Assembly (NCBI GenBank): GCA_964612455.1
Contig: CAZTCB010000001.1
Coordinates: 43,919 to 107,918 of the forward strand
Reading direction: 5' to 3'
Length of the DNA stretch: 64,000 nucleotides
DNA from: an uncultured Subdoligranulum sp.
Lineage (GTDB): Bacteria; Bacillota; Clostridia; Christensenellales; CAG-314
A program made the position numbers and the translations under genes. Positions 1 to 64,000 of the stretch are shown here, one piece after another. Under the pieces are notes generated by a model. It did not search any database, was not told where the DNA came from, and worked only from the letters and a program-made list of their open reading frames with translations. Positions within the stretch are counted from its first letter, which is position 1, and each line of letters opens with the position of its first letter.

Positions 1-212
1 ATTATAAAACAATAATGTGGAGTAAAGATACCGTTGATTGGAGAGATAATGATGAAAATATCGTCTATTCGAGAGCAATAAAAAATTTGCAAAACGGCGA
101 TTTGATTTTAATGCATCCTACTGCACATACTTCGGCGGTACTGGAAAAAATAATAAAATCTATTATCAAAAGCGGTTTCAATTTAGTTACCGTAGGAGAA
201 AACATTAGCTAA
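1..212 (+). CDS. polysaccharide deacetylase family protein, C-terminal fragment (5' end outside window)
   Basis: The frame is open to the window edge (TAT AAA ACA ATA precede the ATG at 15). WSKDTVDWRD...LILMHPT resembles the C-terminal part of NodB-type deacetylases. Its position upstream of an M16 peptidase mirrors ylxY-mlpA in Bacillus. Confidence 0.55.
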   Translation, partial: YKTIMWSKDTVDWRDNDENIVYSRAIKNLQNGDLILMHPTAHTSAVLEKIIKSIIKSGFNLVTVGENIS

Positions 213-223
213 AAGGAGAAAGA

Positions 224-1495
224 ATGGAGAGTTTTAAAGAGTATAATAACGGTCTTAAGCTTGTAGTAAAGCAAATGCAAAACGTGGGAAGCGTGGCGAT
301 CGGCATTATTGTGGGTGTTGGAAGTAGTCTTGAAAACAGTAAAAACAACGGTTATTCGCACATGGTTGAACACATGCTGTTTAAGGGAACGCCCACTCGC
401 TCGGCGCGTGATATATCTGAAAAACTCGATGAGTTGGGTGGAAATTTTAATGCATTTACCAGTAAAGAAAGCACGTGTTTTTACGGCAAAGTGTTAAAAG
501 ACAAGGTCAACGATGCGGCAGAATTGCTCAGCGATATTTTTTTTAATGCGGTTTTTTCGCAAGAGGAATTAGATAGAGAGCGTAAAGTTATTATTGAAGA
601 GATATCTATGGATGAGGATATGCCCGAAGACGTTTGCCATGATTTGCTCGCCACTGCGTTTTACGGTCAGCAAACATTAGGCTACAAGGTAATAGGGACG
701 GAGACAAACGTTATTAATGCCCAAAGTAATGATCTTTTGGGGTTTAAAAGAAAATACTATGTGTCAAATAATACGTGCATTTCTTTTGCGGGTGCAATAG
801 ATTTTCATACTGCGGATGAAATAGTAAAAAAGTATTTTATTAATTACTTTGATGAAAACAGGCTCGATTTTAAAATCAGCGATATAAAGCGTTTCGAGCC
901 GTGCGGTAGTTTTGAGTACAAGTTTAAAGAAGCAGAGCAATCGCATGTGGCAATAGGTTTTGAGTCGATATCTACGGACGACGATAGGATTGTGCCTTTT
1001 AAAGTCGGAAATATTGCATTTGGCGGCGGAATGTCAAGCAGATTATTTTTGCAGATACGGGAGCAATACGGATTGGCGTATTCCGTATTTTCGTCGTTAT
1101 CGTCATACGTAAATAACGGTTATTTAGAGTTATATTTGGGCACGTCGCCAAAAAATATCAAAAAGTCGGTTGAGTTGATGCAATCCGAAATAGCAAAGCT
1201 GATAAAAGATGGTTTTGATATGCAAGAAGTAGAACGCGCCAAAACACAATTGAAAACGTCAATAGTTTTCGGTTGTGAAAACCCCTTAACGATGATGATT
1301 TCCTATGGGATGAGATACTTGTACTTCGATAAATCTTTTGCCGTGAACGAATATATCGCTACGATAGACGAGCTTACGACCGCCATGGTGACACAATCCT
1401 TTTTAAGCGCTGTTGATTTTGCGCGCTGTTCGTCTGTTTATGTAGGTAAAAAATGTAGTGACTTTAATGCTCCCGAACAATTTTTGCGAAAATAA
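224..1495 (+). CDS. M16 family zinc peptidase (insulinase-like, MlpA/YmxG type)
   Basis: 423 aa with the inverted zinc motif HMVEH (HxxEH). An AAGGAG RBS lies upstream of the ATG. Confidence 0.85.
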   Translation: MESFKEYNNGLKLVVKQMQNVGSVAIGIIVGVGSSLENSKNNGYSHMVEHMLFKGTPTRSARDISEKLDELGGNFNAFTSKESTCFYGKVLKDKVNDAAELLSDIFFNAVFSQEELDRERKVIIEEISMDEDMPEDVCHDLLATAFYGQQTLGYKVIGTETNVINAQSNDLLGFKRKYYVSNNTCISFAGAIDFHTADEIVKKYFINYFDENRLDFKISDIKRFEPCGSFEYKFKEAEQSHVAIGFESISTDDDRIVPFKVGNIAFGGGMSSRLFLQIREQYGLAYSVFSSLSSYVNNGYLELYLGTSPKNIKKSVELMQSEIAKLIKDGFDMQEVERAKTQLKTSIVFGCENPLTMMISYGMRYLYFDKSFAVNEYIATIDELTTAMVTQSFLSAVDFARCSSVYVGKKCSDFNAPEQFLRK

Positions 1496-1608
1496 AAGTT
1501 GTAAAAATGTCGACAATAAGTTTGCTTTTAATCCGCTCGTATAGTATAATACTATAAATAACGGCGGTTGCCGCTATCGGTACGAAAGAGTTTACGGGAG
1601 GTAGTATA

Positions 1609-4587
1609 ATGGCCCAAAGTAATAAAGATAAAAAAGTTAAAAATTCAAAAAAAATTGTCGGCATTGTTTTAATTATTCTATTTGCATTTATCCTTTTTAG
1701 TTTGATAACCGGCGTTATCAAGCCTTTTTCGAATGTACTTTTCGGTATTTTCGGTATATCCTGTTTTTGTGTTGCCATTCTCGGTATAGTAGTCGGAATA
1801 ATGCTTACTTCCGACAAAAGTATTAATCTGAAAATCGGATATGTTATAAATTTTATAGCGATGTATTTTTTAATTGCTTTGTTGGTGCATGCCATTACGT
1901 CTGCAGTATTTATTGATAGCAGTTCAGGCTTTGCGGATTATATCAACAAGTGCTATGACTTTACTGCTAACGGAGAGGCTTCTGCAATAACTTTCGGAGG
2001 CGTGATTTTAGGTGCTATAATATATCCGATTTATTCAAATTTGACGGCATTAGGTACGTATTTCATTTTGTCCGTTTGTTTAATAGTATCCGTAATTATT
2101 GCAGCGAAATTTTTTATTAAACTAAATTCTGACGAAAGAAGCTCTTTATTTGTTGATAGGAATGTGAAGAAACATCGCACTAAGCGCGTTGAAGAAGATT
2201 CAATCGATGAAAATATCGGGGATGACGAGGAGGTAGTCATACCTATCGAAGAGTCGCGCGAAAACGGTGATTTAAGCGGAGCTGATATAGATGTTGACGG
2301 AGACAATACGGATAAAAACGATTTCCGCTCGGCATGGGCTGCGCTATACGGCGATAACGTAAATAATACAAAGAATGAACAATCTGATGAATTGCAAAAA
2401 AACGATGAGGTTTATACCCAAAAGCCGATTTTTGATACTGCTCCCGTAACTTATCCTAATAATAACGAAAGTCAGGCACGTTACCCGTCGGCATCCGAAG
2501 CGGCGATAAAAATTCGCCCGAATCGTGCCGCCGTTAATCCTACGCCGATTTTAAATGCCGAGTATTATGCTCATAAAAATAAAAACGACGAAATAGTGAA
2601 ACGCGATGTCGACTACGTTACCGAAGAGCACGTATCTACCGATAGCGACGTTAGTAATCTCCCTGATGACGACGTGATAATGGAGATCGATACGTCCGGA
2701 ATCAATAATGATTTGCAAAGTAACACAATCAAACGTTCCTCTGAAAAGCAATTTTTGGACGTTGCACCGCATGTCGAAATTATTGACGAAACGGACAAGG
2801 AGTTTACTGAATTCGGCACAAAAATAGAGCAAAAACAAACGCCGAATGGAAGCAGGGTATATGGCGATCAATCCCGCATCGTAAGCTCTGTGGAAGATTT
2901 TAAAACGATGCGTTCAGCAGAGCAGACTGCAAAACAACAGACTGTCGTTGTCGAGAATGTCGAGCCTCATGTGACGTACGAAGAGTTTCTTGATAATAAT
3001 TTCTCAAAAAACGTCGACGATAATTCCGAAATAAAGCAACCGTCGTCAACTAAAAATGTAGTTGATAAAGCTTACGGCGGTAACACGTCGACAGGGGAAA
3101 CTACAGATAATGCAAACGAACTTATAGCTTATAAGCCGTATGTGGCACCGAGTATTAATTTGCTTAACGATACGAAAATGCAGATAAGTGTTTCGCAAGA
3201 AGAACGAGAACGCAACATTAATATGTTAGAGGAAACGTTAAGTCAATACAGGATAAATGCAAAAGTTAGAAATGTCGTTATCGGTCCTACCGTCACAAGG
3301 TACGAGCTTGAGCTCGGCACGGGAGAAAAAGTAAAACAACTTCAGCAACTTACCAATGAAATTGGTCTCGGGTTGAAGAAAAGCGACGTTATAATAGTGC
3401 CGCACATTCCCGGAAAGAGTTTTGTGGGAATCGAGGTTTCAAACGAAAAACCAACCACGGTGCCTTTGAGAGTGATAATTGATTCGCCGGAATTCAAGAA
3501 TGCAAAAGGCGATTTGTGCATGGCTATAGGTATAGATTTGGCAGGCGAAAAAGATATTGAAGACTTGGCAAGTATGCCTCACTTGTTGGTCGCAGGCAGT
3601 AGTGGTAGCGGTAAATCCGTAGTCATCAATGCAATGATTATAAGTATGCTTTTCAAGTATTCGCCCGAGGAACTGAGATTTATTTTCGTTGATCCTAAAC
3701 GCGTTGAGCTTAAGCCTTACGAAGGTCTGCCTCACCTGCTGATGAAAAACATTATCGTAGAGCCCGACAACGCAGTGACTGCATTAAATTGGCTTAACGA
3801 GGAAATGGATAGACGTTATAAGATTTTTGACGAAAAAGGCGTGCGTGATTTGGCGGATTACAACAAAAGAATCGATCCCAAACATGAGCAAAAAATGTAC
3901 CGTATCGTGTTGATTGTCGATGAATTTGCCGACCTCATGAGCGACACCTACAAGAAAGAGGTTGAGTCGTCGGTCAACCGCTTGGCGCGTTTGGCACGTG
4001 CAGCAGGTATTCATTTAATTCTTGCAACACAAAGACCGAGTGTCGCAGTGTTGAGCGGCGACATTAAAAATAACTTTAGTTGTCGAATGGCTCTCAAAGT
4101 AGCGTCTGCCGTAGATGCTAAAACTATTCTCGGAACGGGTGGACCTGAAAAACTATTGGGGAAAGGCGATATGATGCTCAAGACTAATTCACCCGAGCCG
4201 CTCAGGTTGCAAGGAGCATTTGTTTCAGGTACGGAAATATCAGATATAGTCATGTATATAAAGAATAACAATGACGCGTATTTCTTTGACGATATCGAAA
4301 AACGCATCTTCACCAAAAAAGGCGTACCGGAGAACGGAGCTTTAAACTGCGGTGTTGAAAATCAAGTTGATGCAGAGTTTTTACCTACTTTAAAATTCTG
4401 CATAGAGAGAGGAGAGGCGTCGATAAGCAGTATTCAGGCAAGATTCAGACTCGGATGGCCTAAGGCATGTCGAATAATGCAGGAACTCGAAGCTCAAGGT
4501 TACGTTGCCCCTGCATCAGGTACTAAAGCTCGGACTGTTCTTATGACAATGGAGCAATTTAAAGAAAAATTTGGAGATAACGTATGA
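1609..4587 (+). CDS. ftsK: DNA translocase FtsK/SpoIIIE
   Basis: 992 aa. It has N-terminal TM helices, a long acidic low-complexity linker, a motor domain with Walker A (GSSGSGKSV) and a C-terminal winged-helix gamma domain. Confidence 0.9.
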   Translation: MAQSNKDKKVKNSKKIVGIVLIILFAFILFSLITGVIKPFSNVLFGIFGISCFCVAILGIVVGIMLTSDKSINLKIGYVINFIAMYFLIALLVHAITSAVFIDSSSGFADYINKCYDFTANGEASAITFGGVILGAIIYPIYSNLTALGTYFILSVCLIVSVIIAAKFFIKLNSDERSSLFVDRNVKKHRTKRVEEDSIDENIGDDEEVVIPIEESRENGDLSGADIDVDGDNTDKNDFRSAWAALYGDNVNNTKNEQSDELQKNDEVYTQKPIFDTAPVTYPNNNESQARYPSASEAAIKIRPNRAAVNPTPILNAEYYAHKNKNDEIVKRDVDYVTEEHVSTDSDVSNLPDDDVIMEIDTSGINNDLQSNTIKRSSEKQFLDVAPHVEIIDETDKEFTEFGTKIEQKQTPNGSRVYGDQSRIVSSVEDFKTMRSAEQTAKQQTVVVENVEPHVTYEEFLDNNFSKNVDDNSEIKQPSSTKNVVDKAYGGNTSTGETTDNANELIAYKPYVAPSINLLNDTKMQISVSQEERERNINMLEETLSQYRINAKVRNVVIGPTVTRYELELGTGEKVKQLQQLTNEIGLGLKKSDVIIVPHIPGKSFVGIEVSNEKPTTVPLRVIIDSPEFKNAKGDLCMAIGIDLAGEKDIEDLASMPHLLVAGSSGSGKSVVINAMIISMLFKYSPEELRFIFVDPKRVELKPYEGLPHLLMKNIIVEPDNAVTALNWLNEEMDRRYKIFDEKGVRDLADYNKRIDPKHEQKMYRIVLIVDEFADLMSDTYKKEVESSVNRLARLARAAGIHLILATQRPSVAVLSGDIKNNFSCRMALKVASAVDAKTILGTGGPEKLLGKGDMMLKTNSPEPLRLQGAFVSGTEISDIVMYIKNNNDAYFFDDIEKRIFTKKGVPENGALNCGVENQVDAEFLPTLKFCIERGEASISSIQARFRLGWPKACRIMQELEAQGYVAPASGTKARTVLMTMEQFKEKFGDNV

Positions 4588-5936
4588 AAAAACTCGGTTT
4601 AATATCGTTGGGCTGCGACAAAAATAGAGTTGACAGTGAAATTTTGTTGGCTGTAGCTAAATGTCATGGGTTCGATATAGTAACAGACCCTATGTCTGCC
4701 GACGTATTGGTTGTCAATACTTGTGCGTTTATAGAGTCCGCGCGCCAAGAGGCGATAGAGGCAATTTTTGATTTAGTTAACGTTAAAAATGCAACCGGAG
4801 CCAAGATTGTCGTTACGGGATGTTTGGTTCAACGTTATTCTCAGCAGATTTATGATGAAATCCCCGAAATCGATGCTGTTATCGGTGCCGATCGTTACTC
4901 GTCTTTTGGCGAGATTCTTACCGATTTGTTTAATACCGATAATAGGTTGTTGTCGGTAAGAAATGATTTGACAACCATAGAGCAGGGAATGCGCATATTG
5001 ACAACGCCGCAACATTATGCTTATTTAAGAATAGCGGACGGTTGTAACAACTTTTGTACTTATTGCTCAATTCCGTATATTCGCGGAAGATATCGCTCGA
5101 GAAGTTTAAACGATATCCTCGATGAGGCACGTCAGCTCGTAAAAGAAGGTACTAAAGAATTAATTTTAGTGGCGCAAGATCTTACCGATTATGGAATTGA
5201 TTTGTTCGGAAAACGCAGTCTTGTGTCGTTATTAAACGAGCTATGTCGCATAGACGACTTGGATACAATAAGGCTTTTGTATTGTTATCCCGAACATGTA
5301 GACGACGAGTTGATAGCTTGTATAGCCGATAATCCGAAAATAGCAAAGTACATTGATTTGCCCCTGCAACATGTAAGCGACCGTATTCTGAAAAAAATGA
5401 ATCGCAAAACTACTAAACGTGAGATAGTAGATACGATAAAAAAATTAAAAGAAAATATTTACGGCATAGCAATACGTTCGACGTTCATTTGCGGCTTTCC
5501 CGGCGAAACAGAAAGCGAGGTTGATGAAGTTGTTGAATTTTTGGAAGAACAAAAACTTAATAACGTTGGTTTTTTTGAGTACTGCCGCGAAGAAGGTACA
5601 CCGGCAGCAAATTATCCCGAACAGATATCGGACAAAGACAAGCATGCCAGATTGATTAAACTCGCAACTACTCAAAGCAATATAGTTTATGCACGCAATA
5701 TTTACCATGTCGGCAACCATGAAAAAGTAGTATTGGATAGACTTGTTTCTTTTGATGAGAAAAGCGGTAAATATACATATATAGGACGTACAAGAGACAT
5801 GGCGCCGATGATTGACGGCGTGGTTTACGTTTATAGCAAGCAGGAGCTATGTGTCGGTAAAAACTACAAGGTTTTAATCACAAGCTTTACGAATTACGAT
5901 TTAATCGGAGAAATCGAAGATGAATTTACCAAATAG
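4584..5936 (+). CDS. rimO: ribosomal protein S12 methylthiotransferase RimO
   Basis: N-terminal SLGCDKNRVDSE, radical-SAM motif CNNFCTYC and a C-terminal TRAM-like region. The start overlaps the ftsK stop by 4 nt. Confidence 0.85.
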   Translation: MKKLGLISLGCDKNRVDSEILLAVAKCHGFDIVTDPMSADVLVVNTCAFIESARQEAIEAIFDLVNVKNATGAKIVVTGCLVQRYSQQIYDEIPEIDAVIGADRYSSFGEILTDLFNTDNRLLSVRNDLTTIEQGMRILTTPQHYAYLRIADGCNNFCTYCSIPYIRGRYRSRSLNDILDEARQLVKEGTKELILVAQDLTDYGIDLFGKRSLVSLLNELCRIDDLDTIRLLYCYPEHVDDELIACIADNPKIAKYIDLPLQHVSDRILKKMNRKTTKREIVDTIKKLKENIYGIAIRSTFICGFPGETESEVDEVVEFLEEQKLNNVGFFEYCREEGTPAANYPEQISDKDKHARLIKLATTQSNIVYARNIYHVGNHEKVVLDRLVSFDEKSGKYTYIGRTRDMAPMIDGVVYVYSKQELCVGKNYKVLITSFTNYDLIGEIEDEFTK

Positions 5937-6528
5937 ACTTTCGATGTTAAGAATTATTTTAGTGCCCGTTATGGCTGTGTGTTTTTTGTTACGCGCGGTT
6001 GCATGGTGGACTGTAATAGTTGCTATCGGTTTATTTTTACTTGCGGTGTTTACGGATTTTCTTGACGGATATATAGCAAGAAAAACAAATCAGGTTACCG
6101 ACCTTGGCAAACTCTTAGATCCTACGGCAGATAAAATGTTGGTTTGTTTTTCCTTATTTTTACTCACGGAAGCTCAAGTTTTTTCACAGGGGTTTATTCC
6201 AAACGGTGTCGGTGGTTTTTGTTGTGCAATTATTATATGTCGGGAGCTTTTGATTGGCATCATAAGGCAAATTGCTGCAACAAAAGGTGTTGTACTTGCA
6301 GCAAATATGTGGGGAAAAGTAAAGGCGACTTTTCAGTATATCTCTATTCCGATACTGATGTTGCTTGTACCAAGAGAGCAAATCACTTTGGTGAGTGAGG
6401 GTTTGTATGGTGCGATTTATTGTGTAGGCATGGGGTTATTTGGTATAGCAACGATTCTTACGATAATTTCTGCCGTTGTTTATATAGTCCAGAATAAAAG
6501 TGTTTTCGGGGCAAGAAAAAATGATTAA
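5920..6528 (+). CDS. pgsA: CDP-diacylglycerol--glycerol-3-phosphate 3-phosphatidyltransferase
   Basis: NLPNRLSMLRI start and the CDP-alcohol phosphatidyltransferase motif DFLDGYIARK...GKLLDPTADK. Conserved pgsA-cinA-recA synteny. Confidence 0.9.
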   Translation: MNLPNRLSMLRIILVPVMAVCFLLRAVAWWTVIVAIGLFLLAVFTDFLDGYIARKTNQVTDLGKLLDPTADKMLVCFSLFLLTEAQVFSQGFIPNGVGGFCCAIIICRELLIGIIRQIAATKGVVLAANMWGKVKATFQYISIPILMLLVPREQITLVSEGLYGAIYCVGMGLFGIATILTIISAVVYIVQNKSVFGARKND

Positions 6529-7669
6529 GGTCGTATTTTTTAATGACGACGCACCCGTTAAGACAATTGAGAAATGGATTAAAACAACGGACAAGTCGTA
6601 TTTAGTTGAGAAAATAGATAAAGAGCTATATACCGACAACTTTTTTGTTGCAGATATGGCTAAGTATGATTTGATTATCATTACAAGAGATTGTAGTGCA
6701 TTAAAAAACATACTGAAAAACGAGTATCGGCTTAAATTTGAAGTTAACAATGCGGCTAAACGAGATTTGCTAAATACGATTAACAAGCGATTTGTCGGAT
6801 TTGATGAATATTTATTACCTAAAGATTTTGAGTTACTGACCGAAGATGCTGCTAACGTTTCTTTTGGGGGTAAAGTCGGAGAACGCTTTTTGGCGGTTTT
6901 AAACGAAAGAGAGACAAATATCGATTTCTGCTTGAAAAAGATTAAAGATATAGGTTTAGTTGCCGATAGGCGTTATTTGTGTTTTAAGATGTTTGGCGTT
7001 GACGAGCTTGCAAGTAAAGTTAATTCGTATATGTCGGAACTCGATTGTGAGGAAGTCGAATGGCGGGTTTTTTACGAATTCGGAGATTTGGCACTATACG
7101 TTTATTTTACTGACGACGCAAATGCCGCTACGATAAAAAATATAGAGCATGCCGTTTATCTCAGGTTCGGAGAAGAGATTTACGCTGATTTTGATGCGGA
7201 AATGCAGGAAGTATTGGTGTATTTGGCGTCAATTTCGGGCATTAAAATTTCAACTGCAGAGTCGTTGACGGGTGGATTGGTGGCGGATAAGATTATTTCT
7301 GTTCCCAGCGCAAGTAAGGTAATAGACGTTAGTTTGGTAACTTATGCAAATTTTGCGAAACAAACTTTTTTAGACGTCAATCCGGAGCTTATCAAAATAG
7401 ATGGAGTTGTATCTAAAGGCGTTGCAGAACAAATGGCTGAAGGTTTGGTAAAAAAATACGGATGCGATTTAGGAATATCTACTACCGGTATTGCCGGACC
7501 CACGGGACAAACTCCGAATAAACCGATAGGGTTGGTATATATAGGCATCGCAAGTGTTGCTACTTCTGTCGTAGAAAAATACATATTCGAGGGCAATCGC
7601 GATAGTATAAGGCAACTGTCGGCAAATGCGGCTATATTTAATGCAATAAAATTTATAAATAAATTATGA
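6500..7669 (+). CDS. cinA: CinA family protein (C-terminal PncC-type nicotinamide-nucleotide amidohydrolase domain, divergent N-terminal half)
   Basis: The C-terminal 160 aa carry [14 protein letters not shown]...[10 protein letters not shown], typical of CinA/PncC. It lies between pgsA and recA. The true start may be the MIKVVFF methionine at 6521. Confidence 0.75.
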
Positions 7670-7688
7670 GTTTTCAAAGGAGAACGTT

Positions 7689-8732
7689 ATGGCAGAGAAA
7701 ATAATTAAAGAAATTAAAGATGAGAGGACAAAAAACTTAGAACAAGCATTATTGCAAATTGAGAAAGCTTATGGCAAAGGGGCTATTATGAAACTTGGAG
7801 AAGATGCCTCTACTCAAAACATTGACGTTGTTTCAACAGGATGTCTTACGCTTGATTTGGCATTGGGGGTAGGAGGTATTCCCAAGGGAAGAATAATAGA
7901 AATATACGGTCCCGAATCTTCAGGCAAAACAACGGTTTCTTTGCATGTTATAGCAGAAACGCAAAAGAAAGGCGGAACGGCTGCCTTTATAGATGCAGAG
8001 CATGCTCTCGATCCTGTGTACGCTTCTGCATTAGGAGTAGATCTCGATAATTTATTGGTCAGCCAACCCGATAACGGCGAACAAGCTTTGGATATTGCAA
8101 AATATCTTGTTAGCAGCGGCGCAGTAGATCTTATCGTCGTCGACTCGGTTGCGGCATTAACACCGAAAGCAGAAATTGAGGGCGAAATGGGAGATTCTCA
8201 TATGGGTTTACATGCTCGCCTGATGTCTCAAGCCTTGAGAATGTTGGCGGGAATATGTAATAAAACCAACTGCAGTATTATTTTTATCAACCAATTAAGG
8301 GATAAAATAGGGGTAATGTTTGGCAATCCCGAAACAACTACCGGGGGTAAGGCATTAAAATTTTATGCAAGTATCAGACTGGACGTTCGGAAAGTTGATC
8401 AAATTAAAGACGGCGCGGAGATTGTTGGCAATAGGACTAAGGTTAAAGTGGTTAAAAACAAACTTGCCCCACCGTTTAAAACTGCAGAATTTGACATAAT
8501 GTACGGAAAAGGGATAAGTGCATCAGGATGCATCTTTGACCTCGCAATAGAGTATGGTTTCATCCAAAAAAGCGGTACTTGGTTTAGCATGAACGATGAA
8601 AAAATCGGTCAGGGTAGAGAAAATGCTCGTAGATATTTGGAAAGCCATTCTGATATACTTGAAGAGCTCGAGCAAAAAATCAGGGCTGAAGTAAAAAGAA
8701 TTGCGGCGGAAAAAGCAAAAAGCGAAAAATAG
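7689..8732 (+). CDS. recA: recombinase RecA
   Basis: 347 aa with GPESSGKTT Walker A and canonical RecA sequence throughout. AAGGAG RBS. Confidence 0.98.
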
Positions 8733-8754
8733 AATTTAATAAAAGAAACCCCGG

Positions 8755-8789
8755 TTAAGTCAGCTTATCATTATAATAAGCTGACTTAA
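8755..8789 (+). terminator. perfect 14-bp hairpin downstream of recA (probable terminator)
   Basis: TTAAGTCAGCTTAT-cattat-AATAAGCTGACTTAA. No clean U-run follows, so terminator function is inferred from position only. Confidence 0.5.
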
Positions 8790-8881
8790 ATACTATTTAT
8801 AAAATAATAGTTTAAGTTGAGCAAAATCAACAAGTATTTGCAAAAAATTAAAAACCGTACTTAAAAAAGATAAAAATCATC

Positions 8882-8910
8882 TTGACAATTTTACATTTAA
8901 GAGTTATCAT
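8882..8910 (+). promoter_or_regulatory. sigma-A type promoter for rny
   Basis: TTGACA, 17-nt spacer, TATCAT, about 50 nt upstream of the rny start. Confidence 0.55.
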
Positions 8911-8959
8911 ATAAGGGTATGAGCAACATACGTTCATTTATTATTAGGAGGAATTTAAA

Positions 8960-10540
8960 ATGATGAACTATTTAAATTTCTTCTTTAGTCAAGCGAGTTC
9001 GCCTTCCGGTAACCTTTGGTGGTTGATATTTGTCGGTTTAATTATCGGCACTGCTATTGGTTATCTTGTAGAAAAAATCATTTCGACAAAAAAAATCGGC
9101 AAAGCAAAAGACGTTGCCGCCGAAATTATCGATGATGCGAAAAATCAAGCAAAATCAATCAAGAAAGAAGCTCTCCTTGAAGCTAAAGAAGAAGTACTGA
9201 AACTAAAAACAGAATTTGAAACAGAACAAAAAGAGCGTCGCTCGGAGATGTCGAGACAAGAAAATCGTCTTTCGCAGAAAGAAGATACTCTGTCCAAAAA
9301 AATCGATGCTTTAGACGCTCAACAGAAAGCTTTGTCGGCACAACAATCTGATTTGGCAAAAAAACAGGCAGAAGCCGAAAAGTTTTCCGACAGAATGACC
9401 AAGGAGTTAGAGAGAGTCGCCGGGTTAACTCGCGAAGAGGCTAAAAAGTCCCTCGTGGAGATGATGGAAGATGAAGCCAAGCACGAGGCGGCGTTTATCG
9501 TAAAAAAGATAGAACAAGAAGCAAAATTTAACGGCGAAAAGAAAGCGCGCGAAATCATTAGTTCTTGTATTCAACGTTGTGCTGCAGATCAAGTGTCGGA
9601 AAGCACCGTAACCGCTATTGCTTTGCCTAACGACGACATGAAAGGACGGCTCATAGGTAGAGAAGGACGCAATATAAGAGCCATCGAAACAGCGACCGGT
9701 GTCGATCTTATTATAGACGATACTCCTGAGGTTGTTATCTTGAGCGGTTTCGATCCCGTCAGACGCCACGTGGCTAAGATTTCTATTGAAAAACTTATTG
9801 CTGACGGTCGTATTCATCCTGCTCGCATTGAAGAGATAGTGGCAAAAGTACGCAAAGATATTGAAATTTCGATAAAAGAAGCAGGTGAAGCGGCAAGTTT
9901 CGATACGGGCGTATTTAACCTTCATCCCGAGCTTATTACATTACTCGGTAGGTTAAAGTTCCGTACGAGCTATGGTCAAAACGTGCTCAATCATTCTATT
10001 GAAGTTTCGTATATTGCGGGAATGATGGCAAGCGAGCTCGGTTGTGACGTAGCGTTGGCGAAACGAGCAGGTCTATTGCATGACATCGGTAAAGCTGTCG
10101 ACCAAGAGGTTGAAGGTACTCATATCGAAATCGGTGCCGAAATTGCCAAAAAATACAAGGAGAGCGCTGACGTTGTCAATGCAATCATGGCTCACCACGG
10201 CGATGTAGAGCCTAAAACTATTGAAGCAGTGTTGGTAGCAGCCGCGGATGCGGTTAGCGGAGCGCGACCGGGCGCAAGACGTGAAACGATAGAAAATTAC
10301 GTAAAGCGCCTTGAGAAACTTGAAGAAATAGGTAATAGCTTTAACGGAGTACAAAAGACTTTCGCTATTCAAGCCGGCAGAGAAATTAGGGTTATGGTCA
10401 AGCCTGAAGTTATTTCGGATGCAGATGCACTCATTCTTGCTCGTGATATCGCAAAGAAAATCGAAAGCGAAATGGAGTATCCCGGTCAAATAAAAGTAAA
10501 CGTCATAAGAGAAACGCGTAGCGTAGAATTTGCAAAATAA
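8960..10540 (+). CDS. rny: ribonuclease Y
   Basis: N-terminal TM helix, coiled coil, KH domain ([13 protein letters not shown]) and HD domain (LLHDIGKA). Confidence 0.95.
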
Positions 10541-10589
10541 CGTAAAAGTTTTAAAGTATAGTTTTATTTGATGACAACAGAATTTAATA

Positions 10590-10630
10590 AAGAACCCCGA
10601 CTTAGTAAAAAGTCCGGGTTCTTTATTATT
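10590..10630 (+). terminator. rho-independent terminator after rny
   Basis: Stem AAGAACCCCGACTT / AAGTCCGGGTTCTT followed by a T-rich tract. Confidence 0.6.
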
Positions 10631-10701
10631 TGTACTACGATTAAAAACTTTTAATACGAAATCGTTAAATAAAGATTTTTTTGCTTTATTCGATTAATCA
10701 T

Positions 10702-10730
10702 TTGACTAAAAACTTAATATGTGTTAAAAT
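10702..10730 (+). promoter_or_regulatory. promoter of tRNA-Trp
   Basis: TTGACT, 17 nt, TAAAAT with an upstream TG (extended -10). It ends 12 nt before the tRNA 5' end. Confidence 0.6.
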
Positions 10731-10742
10731 GATTGGCGTTGT

Positions 10743-10817
10743 AGGGGAGTGGCTCAACGGTAGAGCAGCGGTCTCCAAAACCGCCGGTTGCGTGTTCGAA
10801 TCGCGTCTCCCCTGCCA
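10743..10817 (+). tRNA. trnW: tRNA-Trp (anticodon CCA)
   Basis: Acceptor stem AGGGGAG/CTCCCCT, anticodon loop CUCCAAA, T-loop GTTCGAATC and an encoded CCA end. Confidence 0.9.
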
Positions 10818-10827
10818 GTTGTAATAA

Positions 10828-10857
10828 AAATCCGCAAGCTTGCTTTGCGGATTTTTT
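10828..10857 (+). terminator. rho-independent terminator after tRNA-Trp
   Basis: TCCGCAA...TTGCGGA stem followed by TTTTTT. Confidence 0.7.
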
Positions 10858-10879
10858 AGGATAGTGAGCGAATTAATAA

Positions 10880-11332
10880 ATGAAAAAGGTAGATATTTAT
10901 ACGGACGGTGCCTGTTCCGGCAATCCGGGAGTGGGCGGTTGGGCAGCAGTGTTAGTATTTAACGGAGTAAAAAAAGAGATTTCCGGATACGATAAACAAA
11001 CGACTAACAACAGAATGGAAATGTTTGCCGTAATAATGGGATTAAGGGCATTAAAAGAACCATGCGACGTAACCGTCACTACTGATTCCGCATATGTAGC
11101 AGACGCATTCAATAAAGGCTGGATCCAATCTTGGCAAAAAAATAATTGGAAAACAGCCAATAAAGAAGAGGTAAAAAACGTTGATTTATGGCGGGCATTA
11201 CTATTTGAGTTAAAGCGTCACAAAGTGAGTTTCGTTAGGGTAAAGGGACACGCCGATAATGAGTTGAACAATCGATGCGATTTTTTAGCAACGTCGGCAG
11301 TATCTGAGTTTTTAAAATTGGTTAGTGATTAG
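10880..11332 (+). CDS. rnhA: ribonuclease HI
   Basis: 150 aa starting MKKVDIYTDGACSGNPGVGGWAAVL, with the catalytic DEDD pattern of RNase H1. Confidence 0.9.
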   Translation: MKKVDIYTDGACSGNPGVGGWAAVLVFNGVKKEISGYDKQTTNNRMEMFAVIMGLRALKEPCDVTVTTDSAYVADAFNKGWIQSWQKNNWKTANKEEVKNVDLWRALLFELKRHKVSFVRVKGHADNELNNRCDFLATSAVSEFLKLVSD

Positions 11333-11370
11333 TTTTAACAGATAAAAATTAATAAAGAAAGGCATAAAAT

Positions 11371-11407
11371 AAAAAATTGCTTTGTGTTACGTCAAAGCAA
11401 TTTTTTA
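11371..11407. terminator. bidirectional terminator between convergent rnhA and the PadR-like gene
   Basis: ATTGCTTTG-tgttacgt-CAAAGCAAT stem flanked by an A-run on the left and a T-run on the right. Confidence 0.7.
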
Positions 11408-11416
11408 TTTTATATT

Positions 11417-12970
11417 TTAATCAAAGATTTTCTTCTCAAGTAATAATTTCTTGTAACACACGCCTAAAGGGGCATTGAGAGAAATTATAAACGGGAAGAG
11501 GTAACACTCTAAAAACTTTTGAAGGCTTCCTACTCCTATAATAACGAAATAGATAATCGTTAATATAATAAAAACCGAACCCACAAAAATCCACGCGTTT
11601 ACAAAATTGAACTTAAAGTTAAAAGCTTTGCGTTTCTTTTTGGTTGGATTACTGAAGTAGTTTATTGCATAGTAAATAGTCGGAACAATCGACAAAACTA
11701 TCACTATTGCGTAAAAACCGAATTTAAGTTCGTCAATATTTGCCCTGAAAGTAAAGTACATGGCTATCGTTTCTATTGCTATAGAAAGAGTTATAAGCAG
11801 AGCAACGATAAACTTTACCTTATTGGAAAAATACATAGAAGGCGATTTATATGCCTCTGCACCGGTGGGATCGAAAATCAACGTAGTAATACCTTTGTTG
11901 TTAAGTTTTTCAACTTCGGTGCTTAATTGTGCGGATTTAACTACGTGCTTGTTTACAAAAGTTCCGTTATTTTCGCTCGTTGAGGACTGAAATTTTTCCG
12001 GGGAATCAAATTTTGCATCACTCATTTCTTTAAGATGACCACCTATGACGTCACCCAATATCTGCCTATACGGTGTATCGTCGGTTGTCGTATCAAAAGA
12101 CTTTACATCTTCCGTTTTGTCTTTATCCGACTTGGCGGACATAGTATCGACTGAATTATCAAGTTTTTCTTTTGGGTAGGAGGACGCTTTATCAATAGTT
12201 GATTGATTCGTTGGAGCAAAAATAAACTGAGGTTTTGCAGGTGCCGTATTGTTTATTGCCGAATTTGTATTTGACGTAGTCGGATTAGATATTTCAGTAT
12301 TTTCTTTTAACTCCGTATCGGCATTATTATCGATTTCATTGTCTCGGTTTTGCTCTGTTTTTATTACAACCGTGTCTATTTTTTCGATGTAAGGTGTTGT
12401 ATTTGTAGGGGCAAAAATAAACTGAGGTTTCGCAGGAGCAGTATTCTTTAAATCTTCGTTTATAGAAGACGTATTATCGGCTTGATTCGTATCGGACACA
12501 TTAAGTTGTTCTAATTGCTTATTAAGTTCATCCAACTCGTTATCTGATAAATAGCTGCGTTTTTTAAGCATTTTTTTCGTTTTTGAACCCAACAATGAGG
12601 TGGCTTGTTCCTGAGAGATTTCCTTTATTTCATCGTTGTCTGTCGGTTGGGCAACGAGATTGTCTATAACGTTACGTTGAAAGGTCCACTCAGACATATA
12701 TTGAATGCAAATTTCTTTACCCTTTGCAGTTAATTGATAATATCTGCGTCTTCCTCCGTTGCTGTCGCCGCCGTCCCAGTATGGCGTAATAAGGTCGTTT
12801 TCTTGTAAACGTTTTAAATATCCATATAGGGTGGGCTGTTTTATTTCATATTTGTTTTCCGTTTTTTCTTTGATTTCTTTAGCAATCTCATAGCCATATT
12901 TGGGACCGCTATACAGCGCATTTAAAATAATGGTTTCAATATTGCCTTTTAAAAAGCTAAAGTCGTACAT
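11417..12970 (-). CDS. PadR-family winged-helix regulator fused to a long repeat-containing linker and a C-terminal multi-pass membrane domain
   Basis: The N-terminus YGYEIAKEI...KQPTLYGYLKRLQENDLI...RRRYYQLTAKGKE is a PadR wHTH. The middle is polar and low-complexity with a duplicated NTAPAKPQFIFAPTN motif. The last ~150 aa contain 4-5 hydrophobic helices. Confidence 0.75.
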   Translation of the reverse strand: MYDFSFLKGNIETIILNALYSGPKYGYEIAKEIKEKTENKYEIKQPTLYGYLKRLQENDLITPYWDGGDSNGGRRRYYQLTAKGKEICIQYMSEWTFQRNVIDNLVAQPTDNDEIKEISQEQATSLLGSKTKKMLKKRSYLSDNELDELNKQLEQLNVSDTNQADNTSSINEDLKNTAPAKPQFIFAPTNTTPYIEKIDTVVIKTEQNRDNEIDNNADTELKENTEISNPTTSNTNSAINNTAPAKPQFIFAPTNQSTIDKASSYPKEKLDNSVDTMSAKSDKDKTEDVKSFDTTTDDTPYRQILGDVIGGHLKEMSDAKFDSPEKFQSSTSENNGTFVNKHVVKSAQLSTEVEKLNNKGITTLIFDPTGAEAYKSPSMYFSNKVKFIVALLITLSIAIETIAMYFTFRANIDELKFGFYAIVIVLSIVPTIYYAINYFSNPTKKKRKAFNFKFNFVNAWIFVGSVFIILTIIYFVIIGVGSLQKFLECYLFPFIISLNAPLGVCYKKLLLEKKIFD

Positions 12971-13150
12971 GCCTATAAAAACCTCCTTTTAATAACTACG
13001 TCGAAATTATAACAATTTTAACTGTTTTTGTCAATATTTAATTTACTATTTCAGAAATAATATCGATTATAACAGGTTTATTTTACATTTTAATCGAAAA
13101 AAGAATAAAAAATAATTTAAAAAACCAATTATTTATGTTAATATATTATT

Positions 13151-13825
13151 ATGCGAATAACAATAAAAAGGAAGAATGTAAAATATCTGCGCTTAAACGT
13201 GACGAGTGAGGACTGCTTGACGATAACGGCACCAATGTATCTGAGCGATAGTTTTATAAATCGCATAATCAAGGAAAAGCAAGCTTGGATTGATAAAAAA
13301 ATCGCTTTAAAACGTAGTGAAAAAGATGAATTCAAGCCATTTTTTGAGGGCGAAAAAGTATTATTCGCCGGTAAAACCTTAACCATCACTTTTGCCGACG
13401 TTCCAAATGCGTGTAATGTGGACGATATGTTGATTTTGCCACGTTCTAAATCCACGTCAAACGAATTAATAAAAAAAGCAATATCCGATTATATCATGTT
13501 TACTGCAAAAAAGATTTTACCGAAACGCGTTGCTTACTGGGGCGAAAAAATGGCACTTTGTCCGACTGCAATTAAGATAAAAAACTATAAATCAACCACG
13601 ACGTCACATTGGGGAGCTTGCAACGGAAACGGTCAAATAACGCTAAATTGTAAGTTGGTTCAATTACCGGAAAACCTGATGGATTACGTTGTTATTCATG
13701 AATTGTGTCATTTAAAAAATTTAAATCATTCGGAAGAATTTTGGGCTCATGTTGGCCAATATGTAGATAACTTGAGTAATGCCAAGGCAGAATTATGTAA
13801 ATACGGATTTTTAACCGTAGTATAA
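13151..13825 (+). CDS. YgjP-like metal-dependent hydrolase (DUF45 / M48-like, HExxH)
   Basis: 224 aa. WGACNGNGQITLNCKLVQLPENLMDYVVIHELCHLKNLNHSEEFW is the hallmark C-terminal block of the DUF45/YgjP family. Confidence 0.75.
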   Translation: MRITIKRKNVKYLRLNVTSEDCLTITAPMYLSDSFINRIIKEKQAWIDKKIALKRSEKDEFKPFFEGEKVLFAGKTLTITFADVPNACNVDDMLILPRSKSTSNELIKKAISDYIMFTAKKILPKRVAYWGEKMALCPTAIKIKNYKSTTTSHWGACNGNGQITLNCKLVQLPENLMDYVVIHELCHLKNLNHSEEFWAHVGQYVDNLSNAKAELCKYGFLTVV

Positions 13826-13918
13826 ATTTCTTTTAAATCCATTGGTTTAATTATATATAATAAACTATGTTTGAGATATATTATGAGTTTTGGACGATAT
13901 TAATTGAATTTTTACTTA

Positions 13919-13950
13919 TCTCTTCGCAAAATCGTTATTTTGCGAAGAGA
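13919..13950 (+). terminator. perfect 14-bp hairpin in the ygjP-like/xer-like intergenic region (possible terminator)
   Basis: TCTCTTCGCAAAAT-cgtt-ATTTTGCGAAGAGA. Only a weak T-rich tail follows. Confidence 0.45.
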
Positions 13951-14010
13951 TGTATTTGGCGTATTTTCTTCTCTTTTCTATTTTTAAAAATGCTTTTCTT
14001 GTTGAAAATT

Positions 14011-14022
14011 AAACACTTGTTC
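14011..14022. promoter_or_regulatory. LexA (Cheo/SOS) box candidate
   Basis: AAACACTTGTTC has the reverse complement GAACAAGTGTTT, which fits the Firmicute GAAC-N4-GTT(C/T) consensus. It lies 9 nt upstream of the predicted -35 of the xer-like/lexA promoter. Confidence 0.55.
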
Positions 14023-14030
14023 AAAAATAA

Positions 14031-14059
14031 TTTACTTTTTCGTTACCTGATGTTATAAT
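14031..14059 (+). promoter_or_regulatory. extended -10 promoter of the xer-like/lexA operon (leaderless geometry)
   Basis: TTTACT, 17 nt, TGtTATAAT. The -10 ends 6 nt before the ATG at 14066 and no SD is present. Confidence 0.5.
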
Positions 14060-14065
14060 GTATCT

Positions 14066-15136
14066 ATGAAACAAAATAACGATAATTATTTTTCTCAAAG
14101 AAATCATGATTGCCAAATCAAAATAAACATGTTACTTGATGAAGATTTACCGGATTTTTGTCGAGAGTTTTTTGTCGGCATACAAAATCGTACGTCTTTT
14201 TTAACTCGATTAAATTACGCTTACGATTTAAGAATTTTTTTCAGGTTTTCGGTAGAATGTATACCTGCATTTAGTGCTTTTAGTACCGCTAAAGACATTA
14301 AAGCAACAGATTTAAATAAGTATACTTCTTATGATTTGGAATTATTTTTAAATTTTTTGAGCGACTATATCAACGATGACGGCGTCGATTACTCAAATTC
14401 AGAACGCGGCAAAGCGCGAAAATTATCTGCCGTCAAGTCTTTATTTAAGTATTTTTTTCGTAGAGGACTGTTAAACAGCGACGTTAGTGCTAAAGTTGAC
14501 TCCCCTAAAATTCATGAAAAAGAAATTATCAGACTCGAACGCAATGAGGTTAACGATTTGCTCGATACTGTCGAGCAAGGTATAGGATTGAGTCCGCAAC
14601 AAAAAGCTTTTTATAACAAAAACTCGGTCAGAGATATGGCTATAGTTGCGCTATTTTTAGGTACTGGCATACGTGTCAGCGAACTTGTCGGACTAAACGT
14701 AGATGACATAGATTTTAAAAATAACTCTTTCATCGTAACTCGTAAAGGCGGAAATCGTGTCATTTTGTATTTAAATGACGAAATCAAAGATTATTTAACT
14801 ACTTATATGAAATATCGGGAAAATCAATTACTTTCTAAAGATGAAAAAGCACTGTTCATTTCTATTCAAAAAACGAGATTAACGACACGAGCGGTTGAAA
14901 ATATTATAAAAAAGTATTCTAAAATCGCTGTTCCGTTAAAAAAGATAACGCCACACAAGTTGCGAAGTACTTTCGGCACCGAATTATATCGAACTACAGG
15001 CGATATTTATGTTGTTGCCGACGTGCTTGGCCACAAGGACGTAAATACTACCAAAAAACACTATGCCGCACTGACTGACGATGTGCGTAAAAAAGCCTCA
15101 CAAGTAGTTACATTGAGAAAATCGGACGAAGGCTAA
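14066..15136 (+). CDS. tyrosine recombinase, XerC/XerD-like (phage integrase family)
   Basis: 356 aa. It has an N-terminal SAM-like domain and a C-terminal catalytic domain with GIRVSELVGL, HKLRSTFGTELY and LGHKDVNTTKKHY (R..HxxR..Y). Confidence 0.8.
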   Translation: MKQNNDNYFSQRNHDCQIKINMLLDEDLPDFCREFFVGIQNRTSFLTRLNYAYDLRIFFRFSVECIPAFSAFSTAKDIKATDLNKYTSYDLELFLNFLSDYINDDGVDYSNSERGKARKLSAVKSLFKYFFRRGLLNSDVSAKVDSPKIHEKEIIRLERNEVNDLLDTVEQGIGLSPQQKAFYNKNSVRDMAIVALFLGTGIRVSELVGLNVDDIDFKNNSFIVTRKGGNRVILYLNDEIKDYLTTYMKYRENQLLSKDEKALFISIQKTRLTTRAVENIIKKYSKIAVPLKKITPHKLRSTFGTELYRTTGDIYVVADVLGHKDVNTTKKHYAALTDDVRKKASQVVTLRKSDEG

Positions 15137-15178
15137 GACATTAAATTAAAACGATTAACGCAAGTTACATAAATAAAC

Positions 15179-15859
15179 ATGAAAAAAATTTTCGATAAGA
15201 CGAATATAAAAGTTAATGCCATTTACGAATATATTTTAGATTTTAACAGTATCAACGGATATTGTCCCTCTCTTAGGCAGATTGGCAATAAATTGTCAAT
15301 ATCGTCCCCTTCACTCGTAAAATACTACGTAGACGTATTAGAAAAAGAAGGTAAAATTTTTAGGAGTGAATTTCCGCGAAGAATAATAACATTACCTAAA
15401 AAACGCGAAGATAATACTATCGAAATCGAATCCGATGACACTGCCTCATTAACGAACAGCGAAATAAAGCAGGAAAACGTTTTTTATTGTCCGATACTTG
15501 GCAATGTGGCGGCAGGCTCACCGATATTTGTAAGTGAAAACATTGCCGATTACTTCCCTTTGCCAAAAAATAGTTTTAATAAAAACGATACCTTTATGTT
15601 AGAAGTCGTAGGCGACAGCATGGTAAACGCAGGTATTTCCAACGGAGATATAGTTATCGTCGATCGCGGCAAGCAAATCGATGACGGCAAAATTGTTGTC
15701 GCATTAATCGACGACTCGGCAACGGTCAAACGTTTTTTTAAAAAAGGCGACATCGTTGTTTTGCACCCTGAAAATGAACGCTATAACGATATCGTATTAG
15801 ATGACTCTTTGCCTTTTTCTATTCTCGGCACCGTAGTAGGCTTAATTAGAAAATTTTAA
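15179..15859 (+). CDS. lexA: LexA repressor
   Basis: N-terminal wHTH, cleavage-site region NVAAGSPI, and the S24 peptidase Ser (VGDSM) and Lys (VKRF). Confidence 0.9.
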   Translation: MKKIFDKTNIKVNAIYEYILDFNSINGYCPSLRQIGNKLSISSPSLVKYYVDVLEKEGKIFRSEFPRRIITLPKKREDNTIEIESDDTASLTNSEIKQENVFYCPILGNVAAGSPIFVSENIADYFPLPKNSFNKNDTFMLEVVGDSMVNAGISNGDIVIVDRGKQIDDGKIVVALIDDSATVKRFFKKGDIVVLHPENERYNDIVLDDSLPFSILGTVVGLIRKF

Positions 15860-15873
15860 AATATAAATATACA

Positions 15874-15915
15874 AAAAACCCGTCACCGATAGTCTTTTTC
15901 GGTAACGGGTTTATT
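15874..15915. terminator. bidirectional terminator between lexA and the ynbB-like gene
   Basis: AACCCGTCACCG...CGGTAACGGGTT stem flanked by A-run and T-run. Confidence 0.65.
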
Positions 15916-15929
15916 TAAAGACTTTTTGC

Positions 15930-17156
15930 TCAATATAATTTTTCCAAAATTTGCATTAAAGTAATTTTTGCATGCTCATAAGTAAGCGCACCTTGTAAAT
16001 ATGCGACATAAGGCGGTCTTATTGGCGAGTCGCAACTCAGTTCTATTGATGCACCGCCAACAAAGCACCCTGCCGCCATTATTACCTGATCGGTATATCC
16101 CGGCATATCCCAGGCAAACGGCGTAACGTTACTATCGACAGGTGAACAAAATTGAATATTTTGGCAAAACTTTATTAACTGCTCTTTATCATTAAATTTT
16201 ATAGAACAAATAATATCGTTTGGATGAGAGTGCACTTTTGGTAAAACTTCATAACCCAATTCTTCAAATGCCGTCGAAAATAACATGGCTGCTTTTTTAG
16301 CTTGTAAAACAACGTGCGGAGCAATAAAAAGACCTTGATAAAACAATCTATACCCTGCTGCGTAACTTCCCACTTCCATGCCTATAGACGGCGAAGTAAG
16401 CCGATTTGCTATCAAATCAACGTAATCTTTCTTCCCTACGATATAACCACCCGTAGGAGCAAGCCCCCCTCCTATGTTTTTAATCAACGAACCCACTGCC
16501 AAATCGCATCCTACCTGCGTCGGCTCTTTTTCATCAATGAATTCTCCATAGCAGTTATCTGTCATTATAATACAACTTGGCGAAATGCGTCTTATCAAAC
16601 TACATGCCTCTTCTATATCTTCTATACTCAATGCATCGCGTAATTCATAGCCGCGGCTACGTTGAATATATACCAATTTAACTGTTTGTTTTGTTAAATA
16701 TCGCTCTAATTCGCATAAGTCGATTTTACCGTTTTTTAACTCGATTTTTTCGTAATTAATGCCGAAGTCGCTTAATGAGCCTATATTGCGTCCATTAATA
16801 GTATCATGTAAGGTATCGTAGGGCTCACCGCATATACAAAAAAGTGTGTCTTTAGGGCGCAAAATTCCGAACATTGCCAAAGTCAAGGCATGTGTACCGG
16901 AAACTATATTAGGGCTAAAGATTGCCGATTCTGCGCCAAAAACTCCTGCGTAAATGTTGCAAAGAACATCTCTGCCTATATCGTCGTAACCATACCCCTC
17001 CGTTGCGGAAAAATGTCTTATTGCAACGTTGTTTTTACGAAATTCATTCAAAACTTTTTGTTGATTAAATAAGGCGATGTTTTCTTCTCTCTTGAAATCG
17101 TTTGTTAAACTATTTTCAATTTTGTTAAGAAACGCTTCTATCTGCTGTCTATTCAT
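15930..17156 (-). CDS. ynbB: PLP-dependent methionine gamma-lyase family protein (aluminium-resistance / YnbB-like)
   Basis: 408 aa. The N-terminal FNQQKVLNEFRKNNV...GYGYDDIGRD block is typical of the family. It sits downstream of miaA as in other Firmicutes. Confidence 0.75.
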   Translation of the reverse strand: MNRQQIEAFLNKIENSLTNDFKREENIALFNQQKVLNEFRKNNVAIRHFSATEGYGYDDIGRDVLCNIYAGVFGAESAIFSPNIVSGTHALTLAMFGILRPKDTLFCICGEPYDTLHDTINGRNIGSLSDFGINYEKIELKNGKIDLCELERYLTKQTVKLVYIQRSRGYELRDALSIEDIEEACSLIRRISPSCIIMTDNCYGEFIDEKEPTQVGCDLAVGSLIKNIGGGLAPTGGYIVGKKDYVDLIANRLTSPSIGMEVGSYAAGYRLFYQGLFIAPHVVLQAKKAAMLFSTAFEELGYEVLPKVHSHPNDIICSIKFNDKEQLIKFCQNIQFCSPVDSNVTPFAWDMPGYTDQVIMAAGCFVGGASIELSCDSPIRPPYVAYLQGALTYEHAKITLMQILEKLY

Positions 17157-18063
17157 TAAAAAAATCCCTCATAATAGCATTTGCCGTGTTTTGCGGATTA
17201 ATTAAATCTATCTCAATCCATTTTGCATTTTTAAAACGCTTAAAATATGATATTTGTCTTTTTGCATAGTTTCTTGTGTTTTGCTTAATTGCGGCGATTG
17301 CTTCGGATAAAGAGTATTCATTGGCAAGGTATTTTGCAATTTCTTTGTAGCCTATAGCGTTAAAACATTGACAGTTGTTGTCATAACGTTTTAATAATTC
17401 TTCAACCTCTGCTACCAATCCTCTTTCTATCATTAAATCTACGCGTTTGTTTATGCGGTCATATAAAATATTTCTATCCAATTGCAATACGTAAATCTGA
17501 TTATTGAATTTCGGTTGCGTAGATAGATTATACTCGGACTTTTTTTTGCCGGTACTATAAAATATTTCCAACGCTCTATTCACCCGAACTGCGTTGTTAG
17601 GATGAATATTTTTCGCGGATTCCGGATCTATTTGCCGTAATAACTCGTAAAGGTATTCTATACCTTTTTCCTGCTGAAGTTTTTTTAATCCGTATCGTAT
17701 TTCTTCTTTGTTATTGTCGACATAAGTTAACGGAAATAGGAGCGCATCAAAATAAAATCCCGTTCCTCCAACAACAATCGGTATTTTATCCACATCAAAC
17801 GCATCTTGGACGCATCTTGATGCTTTGAGTCCGTAATCAAAACTACTAAATTGCTGATTCGGTTTAACTATGTCTATCATCAATTGATGCATGCCATCCA
17901 TTTCTTGCAAATCCGACTTCGCGGTACCGATATTTAATCCTTCGTATATTTGCATCGAATCGGCAGAAATAATCTGACCGTTAGTTTCTTTTGCAAGAAT
18001 TTTAGCTATTTCCGTTTTTCCTACTGCAGTTGGACCTGCAATTCCTAATATTTTTTTTGACAT
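17149..18063 (-). CDS. miaA: tRNA dimethylallyltransferase
   Basis: GPTAVGKT P-loop near the N-terminus and SADSMQIY motif. mutS-mutL-miaA synteny. Confidence 0.92.
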   Translation of the reverse strand: MSKKILGIAGPTAVGKTEIAKILAKETNGQIISADSMQIYEGLNIGTAKSDLQEMDGMHQLMIDIVKPNQQFSSFDYGLKASRCVQDAFDVDKIPIVVGGTGFYFDALLFPLTYVDNNKEEIRYGLKKLQQEKGIEYLYELLRQIDPESAKNIHPNNAVRVNRALEIFYSTGKKKSEYNLSTQPKFNNQIYVLQLDRNILYDRINKRVDLMIERGLVAEVEELLKRYDNNCQCFNAIGYKEIAKYLANEYSLSEAIAAIKQNTRNYAKRQISYFKRFKNAKWIEIDLINPQNTANAIMRDFFNE

Positions 18064-18117
18064 AAATATCCACCAATACTCTATTACAAAAATAGTATAA
18101 TCTATTTACTGGATATT

Positions 18118-20124
18118 TTATAATATTCGTTTAAATATTCGGTCAAAAGCAACCTTCTTTATTGCGATAGCTATCGGTCTACCATGCGGGCACTTAAGAT
18201 TGTGGTTTTCGTCAAGTCGTTTTAAGATATACTTTATATCTATCTCGCTTATTAGCATACCTCCACGTATTGCGGATTTGCAGGCTTTATTTGCGAGATA
18301 ATTCTTATTAATATTCCTTATATCGAAATTAGTTTGATTTTCTTCAAATAAACTATTGAAAAAATATCCCAAATCGATTTTCGGGAAATAATGAGGTATC
18401 GCAGTTATGGTTAAAATATCTTTCTCGGTAATTGTATAATCAAAACCATAAGCATGCATCCTCGGCCTTACCGTCTCTAAAAACTCTATTTGCTCGGGAG
18501 TAAGAGAAAACTCGACCGGAAACATCAATGTCTGTTGGTGTACAGGGCCCGAATCGATATCTGCCATATATTTATCATACAGTATTCTCTCATGCGCGGC
18601 ATGCTGATCGATAAGCAATACGGCTGACTTTTTTCTATTTTGTGCCACGATATAGTTATCAAACAACACTCCGATTATTTTACTCGAGCTAAACGTTGTA
18701 TCACTGCCATCGATGTCAAATACCTGTATTTCCGCCAACTCTTTTGCCGCCAGATTTCGCGGTAAACCGTCGACGATATGAAAATCAGGCGTATTTGAGC
18801 TTGCGTGTTCATTATCGGAAAAATTGTTTTCCATTGTTTGATAATAAAAATTATCTTCTATTTTTTCCTTTTCTTTAAAAAGTTCTGAATAGTCGGGTCT
18901 GAGTTGATAATCGGCAACCGGTCTGAAAGCACTCAATATTTCTTGTGATTCACGCTGGCTCATTCTCATTTGAGAAGGATTGTCGAAATTAACGTCGCCA
19001 ATGTAATGTTCTTCCTGCTCAACCTGCTGCGGCGGGTTCATGGGATAATTCGCTTCAATATATAGGTCTGTCACCATTTTGGACATATCCGTTATGCCGT
19101 TTTGGTCGATAACTATCTTTGATGCCGCTTCATAGCGTTCTTTTTCAAAATGTTTTTTTATCGGAGCATTTACTGCACGAAATACGTCTTGTTTATTGTT
19201 GTATTTTACCTCCATCTTTGCCGGGTGTACGTTAACGTCAATTCTATCCGAGGGTATATCTATGTTTATTATAAAAAACGGATATTCTCTCGTCATCAAC
19301 AAACCGTCAAAAGCTCTTTTTACCGCAATAGCAACGGTTTCATCTTTGACGCATCTACCATTAATAATTATAGTTTGATAACTCGTATTATATCTGATGT
19401 TGTTGGTTTCGCCTACCAGTCCGCCGACGATTACGTCGTTGTACATATTATCTATGGGAAAACATTTTTCAAAACAATCTCTGCCGTAGACTGCAACAAC
19501 GGCTTCTTCCAACCCGCCTCCGTCCGTAATAAACACGGTATTATTGTCTACGTAATATCTGAATGCAACATACGGATTTGCAAGAATCAAACGAGCAACG
19601 GTACTTGTAACATCTGCAAGTTCTGCACTCGGGCGTTTTAAAAAGCGCGCTTTATTGGGTGCGTTGCCAAACAAATTTCTTACTTCTATTTTTGTACCCG
19701 ATTTGCCGCTTGCGCAATATTCCATCGATTCTTGCTCGCCGTAAAAATACGAAACCATCGTGCCGACATCTTCGTCTTCGGTTTTAGTCCAAATATTAAC
19801 TCTGCTTACCGCAGCTATTGCAGCTAATGCTTCTCCGCGGAAACCCATTGTTTTTATTTCCGATATATCCTCTACGCATGAAATTTTACTCGTTGTATGC
19901 GGTTTAAAAGCGGTTTTTATTTCATTGTGTGCGATACCGCACCCGTTATCGACAACGACCATGGATTCAAATCCGTAATCGTTAACGTAAACGGTTATGC
20001 TACTTGAGCCTGCATCCAAACTATTTTCTACTAACTCCTTTATAACGGAGGCCGGATTGCTGATTACTTGTCCGGATGCAATTACGTTTTGAACAATTTT
20101 AGGTAAAACTTTAATTTTGGCCAT
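18118..20124 (-). CDS. mutL: DNA mismatch repair protein MutL
   Basis: GHKL ATPase motifs (ELVENSLDAG, GFRGEAL). The start is placed at MAKIKVL (20124) because AGGAGG lies 6 nt upstream. The ORF track extends to 20139. Confidence 0.93.
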   Translation of the reverse strand: MAKIKVLPKIVQNVIASGQVISNPASVIKELVENSLDAGSSSITVYVNDYGFESMVVVDNGCGIAHNEIKTAFKPHTTSKISCVEDISEIKTMGFRGEALAAIAAVSRVNIWTKTEDEDVGTMVSYFYGEQESMEYCASGKSGTKIEVRNLFGNAPNKARFLKRPSAELADVTSTVARLILANPYVAFRYYVDNNTVFITDGGGLEEAVVAVYGRDCFEKCFPIDNMYNDVIVGGLVGETNNIRYNTSYQTIIINGRCVKDETVAIAVKRAFDGLLMTREYPFFIINIDIPSDRIDVNVHPAKMEVKYNNKQDVFRAVNAPIKKHFEKERYEAASKIVIDQNGITDMSKMVTDLYIEANYPMNPPQQVEQEEHYIGDVNFDNPSQMRMSQRESQEILSAFRPVADYQLRPDYSELFKEKEKIEDNFYYQTMENNFSDNEHASSNTPDFHIVDGLPRNLAAKELAEIQVFDIDGSDTTFSSSKIIGVLFDNYIVAQNRKKSAVLLIDQHAAHERILYDKYMADIDSGPVHQQTLMFPVEFSLTPEQIEFLETVRPRMHAYGFDYTITEKDILTITAIPHYFPKIDLGYFFNSLFEENQTNFDIRNINKNYLANKACKSAIRGGMLISEIDIKYILKRLDENHNLKCPHGRPIAIAIKKVAFDRIFKRIL

Positions 20125-20125
20125 T

Positions 20126-22795
20126 TTAATCCTCCTCATGTGTGACTTCGCAAAGGTTATTTAATATATCAAAAGCAACCATCGGCGAAATGGTATTGAT
20201 ATTAAGATTTTTAATCTGATAAAATATCTCGAGAGCTTTTTTAGATATCCTTGTTTGTCTTTCTTGTATTGAAAGATCCTCTTCGTCAAAGACTCTTTTG
20301 TTAATATCTGTTTTTTCTATTTTACCGAGAATACTTTTAGCGCGTTGGGTAACTTCTTCCGGCATGCCGGCAAGCTGAGCAACTTCTATTCCGAAACTGC
20401 GATTTGCTCCTCCTGGAACTATTTTGTGTAAAAACACAATGTTTCCGTTTATTTCTTTTATTGAAATTTTAAAATTTACAACGCCCTCGAGTCTGCCTTC
20501 CAATTCCGTAAGCTCATGATAATGCGTCGCAAACAACGTCTTTGCTTTGATGTATTGGCTTATGTATTCCATTATAGCCCAAGCTATACTGAGTCCGTCA
20601 AACGTTGCAGTCCCCCTGCCTACTTCATCCAACACAATCAAACTTTTTTCGGTGGCGTTGTTTAAAATGTACGTCACTTCTGCCATTTCCACCATAAAAG
20701 TACTATGGTTGGACGTTATGTCATCGCTTGCGCCTATTCGCGTAAATATTTTATCGGTTATCGGTACCAATGCCGAAGACGCAGGCACAAACGAACCGAT
20801 GTGAGCCATAAAGACGATTAAAGCCACTTGGCGCATGTACGTACTTTTGCCTGCCATGTTAGGACCTGTTAATATCATTGTCCGATGTTTCTCTGTATCG
20901 AGATTAATATCGTTGGCAATAAACTCTTCTCTCTTTAAAAATTTTTCAACCAGCGGATGCCTACCGTCTTTTATCACGAGCCGATTATCGTTAGTGTTTA
21001 TCTGAGGTTTGCAATAATTATTGAGTAGAGCCACTTTTGCCAAACTAAGTAATGCGTCTAAAATTGCTACCGCATCGGACGTTTGTTGCATTTGCGGTAT
21101 ATAACGCTTGACGAACTCGCAAAGCTCACCGTATATTTTAGCCTCAAGCGTAATCGCCGAGTCCTTGGCGGTCAATATTTTTTCTTCCAATTCACTCAGC
21201 TCGTTTGTTATAAAACGCTCGCCGTTAGTCAGCGATTGTTTGCGAATATAATTACTCGGTATAAAGTTTTTAAAAGAATTACTAACCTCAAAGTAGTAAC
21301 CGAAAACACGATTGTAGCCGATTTTTAGAGACTTAATCCCGGTCTGCTCTATTTCTTTATCTTTAAGTTTGTTGAGATACTCGGTTGAATTCTTTGAAAT
21401 TTTTAAAAGCTCTTTGAGCTCGGTATTGCTATTTTCATCGATATAACCGCCTTCTTTTGTGGTAGCGGGACAATTGATATGTCTGATTGTCGATGTGATT
21501 TTTGCAACAAGCTCATTAAATACTACTATGTTAGACGTAATAATATTTAATAACTTGCTTTTTGATTTTTCAAGTGCGCTTTTAATCTTTGGCATTTGAG
21601 CTAAACTACTTTCAAGTGCCAAAAAATCACGAGGCATTATCGTGCCGTAAACCAATTTAGTACAAAGCCTTTCAATATCCGCTACGTTATCAAGAAACTC
21701 AATCAGAGTCTCGCGCATAATGAAGTCCTTATAAATCTCCTCAACTGCATCGAGTCGCTGTTTAATCGCTGACGAACTTTGCAGAGGTCTTGCAATCCAC
21801 GCATGTAATTTACGTCCGCCCATTGCGGTTTTTGTCTTGTCTAACAACCACAATATGCTACCATATTTACTATTGTCTGCCGTATTGGCAAATAATTCGA
21901 GATTTTTACGTGCGCCTGCATCAACTGACATATATTCGCCTTTGTTGATAATTTTAATGTTTTTAAGATGAGGCAAACTACGTTTTTGTGTTTCTTTGAG
22001 ATACTCTATTATAGCCCCGCAAGCCGCCGTCGCATTAGGCATTTTATCTAATCCGAAACCACGCAACGAAGATATATCATACTGATTGCGTATGGTTTTT
22101 TGGGCATTAACAACGTCGAAAGCCCAATCATAGTACAGACTCATTTTCATGAGCTGGCGATTGATTATAGGCTTCAACACGGTGTTTAGTTTCAAGCCGT
22201 CGTTATTGCTTATTATTTCACTGGGAGAAAAGGCTAACAACAACTCTTCGATATCGTTAACTTCTTTAGATTCGTAAGCATTAAATTCGCCCGTAGTGAT
22301 ATCGCAAAAAGCTATTCCAATGTATTCGCTGATTTTATTCTTAAAAAAAGCGGCAAGATAGTTGTTTTTATCGGCTGCCAAAACGTCGCTTTCTATGGCG
22401 GTACCCGCGGTAACCACGCGAACGACGTTTCTTAACATTATGTTTGTTTTGTTTCCTGCCTTTTTCTCTGCTTCTTTTTCTTCTGCCGTCATTTCGCGTT
22501 GTTCACAGATAGCAACTTTTTTGCCCGCATTTACGAGCTTTGAAATATATGCGTCGACAGCATGAAAAGGAACACCGCACATTGGAGCGCGCTCTTCGCC
22601 GACGCCGCATTTTTTACCCGTCAGCGTAATATCGAGTATCTTGCTTGCTTCTATCGCATCGTCAAAAAACATTTCATAAAAATCCCCCAGACGATACATT
22701 AATATACAATCGGGATATTTTTCTTTAGTGTCAAGATATTTACTCATCATTGGCGAGTATGAATCTTTACTGATTTTTTTTATTTCCGTTGACAT
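20126..22795 (-). CDS. mutS: DNA mismatch repair protein MutS
   Basis: 889 aa. It has the mismatch-binding N-terminus (MYRLGDFYEMF) and Walker A GPNMAGKST. Confidence 0.97.
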   Translation of the reverse strand: MSTEIKKISKDSYSPMMSKYLDTKEKYPDCILMYRLGDFYEMFFDDAIEASKILDITLTGKKCGVGEERAPMCGVPFHAVDAYISKLVNAGKKVAICEQREMTAEEKEAEKKAGNKTNIMLRNVVRVVTAGTAIESDVLAADKNNYLAAFFKNKISEYIGIAFCDITTGEFNAYESKEVNDIEELLLAFSPSEIISNNDGLKLNTVLKPIINRQLMKMSLYYDWAFDVVNAQKTIRNQYDISSLRGFGLDKMPNATAACGAIIEYLKETQKRSLPHLKNIKIINKGEYMSVDAGARKNLELFANTADNSKYGSILWLLDKTKTAMGGRKLHAWIARPLQSSSAIKQRLDAVEEIYKDFIMRETLIEFLDNVADIERLCTKLVYGTIMPRDFLALESSLAQMPKIKSALEKSKSKLLNIITSNIVVFNELVAKITSTIRHINCPATTKEGGYIDENSNTELKELLKISKNSTEYLNKLKDKEIEQTGIKSLKIGYNRVFGYYFEVSNSFKNFIPSNYIRKQSLTNGERFITNELSELEEKILTAKDSAITLEAKIYGELCEFVKRYIPQMQQTSDAVAILDALLSLAKVALLNNYCKPQINTNDNRLVIKDGRHPLVEKFLKREEFIANDINLDTEKHRTMILTGPNMAGKSTYMRQVALIVFMAHIGSFVPASSALVPITDKIFTRIGASDDITSNHSTFMVEMAEVTYILNNATEKSLIVLDEVGRGTATFDGLSIAWAIMEYISQYIKAKTLFATHYHELTELEGRLEGVVNFKISIKEINGNIVFLHKIVPGGANRSFGIEVAQLAGMPEEVTQRAKSILGKIEKTDINKRVFDEEDLSIQERQTRISKKALEIFYQIKNLNINTISPMVAFDILNNLCEVTHEED

Positions 22796-22813
22796 TTGTT
22801 TTCTCCCAAAAAA

Positions 22814-24142
22814 CTATACTATGTCTCCCCAAAGCGTAGCAGATTTACTCGTCTTAATTTTTACGCTTACGATTTCGCCGGTCAGGTCGACGTCGCTTTT
22901 AAAATTTACCAATCTGCCGTCATCCGTGCGCCCGCAGTAGGTACCATCAGAGTACTTAGAATTTTTTCCCTCAACGATGATTTCAAAAACTTTCCCCTCA
23001 TGTTCTTTGCTTATCTCTTTTACGATTACGTTTTGAGTAGCTATAAGCCGCTTTATTCTATCTTTCTTTACCGATTGGGGTACTTGATTTGGCATATCGT
23101 ATCCGGGAGTGCCTTTTCGGCGCGAGTAAATAAATGTAAATATCCCGCTAAATCGTACCTGTTTGACGAGATCGAGCGTTTCTAAAAAGTCTTCCTCCGT
23201 TTCACCGGCGAAACCGACCATTATGTCCGTAGTCAATCCGACGTCAGGGATTTTTGCCCTTATCTTATTAACAAGACCAAGATAATGCTCCTTATCGTAA
23301 TGACGGTTCATCGCTTTGAGCATGTGGTTACTTCCGCTTTGTATCGGCAAATGAATAGTATGACAGATTTTAGGATTTGACGCTATCGCATCTATGACGT
23401 CATCCGTAAAGTCTCGCGGATGACTGGTCATAAATCTAAGTTTGTACTCACCCTCTATTTTGCCGAGCTCGTTGAGTAACTTAGCAAAGCTCGAACCGTC
23501 GTTGAGGTCTTTACCGTAGCTATTTACGTTTTGTCCAAGTAAAGTAATTTCTTTGTATCCTTCCTTAACAAGTTGCTTTACTTCGGCAATAATCGTTTCT
23601 TGGCATCTGCTACGTTCTCTACCGCGTACATAAGGAACGATGCAATACGTACAAAAATTGTTGCAACCGTAAATAATATTTACCCAAGCATTAGTACCAC
23701 TTGTGCGATAAACGGGAATATTTTCGTTTATACCAAACTCATTAATGTCTATCAATGTTTGATTGCGCCGAGAACTTTTTACGACTGAAATTTGACTTTC
23801 TAACAAATTTAGATTTGAAGTGCCCAAAATAATATCGATAAACGGAAACCGTTTTTTTAAATTTTCCGCAACGTTTTTTTGTTGACTCATACAACCGCAC
23901 ACTACGACGATAAGCTCCGGATTGCGTTCTTTATGTTTTTTTATCTCGCCGATATGACCGTTTATTTTTGCTTCTGCCGTCTCGCGAATACAACATGTAT
24001 TAAAAACGACGATATCTGCAGTTGTTTCTTCTTTTGTTTCGGTATAGCCGAGTTTTTCCAAAATCCCTGCTATTTTTTCAGACTCATGAATATTCATCTG
24101 GCAACCGTACGTTTTAATTAAATAATGCATAAACCTCTCCAC
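22814..24142 (-). CDS. miaB: tRNA-2-methylthio-N6-dimethylallyladenosine synthase MiaB
   Basis: IKTYGCQMNIHESE N-terminal cluster motif, radical-SAM CNNFCTYC and a TRAM domain. Confidence 0.9.
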   Translation of the reverse strand: MERFMHYLIKTYGCQMNIHESEKIAGILEKLGYTETKEETTADIVVFNTCCIRETAEAKINGHIGEIKKHKERNPELIVVVCGCMSQQKNVAENLKKRFPFIDIILGTSNLNLLESQISVVKSSRRNQTLIDINEFGINENIPVYRTSGTNAWVNIIYGCNNFCTYCIVPYVRGRERSRCQETIIAEVKQLVKEGYKEITLLGQNVNSYGKDLNDGSSFAKLLNELGKIEGEYKLRFMTSHPRDFTDDVIDAIASNPKICHTIHLPIQSGSNHMLKAMNRHYDKEHYLGLVNKIRAKIPDVGLTTDIMVGFAGETEEDFLETLDLVKQVRFSGIFTFIYSRRKGTPGYDMPNQVPQSVKKDRIKRLIATQNVIVKEISKEHEGKVFEIIVEGKNSKYSDGTYCGRTDDGRLVNFKSDVDLTGEIVSVKIKTSKSATLWGDIV

Positions 24143-24230
24143 ATTCGTGATTTACATTATACAATTTTTTTAAAAAAAATTCAACCTTATTTTCAATAAA
24201 AATATATAAAACTACAAATAATAATATTGT

Positions 24231-26543
24231 ATGATGACGAAAAAACGAGCCACGGCAAAAATACCACTACTGATTGTTATTTCACTCTTGGGTATATCTG
24301 CGCTAATTTGCGCTGTTTTTTATTTGTCGGTTATTTTATCCGCAGATTACGTAAAATTTGATGCCAAAAAAATGCCAAGTATCGAAAAGATTAATTCTTT
24401 AACTATTCTTAGTGACTCAAACGATATATTAAGTACCGACTTTTTAAACGGGCTTGACATAGACGCCCTTTCTCAGGATACGATAAACGCTATTTTAGTT
24501 ACGGAAGATAAGCGTTTTTTTAGTCACAACGGTTTTGATTTAAGACGAATGGCAGGAGCAGCCTTTCAAAATTTGAAATACGGTAAATTTAAAGAAGGCG
24601 CGTCGACACTAACGCAACAGCTTGCAAAAAACGTTTTTTTAAGCTCTGAAAAAAGTTTGAAACGAAAAATAAACGAATTGAATCTTGCAATCCGGATAGA
24701 AAAACACTATACAAAAAATGAAATTTTAACAATGTACTTAAATTCCGTATATTTCGGTAGCGGTGCATACGGAATAACTCAAGCCTCTAAAAAGTTTTTT
24801 GGCAAAACTCCATACGAACTTACCGTTGCCGAGTCAGCCGCATTAGCAGGATTACTAAAGTCGCCAACAAATTATTCACCCTTTTTTAATTATGAATGTT
24901 TTTTAAAAAGAAAAGATTTAGTATTGTTGTTGATGTATGAAAATGACGTTATCACCAAAGAAAAGTACTTGAATGCGAAAAACGAACAACTAACAATCGG
25001 CAAACAAAACGAAAGCTTGTCTGCAGATAAAAACTATATAACAAAAGTAATATCTGACGCTTTAGACATTCTGAACGTTTCTTATCAAGACTTTATTAAA
25101 CTTGATTGTACGATAAAAACCTTTTACTGTTCTTCTGCAAAACAAGCTTTGGATGAGGCAATGGCAAGCAATGTTACTACGACACTCACAGACAAAATAG
25201 CAACTAAGACGGCTATCGTTATTGATAACAAAACACGTGGAGTAAAAGCTTTTTACGGTAAATCGGATCAGGTTTTTAATAAAAAAATACATCCTGCCAG
25301 TACGTTAAAACCACTGGCGGTATATTCCCCTGCTTTGGAAATGGGTTATATCTCACCGATAACTCCTGTTTTGGATGAAAAAACAATTTTTGCCGCTAAT
25401 TTTTCTCCGTCTAACTATAAAGATATTTATTACGGTTGGACAACCGTACGCGAAAGCGTTAAAAATAGTCTTAATATCCCTGCGGTAAAAACAGCTGCCT
25501 TGGTTGGCATTGAAAACTGCGTAGATTATTTAAACAAAAACGGTTTTTCTATTGACAGTCATCGTTCAGATCTTGCTCTTGCGTTAGGAAAAATTAACGG
25601 AGAATGTTCATTGGCAAAATTAGCGAACGGATATTGTACCCTTGCGAATCAAGGCAATTTTTGTGACTTTTCGTTAATTAAAAGCATACAAATAAACGGC
25701 AAAACCATATATAATTTTAATCCGACAAAATCACGCGTTTTCAGCGAACAAACGGCATTTTTAATGACAGACATGCTTTGCGGCGTAACGGAAAGCGGCA
25801 CCGCAAAAAAAATGTCTAGTATTAAGTTTGACGTCGCAGGCAAGACAGGCACAAACGGTGTCAAAAACGGCAATAATTCAAACGCGTTATTTTGCGGATA
25901 TACGACGCAAGACACTTTTGCGTTCAATATATCCGGTCCTGATGAAACTTACGAACTTTCAAACAAGGTGGTCGGAGGAAAGCAACCTACTGAATTGGCT
26001 AAAGTATTTTTAAACGAATATTATGTAAATAAACCGCCTCTTGCGTTTACCGTTCCGCAAAAAATCAAGTTACTAAAGGTGGACAAGAATGCCCTTAAAA
26101 CACAACAAAAGGTTTATCTGTCAAGCGAAGAAAACGACTGTGAATTTGTAGAAGATTATTTTAACGAAGATTATGCCCCAAAAACGCGTGCTGAACATTC
26201 TCGAAAATTAGGTACAGACCATCACAAAACACCGTTAACGCTTGATGTTTCTGTTTCCGAAAATATGGTTTTTCTTTCGTCATCGGATATAAACGCGGCT
26301 ATATACTTAGAACAACCAAATGGAAGTGGAAAATTTATAGCTATAGGTTCAGGGATATATTTTGTCAACGATACAACGAACGAATATACCTTTTTTGCTG
26401 AAAACGATGAAACAAAATCAATACCGATTAAAATAATAATTAAAGACAAGCAACAAAACCGAAAAAGCTCAAATGAAAACCGCCAAAATCACAGAAACAA
26501 TAAAATTTCTGACTTTTGGCGGAAAATTATGAATATTGATTAA
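24231..26543 (+). CDS. bifunctional class A penicillin-binding protein (glycosyltransferase + transpeptidase)
   Basis: N-terminal TM helix, GT51 motifs EDKRFFSHNGFD and GASTLTQQLAKN, and transpeptidase motifs STLKP, SLN and KTGT. Confidence 0.88.
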   Translation: MMTKKRATAKIPLLIVISLLGISALICAVFYLSVILSADYVKFDAKKMPSIEKINSLTILSDSNDILSTDFLNGLDIDALSQDTINAILVTEDKRFFSHNGFDLRRMAGAAFQNLKYGKFKEGASTLTQQLAKNVFLSSEKSLKRKINELNLAIRIEKHYTKNEILTMYLNSVYFGSGAYGITQASKKFFGKTPYELTVAESAALAGLLKSPTNYSPFFNYECFLKRKDLVLLLMYENDVITKEKYLNAKNEQLTIGKQNESLSADKNYITKVISDALDILNVSYQDFIKLDCTIKTFYCSSAKQALDEAMASNVTTTLTDKIATKTAIVIDNKTRGVKAFYGKSDQVFNKKIHPASTLKPLAVYSPALEMGYISPITPVLDEKTIFAANFSPSNYKDIYYGWTTVRESVKNSLNIPAVKTAALVGIENCVDYLNKNGFSIDSHRSDLALALGKINGECSLAKLANGYCTLANQGNFCDFSLIKSIQINGKTIYNFNPTKSRVFSEQTAFLMTDMLCGVTESGTAKKMSSIKFDVAGKTGTNGVKNGNNSNALFCGYTTQDTFAFNISGPDETYELSNKVVGGKQPTELAKVFLNEYYVNKPPLAFTVPQKIKLLKVDKNALKTQQKVYLSSEENDCEFVEDYFNEDYAPKTRAEHSRKLGTDHHKTPLTLDVSVSENMVFLSSSDINAAIYLEQPNGSGKFIAIGSGIYFVNDTTNEYTFFAENDETKSIPIKIIIKDKQQNRKSSNENRQNHRNNKISDFWRKIMNID

Positions 26544-26544
26544 T

Positions 26545-27696
26545 TTATAGACAATACGTTTCTACGCTTTTAAGTGCGTTTTCGACCAGCGTGTCAACGT
26601 CAAGAGCTTTTTCGGCGCGTTCTACAACCTCTATCTTAGGCTTTGTCGCGGGGTTTTTGGGTAAAAATATAGTACAGCAATCTTCATACGGTAATATTGA
26701 AGTTTCAAATGTATTAATTTTTCTCGCTATTTCTATAATTTCATCTTTATCAAACCCTATCAAAGGTCTAAGCACGGGGTACTCCGCAACGGAGTTTGTC
26801 GACGCGATACTCTCCATTGTCTGACTTGCTACTTGTCCTAAACTTTCTCCCGTGATAACGGCTTTACAATTGTGAATATCACACATTCTATTGGCAATGC
26901 GCATCATAAATCTCCGCATTATCGTTATCATTAGATTTTCAGGACACTTTTCATGGATTTGCGTCTGAATTTCCGTAAAAGAAACCACGTCAACAGTTAA
27001 ACTTAAGCAATACTTTTTTAACAGTTTAGCCAAAGTCAATACCTTTTGTTTAGCATTTTCACTCGTATAAGGATAACTTGCAAAATGTAATGCCCGCAAC
27101 GACATCCCTCGTTTTGCCATCATAAAACATGCCACCGGACTGTCTATACCGCCCGACAACATTAACAATCCTTTACCGCTTACGCCCACAGGCATACCGT
27201 TAACTGCTTTTATAATCGAGGAAAACACCAAAGTTTTTCCGTTTTCGCGTACATCTACGTACAATTCAGTTTCCGGATTGTGCAAATCGACGGAAAGCTC
27301 TTTAAACTCCGATAATAGACGATAACCGATTTCTGACGAAATTTCGTAACTATTCATGCTAAAACGTTTATCCGCTCGCTTAGTATTTACTTTAAAGGTT
27401 CCGCTTTTCTTTGAGAGTTTTTTACAAGCGTCGGCAATTTCGTCAATATCCGTATTAACCTCGTAAGCTAAACTAAATGAATGCACTCCAAAGATACAAC
27501 CAATCCTATCAAGCAACCACTGAGTTTCGTCTTCATTAAAATCGCTTATTATATAACGCGCACTATACTTTGTAAAAGTATATTTTTTCCCCTCTAAAGC
27601 CTTGTTTATATTATTTATAAGCATATTTTCAAAAAAGCCTCTATTGGCACCTTTTAAAAATATTTCTCCATATCTAATTAAGATAACTTTTTTCAT
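26545..27696 (-). CDS. thiI: tRNA 4-thiouridine synthase ThiI
   Basis: THUMP domain followed by the PP-loop SGGIDSPVA. Confidence 0.9.
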   Translation of the reverse strand: MKKVILIRYGEIFLKGANRGFFENMLINNINKALEGKKYTFTKYSARYIISDFNEDETQWLLDRIGCIFGVHSFSLAYEVNTDIDEIADACKKLSKKSGTFKVNTKRADKRFSMNSYEISSEIGYRLLSEFKELSVDLHNPETELYVDVRENGKTLVFSSIIKAVNGMPVGVSGKGLLMLSGGIDSPVACFMMAKRGMSLRALHFASYPYTSENAKQKVLTLAKLLKKYCLSLTVDVVSFTEIQTQIHEKCPENLMITIMRRFMMRIANRMCDIHNCKAVITGESLGQVASQTMESIASTNSVAEYPVLRPLIGFDKDEIIEIARKINTFETSILPYEDCCTIFLPKNPATKPKIEVVERAEKALDVDTLVENALKSVETYCL

Positions 27697-28844
27697 TATA
27701 AACCCCTCATTGTCTTTCGCAAATCATTAATGCAATTCGTCAAACACTCGGCAAATTCCTGCGCGTCGTTGACGGTAGAATATCTATCAAAACTTATTCG
27801 CACCATACCTTCTCTATATTGCTTATCGATTTGCAAAGCCCCTATAATCCTATTGGTCTTGTTTCTACTGCTGCATGCGCTGCCGGTGCCGAATACAAAA
27901 CCAAATTTTTCAACCATATGTAAAAGAACTTCCGTCTTTATACCTGCAAAAAATATCGTAAGGATATTGGGCGCACAATACTCCGTAGGTGTTAAGACAA
28001 AGTAATTATCACATTTTTGCCGTACTATTTCTAAAATAATATCTTTGATTTGTTTGTATTTAGTACTTAATGTATCAATATTGCTCGTAGTATGCAAAGC
28101 AGCTACTGAGAAAGCCATTATATTAGCAACGTTTTCGGTTCCTGCCCTTAGACCTCGCTCTTGTCCGCCTCCTCGTATCAATGGAGTAAAACGGACATTT
28201 TTTTTGTGATAAACAAAACCTATCCCCTTGGGTGCGTTTATTTTATGTCCACTCGCAATAAAGTAATCAACGCCGAGATCTTTCACATTTAGCTTAATTT
28301 TACCAAAACTCTGGACGCCGTCACATACAAACAGACATCTTGCATTTACGTCCTTAACTATTTTACAAAGCGTCTTTATATCGTTAATCGCCCCCGTCTC
28401 GTTATTGACATGCATCAAGCACACAAAACGAGTATCATTGTCAATTAATTTTTGCAAACTATCGGCATCGGCTCTACCATCCGGCAACAAGTCAACAAAA
28501 CGAACATCGACACCTTTACTTTGTAAATACATTGCGGTGCTATACACTGCGGAATGTTCCACACGAGAGGTTACGATATTTCCTGAAAAGCCGTTTATCG
28601 CGCTAAGCATCGCCATATTGTCACCCTCGCTTCCGCAAGAAACAAACGTTATTTCATCGAAATCAGCCCCTATAATCCCTGCGATATTTTCTCTCGCGGC
28701 AGCCATGTCCGCTGCTACTTCGGTACTAAATCCCGATAATGCCGAAGGATTAAAAAACTGCTCAATATTATATCTTTCTATTATCGGCAACAATTCGTCA
28801 GCCAAACGAGTAGTTGCCGCGTTGTCAAAATACTTTACTTTCAT
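27696..28844 (-). CDS. cysteine desulfurase (NifS/IscS class V aminotransferase)
   Basis: PLP-lysine motif SGHKINAPKGIG and active-site region GSACSS. It is translationally coupled to thiI. Confidence 0.85.
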   Translation of the reverse strand: MKVKYFDNAATTRLADELLPIIERYNIEQFFNPSALSGFSTEVAADMAAARENIAGIIGADFDEITFVSCGSEGDNMAMLSAINGFSGNIVTSRVEHSAVYSTAMYLQSKGVDVRFVDLLPDGRADADSLQKLIDNDTRFVCLMHVNNETGAINDIKTLCKIVKDVNARCLFVCDGVQSFGKIKLNVKDLGVDYFIASGHKINAPKGIGFVYHKKNVRFTPLIRGGGQERGLRAGTENVANIMAFSVAALHTTSNIDTLSTKYKQIKDIILEIVRQKCDNYFVLTPTEYCAPNILTIFFAGIKTEVLLHMVEKFGFVFGTGSACSSRNKTNRIIGALQIDKQYREGMVRISFDRYSTVNDAQEFAECLTNCINDLRKTMRGL

Positions 28845-28853
28845 TTTTTTTAA

Positions 28854-31220
28854 TCATTTAAATTTTACTATAGTTACGCCGCCATTTCCCTCGTTGTAAT
28901 CGCCCAGCCTGTATTCCGAAACGTTTCTATTACTTTTAAGGTATTGATGGATTGCGGCTTTCAGTTTTCCCGTTCCTCTGCCATGTATTATTCTTACTTC
29001 AGACGCGTTACGCATGATGGCGTCGTCAATAAATTTTTCAACGTTGTACATTGCCTCTTCTACGGTTTGGCCTATTACGTTGATTTCAAAAGAAAATCCT
29101 TTAGTTGTTACGGTCGTTTTTGGCGTTGTTATCTTTTGTTTTTGAGGCGTAACGTCAACGTATGAATACGCTTCGCCTTGCCTTAGCGTAGTGACCATGT
29201 TATTAAACTTAACTTGAATTTTCCCTGATTTAGGTAAAGACGAAACTGTTCCCACTGTTTTTAATTTTTTTATAAAAACTTTATCTCCAAGTTGCAGTGT
29301 ATTTATATCTATCGGACTACCCTCAAAAAAAACGTCGTTCTCTTCGCTTTCGTCTTCGTACTTTTTGTCATTCAACTTTTTGACTATAGAACGCGCGGCA
29401 AAGAGTGAATTTTCTTCTATGGTTTGTTTTTTAAAAAGCGCTTTTAATTGTTCCAATAGCGCCGAAGACTCTTCTCTTGCAGCAGAAACAATTCGTTTTG
29501 CCTCGGTACGACTACCGGCGAGAAGTTTTTCACGTTCAGCAACCAACAAAGCATTTTGATTTTTTGCTTTTTGATATTCTTCGGCTGTCTGGCGTTTCAA
29601 TTCTTCCGACTCGACAATTAACTTTTCGTACTGTTGCCTTAGCTCTTCTGCATTTTTTAGTACTCTGTCGAATGATTTTTTATTTTCATCCACTCGACTA
29701 AACGCATCGGATACTATTTCTTCTTTCATACCCAAGCGCCGTGCAATCTCTAACGCATTGCTGTTTCCGGGGACACCCATAACGAGCTTATATGTCGGCT
29801 CAAAAGTTTTTGTGTCAAATTCCATACTTGCACTGACAACATTCGGCGTCGTTATCGAATACTCTTTTAATTGGCTGTAATGTGTCGTTATTACACTACG
29901 AGCATTACTATCGAGTAAATACCTACACACGGCAAGAGCAAGCGCGCTGCCCTCGATTGGTTCTGTACCCGCACCGATTTCATCCGCCAATACCAAACTT
30001 TCTGCCGTAATAGAGTTTAAAATGTAATTAAGATTTTTTATATGACTACTGAAAGTACTTAGGTTTTGCTCAATACTTTGTTCGTCCCCGATATCGCAAT
30101 ATATGTTATCAAATATGGGAATCTCGGTATCGTCAGACGCAGGCAAATACAAACCGACATACGTCATCAAACAAAATAAACCGACGGTTTTTATACTCAC
30201 AGTCTTTCCGCCGGTGTTGGGCCCGGTCACAATAACCTGTCGATTCATGTCACCAAACTTAATGGTTATAGGAACCACTTTTTTACTATCTATCAAAGGA
30301 TGTCTGCCGTTTTTAATAAAAACGTATCCTTTTTGGTTTAAAAGCGGTAAATTAGCTTTTAATCTCTCGGAGTAAAATGCTTTTGCATAAACACTGTCGA
30401 CATAAGCAATTGTTTCTTGCGTACGGGCTAAATGATCGGCAATATCTGAAACGTTTTGCGTAAAATCAGCTATTATCCTCTCTATTTCTTCTTTTTCAGC
30501 CAAAAGGAGTTCTTTAAGTTGGTTGTTTAAATTAACTACACTTATCGGTTCAATAAAAACCGTCGCCCCCGATGCAGATTGATCATGAATGAGTCCTTGT
30601 ACGTTACTCTTATATTCTTGCTTTACAGGTAAGACATACCTGTCATTTTTCATAGTAACGATAGCATCTTGCAAATATTTTGCCGTTGTGGACGACCTGA
30701 TAAACGAATTAAGCTTTTCTCTTATATCGAAATTTGTTTTTTTGATTTTTTGACGCAAAGCATACAACTCTGCACTTGCACTATCCGCCAATTCGTCTTC
30801 GTTAACTATACATTTATCGAGTCTTTCTTCAAAGGAAAAATTTTGATACATTCCCTGCGCATATATCTTTAAATAAGAAATTTTGTTTTCGTCAACCTCA
30901 TCAAGCATTGACGCGCAAAGTCGACTTGTACGCAACAACCGTTTTACTGCCAACAACTCTCTCAATGTCAATGAAGAATATATTTTTGCTTTTTTTAATG
31001 CCTCGGTAATATCGTCAAAATCAAAAGACGGAATAACGTTTTGATTGATGAGCCAAAAAGCTTCGCTCGTTTCGCTTAATAAACGATTCACAAGCGCAAA
31101 ATCACCGACAGGGTTTAACGTCATTACGACATTTTTTGCAAACTTACTCGTTGCAAAATCCGCGACGTTTTGCAAAACAGTATAAAACTCTAACTTATTC
31201 AGTGTTTTTTCTTCCATCAT
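28854..31220 (-). CDS. mutS2: endonuclease MutS2
   Basis: Walker A GPNTGGKTV, a long coiled coil and a C-terminal Smr domain (IIHGRGTGKLK). Confidence 0.93.
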   Translation of the reverse strand: MMEEKTLNKLEFYTVLQNVADFATSKFAKNVVMTLNPVGDFALVNRLLSETSEAFWLINQNVIPSFDFDDITEALKKAKIYSSLTLRELLAVKRLLRTSRLCASMLDEVDENKISYLKIYAQGMYQNFSFEERLDKCIVNEDELADSASAELYALRQKIKKTNFDIREKLNSFIRSSTTAKYLQDAIVTMKNDRYVLPVKQEYKSNVQGLIHDQSASGATVFIEPISVVNLNNQLKELLLAEKEEIERIIADFTQNVSDIADHLARTQETIAYVDSVYAKAFYSERLKANLPLLNQKGYVFIKNGRHPLIDSKKVVPITIKFGDMNRQVIVTGPNTGGKTVSIKTVGLFCLMTYVGLYLPASDDTEIPIFDNIYCDIGDEQSIEQNLSTFSSHIKNLNYILNSITAESLVLADEIGAGTEPIEGSALALAVCRYLLDSNARSVITTHYSQLKEYSITTPNVVSASMEFDTKTFEPTYKLVMGVPGNSNALEIARRLGMKEEIVSDAFSRVDENKKSFDRVLKNAEELRQQYEKLIVESEELKRQTAEEYQKAKNQNALLVAEREKLLAGSRTEAKRIVSAAREESSALLEQLKALFKKQTIEENSLFAARSIVKKLNDKKYEDESEENDVFFEGSPIDINTLQLGDKVFIKKLKTVGTVSSLPKSGKIQVKFNNMVTTLRQGEAYSYVDVTPQKQKITTPKTTVTTKGFSFEINVIGQTVEEAMYNVEKFIDDAIMRNASEVRIIHGRGTGKLKAAIHQYLKSNRNVSEYRLGDYNEGNGGVTIVKFK

Positions 31221-33532
31221 TTAACCTTTTTAACTAAGTGCCCGGTTGTATGAGGCACGTCTTGTTTATCAATACTTTTCGCATTTAACGCCTGCCGGTA
31301 AAGCTTATAAACGCTACTCCTGCTGTCGGGATTTGGTTTTAGCAAATAATTACCGCTAAAATCAATTTTTTCATCTCCAACCAAAGGCAAACAATTAAAC
31401 AACTCCCAGTAACACTTTGCTATACGTTTACGCCGCAAATGAAAACACCTGTTAGTTTTATCCCTATATACCAAATCTTTCCCATTATACCCGCAATGAC
31501 CGCAATCACATTTTGAGTTTACATGCAGCGGACAATGCACCAAAGTCATCAAACATATTTCTCCGTCAGTAAAAATAAAACCTTCTTTGTCTTCAAACTC
31601 ATTTATTTCCGCAAGCGACAACTCCTGACTATAAAAGAAGGAAAAATAATTCTCACCGCAAAGCAATTTTAATGAATTTAGGGATTCGTTGTTGAATACG
31701 TTTAATCCGAGACCGATAACTATTTTTAATCCCAACTCGCGCGCAAGATAAACGGCGTACAAATTGTTTGCCACCACACCTTCAAACAAACCCGTCTTTA
31801 ATATGGATTTTAACACGGCATAATCCGATTCGGTAGCGAAATTAGGTGTATCGAGATAAATAGCATTAGCGTTTAATGTCGGAACAACTGTTTTTACCAG
31901 ATTGAGATTATATTCGTTAGGTTTAAATACTATCAACGTATCCGCCCCATAAACGGTATCATCAAAAGATTCGTCAACGTAAAGACATAAACGTTTTGAT
32001 TTATTTGCAGGCAGATAACGGTTATTGCATGCTGCCGTAGAATTGATGGGATTTCTTTTTAACGTTAAATTGTAGCGTAAAATCAATTCTTCGTCCAGCA
32101 TGCTTAGTCCTTTTCGTCTTAATGTATTTATTAAACTCAAAGGAAGAAAAACATCGTCTATGTCAACTATTATTTTTGAAATAGTATAATGCGTATTGCC
32201 TGTTTTTGATATCTGTTTAACTATGTTCTCCTTGGTAATAGGTTGATTTTGTGCTTTATCGAGCACGTCGGTACTTTCAACCAAAACGCTGACACCATTA
32301 CATGAAAACTGAATTTTTGCCCTATGCCCTGCTTTTGCGCAAAAAAATACTTCGACAGATAAAGATTTTTTTATTGCGTCCAATCGCGAAATTTGAGCCA
32401 CGGATGTCGTAATATTGATATCGTCGCCTGTTTCGCAATCGCCACATATGCCGACCTTGGTGAGACCGTTTTTGCTCGACTCCATACAAATAGCATTGCC
32501 TACTTCGATATCATCTCTTAACACCTTAAAAGCATCGCCTTCATGCAAAAATCGGTTTCCTTTTATAAACCATTCTTTTCCGTTTCTTACTAAAGTACCT
32601 ACTTTTACACCGATGTGACCTTGAGCTTGAGGGTAAACTATATTCGCATTATTATTAATGTATCCGTTAGTATAGTTTCCTCTGTTATAAATAGTTTTAA
32701 GCTCGTATAAATCGTTGTCAGTCCAAGTATAATCGCTATCTATAACTTTCCTATACGTTTTTGTAGTCTGCGCAACGTACTGAGCTCGACGATTTCTACC
32801 TTCGATTTTCAGCATCTTGACGCCACAGTCCGCCAATTTACCCACGTTGCGGATAAGACACAAGTCACGTGCAGACAGAAGGTATCCTGTTTTTATATTT
32901 TGCCCATCAACAATACAGTCGTATTTTTGTCTGCAAGGCTGAGCGCACAAACCCCTGTTTCCGCTGTTTCCATCGATAAACGAGGAAAATAGACACTGCC
33001 CCGAAACAGATACGCATAGCGCACCATGCAAAAAAGCCTCTACGTCTATACCTACTTTTTCGTGAATTTTTTCAATATCCGCCAACGGTGTTTCTCTGCT
33101 GACAACAACCCTCGAACATCCGAGCTCTTCCGCTATTTTTGCGCCTGCGACATTGTGTATATTTTGCTGAGTACTGAGCGTAACGTCAAAATCGGGACAA
33201 TTATCCTTTAAGTACCTTAATAAACCGATATCCGTTACAATTAAACCGTCAACGAAATTTTCATAGCAATAGCGACCGAGCTGACATGCCTCTTTGAACT
33301 CACTATTTTTTATACAGGTATTGATTGTAACAAATACCTTTACGTTAAAAAGATGGCAAAAATTAACCCATTCAGGCAAATTTTCAGTGGTAAAATTGTC
33401 AGCCTTCATTCGGGCGTTAAATTTGTTTAATCCCAAGTATACTGCATCAGCGCCGTTAAACACGGCAGCCATCAACGCGTCGGGACTACCTGCAGGTGCC
33501 AATATTGACGGTTTATCTGAGAACTGCGCCAA
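31217..33532 (-). CDS. U32 family peptidase (collagenase-like), long form
   Basis: The N-terminus ILAPAGSPDALMAAVFNGADAVYLG and the E..AFLHGALC block are characteristic of peptidase U32. 771 aa. Confidence 0.8.
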   Translation of the reverse strand: MAQFSDKPSILAPAGSPDALMAAVFNGADAVYLGLNKFNARMKADNFTTENLPEWVNFCHLFNVKVFVTINTCIKNSEFKEACQLGRYCYENFVDGLIVTDIGLLRYLKDNCPDFDVTLSTQQNIHNVAGAKIAEELGCSRVVVSRETPLADIEKIHEKVGIDVEAFLHGALCVSVSGQCLFSSFIDGNSGNRGLCAQPCRQKYDCIVDGQNIKTGYLLSARDLCLIRNVGKLADCGVKMLKIEGRNRRAQYVAQTTKTYRKVIDSDYTWTDNDLYELKTIYNRGNYTNGYINNNANIVYPQAQGHIGVKVGTLVRNGKEWFIKGNRFLHEGDAFKVLRDDIEVGNAICMESSKNGLTKVGICGDCETGDDINITTSVAQISRLDAIKKSLSVEVFFCAKAGHRAKIQFSCNGVSVLVESTDVLDKAQNQPITKENIVKQISKTGNTHYTISKIIVDIDDVFLPLSLINTLRRKGLSMLDEELILRYNLTLKRNPINSTAACNNRYLPANKSKRLCLYVDESFDDTVYGADTLIVFKPNEYNLNLVKTVVPTLNANAIYLDTPNFATESDYAVLKSILKTGLFEGVVANNLYAVYLARELGLKIVIGLGLNVFNNESLNSLKLLCGENYFSFFYSQELSLAEINEFEDKEGFIFTDGEICLMTLVHCPLHVNSKCDCGHCGYNGKDLVYRDKTNRCFHLRRKRIAKCYWELFNCLPLVGDEKIDFSGNYLLKPNPDSRSSVYKLYRQALNAKSIDKQDVPHTTGHLVKKVK

Positions 33533-35897
33533 ATTTTTCTCCTAATACTTTTAATATTCTTTTTATTTGCGGTTCAATGTCTTTGTCGGTCAAAGTACGA
33601 TTTGATACCCTAAATTTCAAGGACAACGCAATACTTTTTTTGCCGACGGGTACCTGTTCTCCCTCATAAACGTCAAACAGTCTTACCGATTCGCAAATCT
33701 TGCTCGTGCGTAATACTTCATCGATAATATCCTGAACAAATACCGATTTATCCGTTACTACGGCGATATCGCGTTCTACCGAAGGTAATCTCGGTATCGC
33801 CTTATATTTTACTACGTTACGTTTCAGTCTGATTACATCGTCAAGATTGATTTCACAAACATAAAGTTTTGTAAGCAAATCAAAATTTTGTTTTACCGTG
33901 GGATGCAATTCGCCTATATATCCTATCTTTTCCTCACCGCAAAGAATATCGGCAGATACTCCGGGATGTAAAAATTCTTCGCCGCTACGACGATATTTCG
34001 CATCGATGCCTAACGCAGATAAAAACGTACCGATATCTGACTTGGCGTCAAAAAAATCCCCGATGGAGCTCACGAAACAAAGTTTATAAACTTCTTTCGG
34101 CTGTTCATTCTGTTCGGTTTCTTTAAAAAACGTCTTAGAAATTTCAAATAGTTTAACGTCGCCGTTCTTACGACTTTGGTTTTCCGCAGCGACACTCAGC
34201 AGATGCGGCAAAATCGACTGCCGCAATAAGGCGTAGTCTTCGCCCAACGGGTTTAAAATTTTAACAAAATCACCCTTGTCATCGGTTTTAGAGAGAGTCA
34301 ATTTATCAAATAAACGTTTGCCGCCAAAAGAATAAGTTACGCATTGGTTATAGCCCAATCCGACGAAATTTTTTAAAGCCCCGTCGATGATAGTTTGCGT
34401 CACAGTTTTTTCGGATGACGTAATTTCTGCGTTTTTCAATAATGTAGACGTGATATTATCATACCCATATACTCTGATTATCTCTTCTATATAATCGCAA
34501 TCTCTCTGCAAATCCTCACGATACATTGGCGCAACACAAGTTATCTGACCGTTGCGTATAGTCGTCTCTATGCCGAGATTGTTTAAAATCTCAACGACCT
34601 TGACTTGCTCGATTTCAATACCGAGTAAATTTTTGATACGATCGTACGAAAAAGTCAAAGTATTATTAAAATCATTATCTTCTTCCACGACGGCTCTGCC
34701 TACCGTGACTTTACCGCAATCGAGTTGATTTACAAGATGTAACGCCCTCGACAAAGCAATGTCTGCGGTGTAGCTGTCAACGCCTTTTTCAAATCGTGAA
34801 GAGCTATCCGTTTTTATTCCCAAAAAACGACTCGTACGACGAATGTTTTCCCTATTAAACTTTGCAGACTCAAACATGACACAATTAGTATCATTTTTAA
34901 TACCGCTATTGCTACCACCCATTACACCAGCTATGCCTACAGGGCGTTCTTTATCCGCAATAACTAAAACATTGTCGTTCAGCTCGTATTCCTTTTGATT
35001 AAAAGGTATTATTTTTTCGCCGTTTATCGCGCGTCTGACAATAATAACTTTGTCGTTAATATCGGCATAATCGAATGCATGCATAGGTTGACCGACTTCT
35101 AACAAAACATAGTTTGTTATATCAACCATATTATTGATTGCATTTACTCCGCAAGCTGCCAACCTTCTCGTCATCCACAAAGGCGACTGTTTAATGGCTA
35201 TATCCGTTGCTCCTTGCATATAGTAAGATGGACAAAGCTTGCTGTCTTTAACGACAACACTAACCAAATCTTGTGTCTTTTTTGAGGAATTTTCTTCAAA
35301 ATCGATTTCTAAAGGCTTTACCTTTTTGCCCAACGCAACTGCAACTTCTCTCGCTAACCCGTAAATACTATTGCAATCCGGTCGATTAAACGTGACGGCA
35401 AAATCCAACACGTAGTCATCGAGCCCAAGTACTTTCACCATATCTTCGCCAACGGTTTCGTCGTCGTTTAGAATGAGAATACCGTCGACAGCCGCTCCGG
35501 GATAAATTGCATCTGTTATACCGAGCTCATCTCCGCCGCAAAACATGCCGTTACTCGGGAGACCGCGCAATTTACCGTTTTTTATAATCGTACCGTCGGC
35601 AAGACGTGCACCGTTTAACGAAACAGGTACTTTAGCGCCGACGAAAACGTTTTTAGCAGCAGTAATAATTTGTAGCGGTTCGCTTTGCCCGATATCAACT
35701 TGACATACCTGTAATTTATCCGCATCGGGATGTTTCGCGATATCTGTTATCTGACCAACTTTGACGTTGGTAAACTTGTTGCCGAGATACTCTACCGACT
35801 CTATTTCAAAACCGATTGATACCATTTTTTTGCACAAGGTATCGACGTCGACATCAATATCTACGTATTGTTTGAGCCAACTTAACGGTGCTTTCAT
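33513..35897 (-). CDS. pheT: phenylalanine--tRNA ligase beta subunit
   Basis: 794 aa starting MKAPLSWLKQYVDIDV, with tRNA-binding, B3/4, B5 and FDX-ACB regions. Confidence 0.96.
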   Translation of the reverse strand: MKAPLSWLKQYVDIDVDVDTLCKKMVSIGFEIESVEYLGNKFTNVKVGQITDIAKHPDADKLQVCQVDIGQSEPLQIITAAKNVFVGAKVPVSLNGARLADGTIIKNGKLRGLPSNGMFCGGDELGITDAIYPGAAVDGILILNDDETVGEDMVKVLGLDDYVLDFAVTFNRPDCNSIYGLAREVAVALGKKVKPLEIDFEENSSKKTQDLVSVVVKDSKLCPSYYMQGATDIAIKQSPLWMTRRLAACGVNAINNMVDITNYVLLEVGQPMHAFDYADINDKVIIVRRAINGEKIIPFNQKEYELNDNVLVIADKERPVGIAGVMGGSNSGIKNDTNCVMFESAKFNRENIRRTSRFLGIKTDSSSRFEKGVDSYTADIALSRALHLVNQLDCGKVTVGRAVVEEDNDFNNTLTFSYDRIKNLLGIEIEQVKVVEILNNLGIETTIRNGQITCVAPMYREDLQRDCDYIEEIIRVYGYDNITSTLLKNAEITSSEKTVTQTIIDGALKNFVGLGYNQCVTYSFGGKRLFDKLTLSKTDDKGDFVKILNPLGEDYALLRQSILPHLLSVAAENQSRKNGDVKLFEISKTFFKETEQNEQPKEVYKLCFVSSIGDFFDAKSDIGTFLSALGIDAKYRRSGEEFLHPGVSADILCGEEKIGYIGELHPTVKQNFDLLTKLYVCEINLDDVIRLKRNVVKYKAIPRLPSVERDIAVVTDKSVFVQDIIDEVLRTSKICESVRLFDVYEGEQVPVGKKSIALSLKFRVSNRTLTDKDIEPQIKRILKVLGEKFGAVLR

Positions 35898-35901
35898 CCT
35901 C

Positions 35902-36933
35902 TTAATCCTCCATTTTGTCGAATTGTTTTAAAAAGTTTACGTCGTTTTCAAAGAAAAGTCTTATATCCGGTATACCGTATTTAATCATTGCAAATCTTTC
36001 TAACCCGAAACCAAAGGCATATCCGTTGTATTGCGTTGCGTCGATACCGCAATTTTCAAGTACAAAAGGATGAACCATACCGGCTCCAAGCACTTCGATC
36101 CACCCTGTACCTTTACACAATGAGCACCCTTTGCCGTTGCAAGACGAACAAGTAAGGTCTACTTCTACGCTGGGTTCCGTAAAAGGAAAATACGACGGAC
36201 GAAACCTGACTTTTGTTTCGTCACCAAACAACTTTCTCGCTACTGTTTCCAAAGTACCCTTTAAATCGCACAACGTAAGATGCTTATCAACAACCAATCC
36301 TTCTATCTGATGAAACATCGGCGAATGCGAAGCATCGCTATCGGGACGATAAACTTTACCGGGACAAACTATTTTTAGCGGCGGCTTTTCGCTAAGCATC
36401 ACGCGAGCCTGATTGGGAGACGTATGAGTCCGCAATAAAACTTCTCTCCCCAAAAAAAACGTATCCTGCATATCCCTTGCCGGGTGATCCGAAGGAATAT
36501 TTAACGCCTGAAAGTTAAAATAGTCCGTTTCCGCTTCCGGACCTTCTTTTACCGAAAACCCCAACCCTTCAAAAATTTTGACAATTTGATTTTGTATTAG
36601 TTGGATAGGATGTAGCGTGCCTAACTTTCCTTCGCCTTTATTTACAGTGATATCGACAGACTCGTTGTTTAATTTATCCGCTACGGCTTTAGCTTGCAAA
36701 ACAACCTTGGTTTCCTCCAACGCTGTTTCCATTTCAACTTTCGCTTTATTTAAAAACGCCCCCATTGCGGGCTTGTCCTCTGCCGGCAAATCCCTTAGCC
36801 CTTTAAGCAGTGCGGTAAACGTACCGCTCTTTCCGAAATACTTTATTCTGACGTTATTTAAATCGTCCAAAGAAAGACAGGAATTTACCTCTGAAAAAAA
36901 CTCTTGTCTTAAACATTCTATCTTTTCCTTCAT
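35902..36933 (-). CDS. pheS: phenylalanine--tRNA ligase alpha subunit
   Basis: 343 aa with class II motifs (FRPSYFPFTEPS, GFGLERFAMIKYGI). Confidence 0.96.
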   Translation of the reverse strand: MKEKIECLRQEFFSEVNSCLSLDDLNNVRIKYFGKSGTFTALLKGLRDLPAEDKPAMGAFLNKAKVEMETALEETKVVLQAKAVADKLNNESVDITVNKGEGKLGTLHPIQLIQNQIVKIFEGLGFSVKEGPEAETDYFNFQALNIPSDHPARDMQDTFFLGREVLLRTHTSPNQARVMLSEKPPLKIVCPGKVYRPDSDASHSPMFHQIEGLVVDKHLTLCDLKGTLETVARKLFGDETKVRFRPSYFPFTEPSVEVDLTCSSCNGKGCSLCKGTGWIEVLGAGMVHPFVLENCGIDATQYNGYAFGFGLERFAMIKYGIPDIRLFFENDVNFLKQFDKMED

Positions 36934-36950
36934 ATTTACTCCCTAATACA

Positions 36951-37214
36951 AAAAAATTAACCGTCCCAAATATTAGGACGGCTTAAAATATCCGTGGTAC
37001 CACCTAACTTTACGTTATCGGAAAAAAACACACCGACAACGCCTTGTTACAACCTTTAACGGAGTCAACCGCAAATGGCTACTGTCTGTATAAACGCAGG
37101 TTCACCAAATGTGCTACAAAGTGAATATCTTTCTTACGCCGTAAAATCTCTCACCAACCGATTTTTCTCTCAACGCTACGCAATCGTAAGACTCTTATGC
37201 TTCGTCATCGCTTT
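36951..37214 (-). promoter_or_regulatory. T-box riboswitch leader, Phe (UUC) specifier, with terminator
   Basis: On the minus strand the leader starts AGCGATGACGAAG (K-turn), then has an AGAGA bulge and GGTGAGAG distal loop. The specifier loop is GAAAGATATTCAC, with UUC at 37125..37123. The T-box motif AAGTTAGGTGGTACCACGGA lies at 37010..36991. The terminator is CCGTCC...GGACGG plus a U-run at 36981..36951. Confidence 0.85.
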
Positions 37215-37220
37215 GTTAGT

Positions 37221-37249
37221 AGTATAACAAAGTTTTTTAATATTAGCAA
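37221..37249 (-). promoter_or_regulatory. promoter of the pheST T-box leader
   Basis: Minus strand TTGCTA, 17 nt, TATACT. Confidence 0.55.
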
Positions 37250-37277
37250 GCAATTTTTTTAATCGTTTAAAAATTTT

Positions 37278-37949
37278 TTAAGGCGTCAAATCATAATCTT
37301 GACCAAAAATACTTCCGGCGGCTAAATATGTATCGGGTACTTTCCCGACAATAATACTTTCAGACACCAAAACCGGTGTATTTGTCTTTACCGTAGACTG
37401 AGACGTCGGCAAAACTATTGATACGGTTGCAACCACGTCGAGATAAATCTTATGCCGCGTCTGGTTGATTCCCGCAGACTCAAACTCAGAAACAAATTGA
37501 CATTTTACCGAACCTATAGGCAAAACTTTTACCGTGACGTCAAAACCTTTTCCCGCAAGTAACGGACTGCCCGATAAAGTACCTATTGGTATCTTAACGT
37601 CTTGTTCGCCCATTTTTTCTATATAAGTCTCAGTAGATTGTGCCATGTCTCGCGCAAGCTTATTGATAATCATACTATTGGCGGCAATAAGAGTAATCTC
37701 ATCGTTTGAATTTTTTTCAATAGTAACCAATTCGCCGTAGCTGATAGGCTCAACCATTACCTCAAAAATAGCACTGTTTACGGCGGCCGTCGTCAATGAT
37801 TTTATCTTTGCCTCCGAAAAAGCCACTATAGTAGGAGAAACGGAATTCAGCATATAAATACATACAATCGCTATCGTTAAAACAATCAACGATAAAACAA
37901 TTAATTTTTTCAACTTTTTAAGCGGTTTAGTTTTAATACTTTTAGTCAC
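37278..37949 (-). CDS. yunB: sporulation protein YunB
   Basis: 223 aa with an N-terminal TM helix. The block PIGTLSGSPLLAGKG...SEFESAGINQTRHKIYL matches my recollection of the YunB family. It is adjacent to the spoVA genes. Confidence 0.6.
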   Translation of the reverse strand: MTKSIKTKPLKKLKKLIVLSLIVLTIAIVCIYMLNSVSPTIVAFSEAKIKSLTTAAVNSAIFEVMVEPISYGELVTIEKNSNDEITLIAANSMIINKLARDMAQSTETYIEKMGEQDVKIPIGTLSGSPLLAGKGFDVTVKVLPIGSVKCQFVSEFESAGINQTRHKIYLDVVATVSIVLPTSQSTVKTNTPVLVSESIIVGKVPDTYLAAGSIFGQDYDLTP

Positions 37950-38000
37950 GACGCACCTTTATTTACTATTATATTTATATAAGAATAAATAAGTGCATAT

Positions 38001-38390
38001 TCATATTTGTTTTGTTTGCGGCTTAAAGATAAGAGCGACTAAATATCCGAAAAAAATAGCGGTAGTTATTCCCGTTGCGCAAGCTTTTAAGCCTCCCGTA
38101 AACGCACCTACTATTCCTTCCGATTTAGCTGCTTCAACAGCTCCTTTTACCAAAGCACATCCAAACCCGCTTATCGGCACGCTTGCACCGGCTCCTGCCC
38201 ATTCTATTAAAGGTTGGTAAAGACCAAATCCTTGCAAAATAGCGCCTGCAAGCAAAAAAATCACAAGTATACGACCATTAGTCAAATGCGTACAATTAAT
38301 GATTATCTGACCGATAAGACAAATCCCACCTCCGACGGCAAAAGCTTTTACAAACGTTAAAAACATATCCATAAACAATTTTTCCTCCAA
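38001..38390 (-). CDS. spoVAE: stage V sporulation protein AE (SpoVAEb type)
   Basis: Small membrane protein with AFAVGGGICLIGQ and GAGASVPISGFG motifs. It is the third gene of the spoVAC-D-E set. Confidence 0.8.
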   Translation of the reverse strand: MEEKLFMDMFLTFVKAFAVGGGICLIGQIIINCTHLTNGRILVIFLLAGAILQGFGLYQPLIEWAGAGASVPISGFGCALVKGAVEAAKSEGIVGAFTGGLKACATGITTAIFFGYLVALIFKPQTKQI

Positions 38391-38424
38391 GTAACCTTTT
38401 TTATTTAATTAAACAGCTTACAAA

Positions 38425-39489
38425 TTATTCTTCGTCCGTATCGTCAAGGTCTGCCGTAATTTCAACGAGATGAGCAATAGCGGCAATGCTTTCTCCCTGA
38501 AAAGACGATAAAGGACTCATTAAAGCACCTGTACCAAGCAACAATACGTTTTTTAAACTTCCGTTTCTCAAACTATCCAATATGATACTGTTGGTAACTA
38601 TTGCACTACACGCCGCACCGCTTCCGCCTTGATAAGTTTTTTGTCGCTCAAAATATAGTGCGGCTCCGCAATCGGCATAATTTTTTGACAAATCCATTCC
38701 CTCTCGTAAAGCAAGGTCCATCAATATTTCTTTTCCAAGTTTACCTAAGTCTCCCGTTAAAATCAAATCGTAATCTTCAACGGTTTTGCCGGTGTCGGCA
38801 AAAAACTGTCTTAACGTATCACATGCCGCAGGTGCCATCGCTGCGCCCATATTGTTAATATCTTTTATTCCGAAATCAATAACTCTACCCGGGGTTGCGG
38901 CGGTTATTTTCGGAGAATTTTCGGTCGATTTTTCGGCAGTCAGCAGCGTTGCGCCTACTCCCGTACACGTCCATTGCGTCATCGGCGACCTAAGTACTCC
39001 GAGTTCCAGCGGATAACGGTATTGTCTTTCGGCGGACGAAAAATGACTACCGCTTATACAAATTACGTTTTTATAATAATTATCAACCATAGCCGCACCT
39101 ACGACGAGACTTTCGGCATAAGTGCCGCACGCATTATACAACCCTAAAAAAGAAGCAGGAGTTTTTCTTGCGCTGTAAGATGCCGAAATAATTTGATTTA
39201 AAAGATCTCCGCCAAGTATTGCGTCCAACTCTATCGGTAAAAGCTTCGATTTACTCATAACTCCGTCAATGGCAGTTTCAAACATTTTTCTTTCGGCTTT
39301 TTCAAAAGTTTTTTGATCAAATCTGTCATTAAGAAGAGCAAAATCAAATCTGTCCCCCAATTTTCCTCTTAATTCTTTTGGTCCAACGATTGAAAAACCT
39401 TCGGTAAAGTACACGTTTTCAAAACGCATTGTCCTCGGTCTCATCTCTGTTTCTAAATTTTTTGTCATTTTTACTTTCTTAACCCCCAA
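38425..39489 (-). CDS. spoVAD: stage V sporulation protein AD
   Basis: 354 aa, thiolase-like fold family. It lies between spoVAC and spoVAE as in all spore formers. Confidence 0.85.
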   Translation of the reverse strand: MGVKKVKMTKNLETEMRPRTMRFENVYFTEGFSIVGPKELRGKLGDRFDFALLNDRFDQKTFEKAERKMFETAIDGVMSKSKLLPIELDAILGGDLLNQIISASYSARKTPASFLGLYNACGTYAESLVVGAAMVDNYYKNVICISGSHFSSAERQYRYPLELGVLRSPMTQWTCTGVGATLLTAEKSTENSPKITAATPGRVIDFGIKDINNMGAAMAPAACDTLRQFFADTGKTVEDYDLILTGDLGKLGKEILMDLALREGMDLSKNYADCGAALYFERQKTYQGGSGAACSAIVTNSIILDSLRNGSLKNVLLLGTGALMSPLSSFQGESIAAIAHLVEITADLDDTDEE

Positions 39490-40078
39490 AAAGTAACGTC
39501 AGCAAGGCAATCAACACACTGATGGCAACTCCGTTGACTATAACGGGACCTGCAACTAAAAACATTTTTGCGCCCAACCCGTAAACCATGCCTTCACATC
39601 TGAATTCAAGCGCAGGAGCAACGACTGCGTTTGAAAATCCCGTTATCGGGACGGTACTGCCCGCACCTGCAAAACGCCCCAAAAGGTCGTAAATCCCAAA
39701 TCCCGTACACAACGCCGAAATTAAAACCAACGTCGACGATGCCAATACCGAAGCTTTTTCCTGCGGAAAATCAAGCAACTTATACAGCTCGATAAAGGCT
39801 TGTCCGATAACGCAAATAAAGCCCCCTACAACGAATGCCCAAAACATATTTTTAAAATGGCTTGATTTCGGCGATTTATAAAAAACGTACTCTTTATAGT
39901 TACTTTTATCGATTTTTTCAAACTTTTTACTTGCCTTATCGTAACGTGCGTTTTTCTTCGCCGCAAAAACTATATCGCGTTTTGGCGATTGCTCAAAACT
40001 TTTTTCTTTTTTTAAACTTAAAGTTTTTTCTACCTTTTTGACTTGTTTGTTTTTATCTTCGTTTTTTATATTACTCAT
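39479..40078 (-). CDS. spoVAC: stage V sporulation protein AC with a Lys-rich N-terminal extension
   Basis: The C-terminal 120 aa (FVVGGFICVIGQ...GAGSTVPITGFSNA) are SpoVAC. The start is placed at ATG 40078 (GGAG 7 nt upstream) rather than the track start at 40093. About 70 extra K/E-rich residues precede the conserved core. Confidence 0.8.
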   Translation of the reverse strand: MSNIKNEDKNKQVKKVEKTLSLKKEKSFEQSPKRDIVFAAKKNARYDKASKKFEKIDKSNYKEYVFYKSPKSSHFKNMFWAFVVGGFICVIGQAFIELYKLLDFPQEKASVLASSTLVLISALCTGFGIYDLLGRFAGAGSTVPITGFSNAVVAPALEFRCEGMVYGLGAKMFLVAGPVIVNGVAISVLIALLTLLFGG

Positions 40079-40079
40079 G

Positions 40080-40166
40080 TCAAATCTCCACATTCTCTTT
40101 TATAGATATATACGTTTCCCTGTCCGTTTTATTTCGTTCTATCAACGGTGTTTGCGGTTTTTTCAT
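40080..40166 (-). CDS. candidate 28-codon small ORF coupled to spoVAC
   Basis: GGAGG lies 8 nt upstream of the ATG at 40166. It encodes MKKPQTPLIERNKTDRETYISIKENVEI. Its TGA stop is followed by 1 nt and then the spoVAC ATG. No homology evidence is available. Confidence 0.3.
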   Translation of the reverse strand: MKKPQTPLIERNKTDRETYISIKENVEI

Positions 40167-40250
40167 GTGAATTGCCTCCAGTAAAACTTTTCCCAAAATA
40201 TAAAAAAATAAACGCCAAACCCGATGTTTTAGCGTTTATTGCAATTAAAA

Positions 40251-40997
40251 TTAATCTTCATCCGAAAATTTCTTGCGTATTTTAGTCAGTATTTTATTCT
40301 CCAATCTTGATATCTGTACTTGAGAAACACCAAGTAACTTTGCTATGTCGCCTTGCGTAAAATCTCTGAAATATCTTAAAATAATAATCTTTTTTTCTTT
40401 AGGCGTCAGTTCCTTAATGATTGTTTTCAATATGACACGGTTTATTATATCGTCTTCTTTTTGATTTGACGGAATTTTATCCATCAAACAAAGACCTTTT
40501 TCATCCGTATTATCCGCTTTTTCAAAGAGCGATATCGGCATTTTTGCGCTATCCATTACAAAAACAACTTCTCCCGCGTCGATATTAAATTCTTTAGCAA
40601 TATCGCTTATTGTCGGCTCGCCTCTATTATTTTTTTTAAAATCGTCGACAAAACGACTTATCTTTGACGACAACGTTTTAACACCTCTGCTTACTTTAAT
40701 ATATCCGTCGTCACGTATATATCTTTTAATCTCTCCGATAATCATAGGAACGGCATACGTTGAAAACCTGACGTCAAACTCAATAGAAAAATTGTATATG
40801 GCTTTGAGCAAGCCCATACTTGCTATTTGCATTAAGTCGTTGTATTCTACGCCTTTTCCGACATAACGTTTTACGATACTTTTTATTAAGGGAGTATTCT
40901 CGGTAATTAATCGTTCTTTTGCTGCTTCCTCTCCTTTCTGAGCGCAGACGATTAATTGCATTGTCGTTTCATGATCATATTCCATCTTGACCTTCAC
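40251..40997 (-). CDS. sigF: RNA polymerase sporulation sigma factor SigF
   Basis: Sigma-70 regions 2, 3 and 4. It directly follows spoIIAA-spoIIAB. Confidence 0.9.
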   Translation of the reverse strand: MKVKMEYDHETTMQLIVCAQKGEEAAKERLITENTPLIKSIVKRYVGKGVEYNDLMQIASMGLLKAIYNFSIEFDVRFSTYAVPMIIGEIKRYIRDDGYIKVSRGVKTLSSKISRFVDDFKKNNRGEPTISDIAKEFNIDAGEVVFVMDSAKMPISLFEKADNTDEKGLCLMDKIPSNQKEDDIINRVILKTIIKELTPKEKKIIILRYFRDFTQGDIAKLLGVSQVQISRLENKILTKIRKKFSDED

Positions 40998-41436
40998 CGT
41001 CAGAAAAGCCGAATATTTTTGTCATTTTTACAAGTGTACCTTCGCCGAGCGTGCTCTCAACCTTTAAATCATCCGTAAACGCAGCCATTACAGTAAATCC
41101 CATTCCGCTTCGCTCTTCGGTTTTACAAGTCGTAAAAAATGTTTGCATTGCCTTATTAACGTCACTTATCCCAACACCGAAATCACGTATAGAAATCTCG
41201 GACGTGTTGTCGTCAAAAAGTTTTACACCGACTACGATATCGCCTTTTTGTTTATTTTTATAACCGTGAACAATACAGTTGGTAACCGCTTCGCTGACGG
41301 CTGTTTTAATGTCGCCTATTTCTTCTATAGTCGGATTAACTTGCGCACAAAAAGCCGCCACCGCGCTACGCAAAAAGCCCTCGTTAACCGATTTTGCATC
41401 TATTGTCATACTAAATTGATTTAAGACTGTTTTCAT
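40975..41436 (-). CDS. spoIIAB: anti-sigma F factor (serine kinase) SpoIIAB
   Basis: GHKL kinase motifs (EAVTNCIVHGY, DFGVGI, GMGFTV). Confidence 0.92.
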   Translation of the reverse strand: MKTVLNQFSMTIDAKSVNEGFLRSAVAAFCAQVNPTIEEIGDIKTAVSEAVTNCIVHGYKNKQKGDIVVGVKLFDDNTSEISIRDFGVGISDVNKAMQTFFTTCKTEERSGMGFTVMAAFTDDLKVESTLGEGTLVKMTKIFGFSDGEGQDGI

Positions 41437-41456
41437 TTTTCATCCTCACTTTTTTG

Positions 41457-41765
41457 TTAACTGATTTTTGGCATAATCGTATACAAACCTGCCATACTGA
41501 AAATTTTATCCACAGTACGCGAAACGTTTGTAATAAAAGTTTTACAGCCGATTTTTTTTGCAACTTTATATCTTCCGATAAGCACACCTATACCGGTACT
41601 GTCGGTAAAAGTCAAACGACTAAAATCAAAAATAATTTCTTGCGGTTTATTATCTTCGATTATTTTATCGAGAGCATTTTTAACCTCTTCGGCACAAAAT
41701 TCATCCAATTCGCCGACAAGATTAAACGTAATTTTAAAATTTTTGTTAGAATAATATATTTCCAT
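41457..41765 (-). CDS. spoIIAA: anti-sigma F factor antagonist SpoIIAA
   Basis: 102-aa STAS domain with the phosphorylatable Ser context FTDSTGIGVL. Confidence 0.9.
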   Translation of the reverse strand: MEIYYSNKNFKITFNLVGELDEFCAEEVKNALDKIIEDNKPQEIIFDFSRLTFTDSTGIGVLIGRYKVAKKIGCKTFITNVSRTVDKIFSMAGLYTIMPKIS

Positions 41766-41989
41766 TTTTACCTCGTAACGATTAAAATTTTAATGCCTCC
41801 TAAAGGTATTATTTAGATAAAAAATGTAATAAAATATCAAATTTTGAATTTTTCTTCGCCAAAAATAATATGTATTGCAAATTTACCGCATTATACTTGG
41901 TTTGCATAAAAATATTATTTCTAAAATAGTATCTAAATATAACAAAAAAAGATTTTAAATAAACAAAAAAAATCAATATTATTAGCAAT

Positions 41990-42020
41990 AAAAAAAACAA
42001 GCTCCTCGCATGAGAGCCTG
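41990..42020 (-). terminator. rho-independent terminator downstream of the ydeI-like gene
   Basis: Minus strand CAGGCTC...GAGCTTG stem followed by T8. Confidence 0.65.
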
Positions 42021-42170
42021 TTTTATTGCTAATTATATCTGTATCGATACAATTCTACGTACCAAAATATTTGCCCGCATATATAAAAAGGTAACTACGA
42101 TTATGAAAAATTAAACTAAACTATTTTTTTACTGCTTTGCCGTAATTATTGTTTCCGTAAAAGTATTTTT

Positions 42171-42740
42171 TCATTTATAATATTTATCTATACCGCCGTA
42201 TCCGATGATTATTTTTCCCTCACGAGTACGTTTTATAAAACTATCAAGACGTTTTTTAAACTCGGCAGGACGTTTTCTTGCGGCGTCTATATAGGCAATG
42301 CGAATACGCTTATAGCCATCAGATAATCCCTGATAGCTTTTCCAAGCAACCGCATCCGCTTTTATTGCCTCGAGTATATCGTTCGGGAAAACATACGGAG
42401 TATGAATGATAGACAATACGTCATCTCTCACGCTTGGATAGAGCAGACTGCGCTCGTTAAGCCAAATCAGCCTCTCTATATTAGTTCGCGAATACAGGCT
42501 ATCTTTTTTTCTCGGGACAAAACGCTGTGCACGATGGGTAGAATCTATGTGTTTAATAGTACTATCAATCCAGCCAAAGCAAAGTGCTTCTTCAACTGCA
42601 TCGTTATATAAAAGCGACTTCTCACCCGATGCCTTCATCGGAAAAATAAACCAGATTTCGCTTTGCGTTTCAAAGTTTTCAGCGAGCCACTTTCTCCAAC
42701 TTTGTCTGTCACTCGTATAAAAAGTATTTAAACGTTCCAT
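42171..42740 (-). CDS. YdeI/OmpD-associated family protein
   Basis: 189 aa. WRKWLAENFETQSEIWFIF...EEALCFGWIDS...RFVPRKKDSLYS follows the YdeI/OmdA family pattern. Confidence 0.6.
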   Translation of the reverse strand: MERLNTFYTSDRQSWRKWLAENFETQSEIWFIFPMKASGEKSLLYNDAVEEALCFGWIDSTIKHIDSTHRAQRFVPRKKDSLYSRTNIERLIWLNERSLLYPSVRDDVLSIIHTPYVFPNDILEAIKADAVAWKSYQGLSDGYKRIRIAYIDAARKRPAEFKKRLDSFIKRTREGKIIIGYGGIDKYYK

Positions 42741-42762
42741 ACAGCTTTTCTGTTATTTGTTT

Positions 42763-43853
42763 GTTTTGTTACCATTTAGATTTACACTATACTCAAACTT
42801 ATCCATATTTCACGGTCGTTTCTATCCCGTTTTGTTACCATTTAGATTTACACTATACTCAAACAAACAAATTCACTTTTGCAATACGAGGGCGGTTTTG
42901 TTACCATTTAGATTTACACTATACTCAAACATAATCGGCGCGGGCTTCGTTAATGTCCGTGTTTTGTTACCATTTAGATTTACACTATACTCAAACAAAC
43001 AAATTCACTTTTGCAATACGAGGGCGGTTTTGTTACCATTTAGATTTACACTATACTCAAACATAATCGGCGCGGGCTTCGTTAATGTCCGTGTTTTGTT
43101 ACCATTTAGATTTACACTATACTCAAACGCATACAAAGACAGTCTTATTGGACTATCGGTTTTGTTACCATTTAGATTTACACTATACTCAAACCGCGTA
43201 CAATTCAAAGATTTTATTTATAATGTTTTGTTACCATTTAGATTTACACTATACTCAAACCAAGGAAAATGCGGAATATGAGGGCAAGAAGTTTTGTTAC
43301 CATTTAGATTTACACTATACTCAAACCCGAAACATAATCTTTGCGGATCACACTTGTTTTGTTACCATTTAGATTTACACTATACTCAAACATGCATTCG
43401 TTAGCATACGGTCGGGGGACGTTTTGTTACCATTTAGATTTACACTATACTCAAACGGGGAAAGAAACTGCATTTGCGTCCAAAGGGGTTTTGTTACCAT
43501 TTAGATTTACACTATACTCAAACTTTGCTTGTGCTTTGATTTTTTCAGCCAAAGTTTTGTTACCATTTAGATTTACACTATACTCAAACAGGTAAACTTT
43601 GTTTAATACCCCCCGTTAAGTTTTGTTACCATTTAGATTTACACTATACTCAAACATATGGTTGTGTTTCAGACGCTATACATTAGTTTTGTTACCATTT
43701 AGATTTACACTATACTCAAACTTTTCGTTCATAGTTTTACTCCTTTATCTTGTTTTGTTACCATTTAGATTTACACTATACTCAAACTAAACATACGAAC
43801 GATAAGACTGTATTTCTGTTTTGTTACCATTTAGATTTACACTATACTCAAAC
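42763..43853 (-). CRISPR. type II-A CRISPR array, 17 repeats / 16 spacers (14 unique)
   Basis: There are 17 identical 36-nt repeats. On the plus strand they read GTTTTGTTACCATTTAGATTTACACTATACTCAAAC. The functional minus-strand orientation is GTTTGAGTATAGTGTAAATCTAAATGGTAACAAAAC. Spacers are 29-31 nt. Orientation is fixed by the tracrRNA anti-repeat and its terminator, and by co-orientation with the cas genes. Confidence 0.98.
42865..43128. repeat. 132-bp tandem duplication inside the array (spacer2-R-spacer3-R repeated as spacer4-R-spacer5-R)
   Basis: 42865..42996 is identical to 42997..43128. The spacers AAACAAATTCACTTTTGCAATACGAGGGCG and ATAATCGGCGCGGGCTTCGTTAATGTCCGT each occur twice. 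Confidence 0.95.
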
Positions 43854-44023
43854 CTCAAATTAGATTAATTTCACCTTTTGCGGCATAGTAAACCCACTTT
43901 GGCAACATAATTTTGATTTACACTATATGTATATTATAACATGTTATTTACCAAAAAGCAATAGTTTTATTGCGTAAACATGACATTTAGTTACGTTTTT
44001 TCTTTTTTAAAATCACATAGTTT
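43854..44023 (-). promoter_or_regulatory. CRISPR leader with array promoter
   Basis: AT-rich 170 bp between the csn2 stop and the first repeat. The minus strand carries TTGCTT (43961..43956), a 17-nt spacer and TGtTATAAT (-10 at 43938..43933), giving a predicted TSS near 43926. The leader ends ...AATCTAATTTGAG directly before the first repeat. Confidence 0.6.
43899..43934 (-). repeat. degenerate repeat remnant inside the leader
   Basis: A 15-nt run (43913..43927, TTGATTTACACTATA on the plus strand) differs from the repeat (TAGATTTACACTATA) only at 43914. The flanks are diverged. It lies 45 nt from repeat 17 rather than a spacer length. Confidence 0.7.
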
Positions 44024-44689
44024 CTACACTATTATCTCGCACAAATCGTTATCTATTACGAGATTCATTTCACCGTCGCATTTTGGTTTTAAGCCGCTTT
44101 CAATATCCATGCACATCACTCCGTTATACATCAAATGCTTATACAATTCTTGCAGTTCGTACGTTTCAAAAAAGCTTTTCAGGTTAGCAAACGCTATCAG
44201 TCTAATTCCTAAAAAATGCGTAAGCATCGTTACGTAGTCAATCAAACGCTCTATTCCATTATCTGCTTTGTCTGCTATCATCACGCCGAAAGCTTTGAAC
44301 ATAGCCGTTATCGGCGAGTCTACGTTCCAATCCGTTTCGATCGTGCTTTCAATGTTTAATTTATCCAATAGTGAAAAGAACCTACTATTGATTTCAAGCA
44401 CGTCCTCGGCATACTTTTCATTCGCAATATCGCTTAATTCAGCAAGAAGTTTATTATTCGCTTTTTTATCCGAAAAATCAAGCTCAATCGGGTTATCTAC
44501 GAACACGGCGTTCCTACTCAAATTAATTATCTTATCCTTTTCTGAAAGCACAAAACGCTCTTCGCCAAGCCTTATACTATCCCTCAGCTCAACGTACAAC
44601 TGCCTATATCTTCTTGGGTTTTCCACCGTGATAACGTTCACTTTGTCACTCGTAAATATCGTTTCTATATCGCAATGAGTAAGCTTCAT
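44024..44689 (-). CDS. csn2: CRISPR-associated protein Csn2 (type II-A signature)
   Basis: 221 aa, last gene of the cas operon and overlapping the cas2 stop by 4 nt. Size, position and general sequence pattern match short-form Csn2. Confidence 0.8.
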
Positions 44690-45006
44690 AGCACCACCAG
44701 TCTTTCGTCGGTGTCTATTACTTCGTTATTTTTTCCGCCCGTAACAAACTCCATATTAGCAAACTGCTTTTCGCTAACGGTTAACATTTGGATATTTCCG
44801 CCCTTTACCTTATGACCGCGAACGCTTTCCTTGACCGCCTCGCACACCGTCCCGTTTAGCACGAGCTTGCTATAAACCGACTCCTGTTGCATAATAAATC
44901 CGCTTCGTATAAGAAACTTTCTAAATCGTGTATACGCTCTTCGCTCTTCCGCCGTTTCCGTCGGCAAATCAAAAAAGACTATTATTCTCATAAACCTATA
45001 ACTCAT
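44686..45006 (-). CDS. cas2: CRISPR-associated endonuclease Cas2
   Basis: 106 aa. [17 protein letters not shown]...[21 protein letters not shown] is the canonical Cas2 ferredoxin-fold N-terminus. Confidence 0.92.
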
Positions 45007-45865
45007 AAAATACTAGTTGCGACGGATCACTTTCGTTAAGTGCATTAAAAACTCTCTTGCAATACAAGGATATTGCATCGTTAACAGTGTACGTTTTGCC
45101 CGCAATCTCCACTCTCAAATTAAGCAGATCGGCAAGCTCTTGCTTAACCATAGTAGTAACCTCTCCCTCGCCTCGCATAAACACTTTACGATCAACTATA
45201 ACCCTAAACGGCTCCATTAAATCGCTGCTCAAGTTAAAGTGATTAAACTCGTTGCGGTGGAACAGTCCGCACTGCGTTAGATACCCGTCGGCTATTATTT
45301 CTCTATTAAACGCAGAAAGCAATATTGCGTACCCATAATCAAGCATAGCGTTGTAATTCCGTTCGTCGTCGCTTCTCTTAAAGCCCAGTCCAAACAGGGC
45401 GTTAAAGTACACCTTTGCAGCGTGTCCTTCCCTGTTGGTTATATCTCCGATCTGCACGTCGCAAACATAACCTTTTAGCATTTCAGCTTGTGGGCTGCCC
45501 AGGTCATCCAAAAAACTTGCCTGTTGCGTTATCTTATTCTTCACTATTTCTGCCCAGACTTTGGATTTTATTTCGTTGCTCCATCCGTTCTGTTCTCGCA
45601 CTCTGCCACTGCAATCATGCCTGCCGTACAATGCGTTAAGTTGAGAAATGGGGTTTTGTCTTTCATCGCAAAAAACTATATTTACCTTGTGCTTAACAAG
45701 TTCACACAGCAATACGCCCGTTATAGACACCGCAGTATTCTGCACTATGAGCGTCGAAATCTCATCGATAAACACTCGTTTTATATCCTCGCCACGACAA
45801 ACCAGATATCCCGTTTTATACTCAAGCTTACAACGCTTTTCCACAATCACAACTCGCCAACCCAT
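44996..45865 (-). CDS. cas1: CRISPR-associated endonuclease Cas1 (type II)
   Basis: 289 aa. [20 protein letters not shown] start, and the catalytic-region blocks [16 protein letters not shown] and [16 protein letters not shown]. Confidence 0.93.
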
Positions 45866-45886
45866 TCTATCTCCCGGTTTAGATGT

Positions 45887-48800
45887 TTATAAAAACTTCT
45901 TTACGTCGATAACCTCTTTGTATTGCCCTGTTGGGGATTGGTAAATTATCTTTACGTCTAATTTTTCTATTGATTTACTAATTAAGCATTTACCCACGTC
46001 TTTTCCGAACGGTTTACCTTCACTATCAACAAAAGAGCTCAAATCAAGATTGACAGGATTGCAGTTAAAGAACAGTAATATCTTAGTCAACTGCTCGCAC
46101 TGTGTTTCAACCGACATGTTTTGAAACTGCTCTCTACAATATTTCAAGTTCTTTAATGCATTCTCAAACGCCGTCATACCGCTATATATTTTATCATGTA
46201 GTTTTTTTAAAAACGTATCGTACAGTCTGACGTTTTTAGCCACGTTCACTCCGTCAAGCTCTTCATCGACCATAAACGCTTTTTTAGTTGCCTTTGCTTC
46301 GGATAATTTTTTACACACGTTCATTACTTTTTTGAGATATACACTATCTTCCATATTCAGGAAAAGTTCAACGGCATTACAAAATACCACCTGATGCCCC
46401 GTTTTTCCTCTTATATACATGGGCGTCCCGTTTATCTTTAATAAAGTATTTATACGAATTTTATTCAGTACGATCTGCGGTTTCGTTAATTCGCATTGGT
46501 TTTCGACGTACTCTTTTACTGCGTTAGGATTATGCTCTCGCGTTTTTTCTATCATTACGGGAATGGCTTCCAACGTCAGTTTTACCTCACCTTTTTTACC
46601 TTTGCTCTTTACCAACGCAAAGTACGCCGTTTTGGCTGAATTGTATCCGCCGTATTTGGTAGTGTCGCTAATTGCGCCGTTAGCTTTTAACGGCACTAAC
46701 CCGGCTTTTTTGGTTACCGGTTGCAAGTCAAACAGTTGTCCGCTGTTTTCGCTCACGAACCGCACTACCGAACAGTCGTTCCTATAGTACGTTTTTACGA
46801 TCGTGGGAATATCTATACTCGGTTTCCATGCATCTTTAACGGGTTTCCAAAACAGCCTATAATCCGACCTCGATTCTTCCACCGTTCTGTCCGAGTAATA
46901 TCTCGACAAGTCGTGTCCGTACTCTTCGTTGAATACGTTGCCTGCAACCACGTTGATATAAGCGTCTTTTGCATGGTGCAAATCGTTTAGCTCACGCACT
47001 TTAATGAGCTTTACTCTATACTCCTCGTCAAGCCCTGCTTCTTTGGCATATTCGTCCAGACGATTCTTAAAGTCTGCCGCCTTGCGTGCCTTTGAATACA
47101 CTATCTCCGTTTTGGGATAGAGCGTTTTTAGTATCCTCGCAGTTTCCTTGGTGCTTTGTTGTGTCATTACTATTTGCCTGTTTTCAAACTCGGCAAGCTC
47201 GTCCGTCGTGAGCGGGGTGTTTCGCACAAGCCGACGATACTTCTTTTCACTTATATATCCACGTGTTTTGAGCATCGCCCAAAACTCTTTCATTTTCGTA
47301 CGAATACGTGCATCTAACGGATATTGATCCGTTTTATTCGCATTCACTTGTTTTTTGACAAGCACTATGTTATCTAAACTATCGTCGTTTATTTTCGACT
47401 GCGGATATATATGGTCTATATCATAGAGGTTATCATTGGTCAAATCTTTGAGCTCTATAGACTCGTTCGTGTACATACACTTGCCCATTTGCAAGTAGTA
47501 CAAAAACAGTTTGCGTGAAGAAAATTTACGCTCGTCCGTTAACTCTATTTCTCCTATCCAGTCTCTCTTGTCCAACTCAATACTCTTATATAAAGCGAGC
47601 AATTGCTCCTTGCGTGAAGCCTTGCGTTTACCCTTTTCGTTAGACTCGTCGCCTCTGCTCATTTCGATTATTATCTTTTTAGGTGCATAACCCTTGACTT
47701 TGACTATCTCTTTTATTATAGCCAACATTCGACGTATTGTACGCTTAACCGACGGCGAACAGTACAAATCGTCAATCCTAATACGTCCATCGCAGTTTTC
47801 TTTATTATACTGTTCTATTGCCTTGTCAAAACCCCAGCGGCTTGCCGTTAACGCTTCCGTCATATTTATAGTAAACGCTTGCATTGCCTCTATAACCGTC
47901 AACTTCTTGCCGTTGTACACAGCTTTGGTCGACGTTATGCCGTCGAGAACCTTTTTCGACAATCTACCCCAACCGCTATAACGCAGTTTTGATATTTGAC
48001 GAATTTGGTCTTTTGTCAAGACTTTTCCGTACTCGGCGGTTATGCGTTTTACCAAGCGTTCGTCATCCGACGAGAGCGTTACCCACTTGATTATCTCTTC
48101 ACACATATCCCTACGAGTATCTACCGCATCGCCTATTATCGCCTTGAAATCTATGTATGCCCCTAACGAATTTCGCACTTTGCCTTCGTCAATTCCCGTT
48201 ATAGACGACTTATCTATAAGCCCAATATCGTAACCGTTTATCTTGAGCAATTCTATTATCTTATTTGCCGTTATGTTCTTGTTTCTATGTGCATAATAGT
48301 AAACGATTTTTATCGCTCGCTCGTCTTTTTGTCCGTTTATTTTAATATTATTTATCTCATTTAGTAGCGTCGCTTCGCTATACAGTATTGAGTTTTTAGG
48401 CAGTACGTCCTCCGTAGGTATATATGAACATTTGCACGTCATTTGCTCTATAAATGCATCCTCGCTCTTGTCAAGATCTATTACTTGTTCAAAATTCCAC
48501 GGCAACGCCCTAACATGCTCCATACCGACTTTTCTCACTGCCCAATGCCCCTGCGTAGGTCCTACATAGTACGGAATTCGGAAAGTCAATAACAACTTTA
48601 TCTTGTCCGCCATCGTAATACCGTTCTCATCTTTTTCTGACAGAAACTCGTATCGCTCGCTTGCCTTTTGCAGAATTTTGTCCAGCTCAATCTCGTGGAG
48701 CTGGTACGGGATTATGCCGTTGCCCGACTCCATTTGCCGCGGTAAAAACTCGCCTCGCTCGTAACGCTCTTTTAGTGTTTTGACGTGTTCGTCAGTTTCT

Positions 48801-49933
48801 CCACTCTCCACTATTCTACCTGCAAAAGCAAAAAATTCCTCCTTCCCTCCTTTGAAAATATGCTTTTCGAGGAATTTGTAAAAGTCATCCTTTTTGCACT
48901 TACTATAACTCTTGTGCTTATCCATACCGATGTAATCGGCATAGTTATTATTCATCTTTTCCTGTCGCCTAAACACTTCATGCTTTTTATTCGGACAATT
49001 TTCTTTTATATAGCGTTTGAGCAAGGCAAGATCGCTTTTGTGTGTTTCGTACCGATTAACTCGTGCTACAGACAGGCACGAAAACTCGCCGAGAATATTA
49101 ACGAGCTTTGACCAGTCGTATATCGCCTTTATGCTGTCGAGAAGATAATCGTCGGCGGTGACCGTTTTAACCTTGACAAACTGCTCGTCTGTCATTTGCT
49201 TGAAATCGATCTTTTTGTATTTGTCGTCTAATCCGCTAACATCGCTAACGCAGTACAGCTCATCAATGCTGCAGCTATTGCCTGACATCAACTTTAATAC
49301 TGCCGACGCCTGCTTGTCTTTTTTGTCTATTCCGAAAATTTCAGTCAAACGCTTGACTTTTTCCGTACCGCTCATTTTTTCGCTTTTTAGTACACTTATT
49401 GCGGAAATCAGGTTACGATCGTTCTCTCCAAGCTCAAAAGGAACGGCAAAATCACCCGTTTCTTCGCTTGCGTTATTTTCAAAATACGAGTTAATATGTC
49501 TGAATGAAGTCTTTATCGTTTCGGGATCGCTTACGGAAAAGCTTTGACCGGCAAACAGAAAATGCCCCCGGTTCTTGATTATATGATGGCAAGCTATGTA
49601 CAACAACCGTATGTCTTCCGGCGGCGCTTCCATTAGACTTTTGCGGAGATGTGACACCGTAGGATACCTTTTGAAATACTCCTTATCTGTATACCCATTG
49701 TCCCCAAAAAGTATATACTTCGTCGTTATGCGATTATCTTTGTCCTCTGGCAAGAGTTTACCGTCATTTAGACGTATGAAAAACGTATCGTCGACTTTAC
49801 TTATCTCGTCGGCGAACAACGACTGCAGTAGGTCGAGCCTCGTGCGTATGCGACTTATTCTCCTTCGGGAAGTGCGAAAAACTCGACGTTCTTCTGCCGT
49901 ATGCGCCTCGTCGAAAAGATAACTACCCCACAA
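45887..49933 (-). CDS. cas9: Cas9, main 1348-aa ORF (TTG start in the track), lacking the RuvC-I motif because of an upstream frameshift
   Basis: The arginine-rich bridge helix RRVFRTSRRRISRIRTR, RuvC-II IIIEMSRG, HNH DIDHIYPQS...N...N and RuvC-III HHAKDAYINVVAGN are all present. The N-terminal 45 codons are in another frame (see 49923..50060). Confidence 0.93.
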   Translation of the reverse strand: MWGSYLFDEAHTAEERRVFRTSRRRISRIRTRLDLLQSLFADEISKVDDTFFIRLNDGKLLPEDKDNRITTKYILFGDNGYTDKEYFKRYPTVSHLRKSLMEAPPEDIRLLYIACHHIIKNRGHFLFAGQSFSVSDPETIKTSFRHINSYFENNASEETGDFAVPFELGENDRNLISAISVLKSEKMSGTEKVKRLTEIFGIDKKDKQASAVLKLMSGNSCSIDELYCVSDVSGLDDKYKKIDFKQMTDEQFVKVKTVTADDYLLDSIKAIYDWSKLVNILGEFSCLSVARVNRYETHKSDLALLKRYIKENCPNKKHEVFRRQEKMNNNYADYIGMDKHKSYSKCKKDDFYKFLEKHIFKGGKEEFFAFAGRIVESGETDEHVKTLKERYERGEFLPRQMESGNGIIPYQLHEIELDKILQKASERYEFLSEKDENGITMADKIKLLLTFRIPYYVGPTQGHWAVRKVGMEHVRALPWNFEQVIDLDKSEDAFIEQMTCKCSYIPTEDVLPKNSILYSEATLLNEINNIKINGQKDERAIKIVYYYAHRNKNITANKIIELLKINGYDIGLIDKSSITGIDEGKVRNSLGAYIDFKAIIGDAVDTRRDMCEEIIKWVTLSSDDERLVKRITAEYGKVLTKDQIRQISKLRYSGWGRLSKKVLDGITSTKAVYNGKKLTVIEAMQAFTINMTEALTASRWGFDKAIEQYNKENCDGRIRIDDLYCSPSVKRTIRRMLAIIKEIVKVKGYAPKKIIIEMSRGDESNEKGKRKASRKEQLLALYKSIELDKRDWIGEIELTDERKFSSRKLFLYYLQMGKCMYTNESIELKDLTNDNLYDIDHIYPQSKINDDSLDNIVLVKKQVNANKTDQYPLDARIRTKMKEFWAMLKTRGYISEKKYRRLVRNTPLTTDELAEFENRQIVMTQQSTKETARILKTLYPKTEIVYSKARKAADFKNRLDEYAKEAGLDEEYRVKLIKVRELNDLHHAKDAYINVVAGNVFNEEYGHDLSRYYSDRTVEESRSDYRLFWKPVKDAWKPSIDIPTIVKTYYRNDCSVVRFVSENSGQLFDLQPVTKKAGLVPLKANGAISDTTKYGGYNSAKTAYFALVKSKGKKGEVKLTLEAIPVMIEKTREHNPNAVKEYVENQCELTKPQIVLNKIRINTLLKINGTPMYIRGKTGHQVVFCNAVELFLNMEDSVYLKKVMNVCKKLSEAKATKKAFMVDEELDGVNVAKNVRLYDTFLKKLHDKIYSGMTAFENALKNLKYCREQFQNMSVETQCEQLTKILLFFNCNPVNLDLSSFVDSEGKPFGKDVGKCLISKSIEKLDVKIIYQSPTGQYKEVIDVKKFL

Positions 49934-50060
49934 CGCTTTTCCTCCCCTGCCTTAACACGTTGTACCGTGCACTGGTTACCGTCCAACCGATAGAGTTTGT
50001 TCCACCATCGATTCCTATGTAGTACTCTTGTTCATTATCTTTTGATTTTTTTTCGTTCAT
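49923..50060 (-). CDS. cas9: Cas9 N-terminal fragment carrying RuvC-I (45 codons, out of frame with the main ORF)
   Basis: AAGGAG RBS and ATG at 50060. It encodes MNEKKSKDNEQEYYIGIDGGTNSIGWTVTSARYNVLRQGRKSVVG*. IGIDGGTNSIGW corresponds to SpCas9 IGLDIGTNSVGW, which contains the catalytic Asp. Confidence 0.85.
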   Translation of the reverse strand: MNEKKSKDNEQEYYIGIDGGTNSIGWTVTSARYNVLRQGRKSVVG

Positions 50061-50063
50061 CGC

Positions 50064-50092
50064 TTGACTTCTCCTTTGAATAGGGTTATACT
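50064..50092 (+). promoter_or_regulatory. tracrRNA promoter, overlapping the cas9 RBS region on the other strand
   Basis: TTGACT (50064..50069), 17 nt, TATACT (50087..50092). Confidence 0.65.
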
Positions 50093-50097
50093 GTAGT

Positions 50098-50203
50098 TGT
50101 TACTTTTAGATTTACACTATTAGTTCAAATAAGTTAGTAACATACCGCCGATTTATTCGGTTGCACCGCGTGGTGCTTCTTTACCGCCTTGTGCGGTTTT
50201 TTT
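50098..50203 (+). ncRNA. tracrRNA: tracrRNA
   Basis: The anti-repeat GTTACTTTTAGATTTACACTATTAGTTCAAAT is complementary to the minus-strand repeat. It is followed by AAGTTAGTAAC, then hairpins CCGATTTATTCGG and GCACCGCGTGGTGC, and the terminator CCGCCTTGTGCGG plus T7. The 5' end is inferred from the promoter. Confidence 0.85.
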
Positions 50204-50270
50204 ATTCAATCCCGCTATCAATACCTAAAATAATCTAATTTCATTTTTTGTTTCCTAACGCAGGATATGT

Positions 50271-50299
50271 TTTATAAACATTCATTGTATAACGTCCAA
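50271..50299 (-). promoter_or_regulatory. candidate cas9 operon promoter located beyond the tracrRNA gene
   Basis: Minus strand TTGGAC (50299..50294), 17 nt, TATAAA (50276..50271). It would give a ~200-nt 5' UTR antisense to the whole tracrRNA. No comparably good minus-strand promoter is visible between 50061 and 50203. Confidence 0.4.
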
Positions 50300-50377
50300 T
50301 TATTAGCTATCCGTTGGTCATTATATCACAAAATCATGTATTTTGCAATATATTCGCCATTACTACCTTGCATTTTT

Positions 50378-50415
50378 GGAAAAGAAAAAAGGTCTGATAC
50401 TTTTTGTATCAAACC
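50378..50415 (-). terminator. terminator of the tRNA operon
   Basis: Minus strand GGTTTGATAC-aaaaa-GTATCAGACC followed by TTTTTTCTTTT. Confidence 0.75.
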
Positions 50416-50427
50416 TATGCTTTCTTA

Positions 50428-50512
<85 letters not shown>

Positions 50513-50521
50513 ATAATATAA

Positions 50522-50597
50522 TGGAGCTGGTGAACGGAATCGAACCATCAACCTATTGATTACAAATCAATTGCTCTGCCAGTTGAGCTACACCAGC
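50522..50597 (-). tRNA. trnT: tRNA-Thr (TGT)
   Basis: 76 nt. Acceptor GCTGGTG/CACCAGC, anticodon stem ATTGA/TCAAT and loop UUUGUAA. Confidence 0.88.
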
Positions 50598-50619
50598 AAA
50601 TCTCACCAATATAAAAAAT

Positions 50620-50695
50620 TGGTGCCTCGGGGCGGAGTTGAACCACCGACACGGGGATTTTCAGTCCCCTGCTCTACCAGCTGAGCTACCGAGGC
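50620..50695 (-). tRNA. trnF: tRNA-Phe (GAA)
   Basis: 76 nt. Acceptor GCCTCGG/CCGAGGC, anticodon stem GGGGA/TCCCC and loop CUGAAAA. Confidence 0.9.
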
Positions 50696-50699
50696 ATTT

Positions 50700-50776
50700 T
50701 GGCGACCTGGAAGGGACTCGAACCCTCGACCTCTAGCGTGACAGGCTAGCGTTCTAACCATCTGAACTACCAGGCC
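50700..50776 (-). tRNA. trnD: tRNA-Asp (GTC)
   Basis: 77 nt. Acceptor GGCCTGG/CCAGGTC, anticodon stem CTAGC/GCTAG and loop CUGUCAC. Confidence 0.88.
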
Positions 50777-50807
50777 AAATATAGATTGATGCGCTCGGTT
50801 GCGTTAT

Positions 50808-50884
50808 TGGTGGGCCTTCAGGGACTCGAACCCCGGACCAATCGGTTATGAGCCGACCGCTCTGACCAACTGAGCTAAAGGCCC
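50808..50884 (-). tRNA. tRNA with CAT anticodon (elongator Met or lysidine-modified Ile2; not an initiator)
   Basis: 77 nt. Acceptor GGGCCTT/AAGGCCC and anticodon loop CUCAUAA. It lacks the GGG/CCC anticodon stem of initiator tRNA. The GGGCC start resembles Ile tRNAs. Confidence 0.85.
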
Positions 50885-50891
50885 TCATTTG

Positions 50892-50968
50892 TGGTCGGGG
50901 TGAAGAGACTCGAACTCCCGACCCCATGGTCCCAAACCACGTGCGCTACCAAACTGCGCTACACCCCG
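50892..50968 (-). tRNA. trnP: tRNA-Pro (TGG)
   Basis: 77 nt. Acceptor CGGGGTG/CACCCCG and anticodon loop UUUGGGA. Confidence 0.88.
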
Positions 50969-51005
50969 ATATTGGGCAACCGACTGTTTTGCTAACAGCT
51001 TGATT

Positions 51006-51034
51006 ATAATACACCACTTATTTTAATTTGTCAA
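51006..51034 (-). promoter_or_regulatory. promoter of the six-tRNA operon
   Basis: Minus strand TTGACA (51034..51029), 17 nt, TATTAT (51011..51006), about 35 nt upstream of tRNA-Pro. Confidence 0.5.
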
Positions 51035-51092
51035 TGAATTTTAAGCAAAAAAATTATTTTTTTTTGCCTTTTTTTTAATGATGTAAAACACT

Positions 51093-51133
51093 AAAAACGG
51101 GAGCTTTTTTCATGCACTAAAAGCCCCCGTTTA
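51093..51133 (-). terminator. terminator after ispH-S1
   Basis: Minus strand AAACGGGGGCTTTT...AAAAAGCTCCCGTTT stem followed by TTTTT. Confidence 0.6.
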
Positions 51134-51159
51134 CTCTCAAAAACTAAAAATACTTACGG

Positions 51160-53271
51160 TTAATCCGTTGTAGTTTCATCTTGCTTCTTTTCTTCGACGT
51201 CAGGAGTTTCCGTCACCGTTGTTTCGTTTTCTGAAGATTTTTGTTCGGAAACTTCCGGTTGTTCAAGCAAAGCTTTGCGAGACAGCGTAATGCGTTTATT
51301 TTCAACGTCACACTCAATTACCTGCAACTCAAGCTCATCACCTATCTTAACCGCTTTGTTTATGTCTTGCAACCATTCCCAACTAATATTAGAAATATGC
51401 AACAAACCGTCAATGCCGTCACCGAGTTCTACAAACGCACCATAAGGCAAAATCCTCGCCACTTTACCGGTAACAACCGTACCGGGAGCATACTTCTCTG
51501 CGGCAAGCTGCCAAGGATGAGGCTGCAATTGCTTATATCCTATAGAAATACGATTGGTCTCCCTGTCGAGCTTTAGTACTACAAATTCATACGTCTTTCC
51601 GATTTCCAAAACTTCTGCGGGATTTGTTACGGAAGTCCAAGCAAGATCACTAAGATGAGCAAGACAATCCATTCCTCTTACGTTGACAAACGCGCCGAAA
51701 GATGCAAATCTGAGTACTTTTCCTTCGACAATCTCACCAACCTCAATGTTATTCCAGAAATTATCTTCTCTCTCTTTTTTCTCTTGTTCAAGAATTACTT
51801 TGTGACTTGCGACAATCTTTCTCTTGGTTTCGTCTATGCCGTCAGGCAAAGCCACCAAAGACATCTTTTTGCCGACAAATTGTTTCAAATCATTCGCAAA
51901 ACCTACCTTCACATGGCTTGCAGGTACAAAAACGGTAAAACTACCGAGTTTTGCCAACAATCCGCCCTTTACGTCACTCTTAATCGTCACCTCAAAACGA
52001 TTACCAGCCTTGATACCTTCTACCTGTTCATCATCTTTGTAAAGCTCGTCTATCTGCTTTTTCGAAAGAGTAACCCCTTTATCGGTCGAAAGAACAATAC
52101 ATTCGACTTTATCGCCGATTTTCAAGGACGCCTTGACGGCATCTACGTCTTCCTCCAGGCTGATTTGGTCATTTGGTATAACCGCCTCTTTTTTAGTGCC
52201 AAGGGAAACAAACACACCCTCAGGGGCTATTTGTACTATTTCTCCCTTGACCTTTTGGCCCTTTTTAAATTGACGCGGACCTTTGTCAAGCTTTTCTACC
52301 GCACGGGTAAACAACTCTTGTTCCGTCTCCGAACGTGCCAATACGGTTTCTTTTGCCGGCTCGTCTTGTACGGGCTGTTGATCAATCATTTGTTCCACCT
52401 GTTGATCTTGTTGTTCCAATACCTTTGCGTTGTCTTTTGCGTCTTGAATCATCTTAGATAAAACCTCCTCTGTCAACTCTATAGGGGTTGACGCTCCTGC
52501 TATAAGACCGATACTTTCGTACTCGGATACATTCGGCAATTCATCAGCCGACTCTATCCAAATCGTGTTGGCGTTGTTTGCCTTTGCAATGGCAAATAAT
52601 TTTGCTGTGTTGCTACTATGCTTGCCACCGACCACCACACAAAAGTCACTATGAACCGAAGAATATTCGGCAAATCGTTGTCGGTATATTGTAGTATAGC
52701 AAATTGTGTTAAAAAACTCAAGTATTTTTGCATCAATTGCTACAACATTTTTTAAAGTTTTTTCTACTTTTTCGTTATCAAAAGTAGTCTGAAATAAAAC
52801 GAGTACGTTTTTATTTGTTTTCAGCACTATTTTTTCGTCTCCGCTAAAAACAATTGCCGAATTTTGACACCATCCGTTTATACCGATAATCTCCGGATGC
52901 GATCTATTGCCGACTAAAACTATTTGATAGCCTTTTAAAAAATAGTCCCGTGCCTTTGTCTGGATATTTTTGACAAACGGACATGTTGCGTCTACAATAT
53001 TAATTTCGTTACGTTTACAATAATCGAAAACATCGGGCGGCGCGCCATGGCTACGAATAATGAGAGTATCTCCCTTCTTTAACGTACTCGGATCGTCGAC
53101 TACCCTCAAACCAAGCTTACGCAAGTTTTCGACGACCGTTTCGTTGTGCACTATTTCACCATAACTGTATACCGTCCCTTCGGGGCGCAATTTCAGGGTT
53201 TTTATTGCGGCGTTTACTGCGTTTGTCACTCCGTTGCAAAAACCGCGATATTTGGAAACGATAATATTCAT
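51160..53271 (-). CDS. ispH: bifunctional 4-hydroxy-3-methylbut-2-enyl diphosphate reductase (IspH) / ribosomal protein S1-like
   Basis: The N-terminal ~280 aa are IspH (GFCNGVTNAV, three Cys ligand regions). The C-terminal part has four S1 OB-fold repeats. This fusion is the usual arrangement in Clostridia. Confidence 0.9.
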   Translation of the reverse strand: MNIIVSKYRGFCNGVTNAVNAAIKTLKLRPEGTVYSYGEIVHNETVVENLRKLGLRVVDDPSTLKKGDTLIIRSHGAPPDVFDYCKRNEINIVDATCPFVKNIQTKARDYFLKGYQIVLVGNRSHPEIIGINGWCQNSAIVFSGDEKIVLKTNKNVLVLFQTTFDNEKVEKTLKNVVAIDAKILEFFNTICYTTIYRQRFAEYSSVHSDFCVVVGGKHSSNTAKLFAIAKANNANTIWIESADELPNVSEYESIGLIAGASTPIELTEEVLSKMIQDAKDNAKVLEQQDQQVEQMIDQQPVQDEPAKETVLARSETEQELFTRAVEKLDKGPRQFKKGQKVKGEIVQIAPEGVFVSLGTKKEAVIPNDQISLEEDVDAVKASLKIGDKVECIVLSTDKGVTLSKKQIDELYKDDEQVEGIKAGNRFEVTIKSDVKGGLLAKLGSFTVFVPASHVKVGFANDLKQFVGKKMSLVALPDGIDETKRKIVASHKVILEQEKKEREDNFWNNIEVGEIVEGKVLRFASFGAFVNVRGMDCLAHLSDLAWTSVTNPAEVLEIGKTYEFVVLKLDRETNRISIGYKQLQPHPWQLAAEKYAPGTVVTGKVARILPYGAFVELGDGIDGLLHISNISWEWLQDINKAVKIGDELELQVIECDVENKRITLSRKALLEQPEVSEQKSSENETTVTETPDVEEKKQDETTTD

Positions 53272-53288
53272 ATCGCAATTACCTTTTA

Positions 53289-53924
53289 TTATTTATTCTT
53301 TTTCTTGTCGGCAAGATAACATTCGCATTGCATTTTTAAATCTAAAAATTTTTCAAGTAGTTGTAAATTTGCTTTTTCTAACAGCTCTTTTGTTTGCTGT
53401 TGTTCATAAAATGCGGATAACTCAAAAGACTCTCCCACAAATAGTAATGTCCGACCTTTTATTTTTCCTTTTTTATTACGCGGATGATAAATATATATCG
53501 GCCTTATCGGCGTTTTTGTCTTTATTGCCAAAGAAACGGCGCCGACTTTAAACGGCAAAAAATCACCGTAATAATTTTTATTTCGCGTCGCCTCCGGAGA
53601 AATTAGCAAACTGTTACCGGTCTTCAAGCCGACCAAAGCTCTTTTTACGGCATAAATATCTTTTTCTTCCCTATTGACCGGTATACCGCCAATGCTGTCC
53701 ATTATCATGCGTATAAACTTGTTTTGTCGCAATTCCGCTTTATACATAGGCAACGGCTCTGCCTTAAACGCTTCGACAAACGCCACCGCATCCCAGTTGG
53801 AGGTATGGTTAAAACAAAATATTGACTGTTCTTTTTCAATATGCTTTTCACCGACGACTTTTATCGGTCGTATTATTCTTACCAACCAACCCGCAACTGC
53901 ACGATAAAAAGCCAATTTACCCAT
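53289..53924 (-). CDS. plsC: 1-acyl-sn-glycerol-3-phosphate acyltransferase
   Basis: HxxxxD motif FNHTSNWD and a PEATR-type motif ISPEATR. Confidence 0.85.
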   Translation of the reverse strand: MGKLAFYRAVAGWLVRIIRPIKVVGEKHIEKEQSIFCFNHTSNWDAVAFVEAFKAEPLPMYKAELRQNKFIRMIMDSIGGIPVNREEKDIYAVKRALVGLKTGNSLLISPEATRNKNYYGDFLPFKVGAVSLAIKTKTPIRPIYIYHPRNKKGKIKGRTLLFVGESFELSAFYEQQQTKELLEKANLQLLEKFLDLKMQCECYLADKKKNK

Positions 53925-54593
53925 TTAAAAAACCTCTTTTTCGGTTAAAATTTCGTCTATTCTTGATATAACTTGCTCTATCGAAAGGTCTGAAGAGTCA
54001 ACGAGAATAGCATCGTCCGCTTTCTTTAACGGAGCAAAAGCCCTTGTGCTATCATTTTTATCTCTTTCGTTGATATCTGCTAAAACTTTGTCAAACGTAA
54101 TCGGCTGACCTTTCGCTGCCAACTCATTAAATCGCCTCATCGCCCTTACCTCGGGCGACGCTGTCAAATATATTTTTACGGTCGCATTGGGCAACACGTA
54201 AGTTCCTATATCCCTTCCGTCGAGCACGCAATCGTTTTTTGACGCTATCTTGCGCTGAATATCGACAAGTTTCAAACGGCATGCCGGTATTGCCGACACG
54301 TCGCTAGCCAACTTACTTACATAGTGCTCACGAATATCCTTACTTACGTCTTTTCCGTCAAGAAAAACTTTTTGTTCACCTTCAACGTACTTTACGTCCA
54401 AATCCAAATCGTTAAGAATACTTGCAAGCTGCTTGTTGTCATACATATCGATTTTAGTCAGATAAACTTTTAATCCGACCGCCCTGTACATCGCGCCGGT
54501 ATCGAGATAAGTAATTCTTTTTTTTAAAGCTATATTCTTTGCTATCGTACTTTTGCCGGCACCGCTCGGACCGTCTATCGCAATATTAACCAT
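53925..54593 (-). CDS. cmk: cytidylate kinase
   Basis: IAIDGPSGAGKST P-loop and YLDTGAMYRA. Confidence 0.95.
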   Translation of the reverse strand: MVNIAIDGPSGAGKSTIAKNIALKKRITYLDTGAMYRAVGLKVYLTKIDMYDNKQLASILNDLDLDVKYVEGEQKVFLDGKDVSKDIREHYVSKLASDVSAIPACRLKLVDIQRKIASKNDCVLDGRDIGTYVLPNATVKIYLTASPEVRAMRRFNELAAKGQPITFDKVLADINERDKNDSTRAFAPLKKADDAILVDSSDLSIEQVISRIDEILTEKEVF

Positions 54594-54942
54594 GTCTCAT
54601 ATCCTCCCTTAACTTTACGGCGTCATTCAGGTAAATTGGCATCGGAACAATATTTTGATTAGTGAACAACGAAATTCTGATACATTTTTTTAAAGCGCCT
54701 TTATATTCATGATGCGCATGGCACATCAAAGGAATATTCTTTATCGCATCATTTGCATGCCGTAATATAGTGGCAGGATTGGCTTGATTTAAATCTTTTG
54801 TGCAAATAAAATCTATATAGAATATTTGTTCGTAATCGAGATTATTGTTTGCAATTATTTTATCAAACAATTCTATAGTGGCATATTTTATATCTGCGAC
54901 TTTATTGTGTTTTACTGTCGTCGCTCCCCTTATTACTCTCAC
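54586..54942 (-). CDS. aroH: chorismate mutase, AroH type
   Basis: 118 aa. MRVIRGATTV start and KKCIRISLF block as in B. subtilis AroH (IRGIRGATTV...KKCIRVMM). Confidence 0.75.
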   Translation of the reverse strand: MRVIRGATTVKHNKVADIKYATIELFDKIIANNNLDYEQIFYIDFICTKDLNQANPATILRHANDAIKNIPLMCHAHHEYKGALKKCIRISLFTNQNIVPMPIYLNDAVKLREDMRHG

Positions 54943-54943
54943 A

Positions 54944-56161
54944 TCACTCCTTTGCAGCCGCTATTCCCGCGGCGGCCCCCGTAGACAACGCAATCTGAAT
55001 ATTAAAACCGCCGGTCAATGCATCCACGTCCAACACTTCGCCGCAAAAATACAGTCCTGACACGTTTTTTGTTTGCATCGTCTTTGGCTCTATCGACTTA
55101 ACGTCAACACCGCCCCGCGTGACGATAGCGCTATCCGGTTCGTCTACGTCGATTATGTCGAAACAAAGCCCTTTGATTTGTTTCAGCAGATGTTTGCGTT
55201 CCAAAACAGTAATCGAATTAACTTGTTTCATCGGTTCTATATCGCATAAACTTACGACATACCGCGCTAACGACTCCGGCAATAACATACCGAGAGAATT
55301 TTTAAATTCTTTGTTCTTTTGCAAGGAAAAATCCCTCAATAATCTCTTATCCAAAACGTCTTCGGACAAGGCAGGCTTTAAATCGATTTCTATTTTATAC
55401 TTTTCCCCTTTCTCGTATTTAGCAGATAAGGAAAGCACCGTAGGTCCGGATAATCCGTTGTGAGCAAAAAGCATCTCGCCGAATTCTTCAGCAATCATCT
55501 TTTCATTGCAAAACAATCTCAAATTAACGTTTTTTAACGATAATCCCGCCAAATCATGCTTTTGCTTAGTGACAAGCCCGACCAACGACGGCTTGGGAGT
55601 AATGACATTTAATCCCATATTTTTTGCAAAAACATATCCGTCACCGGTACTGCCCGTCAACCTGTAGTAGTTGCCGCCGGTTGCCACAATCAATCTGTCG
55701 CAACGATACTCACCGATATTTGTATCTACCACAAAACCGTCGGTTACTTGTTTTATATTATTTGCGTTTACTTTCAGAAAAATTTTTACTCCGAGATTAT
55801 TTAAAACCTTCTCAAGGCATTTGGTTATATCGGACGATTTGTCAGACCGAGGAAAAACCCTACCGCCCCTTTCCGTTTTTAGTGGACAGCCAAAAAGAGT
55901 AAAAAAATCCATCGTATCATTACAATCAAAACCCGAGTAACTTGCGTACAAAAACTTTGCGTTGGTCACTACCGAGCTAAAAAACGTCTCGCTATCGCAA
56001 GCATTTGTTACGTTACAACGCCCTTTGCCGGTGATGAAGAGTTTTTTACCGAGTTTTTCGTTCTTCTCTATCAATATAACATCGGCGCCGGGATTTGTTT
56101 GCTTAGCTTTAACGGCGGCCATCATTCCCGACGGACCGCCGCCAATAATCAATATTGTCAT
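54944..56161 (-). CDS. HI0933/YhiN-like FAD-dependent oxidoreductase
   Basis: N-terminal IIGGGPSGMMAA dinucleotide motif. The C-terminal GLYFCGEVLDVDALTGGFNIQIA is typical of the family. Confidence 0.8.
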   Translation of the reverse strand: MTILIIGGGPSGMMAAVKAKQTNPGADVILIEKNEKLGKKLFITGKGRCNVTNACDSETFFSSVVTNAKFLYASYSGFDCNDTMDFFTLFGCPLKTERGGRVFPRSDKSSDITKCLEKVLNNLGVKIFLKVNANNIKQVTDGFVVDTNIGEYRCDRLIVATGGNYYRLTGSTGDGYVFAKNMGLNVITPKPSLVGLVTKQKHDLAGLSLKNVNLRLFCNEKMIAEEFGEMLFAHNGLSGPTVLSLSAKYEKGEKYKIEIDLKPALSEDVLDKRLLRDFSLQKNKEFKNSLGMLLPESLARYVVSLCDIEPMKQVNSITVLERKHLLKQIKGLCFDIIDVDEPDSAIVTRGGVDVKSIEPKTMQTKNVSGLYFCGEVLDVDALTGGFNIQIALSTGAAAGIAAAKE

Positions 56162-56922
56162 TCAAGTTTTTCCTTCAGTTCTTTTAAAAATTCCCTATCG
56201 CATATATCGAGCTTTAACGGCGTAACGGTGATATACCCCTGCCCTATGTAATACGCATCCGTTTCTTCCGGTTCGGAAAAAGCAACGAAATCGCCCGTTA
56301 ACATATACTCGCCGCATTTGTCCGAATCGATACCCTTCAACGTTTCGTATATGTCCTCAAACATCTTTTTGCCATACTGAACAACCTTGATACCTTTTAT
56401 TGCGTTACTCGATACGCATGGTACGTTTACGTTAAAAAAAGTCCCATTGTGACTCAGTTTGTAAAATTTCTCGACGTTAGCCGCCATAAAATCGCATGTC
56501 GCGTTGAAATCTAATAAATTTTGATCGACATGTTCGCAAGCATAGGATAACGCAACGGCAGGTAACCCCATTATCACGCCCTCACTCGCAGCCCCAACCG
56601 TACCGGAATAGTAAACGTCAACCGTAAGATTCGGTCCCACGTTAGGTCCAGCAACAACCATATCGATAGGTAACTTTAAGCATCGGACGGCAAATCTGAC
56701 GCAATCCGCAGGCGAACCCGTCAAAGAATAAGATTTTACCGCGCCTTCCATCGGATGCGCTTTAAGCTGCATCGGACGCCTAAAAGTCATACTGTGGCTA
56801 AAACCCGACTTTTGACCGTCAGGTGCCACGACGTAAACCTCGTTGTCTTTTGCCAAGTATTTTACAAGTTGCTGCATTCCCAAACTCTGAATGCCGTCGT
56901 CGTTAGTAACTAAAATTCTCAT
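56158..56922 (-). CDS. surE: 5'/3'-nucleotidase SurE
   Basis: MRILVTNDDGI start and SGTVGAA motif. Confidence 0.92.
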   Translation of the reverse strand: MRILVTNDDGIQSLGMQQLVKYLAKDNEVYVVAPDGQKSGFSHSMTFRRPMQLKAHPMEGAVKSYSLTGSPADCVRFAVRCLKLPIDMVVAGPNVGPNLTVDVYYSGTVGAASEGVIMGLPAVALSYACEHVDQNLLDFNATCDFMAANVEKFYKLSHNGTFFNVNVPCVSSNAIKGIKVVQYGKKMFEDIYETLKGIDSDKCGEYMLTGDFVAFSEPEETDAYYIGQGYITVTPLKLDICDREFLKELKEKLE

Positions 56923-56931
56923 GATTATCCC

Positions 56932-57651
56932 TTATATCGACAAAAGGTAGTCGATTTCCTTATCGTTTAAAAACCTATATTTACCGCGCGATAATCCGCC
57001 CAAGCGAATATCGCCTTCAGCCGTACGCTTTAAAAATACCACTATCTTACCGACGCTTTCAAGCATTTTACGCACCTGACGATTTCGTCCCTCTGTGATA
57101 ATAATCTCTACTTTTGTAAATTTCTCATCAGATTCTATCACCTGAGCCTTTGCCTTGGATGTCTTCTTTCCGTCGATAATAACGCCGTTTCGTAATTTTT
57201 CTAACTCCGACTCGGAAATTTCTCCCTCAATTTTTGCGACGTATGTCTTTGGAATTTCGCTTTTCGGATGAGTCAGTTTTTGAGCCACGTCCCCGTTAGT
57301 TGTCAATAACAACAATCCCTCGGTATCGTAGTCAAGCCTGCCTACCGTAAAAAGACGCGCTTTCACATCAATTAACTCCATAACCGTTTTACGACCGAGT
57401 TCATCCTTTGCCGTGCAGACGTAACCCTTTGGCTTGTGCAACATTACGTAGTAATCGCGACTCTTATATTTAACACGTCTCCCGTCAACAGTAACAGTAT
57501 CGTTGTACATATCCACATCATACCCGAGCTCCGTCACGAGTTTACCGTTGACTTTCACTTTACCTTCGGACACGAGCTTGTCGGCGCCTCTCCTGCCTGC
57601 TACGCCGCAACCCGCCAAAAACTTGTTTATTCTCATAAAATTACCTTGCAA
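56932..57651 (-). CDS. rluB: pseudouridine synthase (RsuA/RluB family)
   Basis: S4 domain (MRINKFLAGCGVAGRR) and catalytic motif GRLDYDTEGLLLLTTNG. The likely start is the MRINKF methionine at 57636. Confidence 0.88.
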   Translation of the reverse strand: MQGNFMRINKFLAGCGVAGRRGADKLVSEGKVKVNGKLVTELGYDVDMYNDTVTVDGRRVKYKSRDYYVMLHKPKGYVCTAKDELGRKTVMELIDVKARLFTVGRLDYDTEGLLLLTTNGDVAQKLTHPKSEIPKTYVAKIEGEISESELEKLRNGVIIDGKKTSKAKAQVIESDEKFTKVEIIITEGRNRQVRKMLESVGKIVVFLKRTAEGDIRLGGLSRGKYRFLNDKEIDYLLSI

Positions 57652-57675
57652 TAAAAAAAGATAGTGATAATATCA

Positions 57676-58731
57676 CTATCTATATATGATACTTAATTTT
57701 TGGTAAAAAAGCAACTCATTTTTAAAACTTATTTCTAATTTTGAAAAATTACCGCAGTTTTCCGCTAAACGATACGATATATCCGTTTCTTCCGTACCGT
57801 CCGACCTCAACGGATAGGCAACCGCTCTATCGCAACGATAAAAAATGTTTTTATCGCCGTTCGTTTCTTTAAATACTTTATTTTTAGGCACAATTGTCCT
57901 CAAGTAAAAGTTGTCAAAACCGTACGTTAACAAGGCTTGAGTTTCCTCAAACATAGGTCCGCAATTTAAAACCACACACACGAGTTGCATACCCTGATTG
58001 GTTGCGCTCCCCACGAAACACCTGCCTGCTTTTTTAGTATAACCTGTCTTAACGCCGTCCGCAAACTGATAATTTTTCAACAGTTTATTTTTGTTATACA
58101 AAATCCTAAAATTTCCGTCGTCAATATTTCCGATTTCGGCTTTTTTAGATGATACTATTTCAGATATTGTATCGTTATTTAACGCACAACAGGTTATTTT
58201 TGCCAAATCCTCGGCAGTTGTATAATGCTCTTTAGCGTCAAGCCCATGCGGCGTAACAAAATTACTGTTTAACGCCCCGCACTCCCTTGCCGTTTCGTTC
58301 ATTAACTTGCTGAAATCATCAAGATTTCCCGAAACGTGCAACGCAAGCGCAACCGCACTATCATTGCCGCTACGCAATAATAATCCGTACAACAACTCCT
58401 TAACGGAGAGTTTCTCTCCACGCTTTAAATATATACTGCTACCTTCTATTCCAACCGCTTGTTGAGGTACTATTACCGTTTCATTTACGTCGCAATTTTC
58501 AGCAACAACGAGCGCAGTCAAAATTTTTGTGCAGCTTGCCATTGGCAATTTTGCCGCTTTGTTTTTTTCATACAGTATTCTTTGACTGCTTTTTTCCATC
58601 AAAACAGCTGCCTGCGCCGACGTAAAAGGTGCAATCGATTTTTTATTATTCGTTTTTTCAACAGGCAAAAACCCACTAAAGATAAAAAATGCGGCAATTG
58701 CTAAAATAAAAACGTATATTTTTTTTAGCAT
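57676..58731 (-). CDS. D-alanyl-D-alanine carboxypeptidase (S11, PBP5-like)
   Basis: Signal peptide/TM, then motifs SCTK, SGN and KTGYT. Confidence 0.88.
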   Translation of the reverse strand: MLKKIYVFILAIAAFFIFSGFLPVEKTNNKKSIAPFTSAQAAVLMEKSSQRILYEKNKAAKLPMASCTKILTALVVAENCDVNETVIVPQQAVGIEGSSIYLKRGEKLSVKELLYGLLLRSGNDSAVALALHVSGNLDDFSKLMNETARECGALNSNFVTPHGLDAKEHYTTAEDLAKITCCALNNDTISEIVSSKKAEIGNIDDGNFRILYNKNKLLKNYQFADGVKTGYTKKAGRCFVGSATNQGMQLVCVVLNCGPMFEETQALLTYGFDNFYLRTIVPKNKVFKETNGDKNIFYRCDRAVAYPLRSDGTEETDISYRLAENCGNFSKLEISFKNELLFYQKLSIIYR

Positions 58732-58732
58732 A

Positions 58733-59131
58733 TCAATTTTTTAGTGCCTCTATCAAAGAACCCGCTATATCGGCTACCTTTTGAATAGTGCTTTCACCAT
58801 CAAACTTTACAAGTTTTACTCCGTCTTTATTTGTTATCAAAAAACCGACAGGACTTAACGTTGCGCCTCCGCCGCTACCGCCGGCAAAATTGTTATCGTT
58901 TTTCGACTTTTTAGCGTCATACTCCCCTCCTCCGGCAATAAAAGCGAAAGAAACTTGAGAGATCGGCATTATCGTGCTACCGTCTATGCCGACAAAAGGT
59001 TGACCTACTATCGTATTTGTTTCTGCCGCTTTCTTAATATTAAATATTGCCGACTCTACTATTTGCTCTATCGGATTTTGAGGATAACCTTGTACTTGCA
59101 TCTTTTTCTCCTTTAAAAACGTGCTTAACAA
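58733..59131 (-). CDS. ytfJ: sporulation protein YtfJ (GerW family)
   Basis: ISQVSFAFIAGGGEY...GGSGGGATLSPVGFLI is the YtfJ/GerW signature. The start is possibly at the MQVQGY methionine (59101). Confidence 0.75.
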   Translation of the reverse strand: MLSTFLKEKKMQVQGYPQNPIEQIVESAIFNIKKAAETNTIVGQPFVGIDGSTIMPISQVSFAFIAGGGEYDAKKSKNDNNFAGGSGGGATLSPVGFLITNKDGVKLVKFDGESTIQKVADIAGSLIEALKN

Positions 59132-59666
59132 ACACTTTTAAAAATAAAAATATTGAAGTAAAAAACACCGCCTTGGCAGTTATTGTTGTTTTTTGATCGT
59201 TGACGTTGATTTTTGTTTTTGCACGATTAAAAAGTCTTTTTAATACAGTGCCAAAAACTACGGCTATTCCTAAACCTCCAACCGTCAGATTCGGCTGTTT
59301 AGAAAACTCGTATATATCAACGTCAACGGTCAAGTCGGCATAAATGCATCTAAGCGCTTTTACCGCCCAAAGATTTATCGGTTGCTTAAAATCAAGTTCA
59401 TTAAAACCGATTTCTTTTTCTTTCGGCGCAAAAAATATCAATTTTTGATTTTTTGCATCAACCTTGAGCTTTAATACCTTTACGCAATTAAATAACTTTA
59501 TTTCGCAAACAACGATACCGTTTTTCACGTCAATATCGACAGTCATTTTAAAAACTATCGGTAAAAAAAGTATTACGTCAACTGATATCAACAGCCACAA
59601 AGCAACCACAGCTTCATCCGACATATTGTTAGTTTTTACCGTTTTAAAAAAAATATGCATTGTCAA
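59040..59666 (-). CDS. hypothetical membrane protein, YtfI-like (DUF2953) by position
   Basis: 208 aa with an N-terminal TM helix, immediately upstream of ytfJ as ytfI is in Bacillus. The family assignment rests on synteny and size only. Confidence 0.4.
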   Translation of the reverse strand: MTMHIFFKTVKTNNMSDEAVVALWLLISVDVILFLPIVFKMTVDIDVKNGIVVCEIKLFNCVKVLKLKVDAKNQKLIFFAPKEKEIGFNELDFKQPINLWAVKALRCIYADLTVDVDIYEFSKQPNLTVGGLGIAVVFGTVLKRLFNRAKTKINVNDQKTTITAKAVFFTSIFLFLKVFVKHVFKGEKDASTRLSSKSDRANSRVGNI

Positions 59667-59699
59667 CGCAATACATATTTTTCAACTCTTTTATTCAAT

Positions 59700-60359
59700 T
59701 TAATCCACTACCACCACGTCGGTTTCGTCTTTTAAAAACTCAGGCAAATCGCCTTCTTCGACGTTAAAGTTTTTATCGCGATTGCTGTTGTAAAAATCTC
59801 CTTGCAACGTTTCCGTTTGCCCTATGACCGAAATCTCTTTGATGCGTTCTAACAATTCGTCATAGTTAGGTAATTGCTCCAACCCCATCAAATCAAAGCG
59901 TTTTAAAAACTCGTCCGTAGTGCCAAACAACAACGGCTTGCCAATCGTATCTTTACGACCGACTATTTGTATCATATTTAATTTTGAGAGATTTCCTATG
60001 GCATAAGTGCAATCAACACCGCGCATTTCCTCTATCTCGAGACGCGTCAGAGGTTGTTTGTACGCAATTATCGCCAAAGTTTCCAACATTGCCTTCGTCA
60101 ATTCTTTTTCTCTGATAGGATTTAAAACAAGCGAAACCTCATTTACGTAATCGGAATTTGATGAAAACTGAAGTTTTCCGTTAAACTCGAGGAGCGTAAT
60201 GCCGCAATCTCCCGAGTATTTTGCCTTAAGTACCTCGATTGCTTTATTCAACTCCATTTGGGTTATCGACAGTTTTTCGATTATATCTTTTTCCCCGACT
60301 TCATTGCCCGAAACAAATAAAATAGACTCCACTATATTAACTAACTTCGACGTATTCAA
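59700..60359 (-). CDS. scpB: segregation and condensation protein B
   Basis: IVESILFVSG start and tandem winged-helix pattern (AYKQPLTRLEIEEMRGV). It is coupled to scpA. Confidence 0.92.
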   Translation of the reverse strand: MNTSKLVNIVESILFVSGNEVGEKDIIEKLSITQMELNKAIEVLKAKYSGDCGITLLEFNGKLQFSSNSDYVNEVSLVLNPIREKELTKAMLETLAIIAYKQPLTRLEIEEMRGVDCTYAIGNLSKLNMIQIVGRKDTIGKPLLFGTTDEFLKRFDLMGLEQLPNYDELLERIKEISVIGQTETLQGDFYNSNRDKNFNVEEGDLPEFLKDETDVVVVD

Positions 60360-61236
60360 AATCTATGCCATCTCCTTTACTTTCGTGATTTTTTACTATT
60401 TTTATATCCCCAAACTCTTTATCTTGCACCGTATATAAAAACTGATGTTTTGACAACTCCAACAACGCCGAAAAAGTAACGACGACCTCGCTCCTTGATA
60501 CTGTTTCGCTAAAAAGCTCAAAAAAACTCAATTCATCGTTTTCGTTAAGCTTGGCAACCAAAAAAGCAATCCTGTCTTTTACGGAAAAACTCTCCTTCTT
60601 TATCTCCCTCACGACGTTTTTGTCAAGCTCTCTCATCTCGACTTTGTTAAGTATTGATGCAAAAGCATCGAGAAGGTTTTCTAACGAAAAGTCTTTTAAC
60701 GTATACCTGACTTGCTCGGTTTGCTTGCTCGGCTCTTTAAACAACCTATCCGGGTTTTCAATAGTCTTTAACTCTTCGGCCGCTTCTTTTAAAATCTTGT
60801 ACTCCTCCAGTTGTCTGATAAACAAACGCTTTGGAGAATTGTCGTCATCATACAAATCGTCAAAATACTCCTCTGGAGGCGGCAACATATCGTGTGATTT
60901 TATTTCCGTCAACGTTGCCGCGATATACATGTACTCGCTCGCCTTATCAACGTCGAGTACGTCTATCTGCTCGATATACCTCAAAAATTGATCGGTAATA
61001 TCCGAAATAAAAATATCTTTAATTTCTATTTTAGCCGCATTTACAAGTTGTAAAAGTAAATCCAACGGTCCGGAAAAATTTTTGATATCAATCGATAAAG
61101 CGTCTTTATCGTAAAACTCATCATCGTCCGCCAGCCCTTCCGTATCGCATAGGCTCTCGTTTTCATCGCTACTCGTTACGTCATCAATCTCGTCGTCATC
61201 CACGCCAAAAAACGGTGAATTAAAAAAATCTCTCAT
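60337..61236 (-). CDS. scpA: segregation and condensation protein A (kleisin)
   Basis: FSGPLDLLLQLV motif. The start is placed at MRDFFN (61236), where AGGAGAAAAG sits upstream. The track ORF extends to 61320. Confidence 0.9.
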   Translation of the reverse strand: MRDFFNSPFFGVDDDEIDDVTSSDENESLCDTEGLADDDEFYDKDALSIDIKNFSGPLDLLLQLVNAAKIEIKDIFISDITDQFLRYIEQIDVLDVDKASEYMYIAATLTEIKSHDMLPPPEEYFDDLYDDDNSPKRLFIRQLEEYKILKEAAEELKTIENPDRLFKEPSKQTEQVRYTLKDFSLENLLDAFASILNKVEMRELDKNVVREIKKESFSVKDRIAFLVAKLNENDELSFFELFSETVSRSEVVVTFSALLELSKHQFLYTVQDKEFGDIKIVKNHESKGDGIDFEYVEVS

Positions 61237-61262
61237 CTTTTCTCCTAAAAAATCGTTAATTA

Positions 61263-62021
61263 TTAAGGCGTAGGTAACCCGAACAAACCCCACAAAGACG
61301 ACAATCCCGTCTCTATCCAACCGCCAACGTACTCTATATACAAATTTAGCGGTGACAAATTAATCCCGAAAAACCTATCGGTGATAAACCCAAAAACAAT
61401 CAATGCCAACAGTATCGTACTTCCGTTCTTTCGCAAAAACTCGATTACCCTGTTTCCGCTCGGTAGCAATGCCTCCAGCAACCTAAATCCGTCAAGAGGA
61501 AACAACGGCAGCAGGTTAAAGAGTAAAAAATTGACGTTAAATATAACGGACAAGTATAAAAAATACCTGATGACAAACCACAAATAAAACCAAACGTCAA
61601 AGCCCGACGGCGACGGCAACAACAAAAATAACGCCTGCAACAAACTAAAAAATACGGCAAAAATTGCATTAGTCACCACGCCGGCTATCGACGTTTCTAT
61701 CATTCCTTTTTTATAATTGTTAAAGTTGTACGGATTAACCGGTACTGGTTTTGCCCAGCCGAAACCCACCAAAAACATCATCAGCATCCCAAACGGCTCA
61801 AAATGTTTTAACGGATTTGGCGTCAGTCGTCCTTCATACTTTGCCGTCTTATCTCCGTTGACCAATGCCGCTACACCATGTGCCATCTCATGAAACGACA
61901 ATGCTACTATCAGCGCCAGACAAAAAGCAACGACAAAAAGCAACGCCAACAAGGTAGCTATTTCCGGTGAAGTAAATGATGAATAATAATTGGCTATTTC
62001 TATTGCGTTATATATTATCAT
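61263..62021 (-). CDS. site-2 protease family (M50) membrane metalloprotease
   Basis: HEMAHG (HExxH) in a TM helix and multiple further TM segments. The start is placed at MIIYNA (62021). The upstream part of the track ORF starts at GTG and overlaps the promoter. Confidence 0.8.
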   Translation of the reverse strand: MIIYNAIEIANYYSSFTSPEIATLLALLFVVAFCLALIVALSFHEMAHGVAALVNGDKTAKYEGRLTPNPLKHFEPFGMLMMFLVGFGWAKPVPVNPYNFNNYKKGMIETSIAGVVTNAIFAVFFSLLQALFLLLPSPSGFDVWFYLWFVIRYFLYLSVIFNVNFLLFNLLPLFPLDGFRLLEALLPSGNRVIEFLRKNGSTILLALIVFGFITDRFFGINLSPLNLYIEYVGGWIETGLSSLWGLFGLPTP

Positions 62022-62027
62022 TTTTTC

Positions 62028-62056
62028 ATTATACCTCTTGGCATTTTTTTTTGCAA
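62028..62056 (-). promoter_or_regulatory. promoter of the M50 protease gene (leaderless geometry)
   Basis: Minus strand TTGCAA (62056..62051), 17 nt, TATAAT (62033..62028). The ATG at 62021 is 6 nt after the -10. Confidence 0.5.
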
Positions 62057-62163
62057 GCGTTTTAATGATTACAAAACAAAAATCAATAAAATGCAACACT
62101 TTCGGACAATTGTTAATAAAAACTCACTACAAATATAATTAACTTTTATAATTAACTTTTTAC

Positions 62164-62196
62164 CAAAAAAAACGCCCGTTAAAGGCGTTTTTTTTG
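62164..62196. terminator. bidirectional-type terminator downstream of the pilin-like gene
   Basis: AACGCC-cgttaaa-GGCGTT flanked by A8 and T8. Confidence 0.75.
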
Positions 62197-62215
62197 GTAA
62201 AAGTATGACCGTTGA

Positions 62216-63586
62216 TTATTCGTTTATAAATTTAGCAATAGTTAAAATACTAATACTATTATCGTTTGCCGTCGCACTTAACTCGTCGTTATACTTATCA
62301 TTTCCATTATAATAATCAGTATAACTGCTCTCACTACCGTATTTTACGACGCATGTACCATATGCTGAACCATTCGTACCGTAAACACTTCCATACAACA
62401 CGGTGGCGTAAGCGTCATCGGTAAATATAACATATTTATTCACAAAACTACCTGTGGATAACACAAATTTGGCATTATCAGGGCAACTTGTAAACCACGT
62501 ATCGTCGCAAGTAATATCGCTCTTTTTGTATTGAGTACGTGCTACGTTCCCGTTAACAAGAGTCATTGTGCAGTTTGTCGTCCATTCGGCAAATTTTTTA
62601 TCCAGAGTAACTTTCGATTGATTAAAAATAGTACCGATAGCAAATCCGCATTGCCCCTCCGTTACGTTTATTTTGACGCCGTCTATTTTGCAGCTTTTAA
62701 TGTTAACGGTCGCGTTCTGCACTTGTCCAATCATCCCACCTACTTGATTTTGTCCGTATACCGTACCGCCGCTGATTTCGCAATTCTCTATAACAACATT
62801 ACTGCTTGGACTCACGTGACCGACCAAAATCCCCGTGGCTTCTGTTTCTAGATCACCAGCGGTAGCATCTACTACTTTTATGTTTTTTATCGTTAAGCTA
62901 CAACCCTTCGTTCCTCCAAATAAACCCTGTGAGAAAAGATTGTCGCCGTACAAAGTACCCTTCTTAACCGCCGCCAAACCTTTAATTATTGTTTTGCTCT
63001 CGCTTTTCCCTTCAAGGGTTACGCTGCCACTCGTGATTTCAGGAAAGGCAGCATCTGCTCCCATGAGGTCTATTACGTCGGTATCCAATTTAATGACGAG
63101 ATTGGTTGTTGCTACTTTGCCGTCGTTGATTTGGTTTGCAAGCCAATAAAACTCTTCAGCCGTCTTTACGGTATAAGTAGTCGTCGTTACGTTATTATCA
63201 GTTGACGTGCTTGGCGTAACAGATTTTTCATCTATCACACCGCTTAAAGAGTACCAACCGTTATTTTTAGTCGCATTTAAATCCGTAGGATAAATTACGT
63301 TAAACTCTTTATCGGTGTAAACTATGCGGTTTAAAGTCCTATCCCAAAAGAAGCAGGTATCCGTAGCCAACGGCTTATAATCTTTAGCCGTCATTCCGCC
63401 TTCTTTGAGCGCGGCGTAAACGTCGACTATCGTCTTGTTTCCCGTTACTTCTTCTATTGCGAGATACTTGTTCATCGTGTTTACCGCTTGAGTGTCTGCC
63501 GAAGTGTTGGCTTTCTTGATGATACTGCTAAAGGTCGGGATAAGTACCGCCGCGAGTATCGCGATTACTGCGATGACTACTACCAA
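62216..63586 (-). CDS. large prepilin-type (type IV pilin-like N-terminus) secreted protein; 5' end frameshifted
   Basis: The track ORF starts at a TTG inside the hydrophobic pilin helix (L)VVVIAVIAILAAVLIPTF. The expected leader MEHKGTKKG/FTIIE is encoded from ATG 63627 but is out of frame by one A in the run at 63605..63610. The C-terminal 400 aa are Thr/Gly/Asn-rich with repeated G-x-G/hydrophobic units. Confidence 0.75.
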   Translation of the reverse strand: MVVVIAVIAILAAVLIPTFSSIIKKANTSADTQAVNTMNKYLAIEEVTGNKTIVDVYAALKEGGMTAKDYKPLATDTCFFWDRTLNRIVYTDKEFNVIYPTDLNATKNNGWYSLSGVIDEKSVTPSTSTDNNVTTTTYTVKTAEEFYWLANQINDGKVATTNLVIKLDTDVIDLMGADAAFPEITSGSVTLEGKSESKTIIKGLAAVKKGTLYGDNLFSQGLFGGTKGCSLTIKNIKVVDATAGDLETEATGILVGHVSPSSNVVIENCEISGGTVYGQNQVGGMIGQVQNATVNIKSCKIDGVKINVTEGQCGFAIGTIFNQSKVTLDKKFAEWTTNCTMTLVNGNVARTQYKKSDITCDDTWFTSCPDNAKFVLSTGSFVNKYVIFTDDAYATVLYGSVYGTNGSAYGTCVVKYGSESSYTDYYNGNDKYNDELSATANDNSISILTIAKFINE

Positions 63587-63646
63587 TTCTATGATAGTAA
63601 AGCCTTTTTTGTTCCTTTATGTTCCATAGGGAATTTCTCGTAGATT

Positions 63647-63675
63647 GGCGGTGCGCGAGTAATTGCGACACCGCC
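63647..63675. other. GC-rich hairpin between the recombinase stop and the pilin-like start
   Basis: GGCGGTGCGC-gagtaatt-GCGaCACCGCC, 10 bp with one bulge. It is GC-rich in an otherwise AT-rich intergenic context. Confidence 0.5.
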
Positions 63676-63693
63676 TATCTATGCGTCGAGTTA

Positions 63694-64000
63694 CTATTTC
63701 GCTATAGGTATCACCCCGACGCAGTTATAATAAATCTCTATGGTTTGTTTTTTCTTTCCGTTCTCTTTCGTCGCTTCGTGAACGATAATACGCTCTATAA
63801 ACTCTCTGACGATTTCCGGCGTTAGTTCGTTTATCTCCGTGTACTTTTTGACAAGTTTTAAGAACTTCCGCGTATTTTCGCTTTCGTCTTTTACCGCAGA
63901 CAATTCTTGCCTTAAAGCACTTACTCGTTCCGTTAACGATTTTTGTTCGTTTTCGTATGCTTCCGACATTTTCTTAAAACGTTCTTCCGTTATCGTCCCG
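63694..64000 (-). CDS. large serine recombinase, C-terminal fragment (5' part outside window)
   Basis: The frame is open to the window edge (GTITEERFKKMSEAYENEQK...). A coiled-coil segment is followed by ELTPEIVREFIERIIVHEATKENGKKKQTIEIYYNCVG. That tail is characteristic of Clostridial TndX/TnpX-like recombinases (DUF4368-type C-terminus). Confidence 0.75.
   Translation of the reverse strand, partial: GTITEERFKKMSEAYENEQKSLTERVSALRQELSAVKDESENTRKFLKLVKKYTEINELTPEIVREFIERIIVHEATKENGKKKQTIEIYYNCVGVIPIAK

Follow-up and report, generated by a model that had tools for sequence, protein, structure and literature searches.

Probable recent frameshift inactivation of cas9 in an otherwise intact type II-A CRISPR-Cas locus of an uncultured Firmicute

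The cas9 gene of an uncultured spore-forming Firmicute is divided between two reading frames, and the question is whether this reflects an error in the record, a loss of function or an unusual mode of expression. The original prediction for the same 64-kb stretch of DNA (hereafter, the window) offered all three: a homopolymer assembly error, a genuine recent inactivation, and continued expression despite the shift. The comparisons described here make an ordinary knock-out mutation of recent date the most likely cause of the split, rather than a special expression signal.

All features below are on the minus strand unless indicated otherwise. The split gene adjoins intact cas1 (44996..45865, 289 aa, Pfam PF01867), cas2 (44686..45006, 106 codons, PF09827) and csn2 (44024..44689, 221 aa, PF09711). 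The presence of csn2 assigns the locus to type II-A, and the arrangement cas1-cas2-csn2 with a divergent tracrRNA resembles loci of the Streptococcus pyogenes type. In the CRISPR array (42763..43853), 17 copies of an invariant 36-nt repeat alternate with 16 spacers of 29-31 nt; of these spacers 14 are unique, with one two-unit duplication. A putative tracrRNA (50093..50203, plus strand) is directed away from cas9. It is preceded by a promoter-like sequence TTGACT-17-TATACT (50064..50092), contains an anti-repeat (50096..50130) and three hairpins, and ends in a T7 tail. The predicted duplex of this RNA with the minus-strand repeat transcript has an energy of -32.3 kcal/mol. The Rfam search returned six upstream tRNAs and no tracrRNA family. 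At the sequence level, the array and the predicted tracrRNA with its anti-repeat complete the set of type II-A components.

A self-targeting spacer was considered as a reason for the loss of cas9, and no spacer matched elsewhere in the window with up to six mismatches. Three spacers were compared with IMG/VR and had no exact match. The BLAST search of the array against INPHARED produced one weak match (E = 0.1), to Dulem virus 39. This virus was dropped as a protospacer source, as no spacer matches the stretch at six or fewer mismatches, and by eye the stretch resembles the repeat.

The first part of cas9 is a 45-codon ORF (49923..50060). It starts with the ATG at 50060, preceded by the native ribosome-binding site AAGGAG (50071..50076) with a 10-nt spacer, encodes the peptide MNEKKSKDNEQEYYIGIDGGTNSIGWTVTSARYNVLRQGRKSVVG and ends with the stop codon TAG 49925..49923. 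As originally predicted, this is a canonical Cas9 N-terminus: it contains the RuvC-I motif IGIDGGTNSIGW, whose Asp18 corresponds to the catalytic Asp10 in the alignment with SpCas9. The final six residues, RKSVVG, no longer belong to the Cas9 frame. The second part, also recognised correctly, is a 1348-codon ORF (45887..49933) in the +1 frame relative to the first, with TTG 49933..49931 as the start codon. It contains the bridge helix, REC, RuvC-II, HNH, RuvC-III and PI regions with no interruption. In the alignment with SpCas9 all the remaining catalytic residues are matched: the RuvC-II Glu, the HNH Asp-His and Asn, and the RuvC-III His and Asp, the motifs IIIEM, DIDHIYPQS, NANK and HHAKDAY corresponding to E762, D839/H840, N863 and H983/D986 respectively. 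The earlier statement that these motifs and the 17 repeats are intact thus holds.

The order of domains (RuvC-I, bridge helix, REC, RuvC-II, HNH, RuvC-III, PI) is the same as in the type II-A SpCas9, although the latter is only distantly similar in sequence (phmmer E about 1e-113), and among solved structures 9jwk comes closest (E = 3.4e-211). The Pfam families PF16593, PF16592, PF13395, PF22702 and PF16595 all exceed their cut-offs in this Cas9. Thus every domain expected of a Cas9 is encoded at the locus, but in the window they are distributed over 45 and 1348 codons, whereas in a sister strain they form one continuous frame of 1390 codons.

Upstream, the frame of the Cas9 body runs into TAA 49954..49952. 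Both frames are therefore jointly open only within 26 nt (49926..49951), in agreement with the original prediction, and any single-event correction of the frame has to fall within this stretch. It contains a G4 run (49944..49947), an A4 run (49937..49940) and the sequence GGAGG (49945..49941). Deletion of one base yields a 1390-aa protein with the Cas9-BH, REC, HNH, RuvC and PI domains of Pfam. This repair had been proposed earlier with an A as the superfluous base. The repair itself stands, whereas the base proves to be a G of the G-run: deletion of an A produces RQGRKALW, and the ancestral sequence is RQGGKALW.

The identity of the base follows from two comparisons, both suggested with the original prediction. 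Firstly, a contig of the sister strain (L001, run SRR10277276), which comes from a neighbouring sample and is 99.2% identical to the window, encodes an intact 1390-aa Cas9 (P0121). At the junction it reads CAGGGAGGAAAAGCG, and the window reads CAGGGGAGGAAAAGCG. The only difference there is G3 in the sister versus G4 in the window (plus strand: C4), and both carry an identical A4 run. Secondly, the repaired protein aligns without gaps across the junction with solved Cas9 structures and with seven orthologues (52-61% identity). As the G3 version is colinear with all of these, G3 is ancestral. The alignments therefore indicate that the A4 run is ancestral and that the defect is a change from G3 to G4, located 116 nt into cas9, at codon 39 of 1390. 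A lesion in the A-run, together with slippage on AAA-A as its remedy, was rejected in view of the identical A4 run of the intact sister. The claim that both broken genes of the window break at A-runs does not apply to cas9. For the second of these genes, described as pilin-like, all six frames were scanned with the type IV pilin motif G-F-T-L-I-E, and no match was obtained.

Apart from the insertion, only 24 substitutions separate the two cas9 alleles, 13 of them synonymous and 11 non-synonymous. The resulting dN/dS of 0.23, based on these few changes, fits a recent event. No second lesion in cas9 was found in this comparison. In cas1 and csn2, dN is zero between the two strains. When the 11 amino acid differences were polarised with outgroups, three looked derived in the lineage of the window and none clearly in that of the sister; such small numbers do not demonstrate relaxed selection. 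Otherwise the repaired protein is the same as the sister allele, and the next relative is only 61% identical.

A real insertion of a single G, that is, a recent frameshift knock-out of the type II-A cas9, is thus the probable explanation, and of the three original interpretations genuine inactivation is the best supported one: the mutant allele is present in a second assembly, the sister is intact, no further lesion is seen and dN/dS is low. Ribosomes starting at the native ATG would make a 45-residue peptide and halt at TAG 49925..49923, leaving 1348 codons in the +1 frame. The event would postdate the split from the sister strain, with which the cas locus shares 99.2% identity, and the rest of the system has not decayed.

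One alternative is that the organism truly has G3 and an intact cas9, the additional G being a consensus error. Indeed, the difference amounts to one nucleotide of homopolymer length, the record probably represents a metagenome-assembled genome, and the sister contig itself differs by one nucleotide in a further homopolymer (A7 versus A8), with the result that another gene is broken, so that noise is possible in one of the assemblies. However, a Logan contig (L002, run SRR10277277) matches the window over 6649 and 3931 nt with 100% identity. The NCBI record and this contig, produced by different pipelines, agree base for base, including G4; the 45-aa product is called exactly in the Logan contig, and the 1348-aa product (P0001) is recorded exactly in both. 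An assembler artefact is therefore unlikely, and the original suggestion of a homopolymer assembly error is weakened accordingly. The two assemblies probably share one source run, so that an artefact at the level of reads, or a mixed G3/G4 population, might still lie behind both. A run of four bases is far shorter than those usually miscounted by short-read platforms and assemblers. In addition, 40 long ORFs of the window hold 91 other G/C runs of at least four bases. This argument is weak, as the ORFs were selected as open frames of at least 200 aa, without a reference that would reveal truncated ones, and all that follows from the runs is that the window is not strewn with indels. Taken together, we consider a sequencing or assembly artefact unlikely.

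Another possibility is that the gene is mutated yet useful. Termination at TAG 49925..49923 could be followed by reinitiation at the TTG 11 nt back, yielding a 1348-aa Cas9 that lacks RuvC-I but binds guide RNA and DNA, and could nick DNA with HNH alone, act in repression or assist spacer acquisition. The geometry is that required for translational coupling: the TTG overlaps the end of the upstream ORF, and GGAGG precedes it with an optimal 7-nt spacer (49931..49945). The TTG was also chosen by gene callers, and every downstream domain is intact. Restarts after premature stop codons are classical in lacI and T4 rIIB. However, the motif shows no adaptation to this role. The coding sequence GGA GGA AAA GCG TTG encodes the residues G-G-K-A-L of the intact gene, which belong to a conserved motif GG[KR]xLWG, and the intact sister likewise contains both GGAGG and TTG. 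In more distant orthologues the same two glycines are encoded by GGC GGT and the leucine by CTG, TTA or TTG. An evolved restart signal was rejected on these grounds. Thus the original observation of a Shine-Dalgarno-like sequence 7 nt before TTG at the junction is correct, but the sequence is ordinary coding sequence, created neither for the frameshift nor by it. Moreover, such combinations are common by chance: the window has 18 GGAGG-N5-9-start motifs, and 12 of them open no long ORF.

The GGAGG and TTG could at most support fortuitous termination-reinitiation. Judged from sequence, such a restart is physically plausible, and its product would lack RuvC-I. More exactly, residues 1-42 would be missing, including the catalytic Asp and both N-terminal RuvC strands of the RNase H fold (equivalent to positions 1-46 of SpCas9). 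This would probably destabilise the nuclease lobe, and the restart Cas9 would be RuvC-dead and probably unstable. The product would resemble the D10A nickase in lacking a functional RuvC-I Asp, but the point mutation of D10A leaves the fold intact, whereas the restart product would be short of about 42 residues with two core beta-strands. The mutation is carried by a single strain, which provides no evidence of selection for reinitiation. We therefore regard a useful restart product as improbable. More doubtful still is that reinitiation would be efficient enough to produce a natural HNH-only nickase or DNA binder, or that the 45-residue peptide would complement the body in trans, as in split Cas9. 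If this were true, a Cas9 lacking RuvC-I might support PAM-dependent spacer acquisition or crRNA-guided repression.

The least probable alternative, to which we assign hardly any weight, is a +1 ribosomal slip within 49926..49951, on AAA-A as originally proposed or on GGG-A, by which full-length Cas9 would be made in meaningful amounts: the overlap does contain slippery sequences with the SD-like GGAGG close by, and slippage on GGG-A would recreate the exact wild-type peptide RQGGKALW, but the shift is missing from the sister and from all seven orthologues, which are single-frame at this site, the local fold is no stabler than shuffled controls (z = -0.24), and neither A-site codon is rare (AGG 6.8 and AGC 11.9 per 1000). 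Thus nothing supports programmed recoding: there is no stimulatory RNA structure, rare codon or conservation of the shift. The known paradigm is prfB, with an SD spacing of about 3 nt. The site is similar to prfB in needing a +1 shift and in having an SD-like purine stretch near potential slip codons. However, the SD-like element directly abuts AAA (0 nt) and is separated from the GGG-TAG site by about 12 nt, no slip site combines a stop or slow codon with the right SD distance, no regulatory logic is apparent, and an intact allele exists in the sister strain. Transcriptional slippage and phase variation both require runs longer than four bases. Phase-variable tracts in 5' coding regions typically have seven or more units, and the tract here is only G3 or G4. 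As a designed signal, the continued expression suggested originally finds no support in these comparisons, as the A4 run and GGAGG-N7-TTG are unchanged in the intact sister and no orthologue has the shift.

The search for further strains was of limited yield. A look-up of Cas1 gave just the two known contigs, so the locus is carried by only two strains in the collections searched. An exact look-up of the 1348-aa product found no place, and a scan of JGI metagenome contigs with the junction pattern gave no matches. Among GTDB species representatives, only Cas9s with 41-44% identity were found, in metagenome-assembled genomes of uncultured Clostridia and Christensenellaceae.

Natural loss of cas9 by point nonsense and frameshift mutations has been described in Mycoplasma gallisepticum, where the MgCas9 forms V1-V4 of house-finch isolates are naturally inactivated alleles (PMC11893278). 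The situation here is similar: a single-nucleotide change truncates cas9 in some strains, close relatives are intact and the remainder of the locus is present. In contrast to V1-V4, the present case comprises a single mutant and a single intact strain, and its lesion lies so close to the 5' terminus of the gene that almost the whole Cas9 is left as one long frame with a start-like site.

If the frameshift is real, the strain lacks full-length Cas9, and CRISPR interference is most likely dead, although some Cas9 activity could persist through restart at TTG or a low level of +1 slippage. The locus should be annotated as type II-A with a frameshifted cas9 pseudogene rather than with a 1348-aa Cas9, and the repaired 1390-aa sequence should be used in Cas9 mining. 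A new question would arise only if the truncated product proves to be made and active. Otherwise, this is one more strain that has lost CRISPR interference by a single-base event. With the adaptation genes, the array and the tracrRNA all still undamaged, the locus would represent a snapshot of very early CRISPR decay.

In the window, cas9 is divided between two reading frames of the minus strand. The first, preceded by an AAGGAG box (50076..50071), runs for 45 codons from the ATG at 50060 to the TAG at 49925..49923 and reads MNEKKSKDNEQEYYIGIDGGTNSIGWTVTSARYNVLRQGRKSVVG. The second, displaced by +1, contains 1348 codons from TTG 49933..49931 to 45887. It is closed on the upstream side by TAA 49954..49952, which leaves 49926..49951 as the only stretch open in both frames. 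These 26 nt hold the runs G4 (49944..49947) and A4 (49937..49940), and a GGAGG (49945..49941) situated 7 nt ahead of the TTG. Removal of one base yields a 1390-aa protein with the Pfam Cas9 bridge helix, REC, HNH, RuvC and PI domains, all exceeding the curated cut-offs. The ORFs, their overlap and the 1390-aa repair were all re-derived as described in the original prediction.

The locus has the type II-A layout. Downstream of cas9 are cas1 (44996..45865), cas2 (44686..45006) and csn2 (44024..44689), followed by a CRISPR array with 17 identical 36-nt repeats (42763..43853). Two repeat-spacer units are exactly duplicated within 42829..43092 (spacers 42865..42894 = 42997..43026 and 42931..42960 = 43063..43092), which may reflect either a duplication within the array or an effect of assembly. 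A putative tracrRNA, including a promoter-like site, is encoded divergently upstream of cas9 (50064..50203, plus strand). It consists of the promoter-like TTGACT-17-TATACT (50064..50092), a 35-nt anti-repeat (50096..50130; duplex with the minus-strand repeat transcript, -32.3 kcal/mol), and three hairpins followed by a T7 terminator tail, which is T8 in the sister contig. An Rfam search matched no family to it. Asp18 of Cas9 aligns to SpCas9 Asp10, and the RuvC-II Glu, the HNH Asp-His and Asn, and the RuvC-III His and Asp each have SpCas9 counterparts; among solved structures, Cas9 9jwk is the closest (E = 3.4e-211). The repaired Cas9 (45887..50060, minus strand) is a distinct orthologue, as its nearest relative beyond its own 90% cluster, P0002, is only 61% identical. 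The RuvC-I motif is DGGT in this lineage, whereas the relatives have DIGT, DMGT or DVGT.

The sole other member of the 90% cluster of the 1348-aa product is P0121, whose length of 1390 aa matches exactly the predicted repaired length. It is encoded on the Logan contig SRR10277276_7315 of a sister strain (L001), in the same neighbourhood of cas1-cas2-csn2 and spore genes. In 301 nt around the junction, three substitutions and one indel separate the window and L001: the latter has GGCA-GGGAGGAAAAGCG, whereas the window has GGCAGGGGAGGAAAAGCG, and the A4 run is the same in both. The intact protein (...NVLRQGGKALWGSYLFDE...) is colinear without gaps with seven orthologues (52-61% identity), the pattern xGG[KR]xLWG being present in 7/7, and also with 9jwk and SpCas9; therefore G3 is ancestral. 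By these alignments, the window cas9 has gained one G (+1) in the run at 49944..49947. The comparison with orthologues and the sister strain, suggested in the original prediction, has thus placed the lesion in the G-run inside the junction region proposed there. The preferred repair, deletion of one A producing RQGRKALW, was wrong, since A4 is unchanged in L001 and G3 is ancestral.

Most probably, a recent, real-looking +1 G frameshift has turned cas9 into a pseudogene, with the remainder of the type II-A system intact. That G4 reflects an artefact at read level or a mixed population is unlikely. Identical 45-aa and 1348-aa products are on record in both NCBI and Logan, and the Logan contig from run SRR10277277 matches the window at 100% identity in two blocks (6649 and 3931 nt) and has the same cas9 split, so two pipelines agree on G4. 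The array is collapsed between these blocks, and fully collapsed in both Logan contigs. A run of four bases is not of a typical miscount length. Another 91 G/C runs of at least 4 bases lie in forty long ORFs of the window; as these ORFs were chosen as open frames, mostly without a reference, this shows only that indels are infrequent. All other indels between the window and the sister are intergenic homopolymer differences, except one at 42504. The latter is in the DUF8412/OmdA gene adjoining the array, intact in the window (189 aa, 42171..42740, minus strand; A8) and interrupted in the sister by an A7 run that leaves pieces of 87 and 81 aa (L001 6706..7274). In either strain, one accessory gene flanking the CRISPR locus is thus broken.

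The sole other non-trivial possibility, that a chance restart yields a product with some residual activity but no RuvC function, is highly improbable. The geometry makes reinitiation at TTG 49933..49931 plausible, with overlapping stop and start and a Shine-Dalgarno sequence 7 nt ahead. Such a product would begin at a residue equivalent to about SpCas9 Leu47 and would lack the catalytic Asp and both N-terminal RuvC strands; at best its RuvC would be dead, and it would probably be unstable. The proposed restart signal, GGAGG-AAAAGCG-TTG, is unsupported: the intact sister has the identical string, divided into the codons GGA GGA AAA GCG TTG (G-G-K-A-L), and motifs of this type are common, 12 of the 18 instances of GGAGG-N5-9-ATG/GTG/TTG in the window opening no long ORF. 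In three more distant orthologues the same Gly-Gly is GGC GGT, and Leu is CTG, TTA or TTG. Therefore the string is a by-product of this lineage's synonymous codon choice, older than the frameshift and not an adaptation to it.

As for programmed recoding, a +1 slip on GGG-A would restore the wild-type peptide, and slippage on AAA-A would give a G39R variant, but nothing suggests that either exceeds background efficiency: the frameshift is not conserved in the sister or orthologues, stimulators are absent, local RNA folding is no better than in shuffles (z = -0.24), AGG (6.8 per 1000) and AGC (11.9 per 1000) are not hungry codons, and the Shine-Dalgarno spacing does not match the prfB paradigm. 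A phase-variable tract was rejected, as a far longer run would be needed.

Between the repaired cas9 and the sister allele, 13 codon changes are synonymous and 11 non-synonymous, and the stop codon differs as TAA/TGA (dN 0.0033, dS 0.014, dN/dS 0.23), with no second disruptive change; dN is 0 for cas1 and csn2. Purifying selection has acted on cas9 during most of the period after the two strains diverged, in agreement with a recent frameshift. When polarised with outgroups, three replacements appear to be derived on the window side and none is clearly so on the sister side, too few to claim relaxed selection. Between the window (34837..50493) and L001, dS is 0.014-0.03 in cas genes, below most flanking core genes (0.035-0.08; the exception is spoVAE, 0.011). 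These values hint at a more recent sharing or sweep of the cas locus than of the chromosome around it.

The flanking genes spoIIAA, spoIIAB, sigF, spoVA, yunB and pheST and the GC content of 38.7% point to an endospore-forming Firmicute. Related Cas9s in the nearest species-representative genomes, from uncultured Clostridia and Christensenellaceae MAGs, are only 41-44% identical. Directly upstream of the locus are six tRNA genes (Pro, Met, Asp, Phe, Thr, Tyr; 50428..50968, minus strand); such clusters are a typical landmark of integration or variable regions. The broken "pilin-like" gene of the original prediction was not located, the type IV pilin motif G-F-T-L-I-E being absent from all six frames of the whole window.

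There are documented cases in which a single nonsense or frameshift mutation inactivates cas9 in some strains while relatives with the intact gene circulate, and in Mycoplasma gallisepticum four truncated MgCas9 forms reached fixation following a host jump (PMC11893278). The window's cas9 is another instance of this phenomenon. Its one distinguishing trait is the position of the break, near enough to the 5' end for gene callers to still annotate an almost full-length "Cas9".
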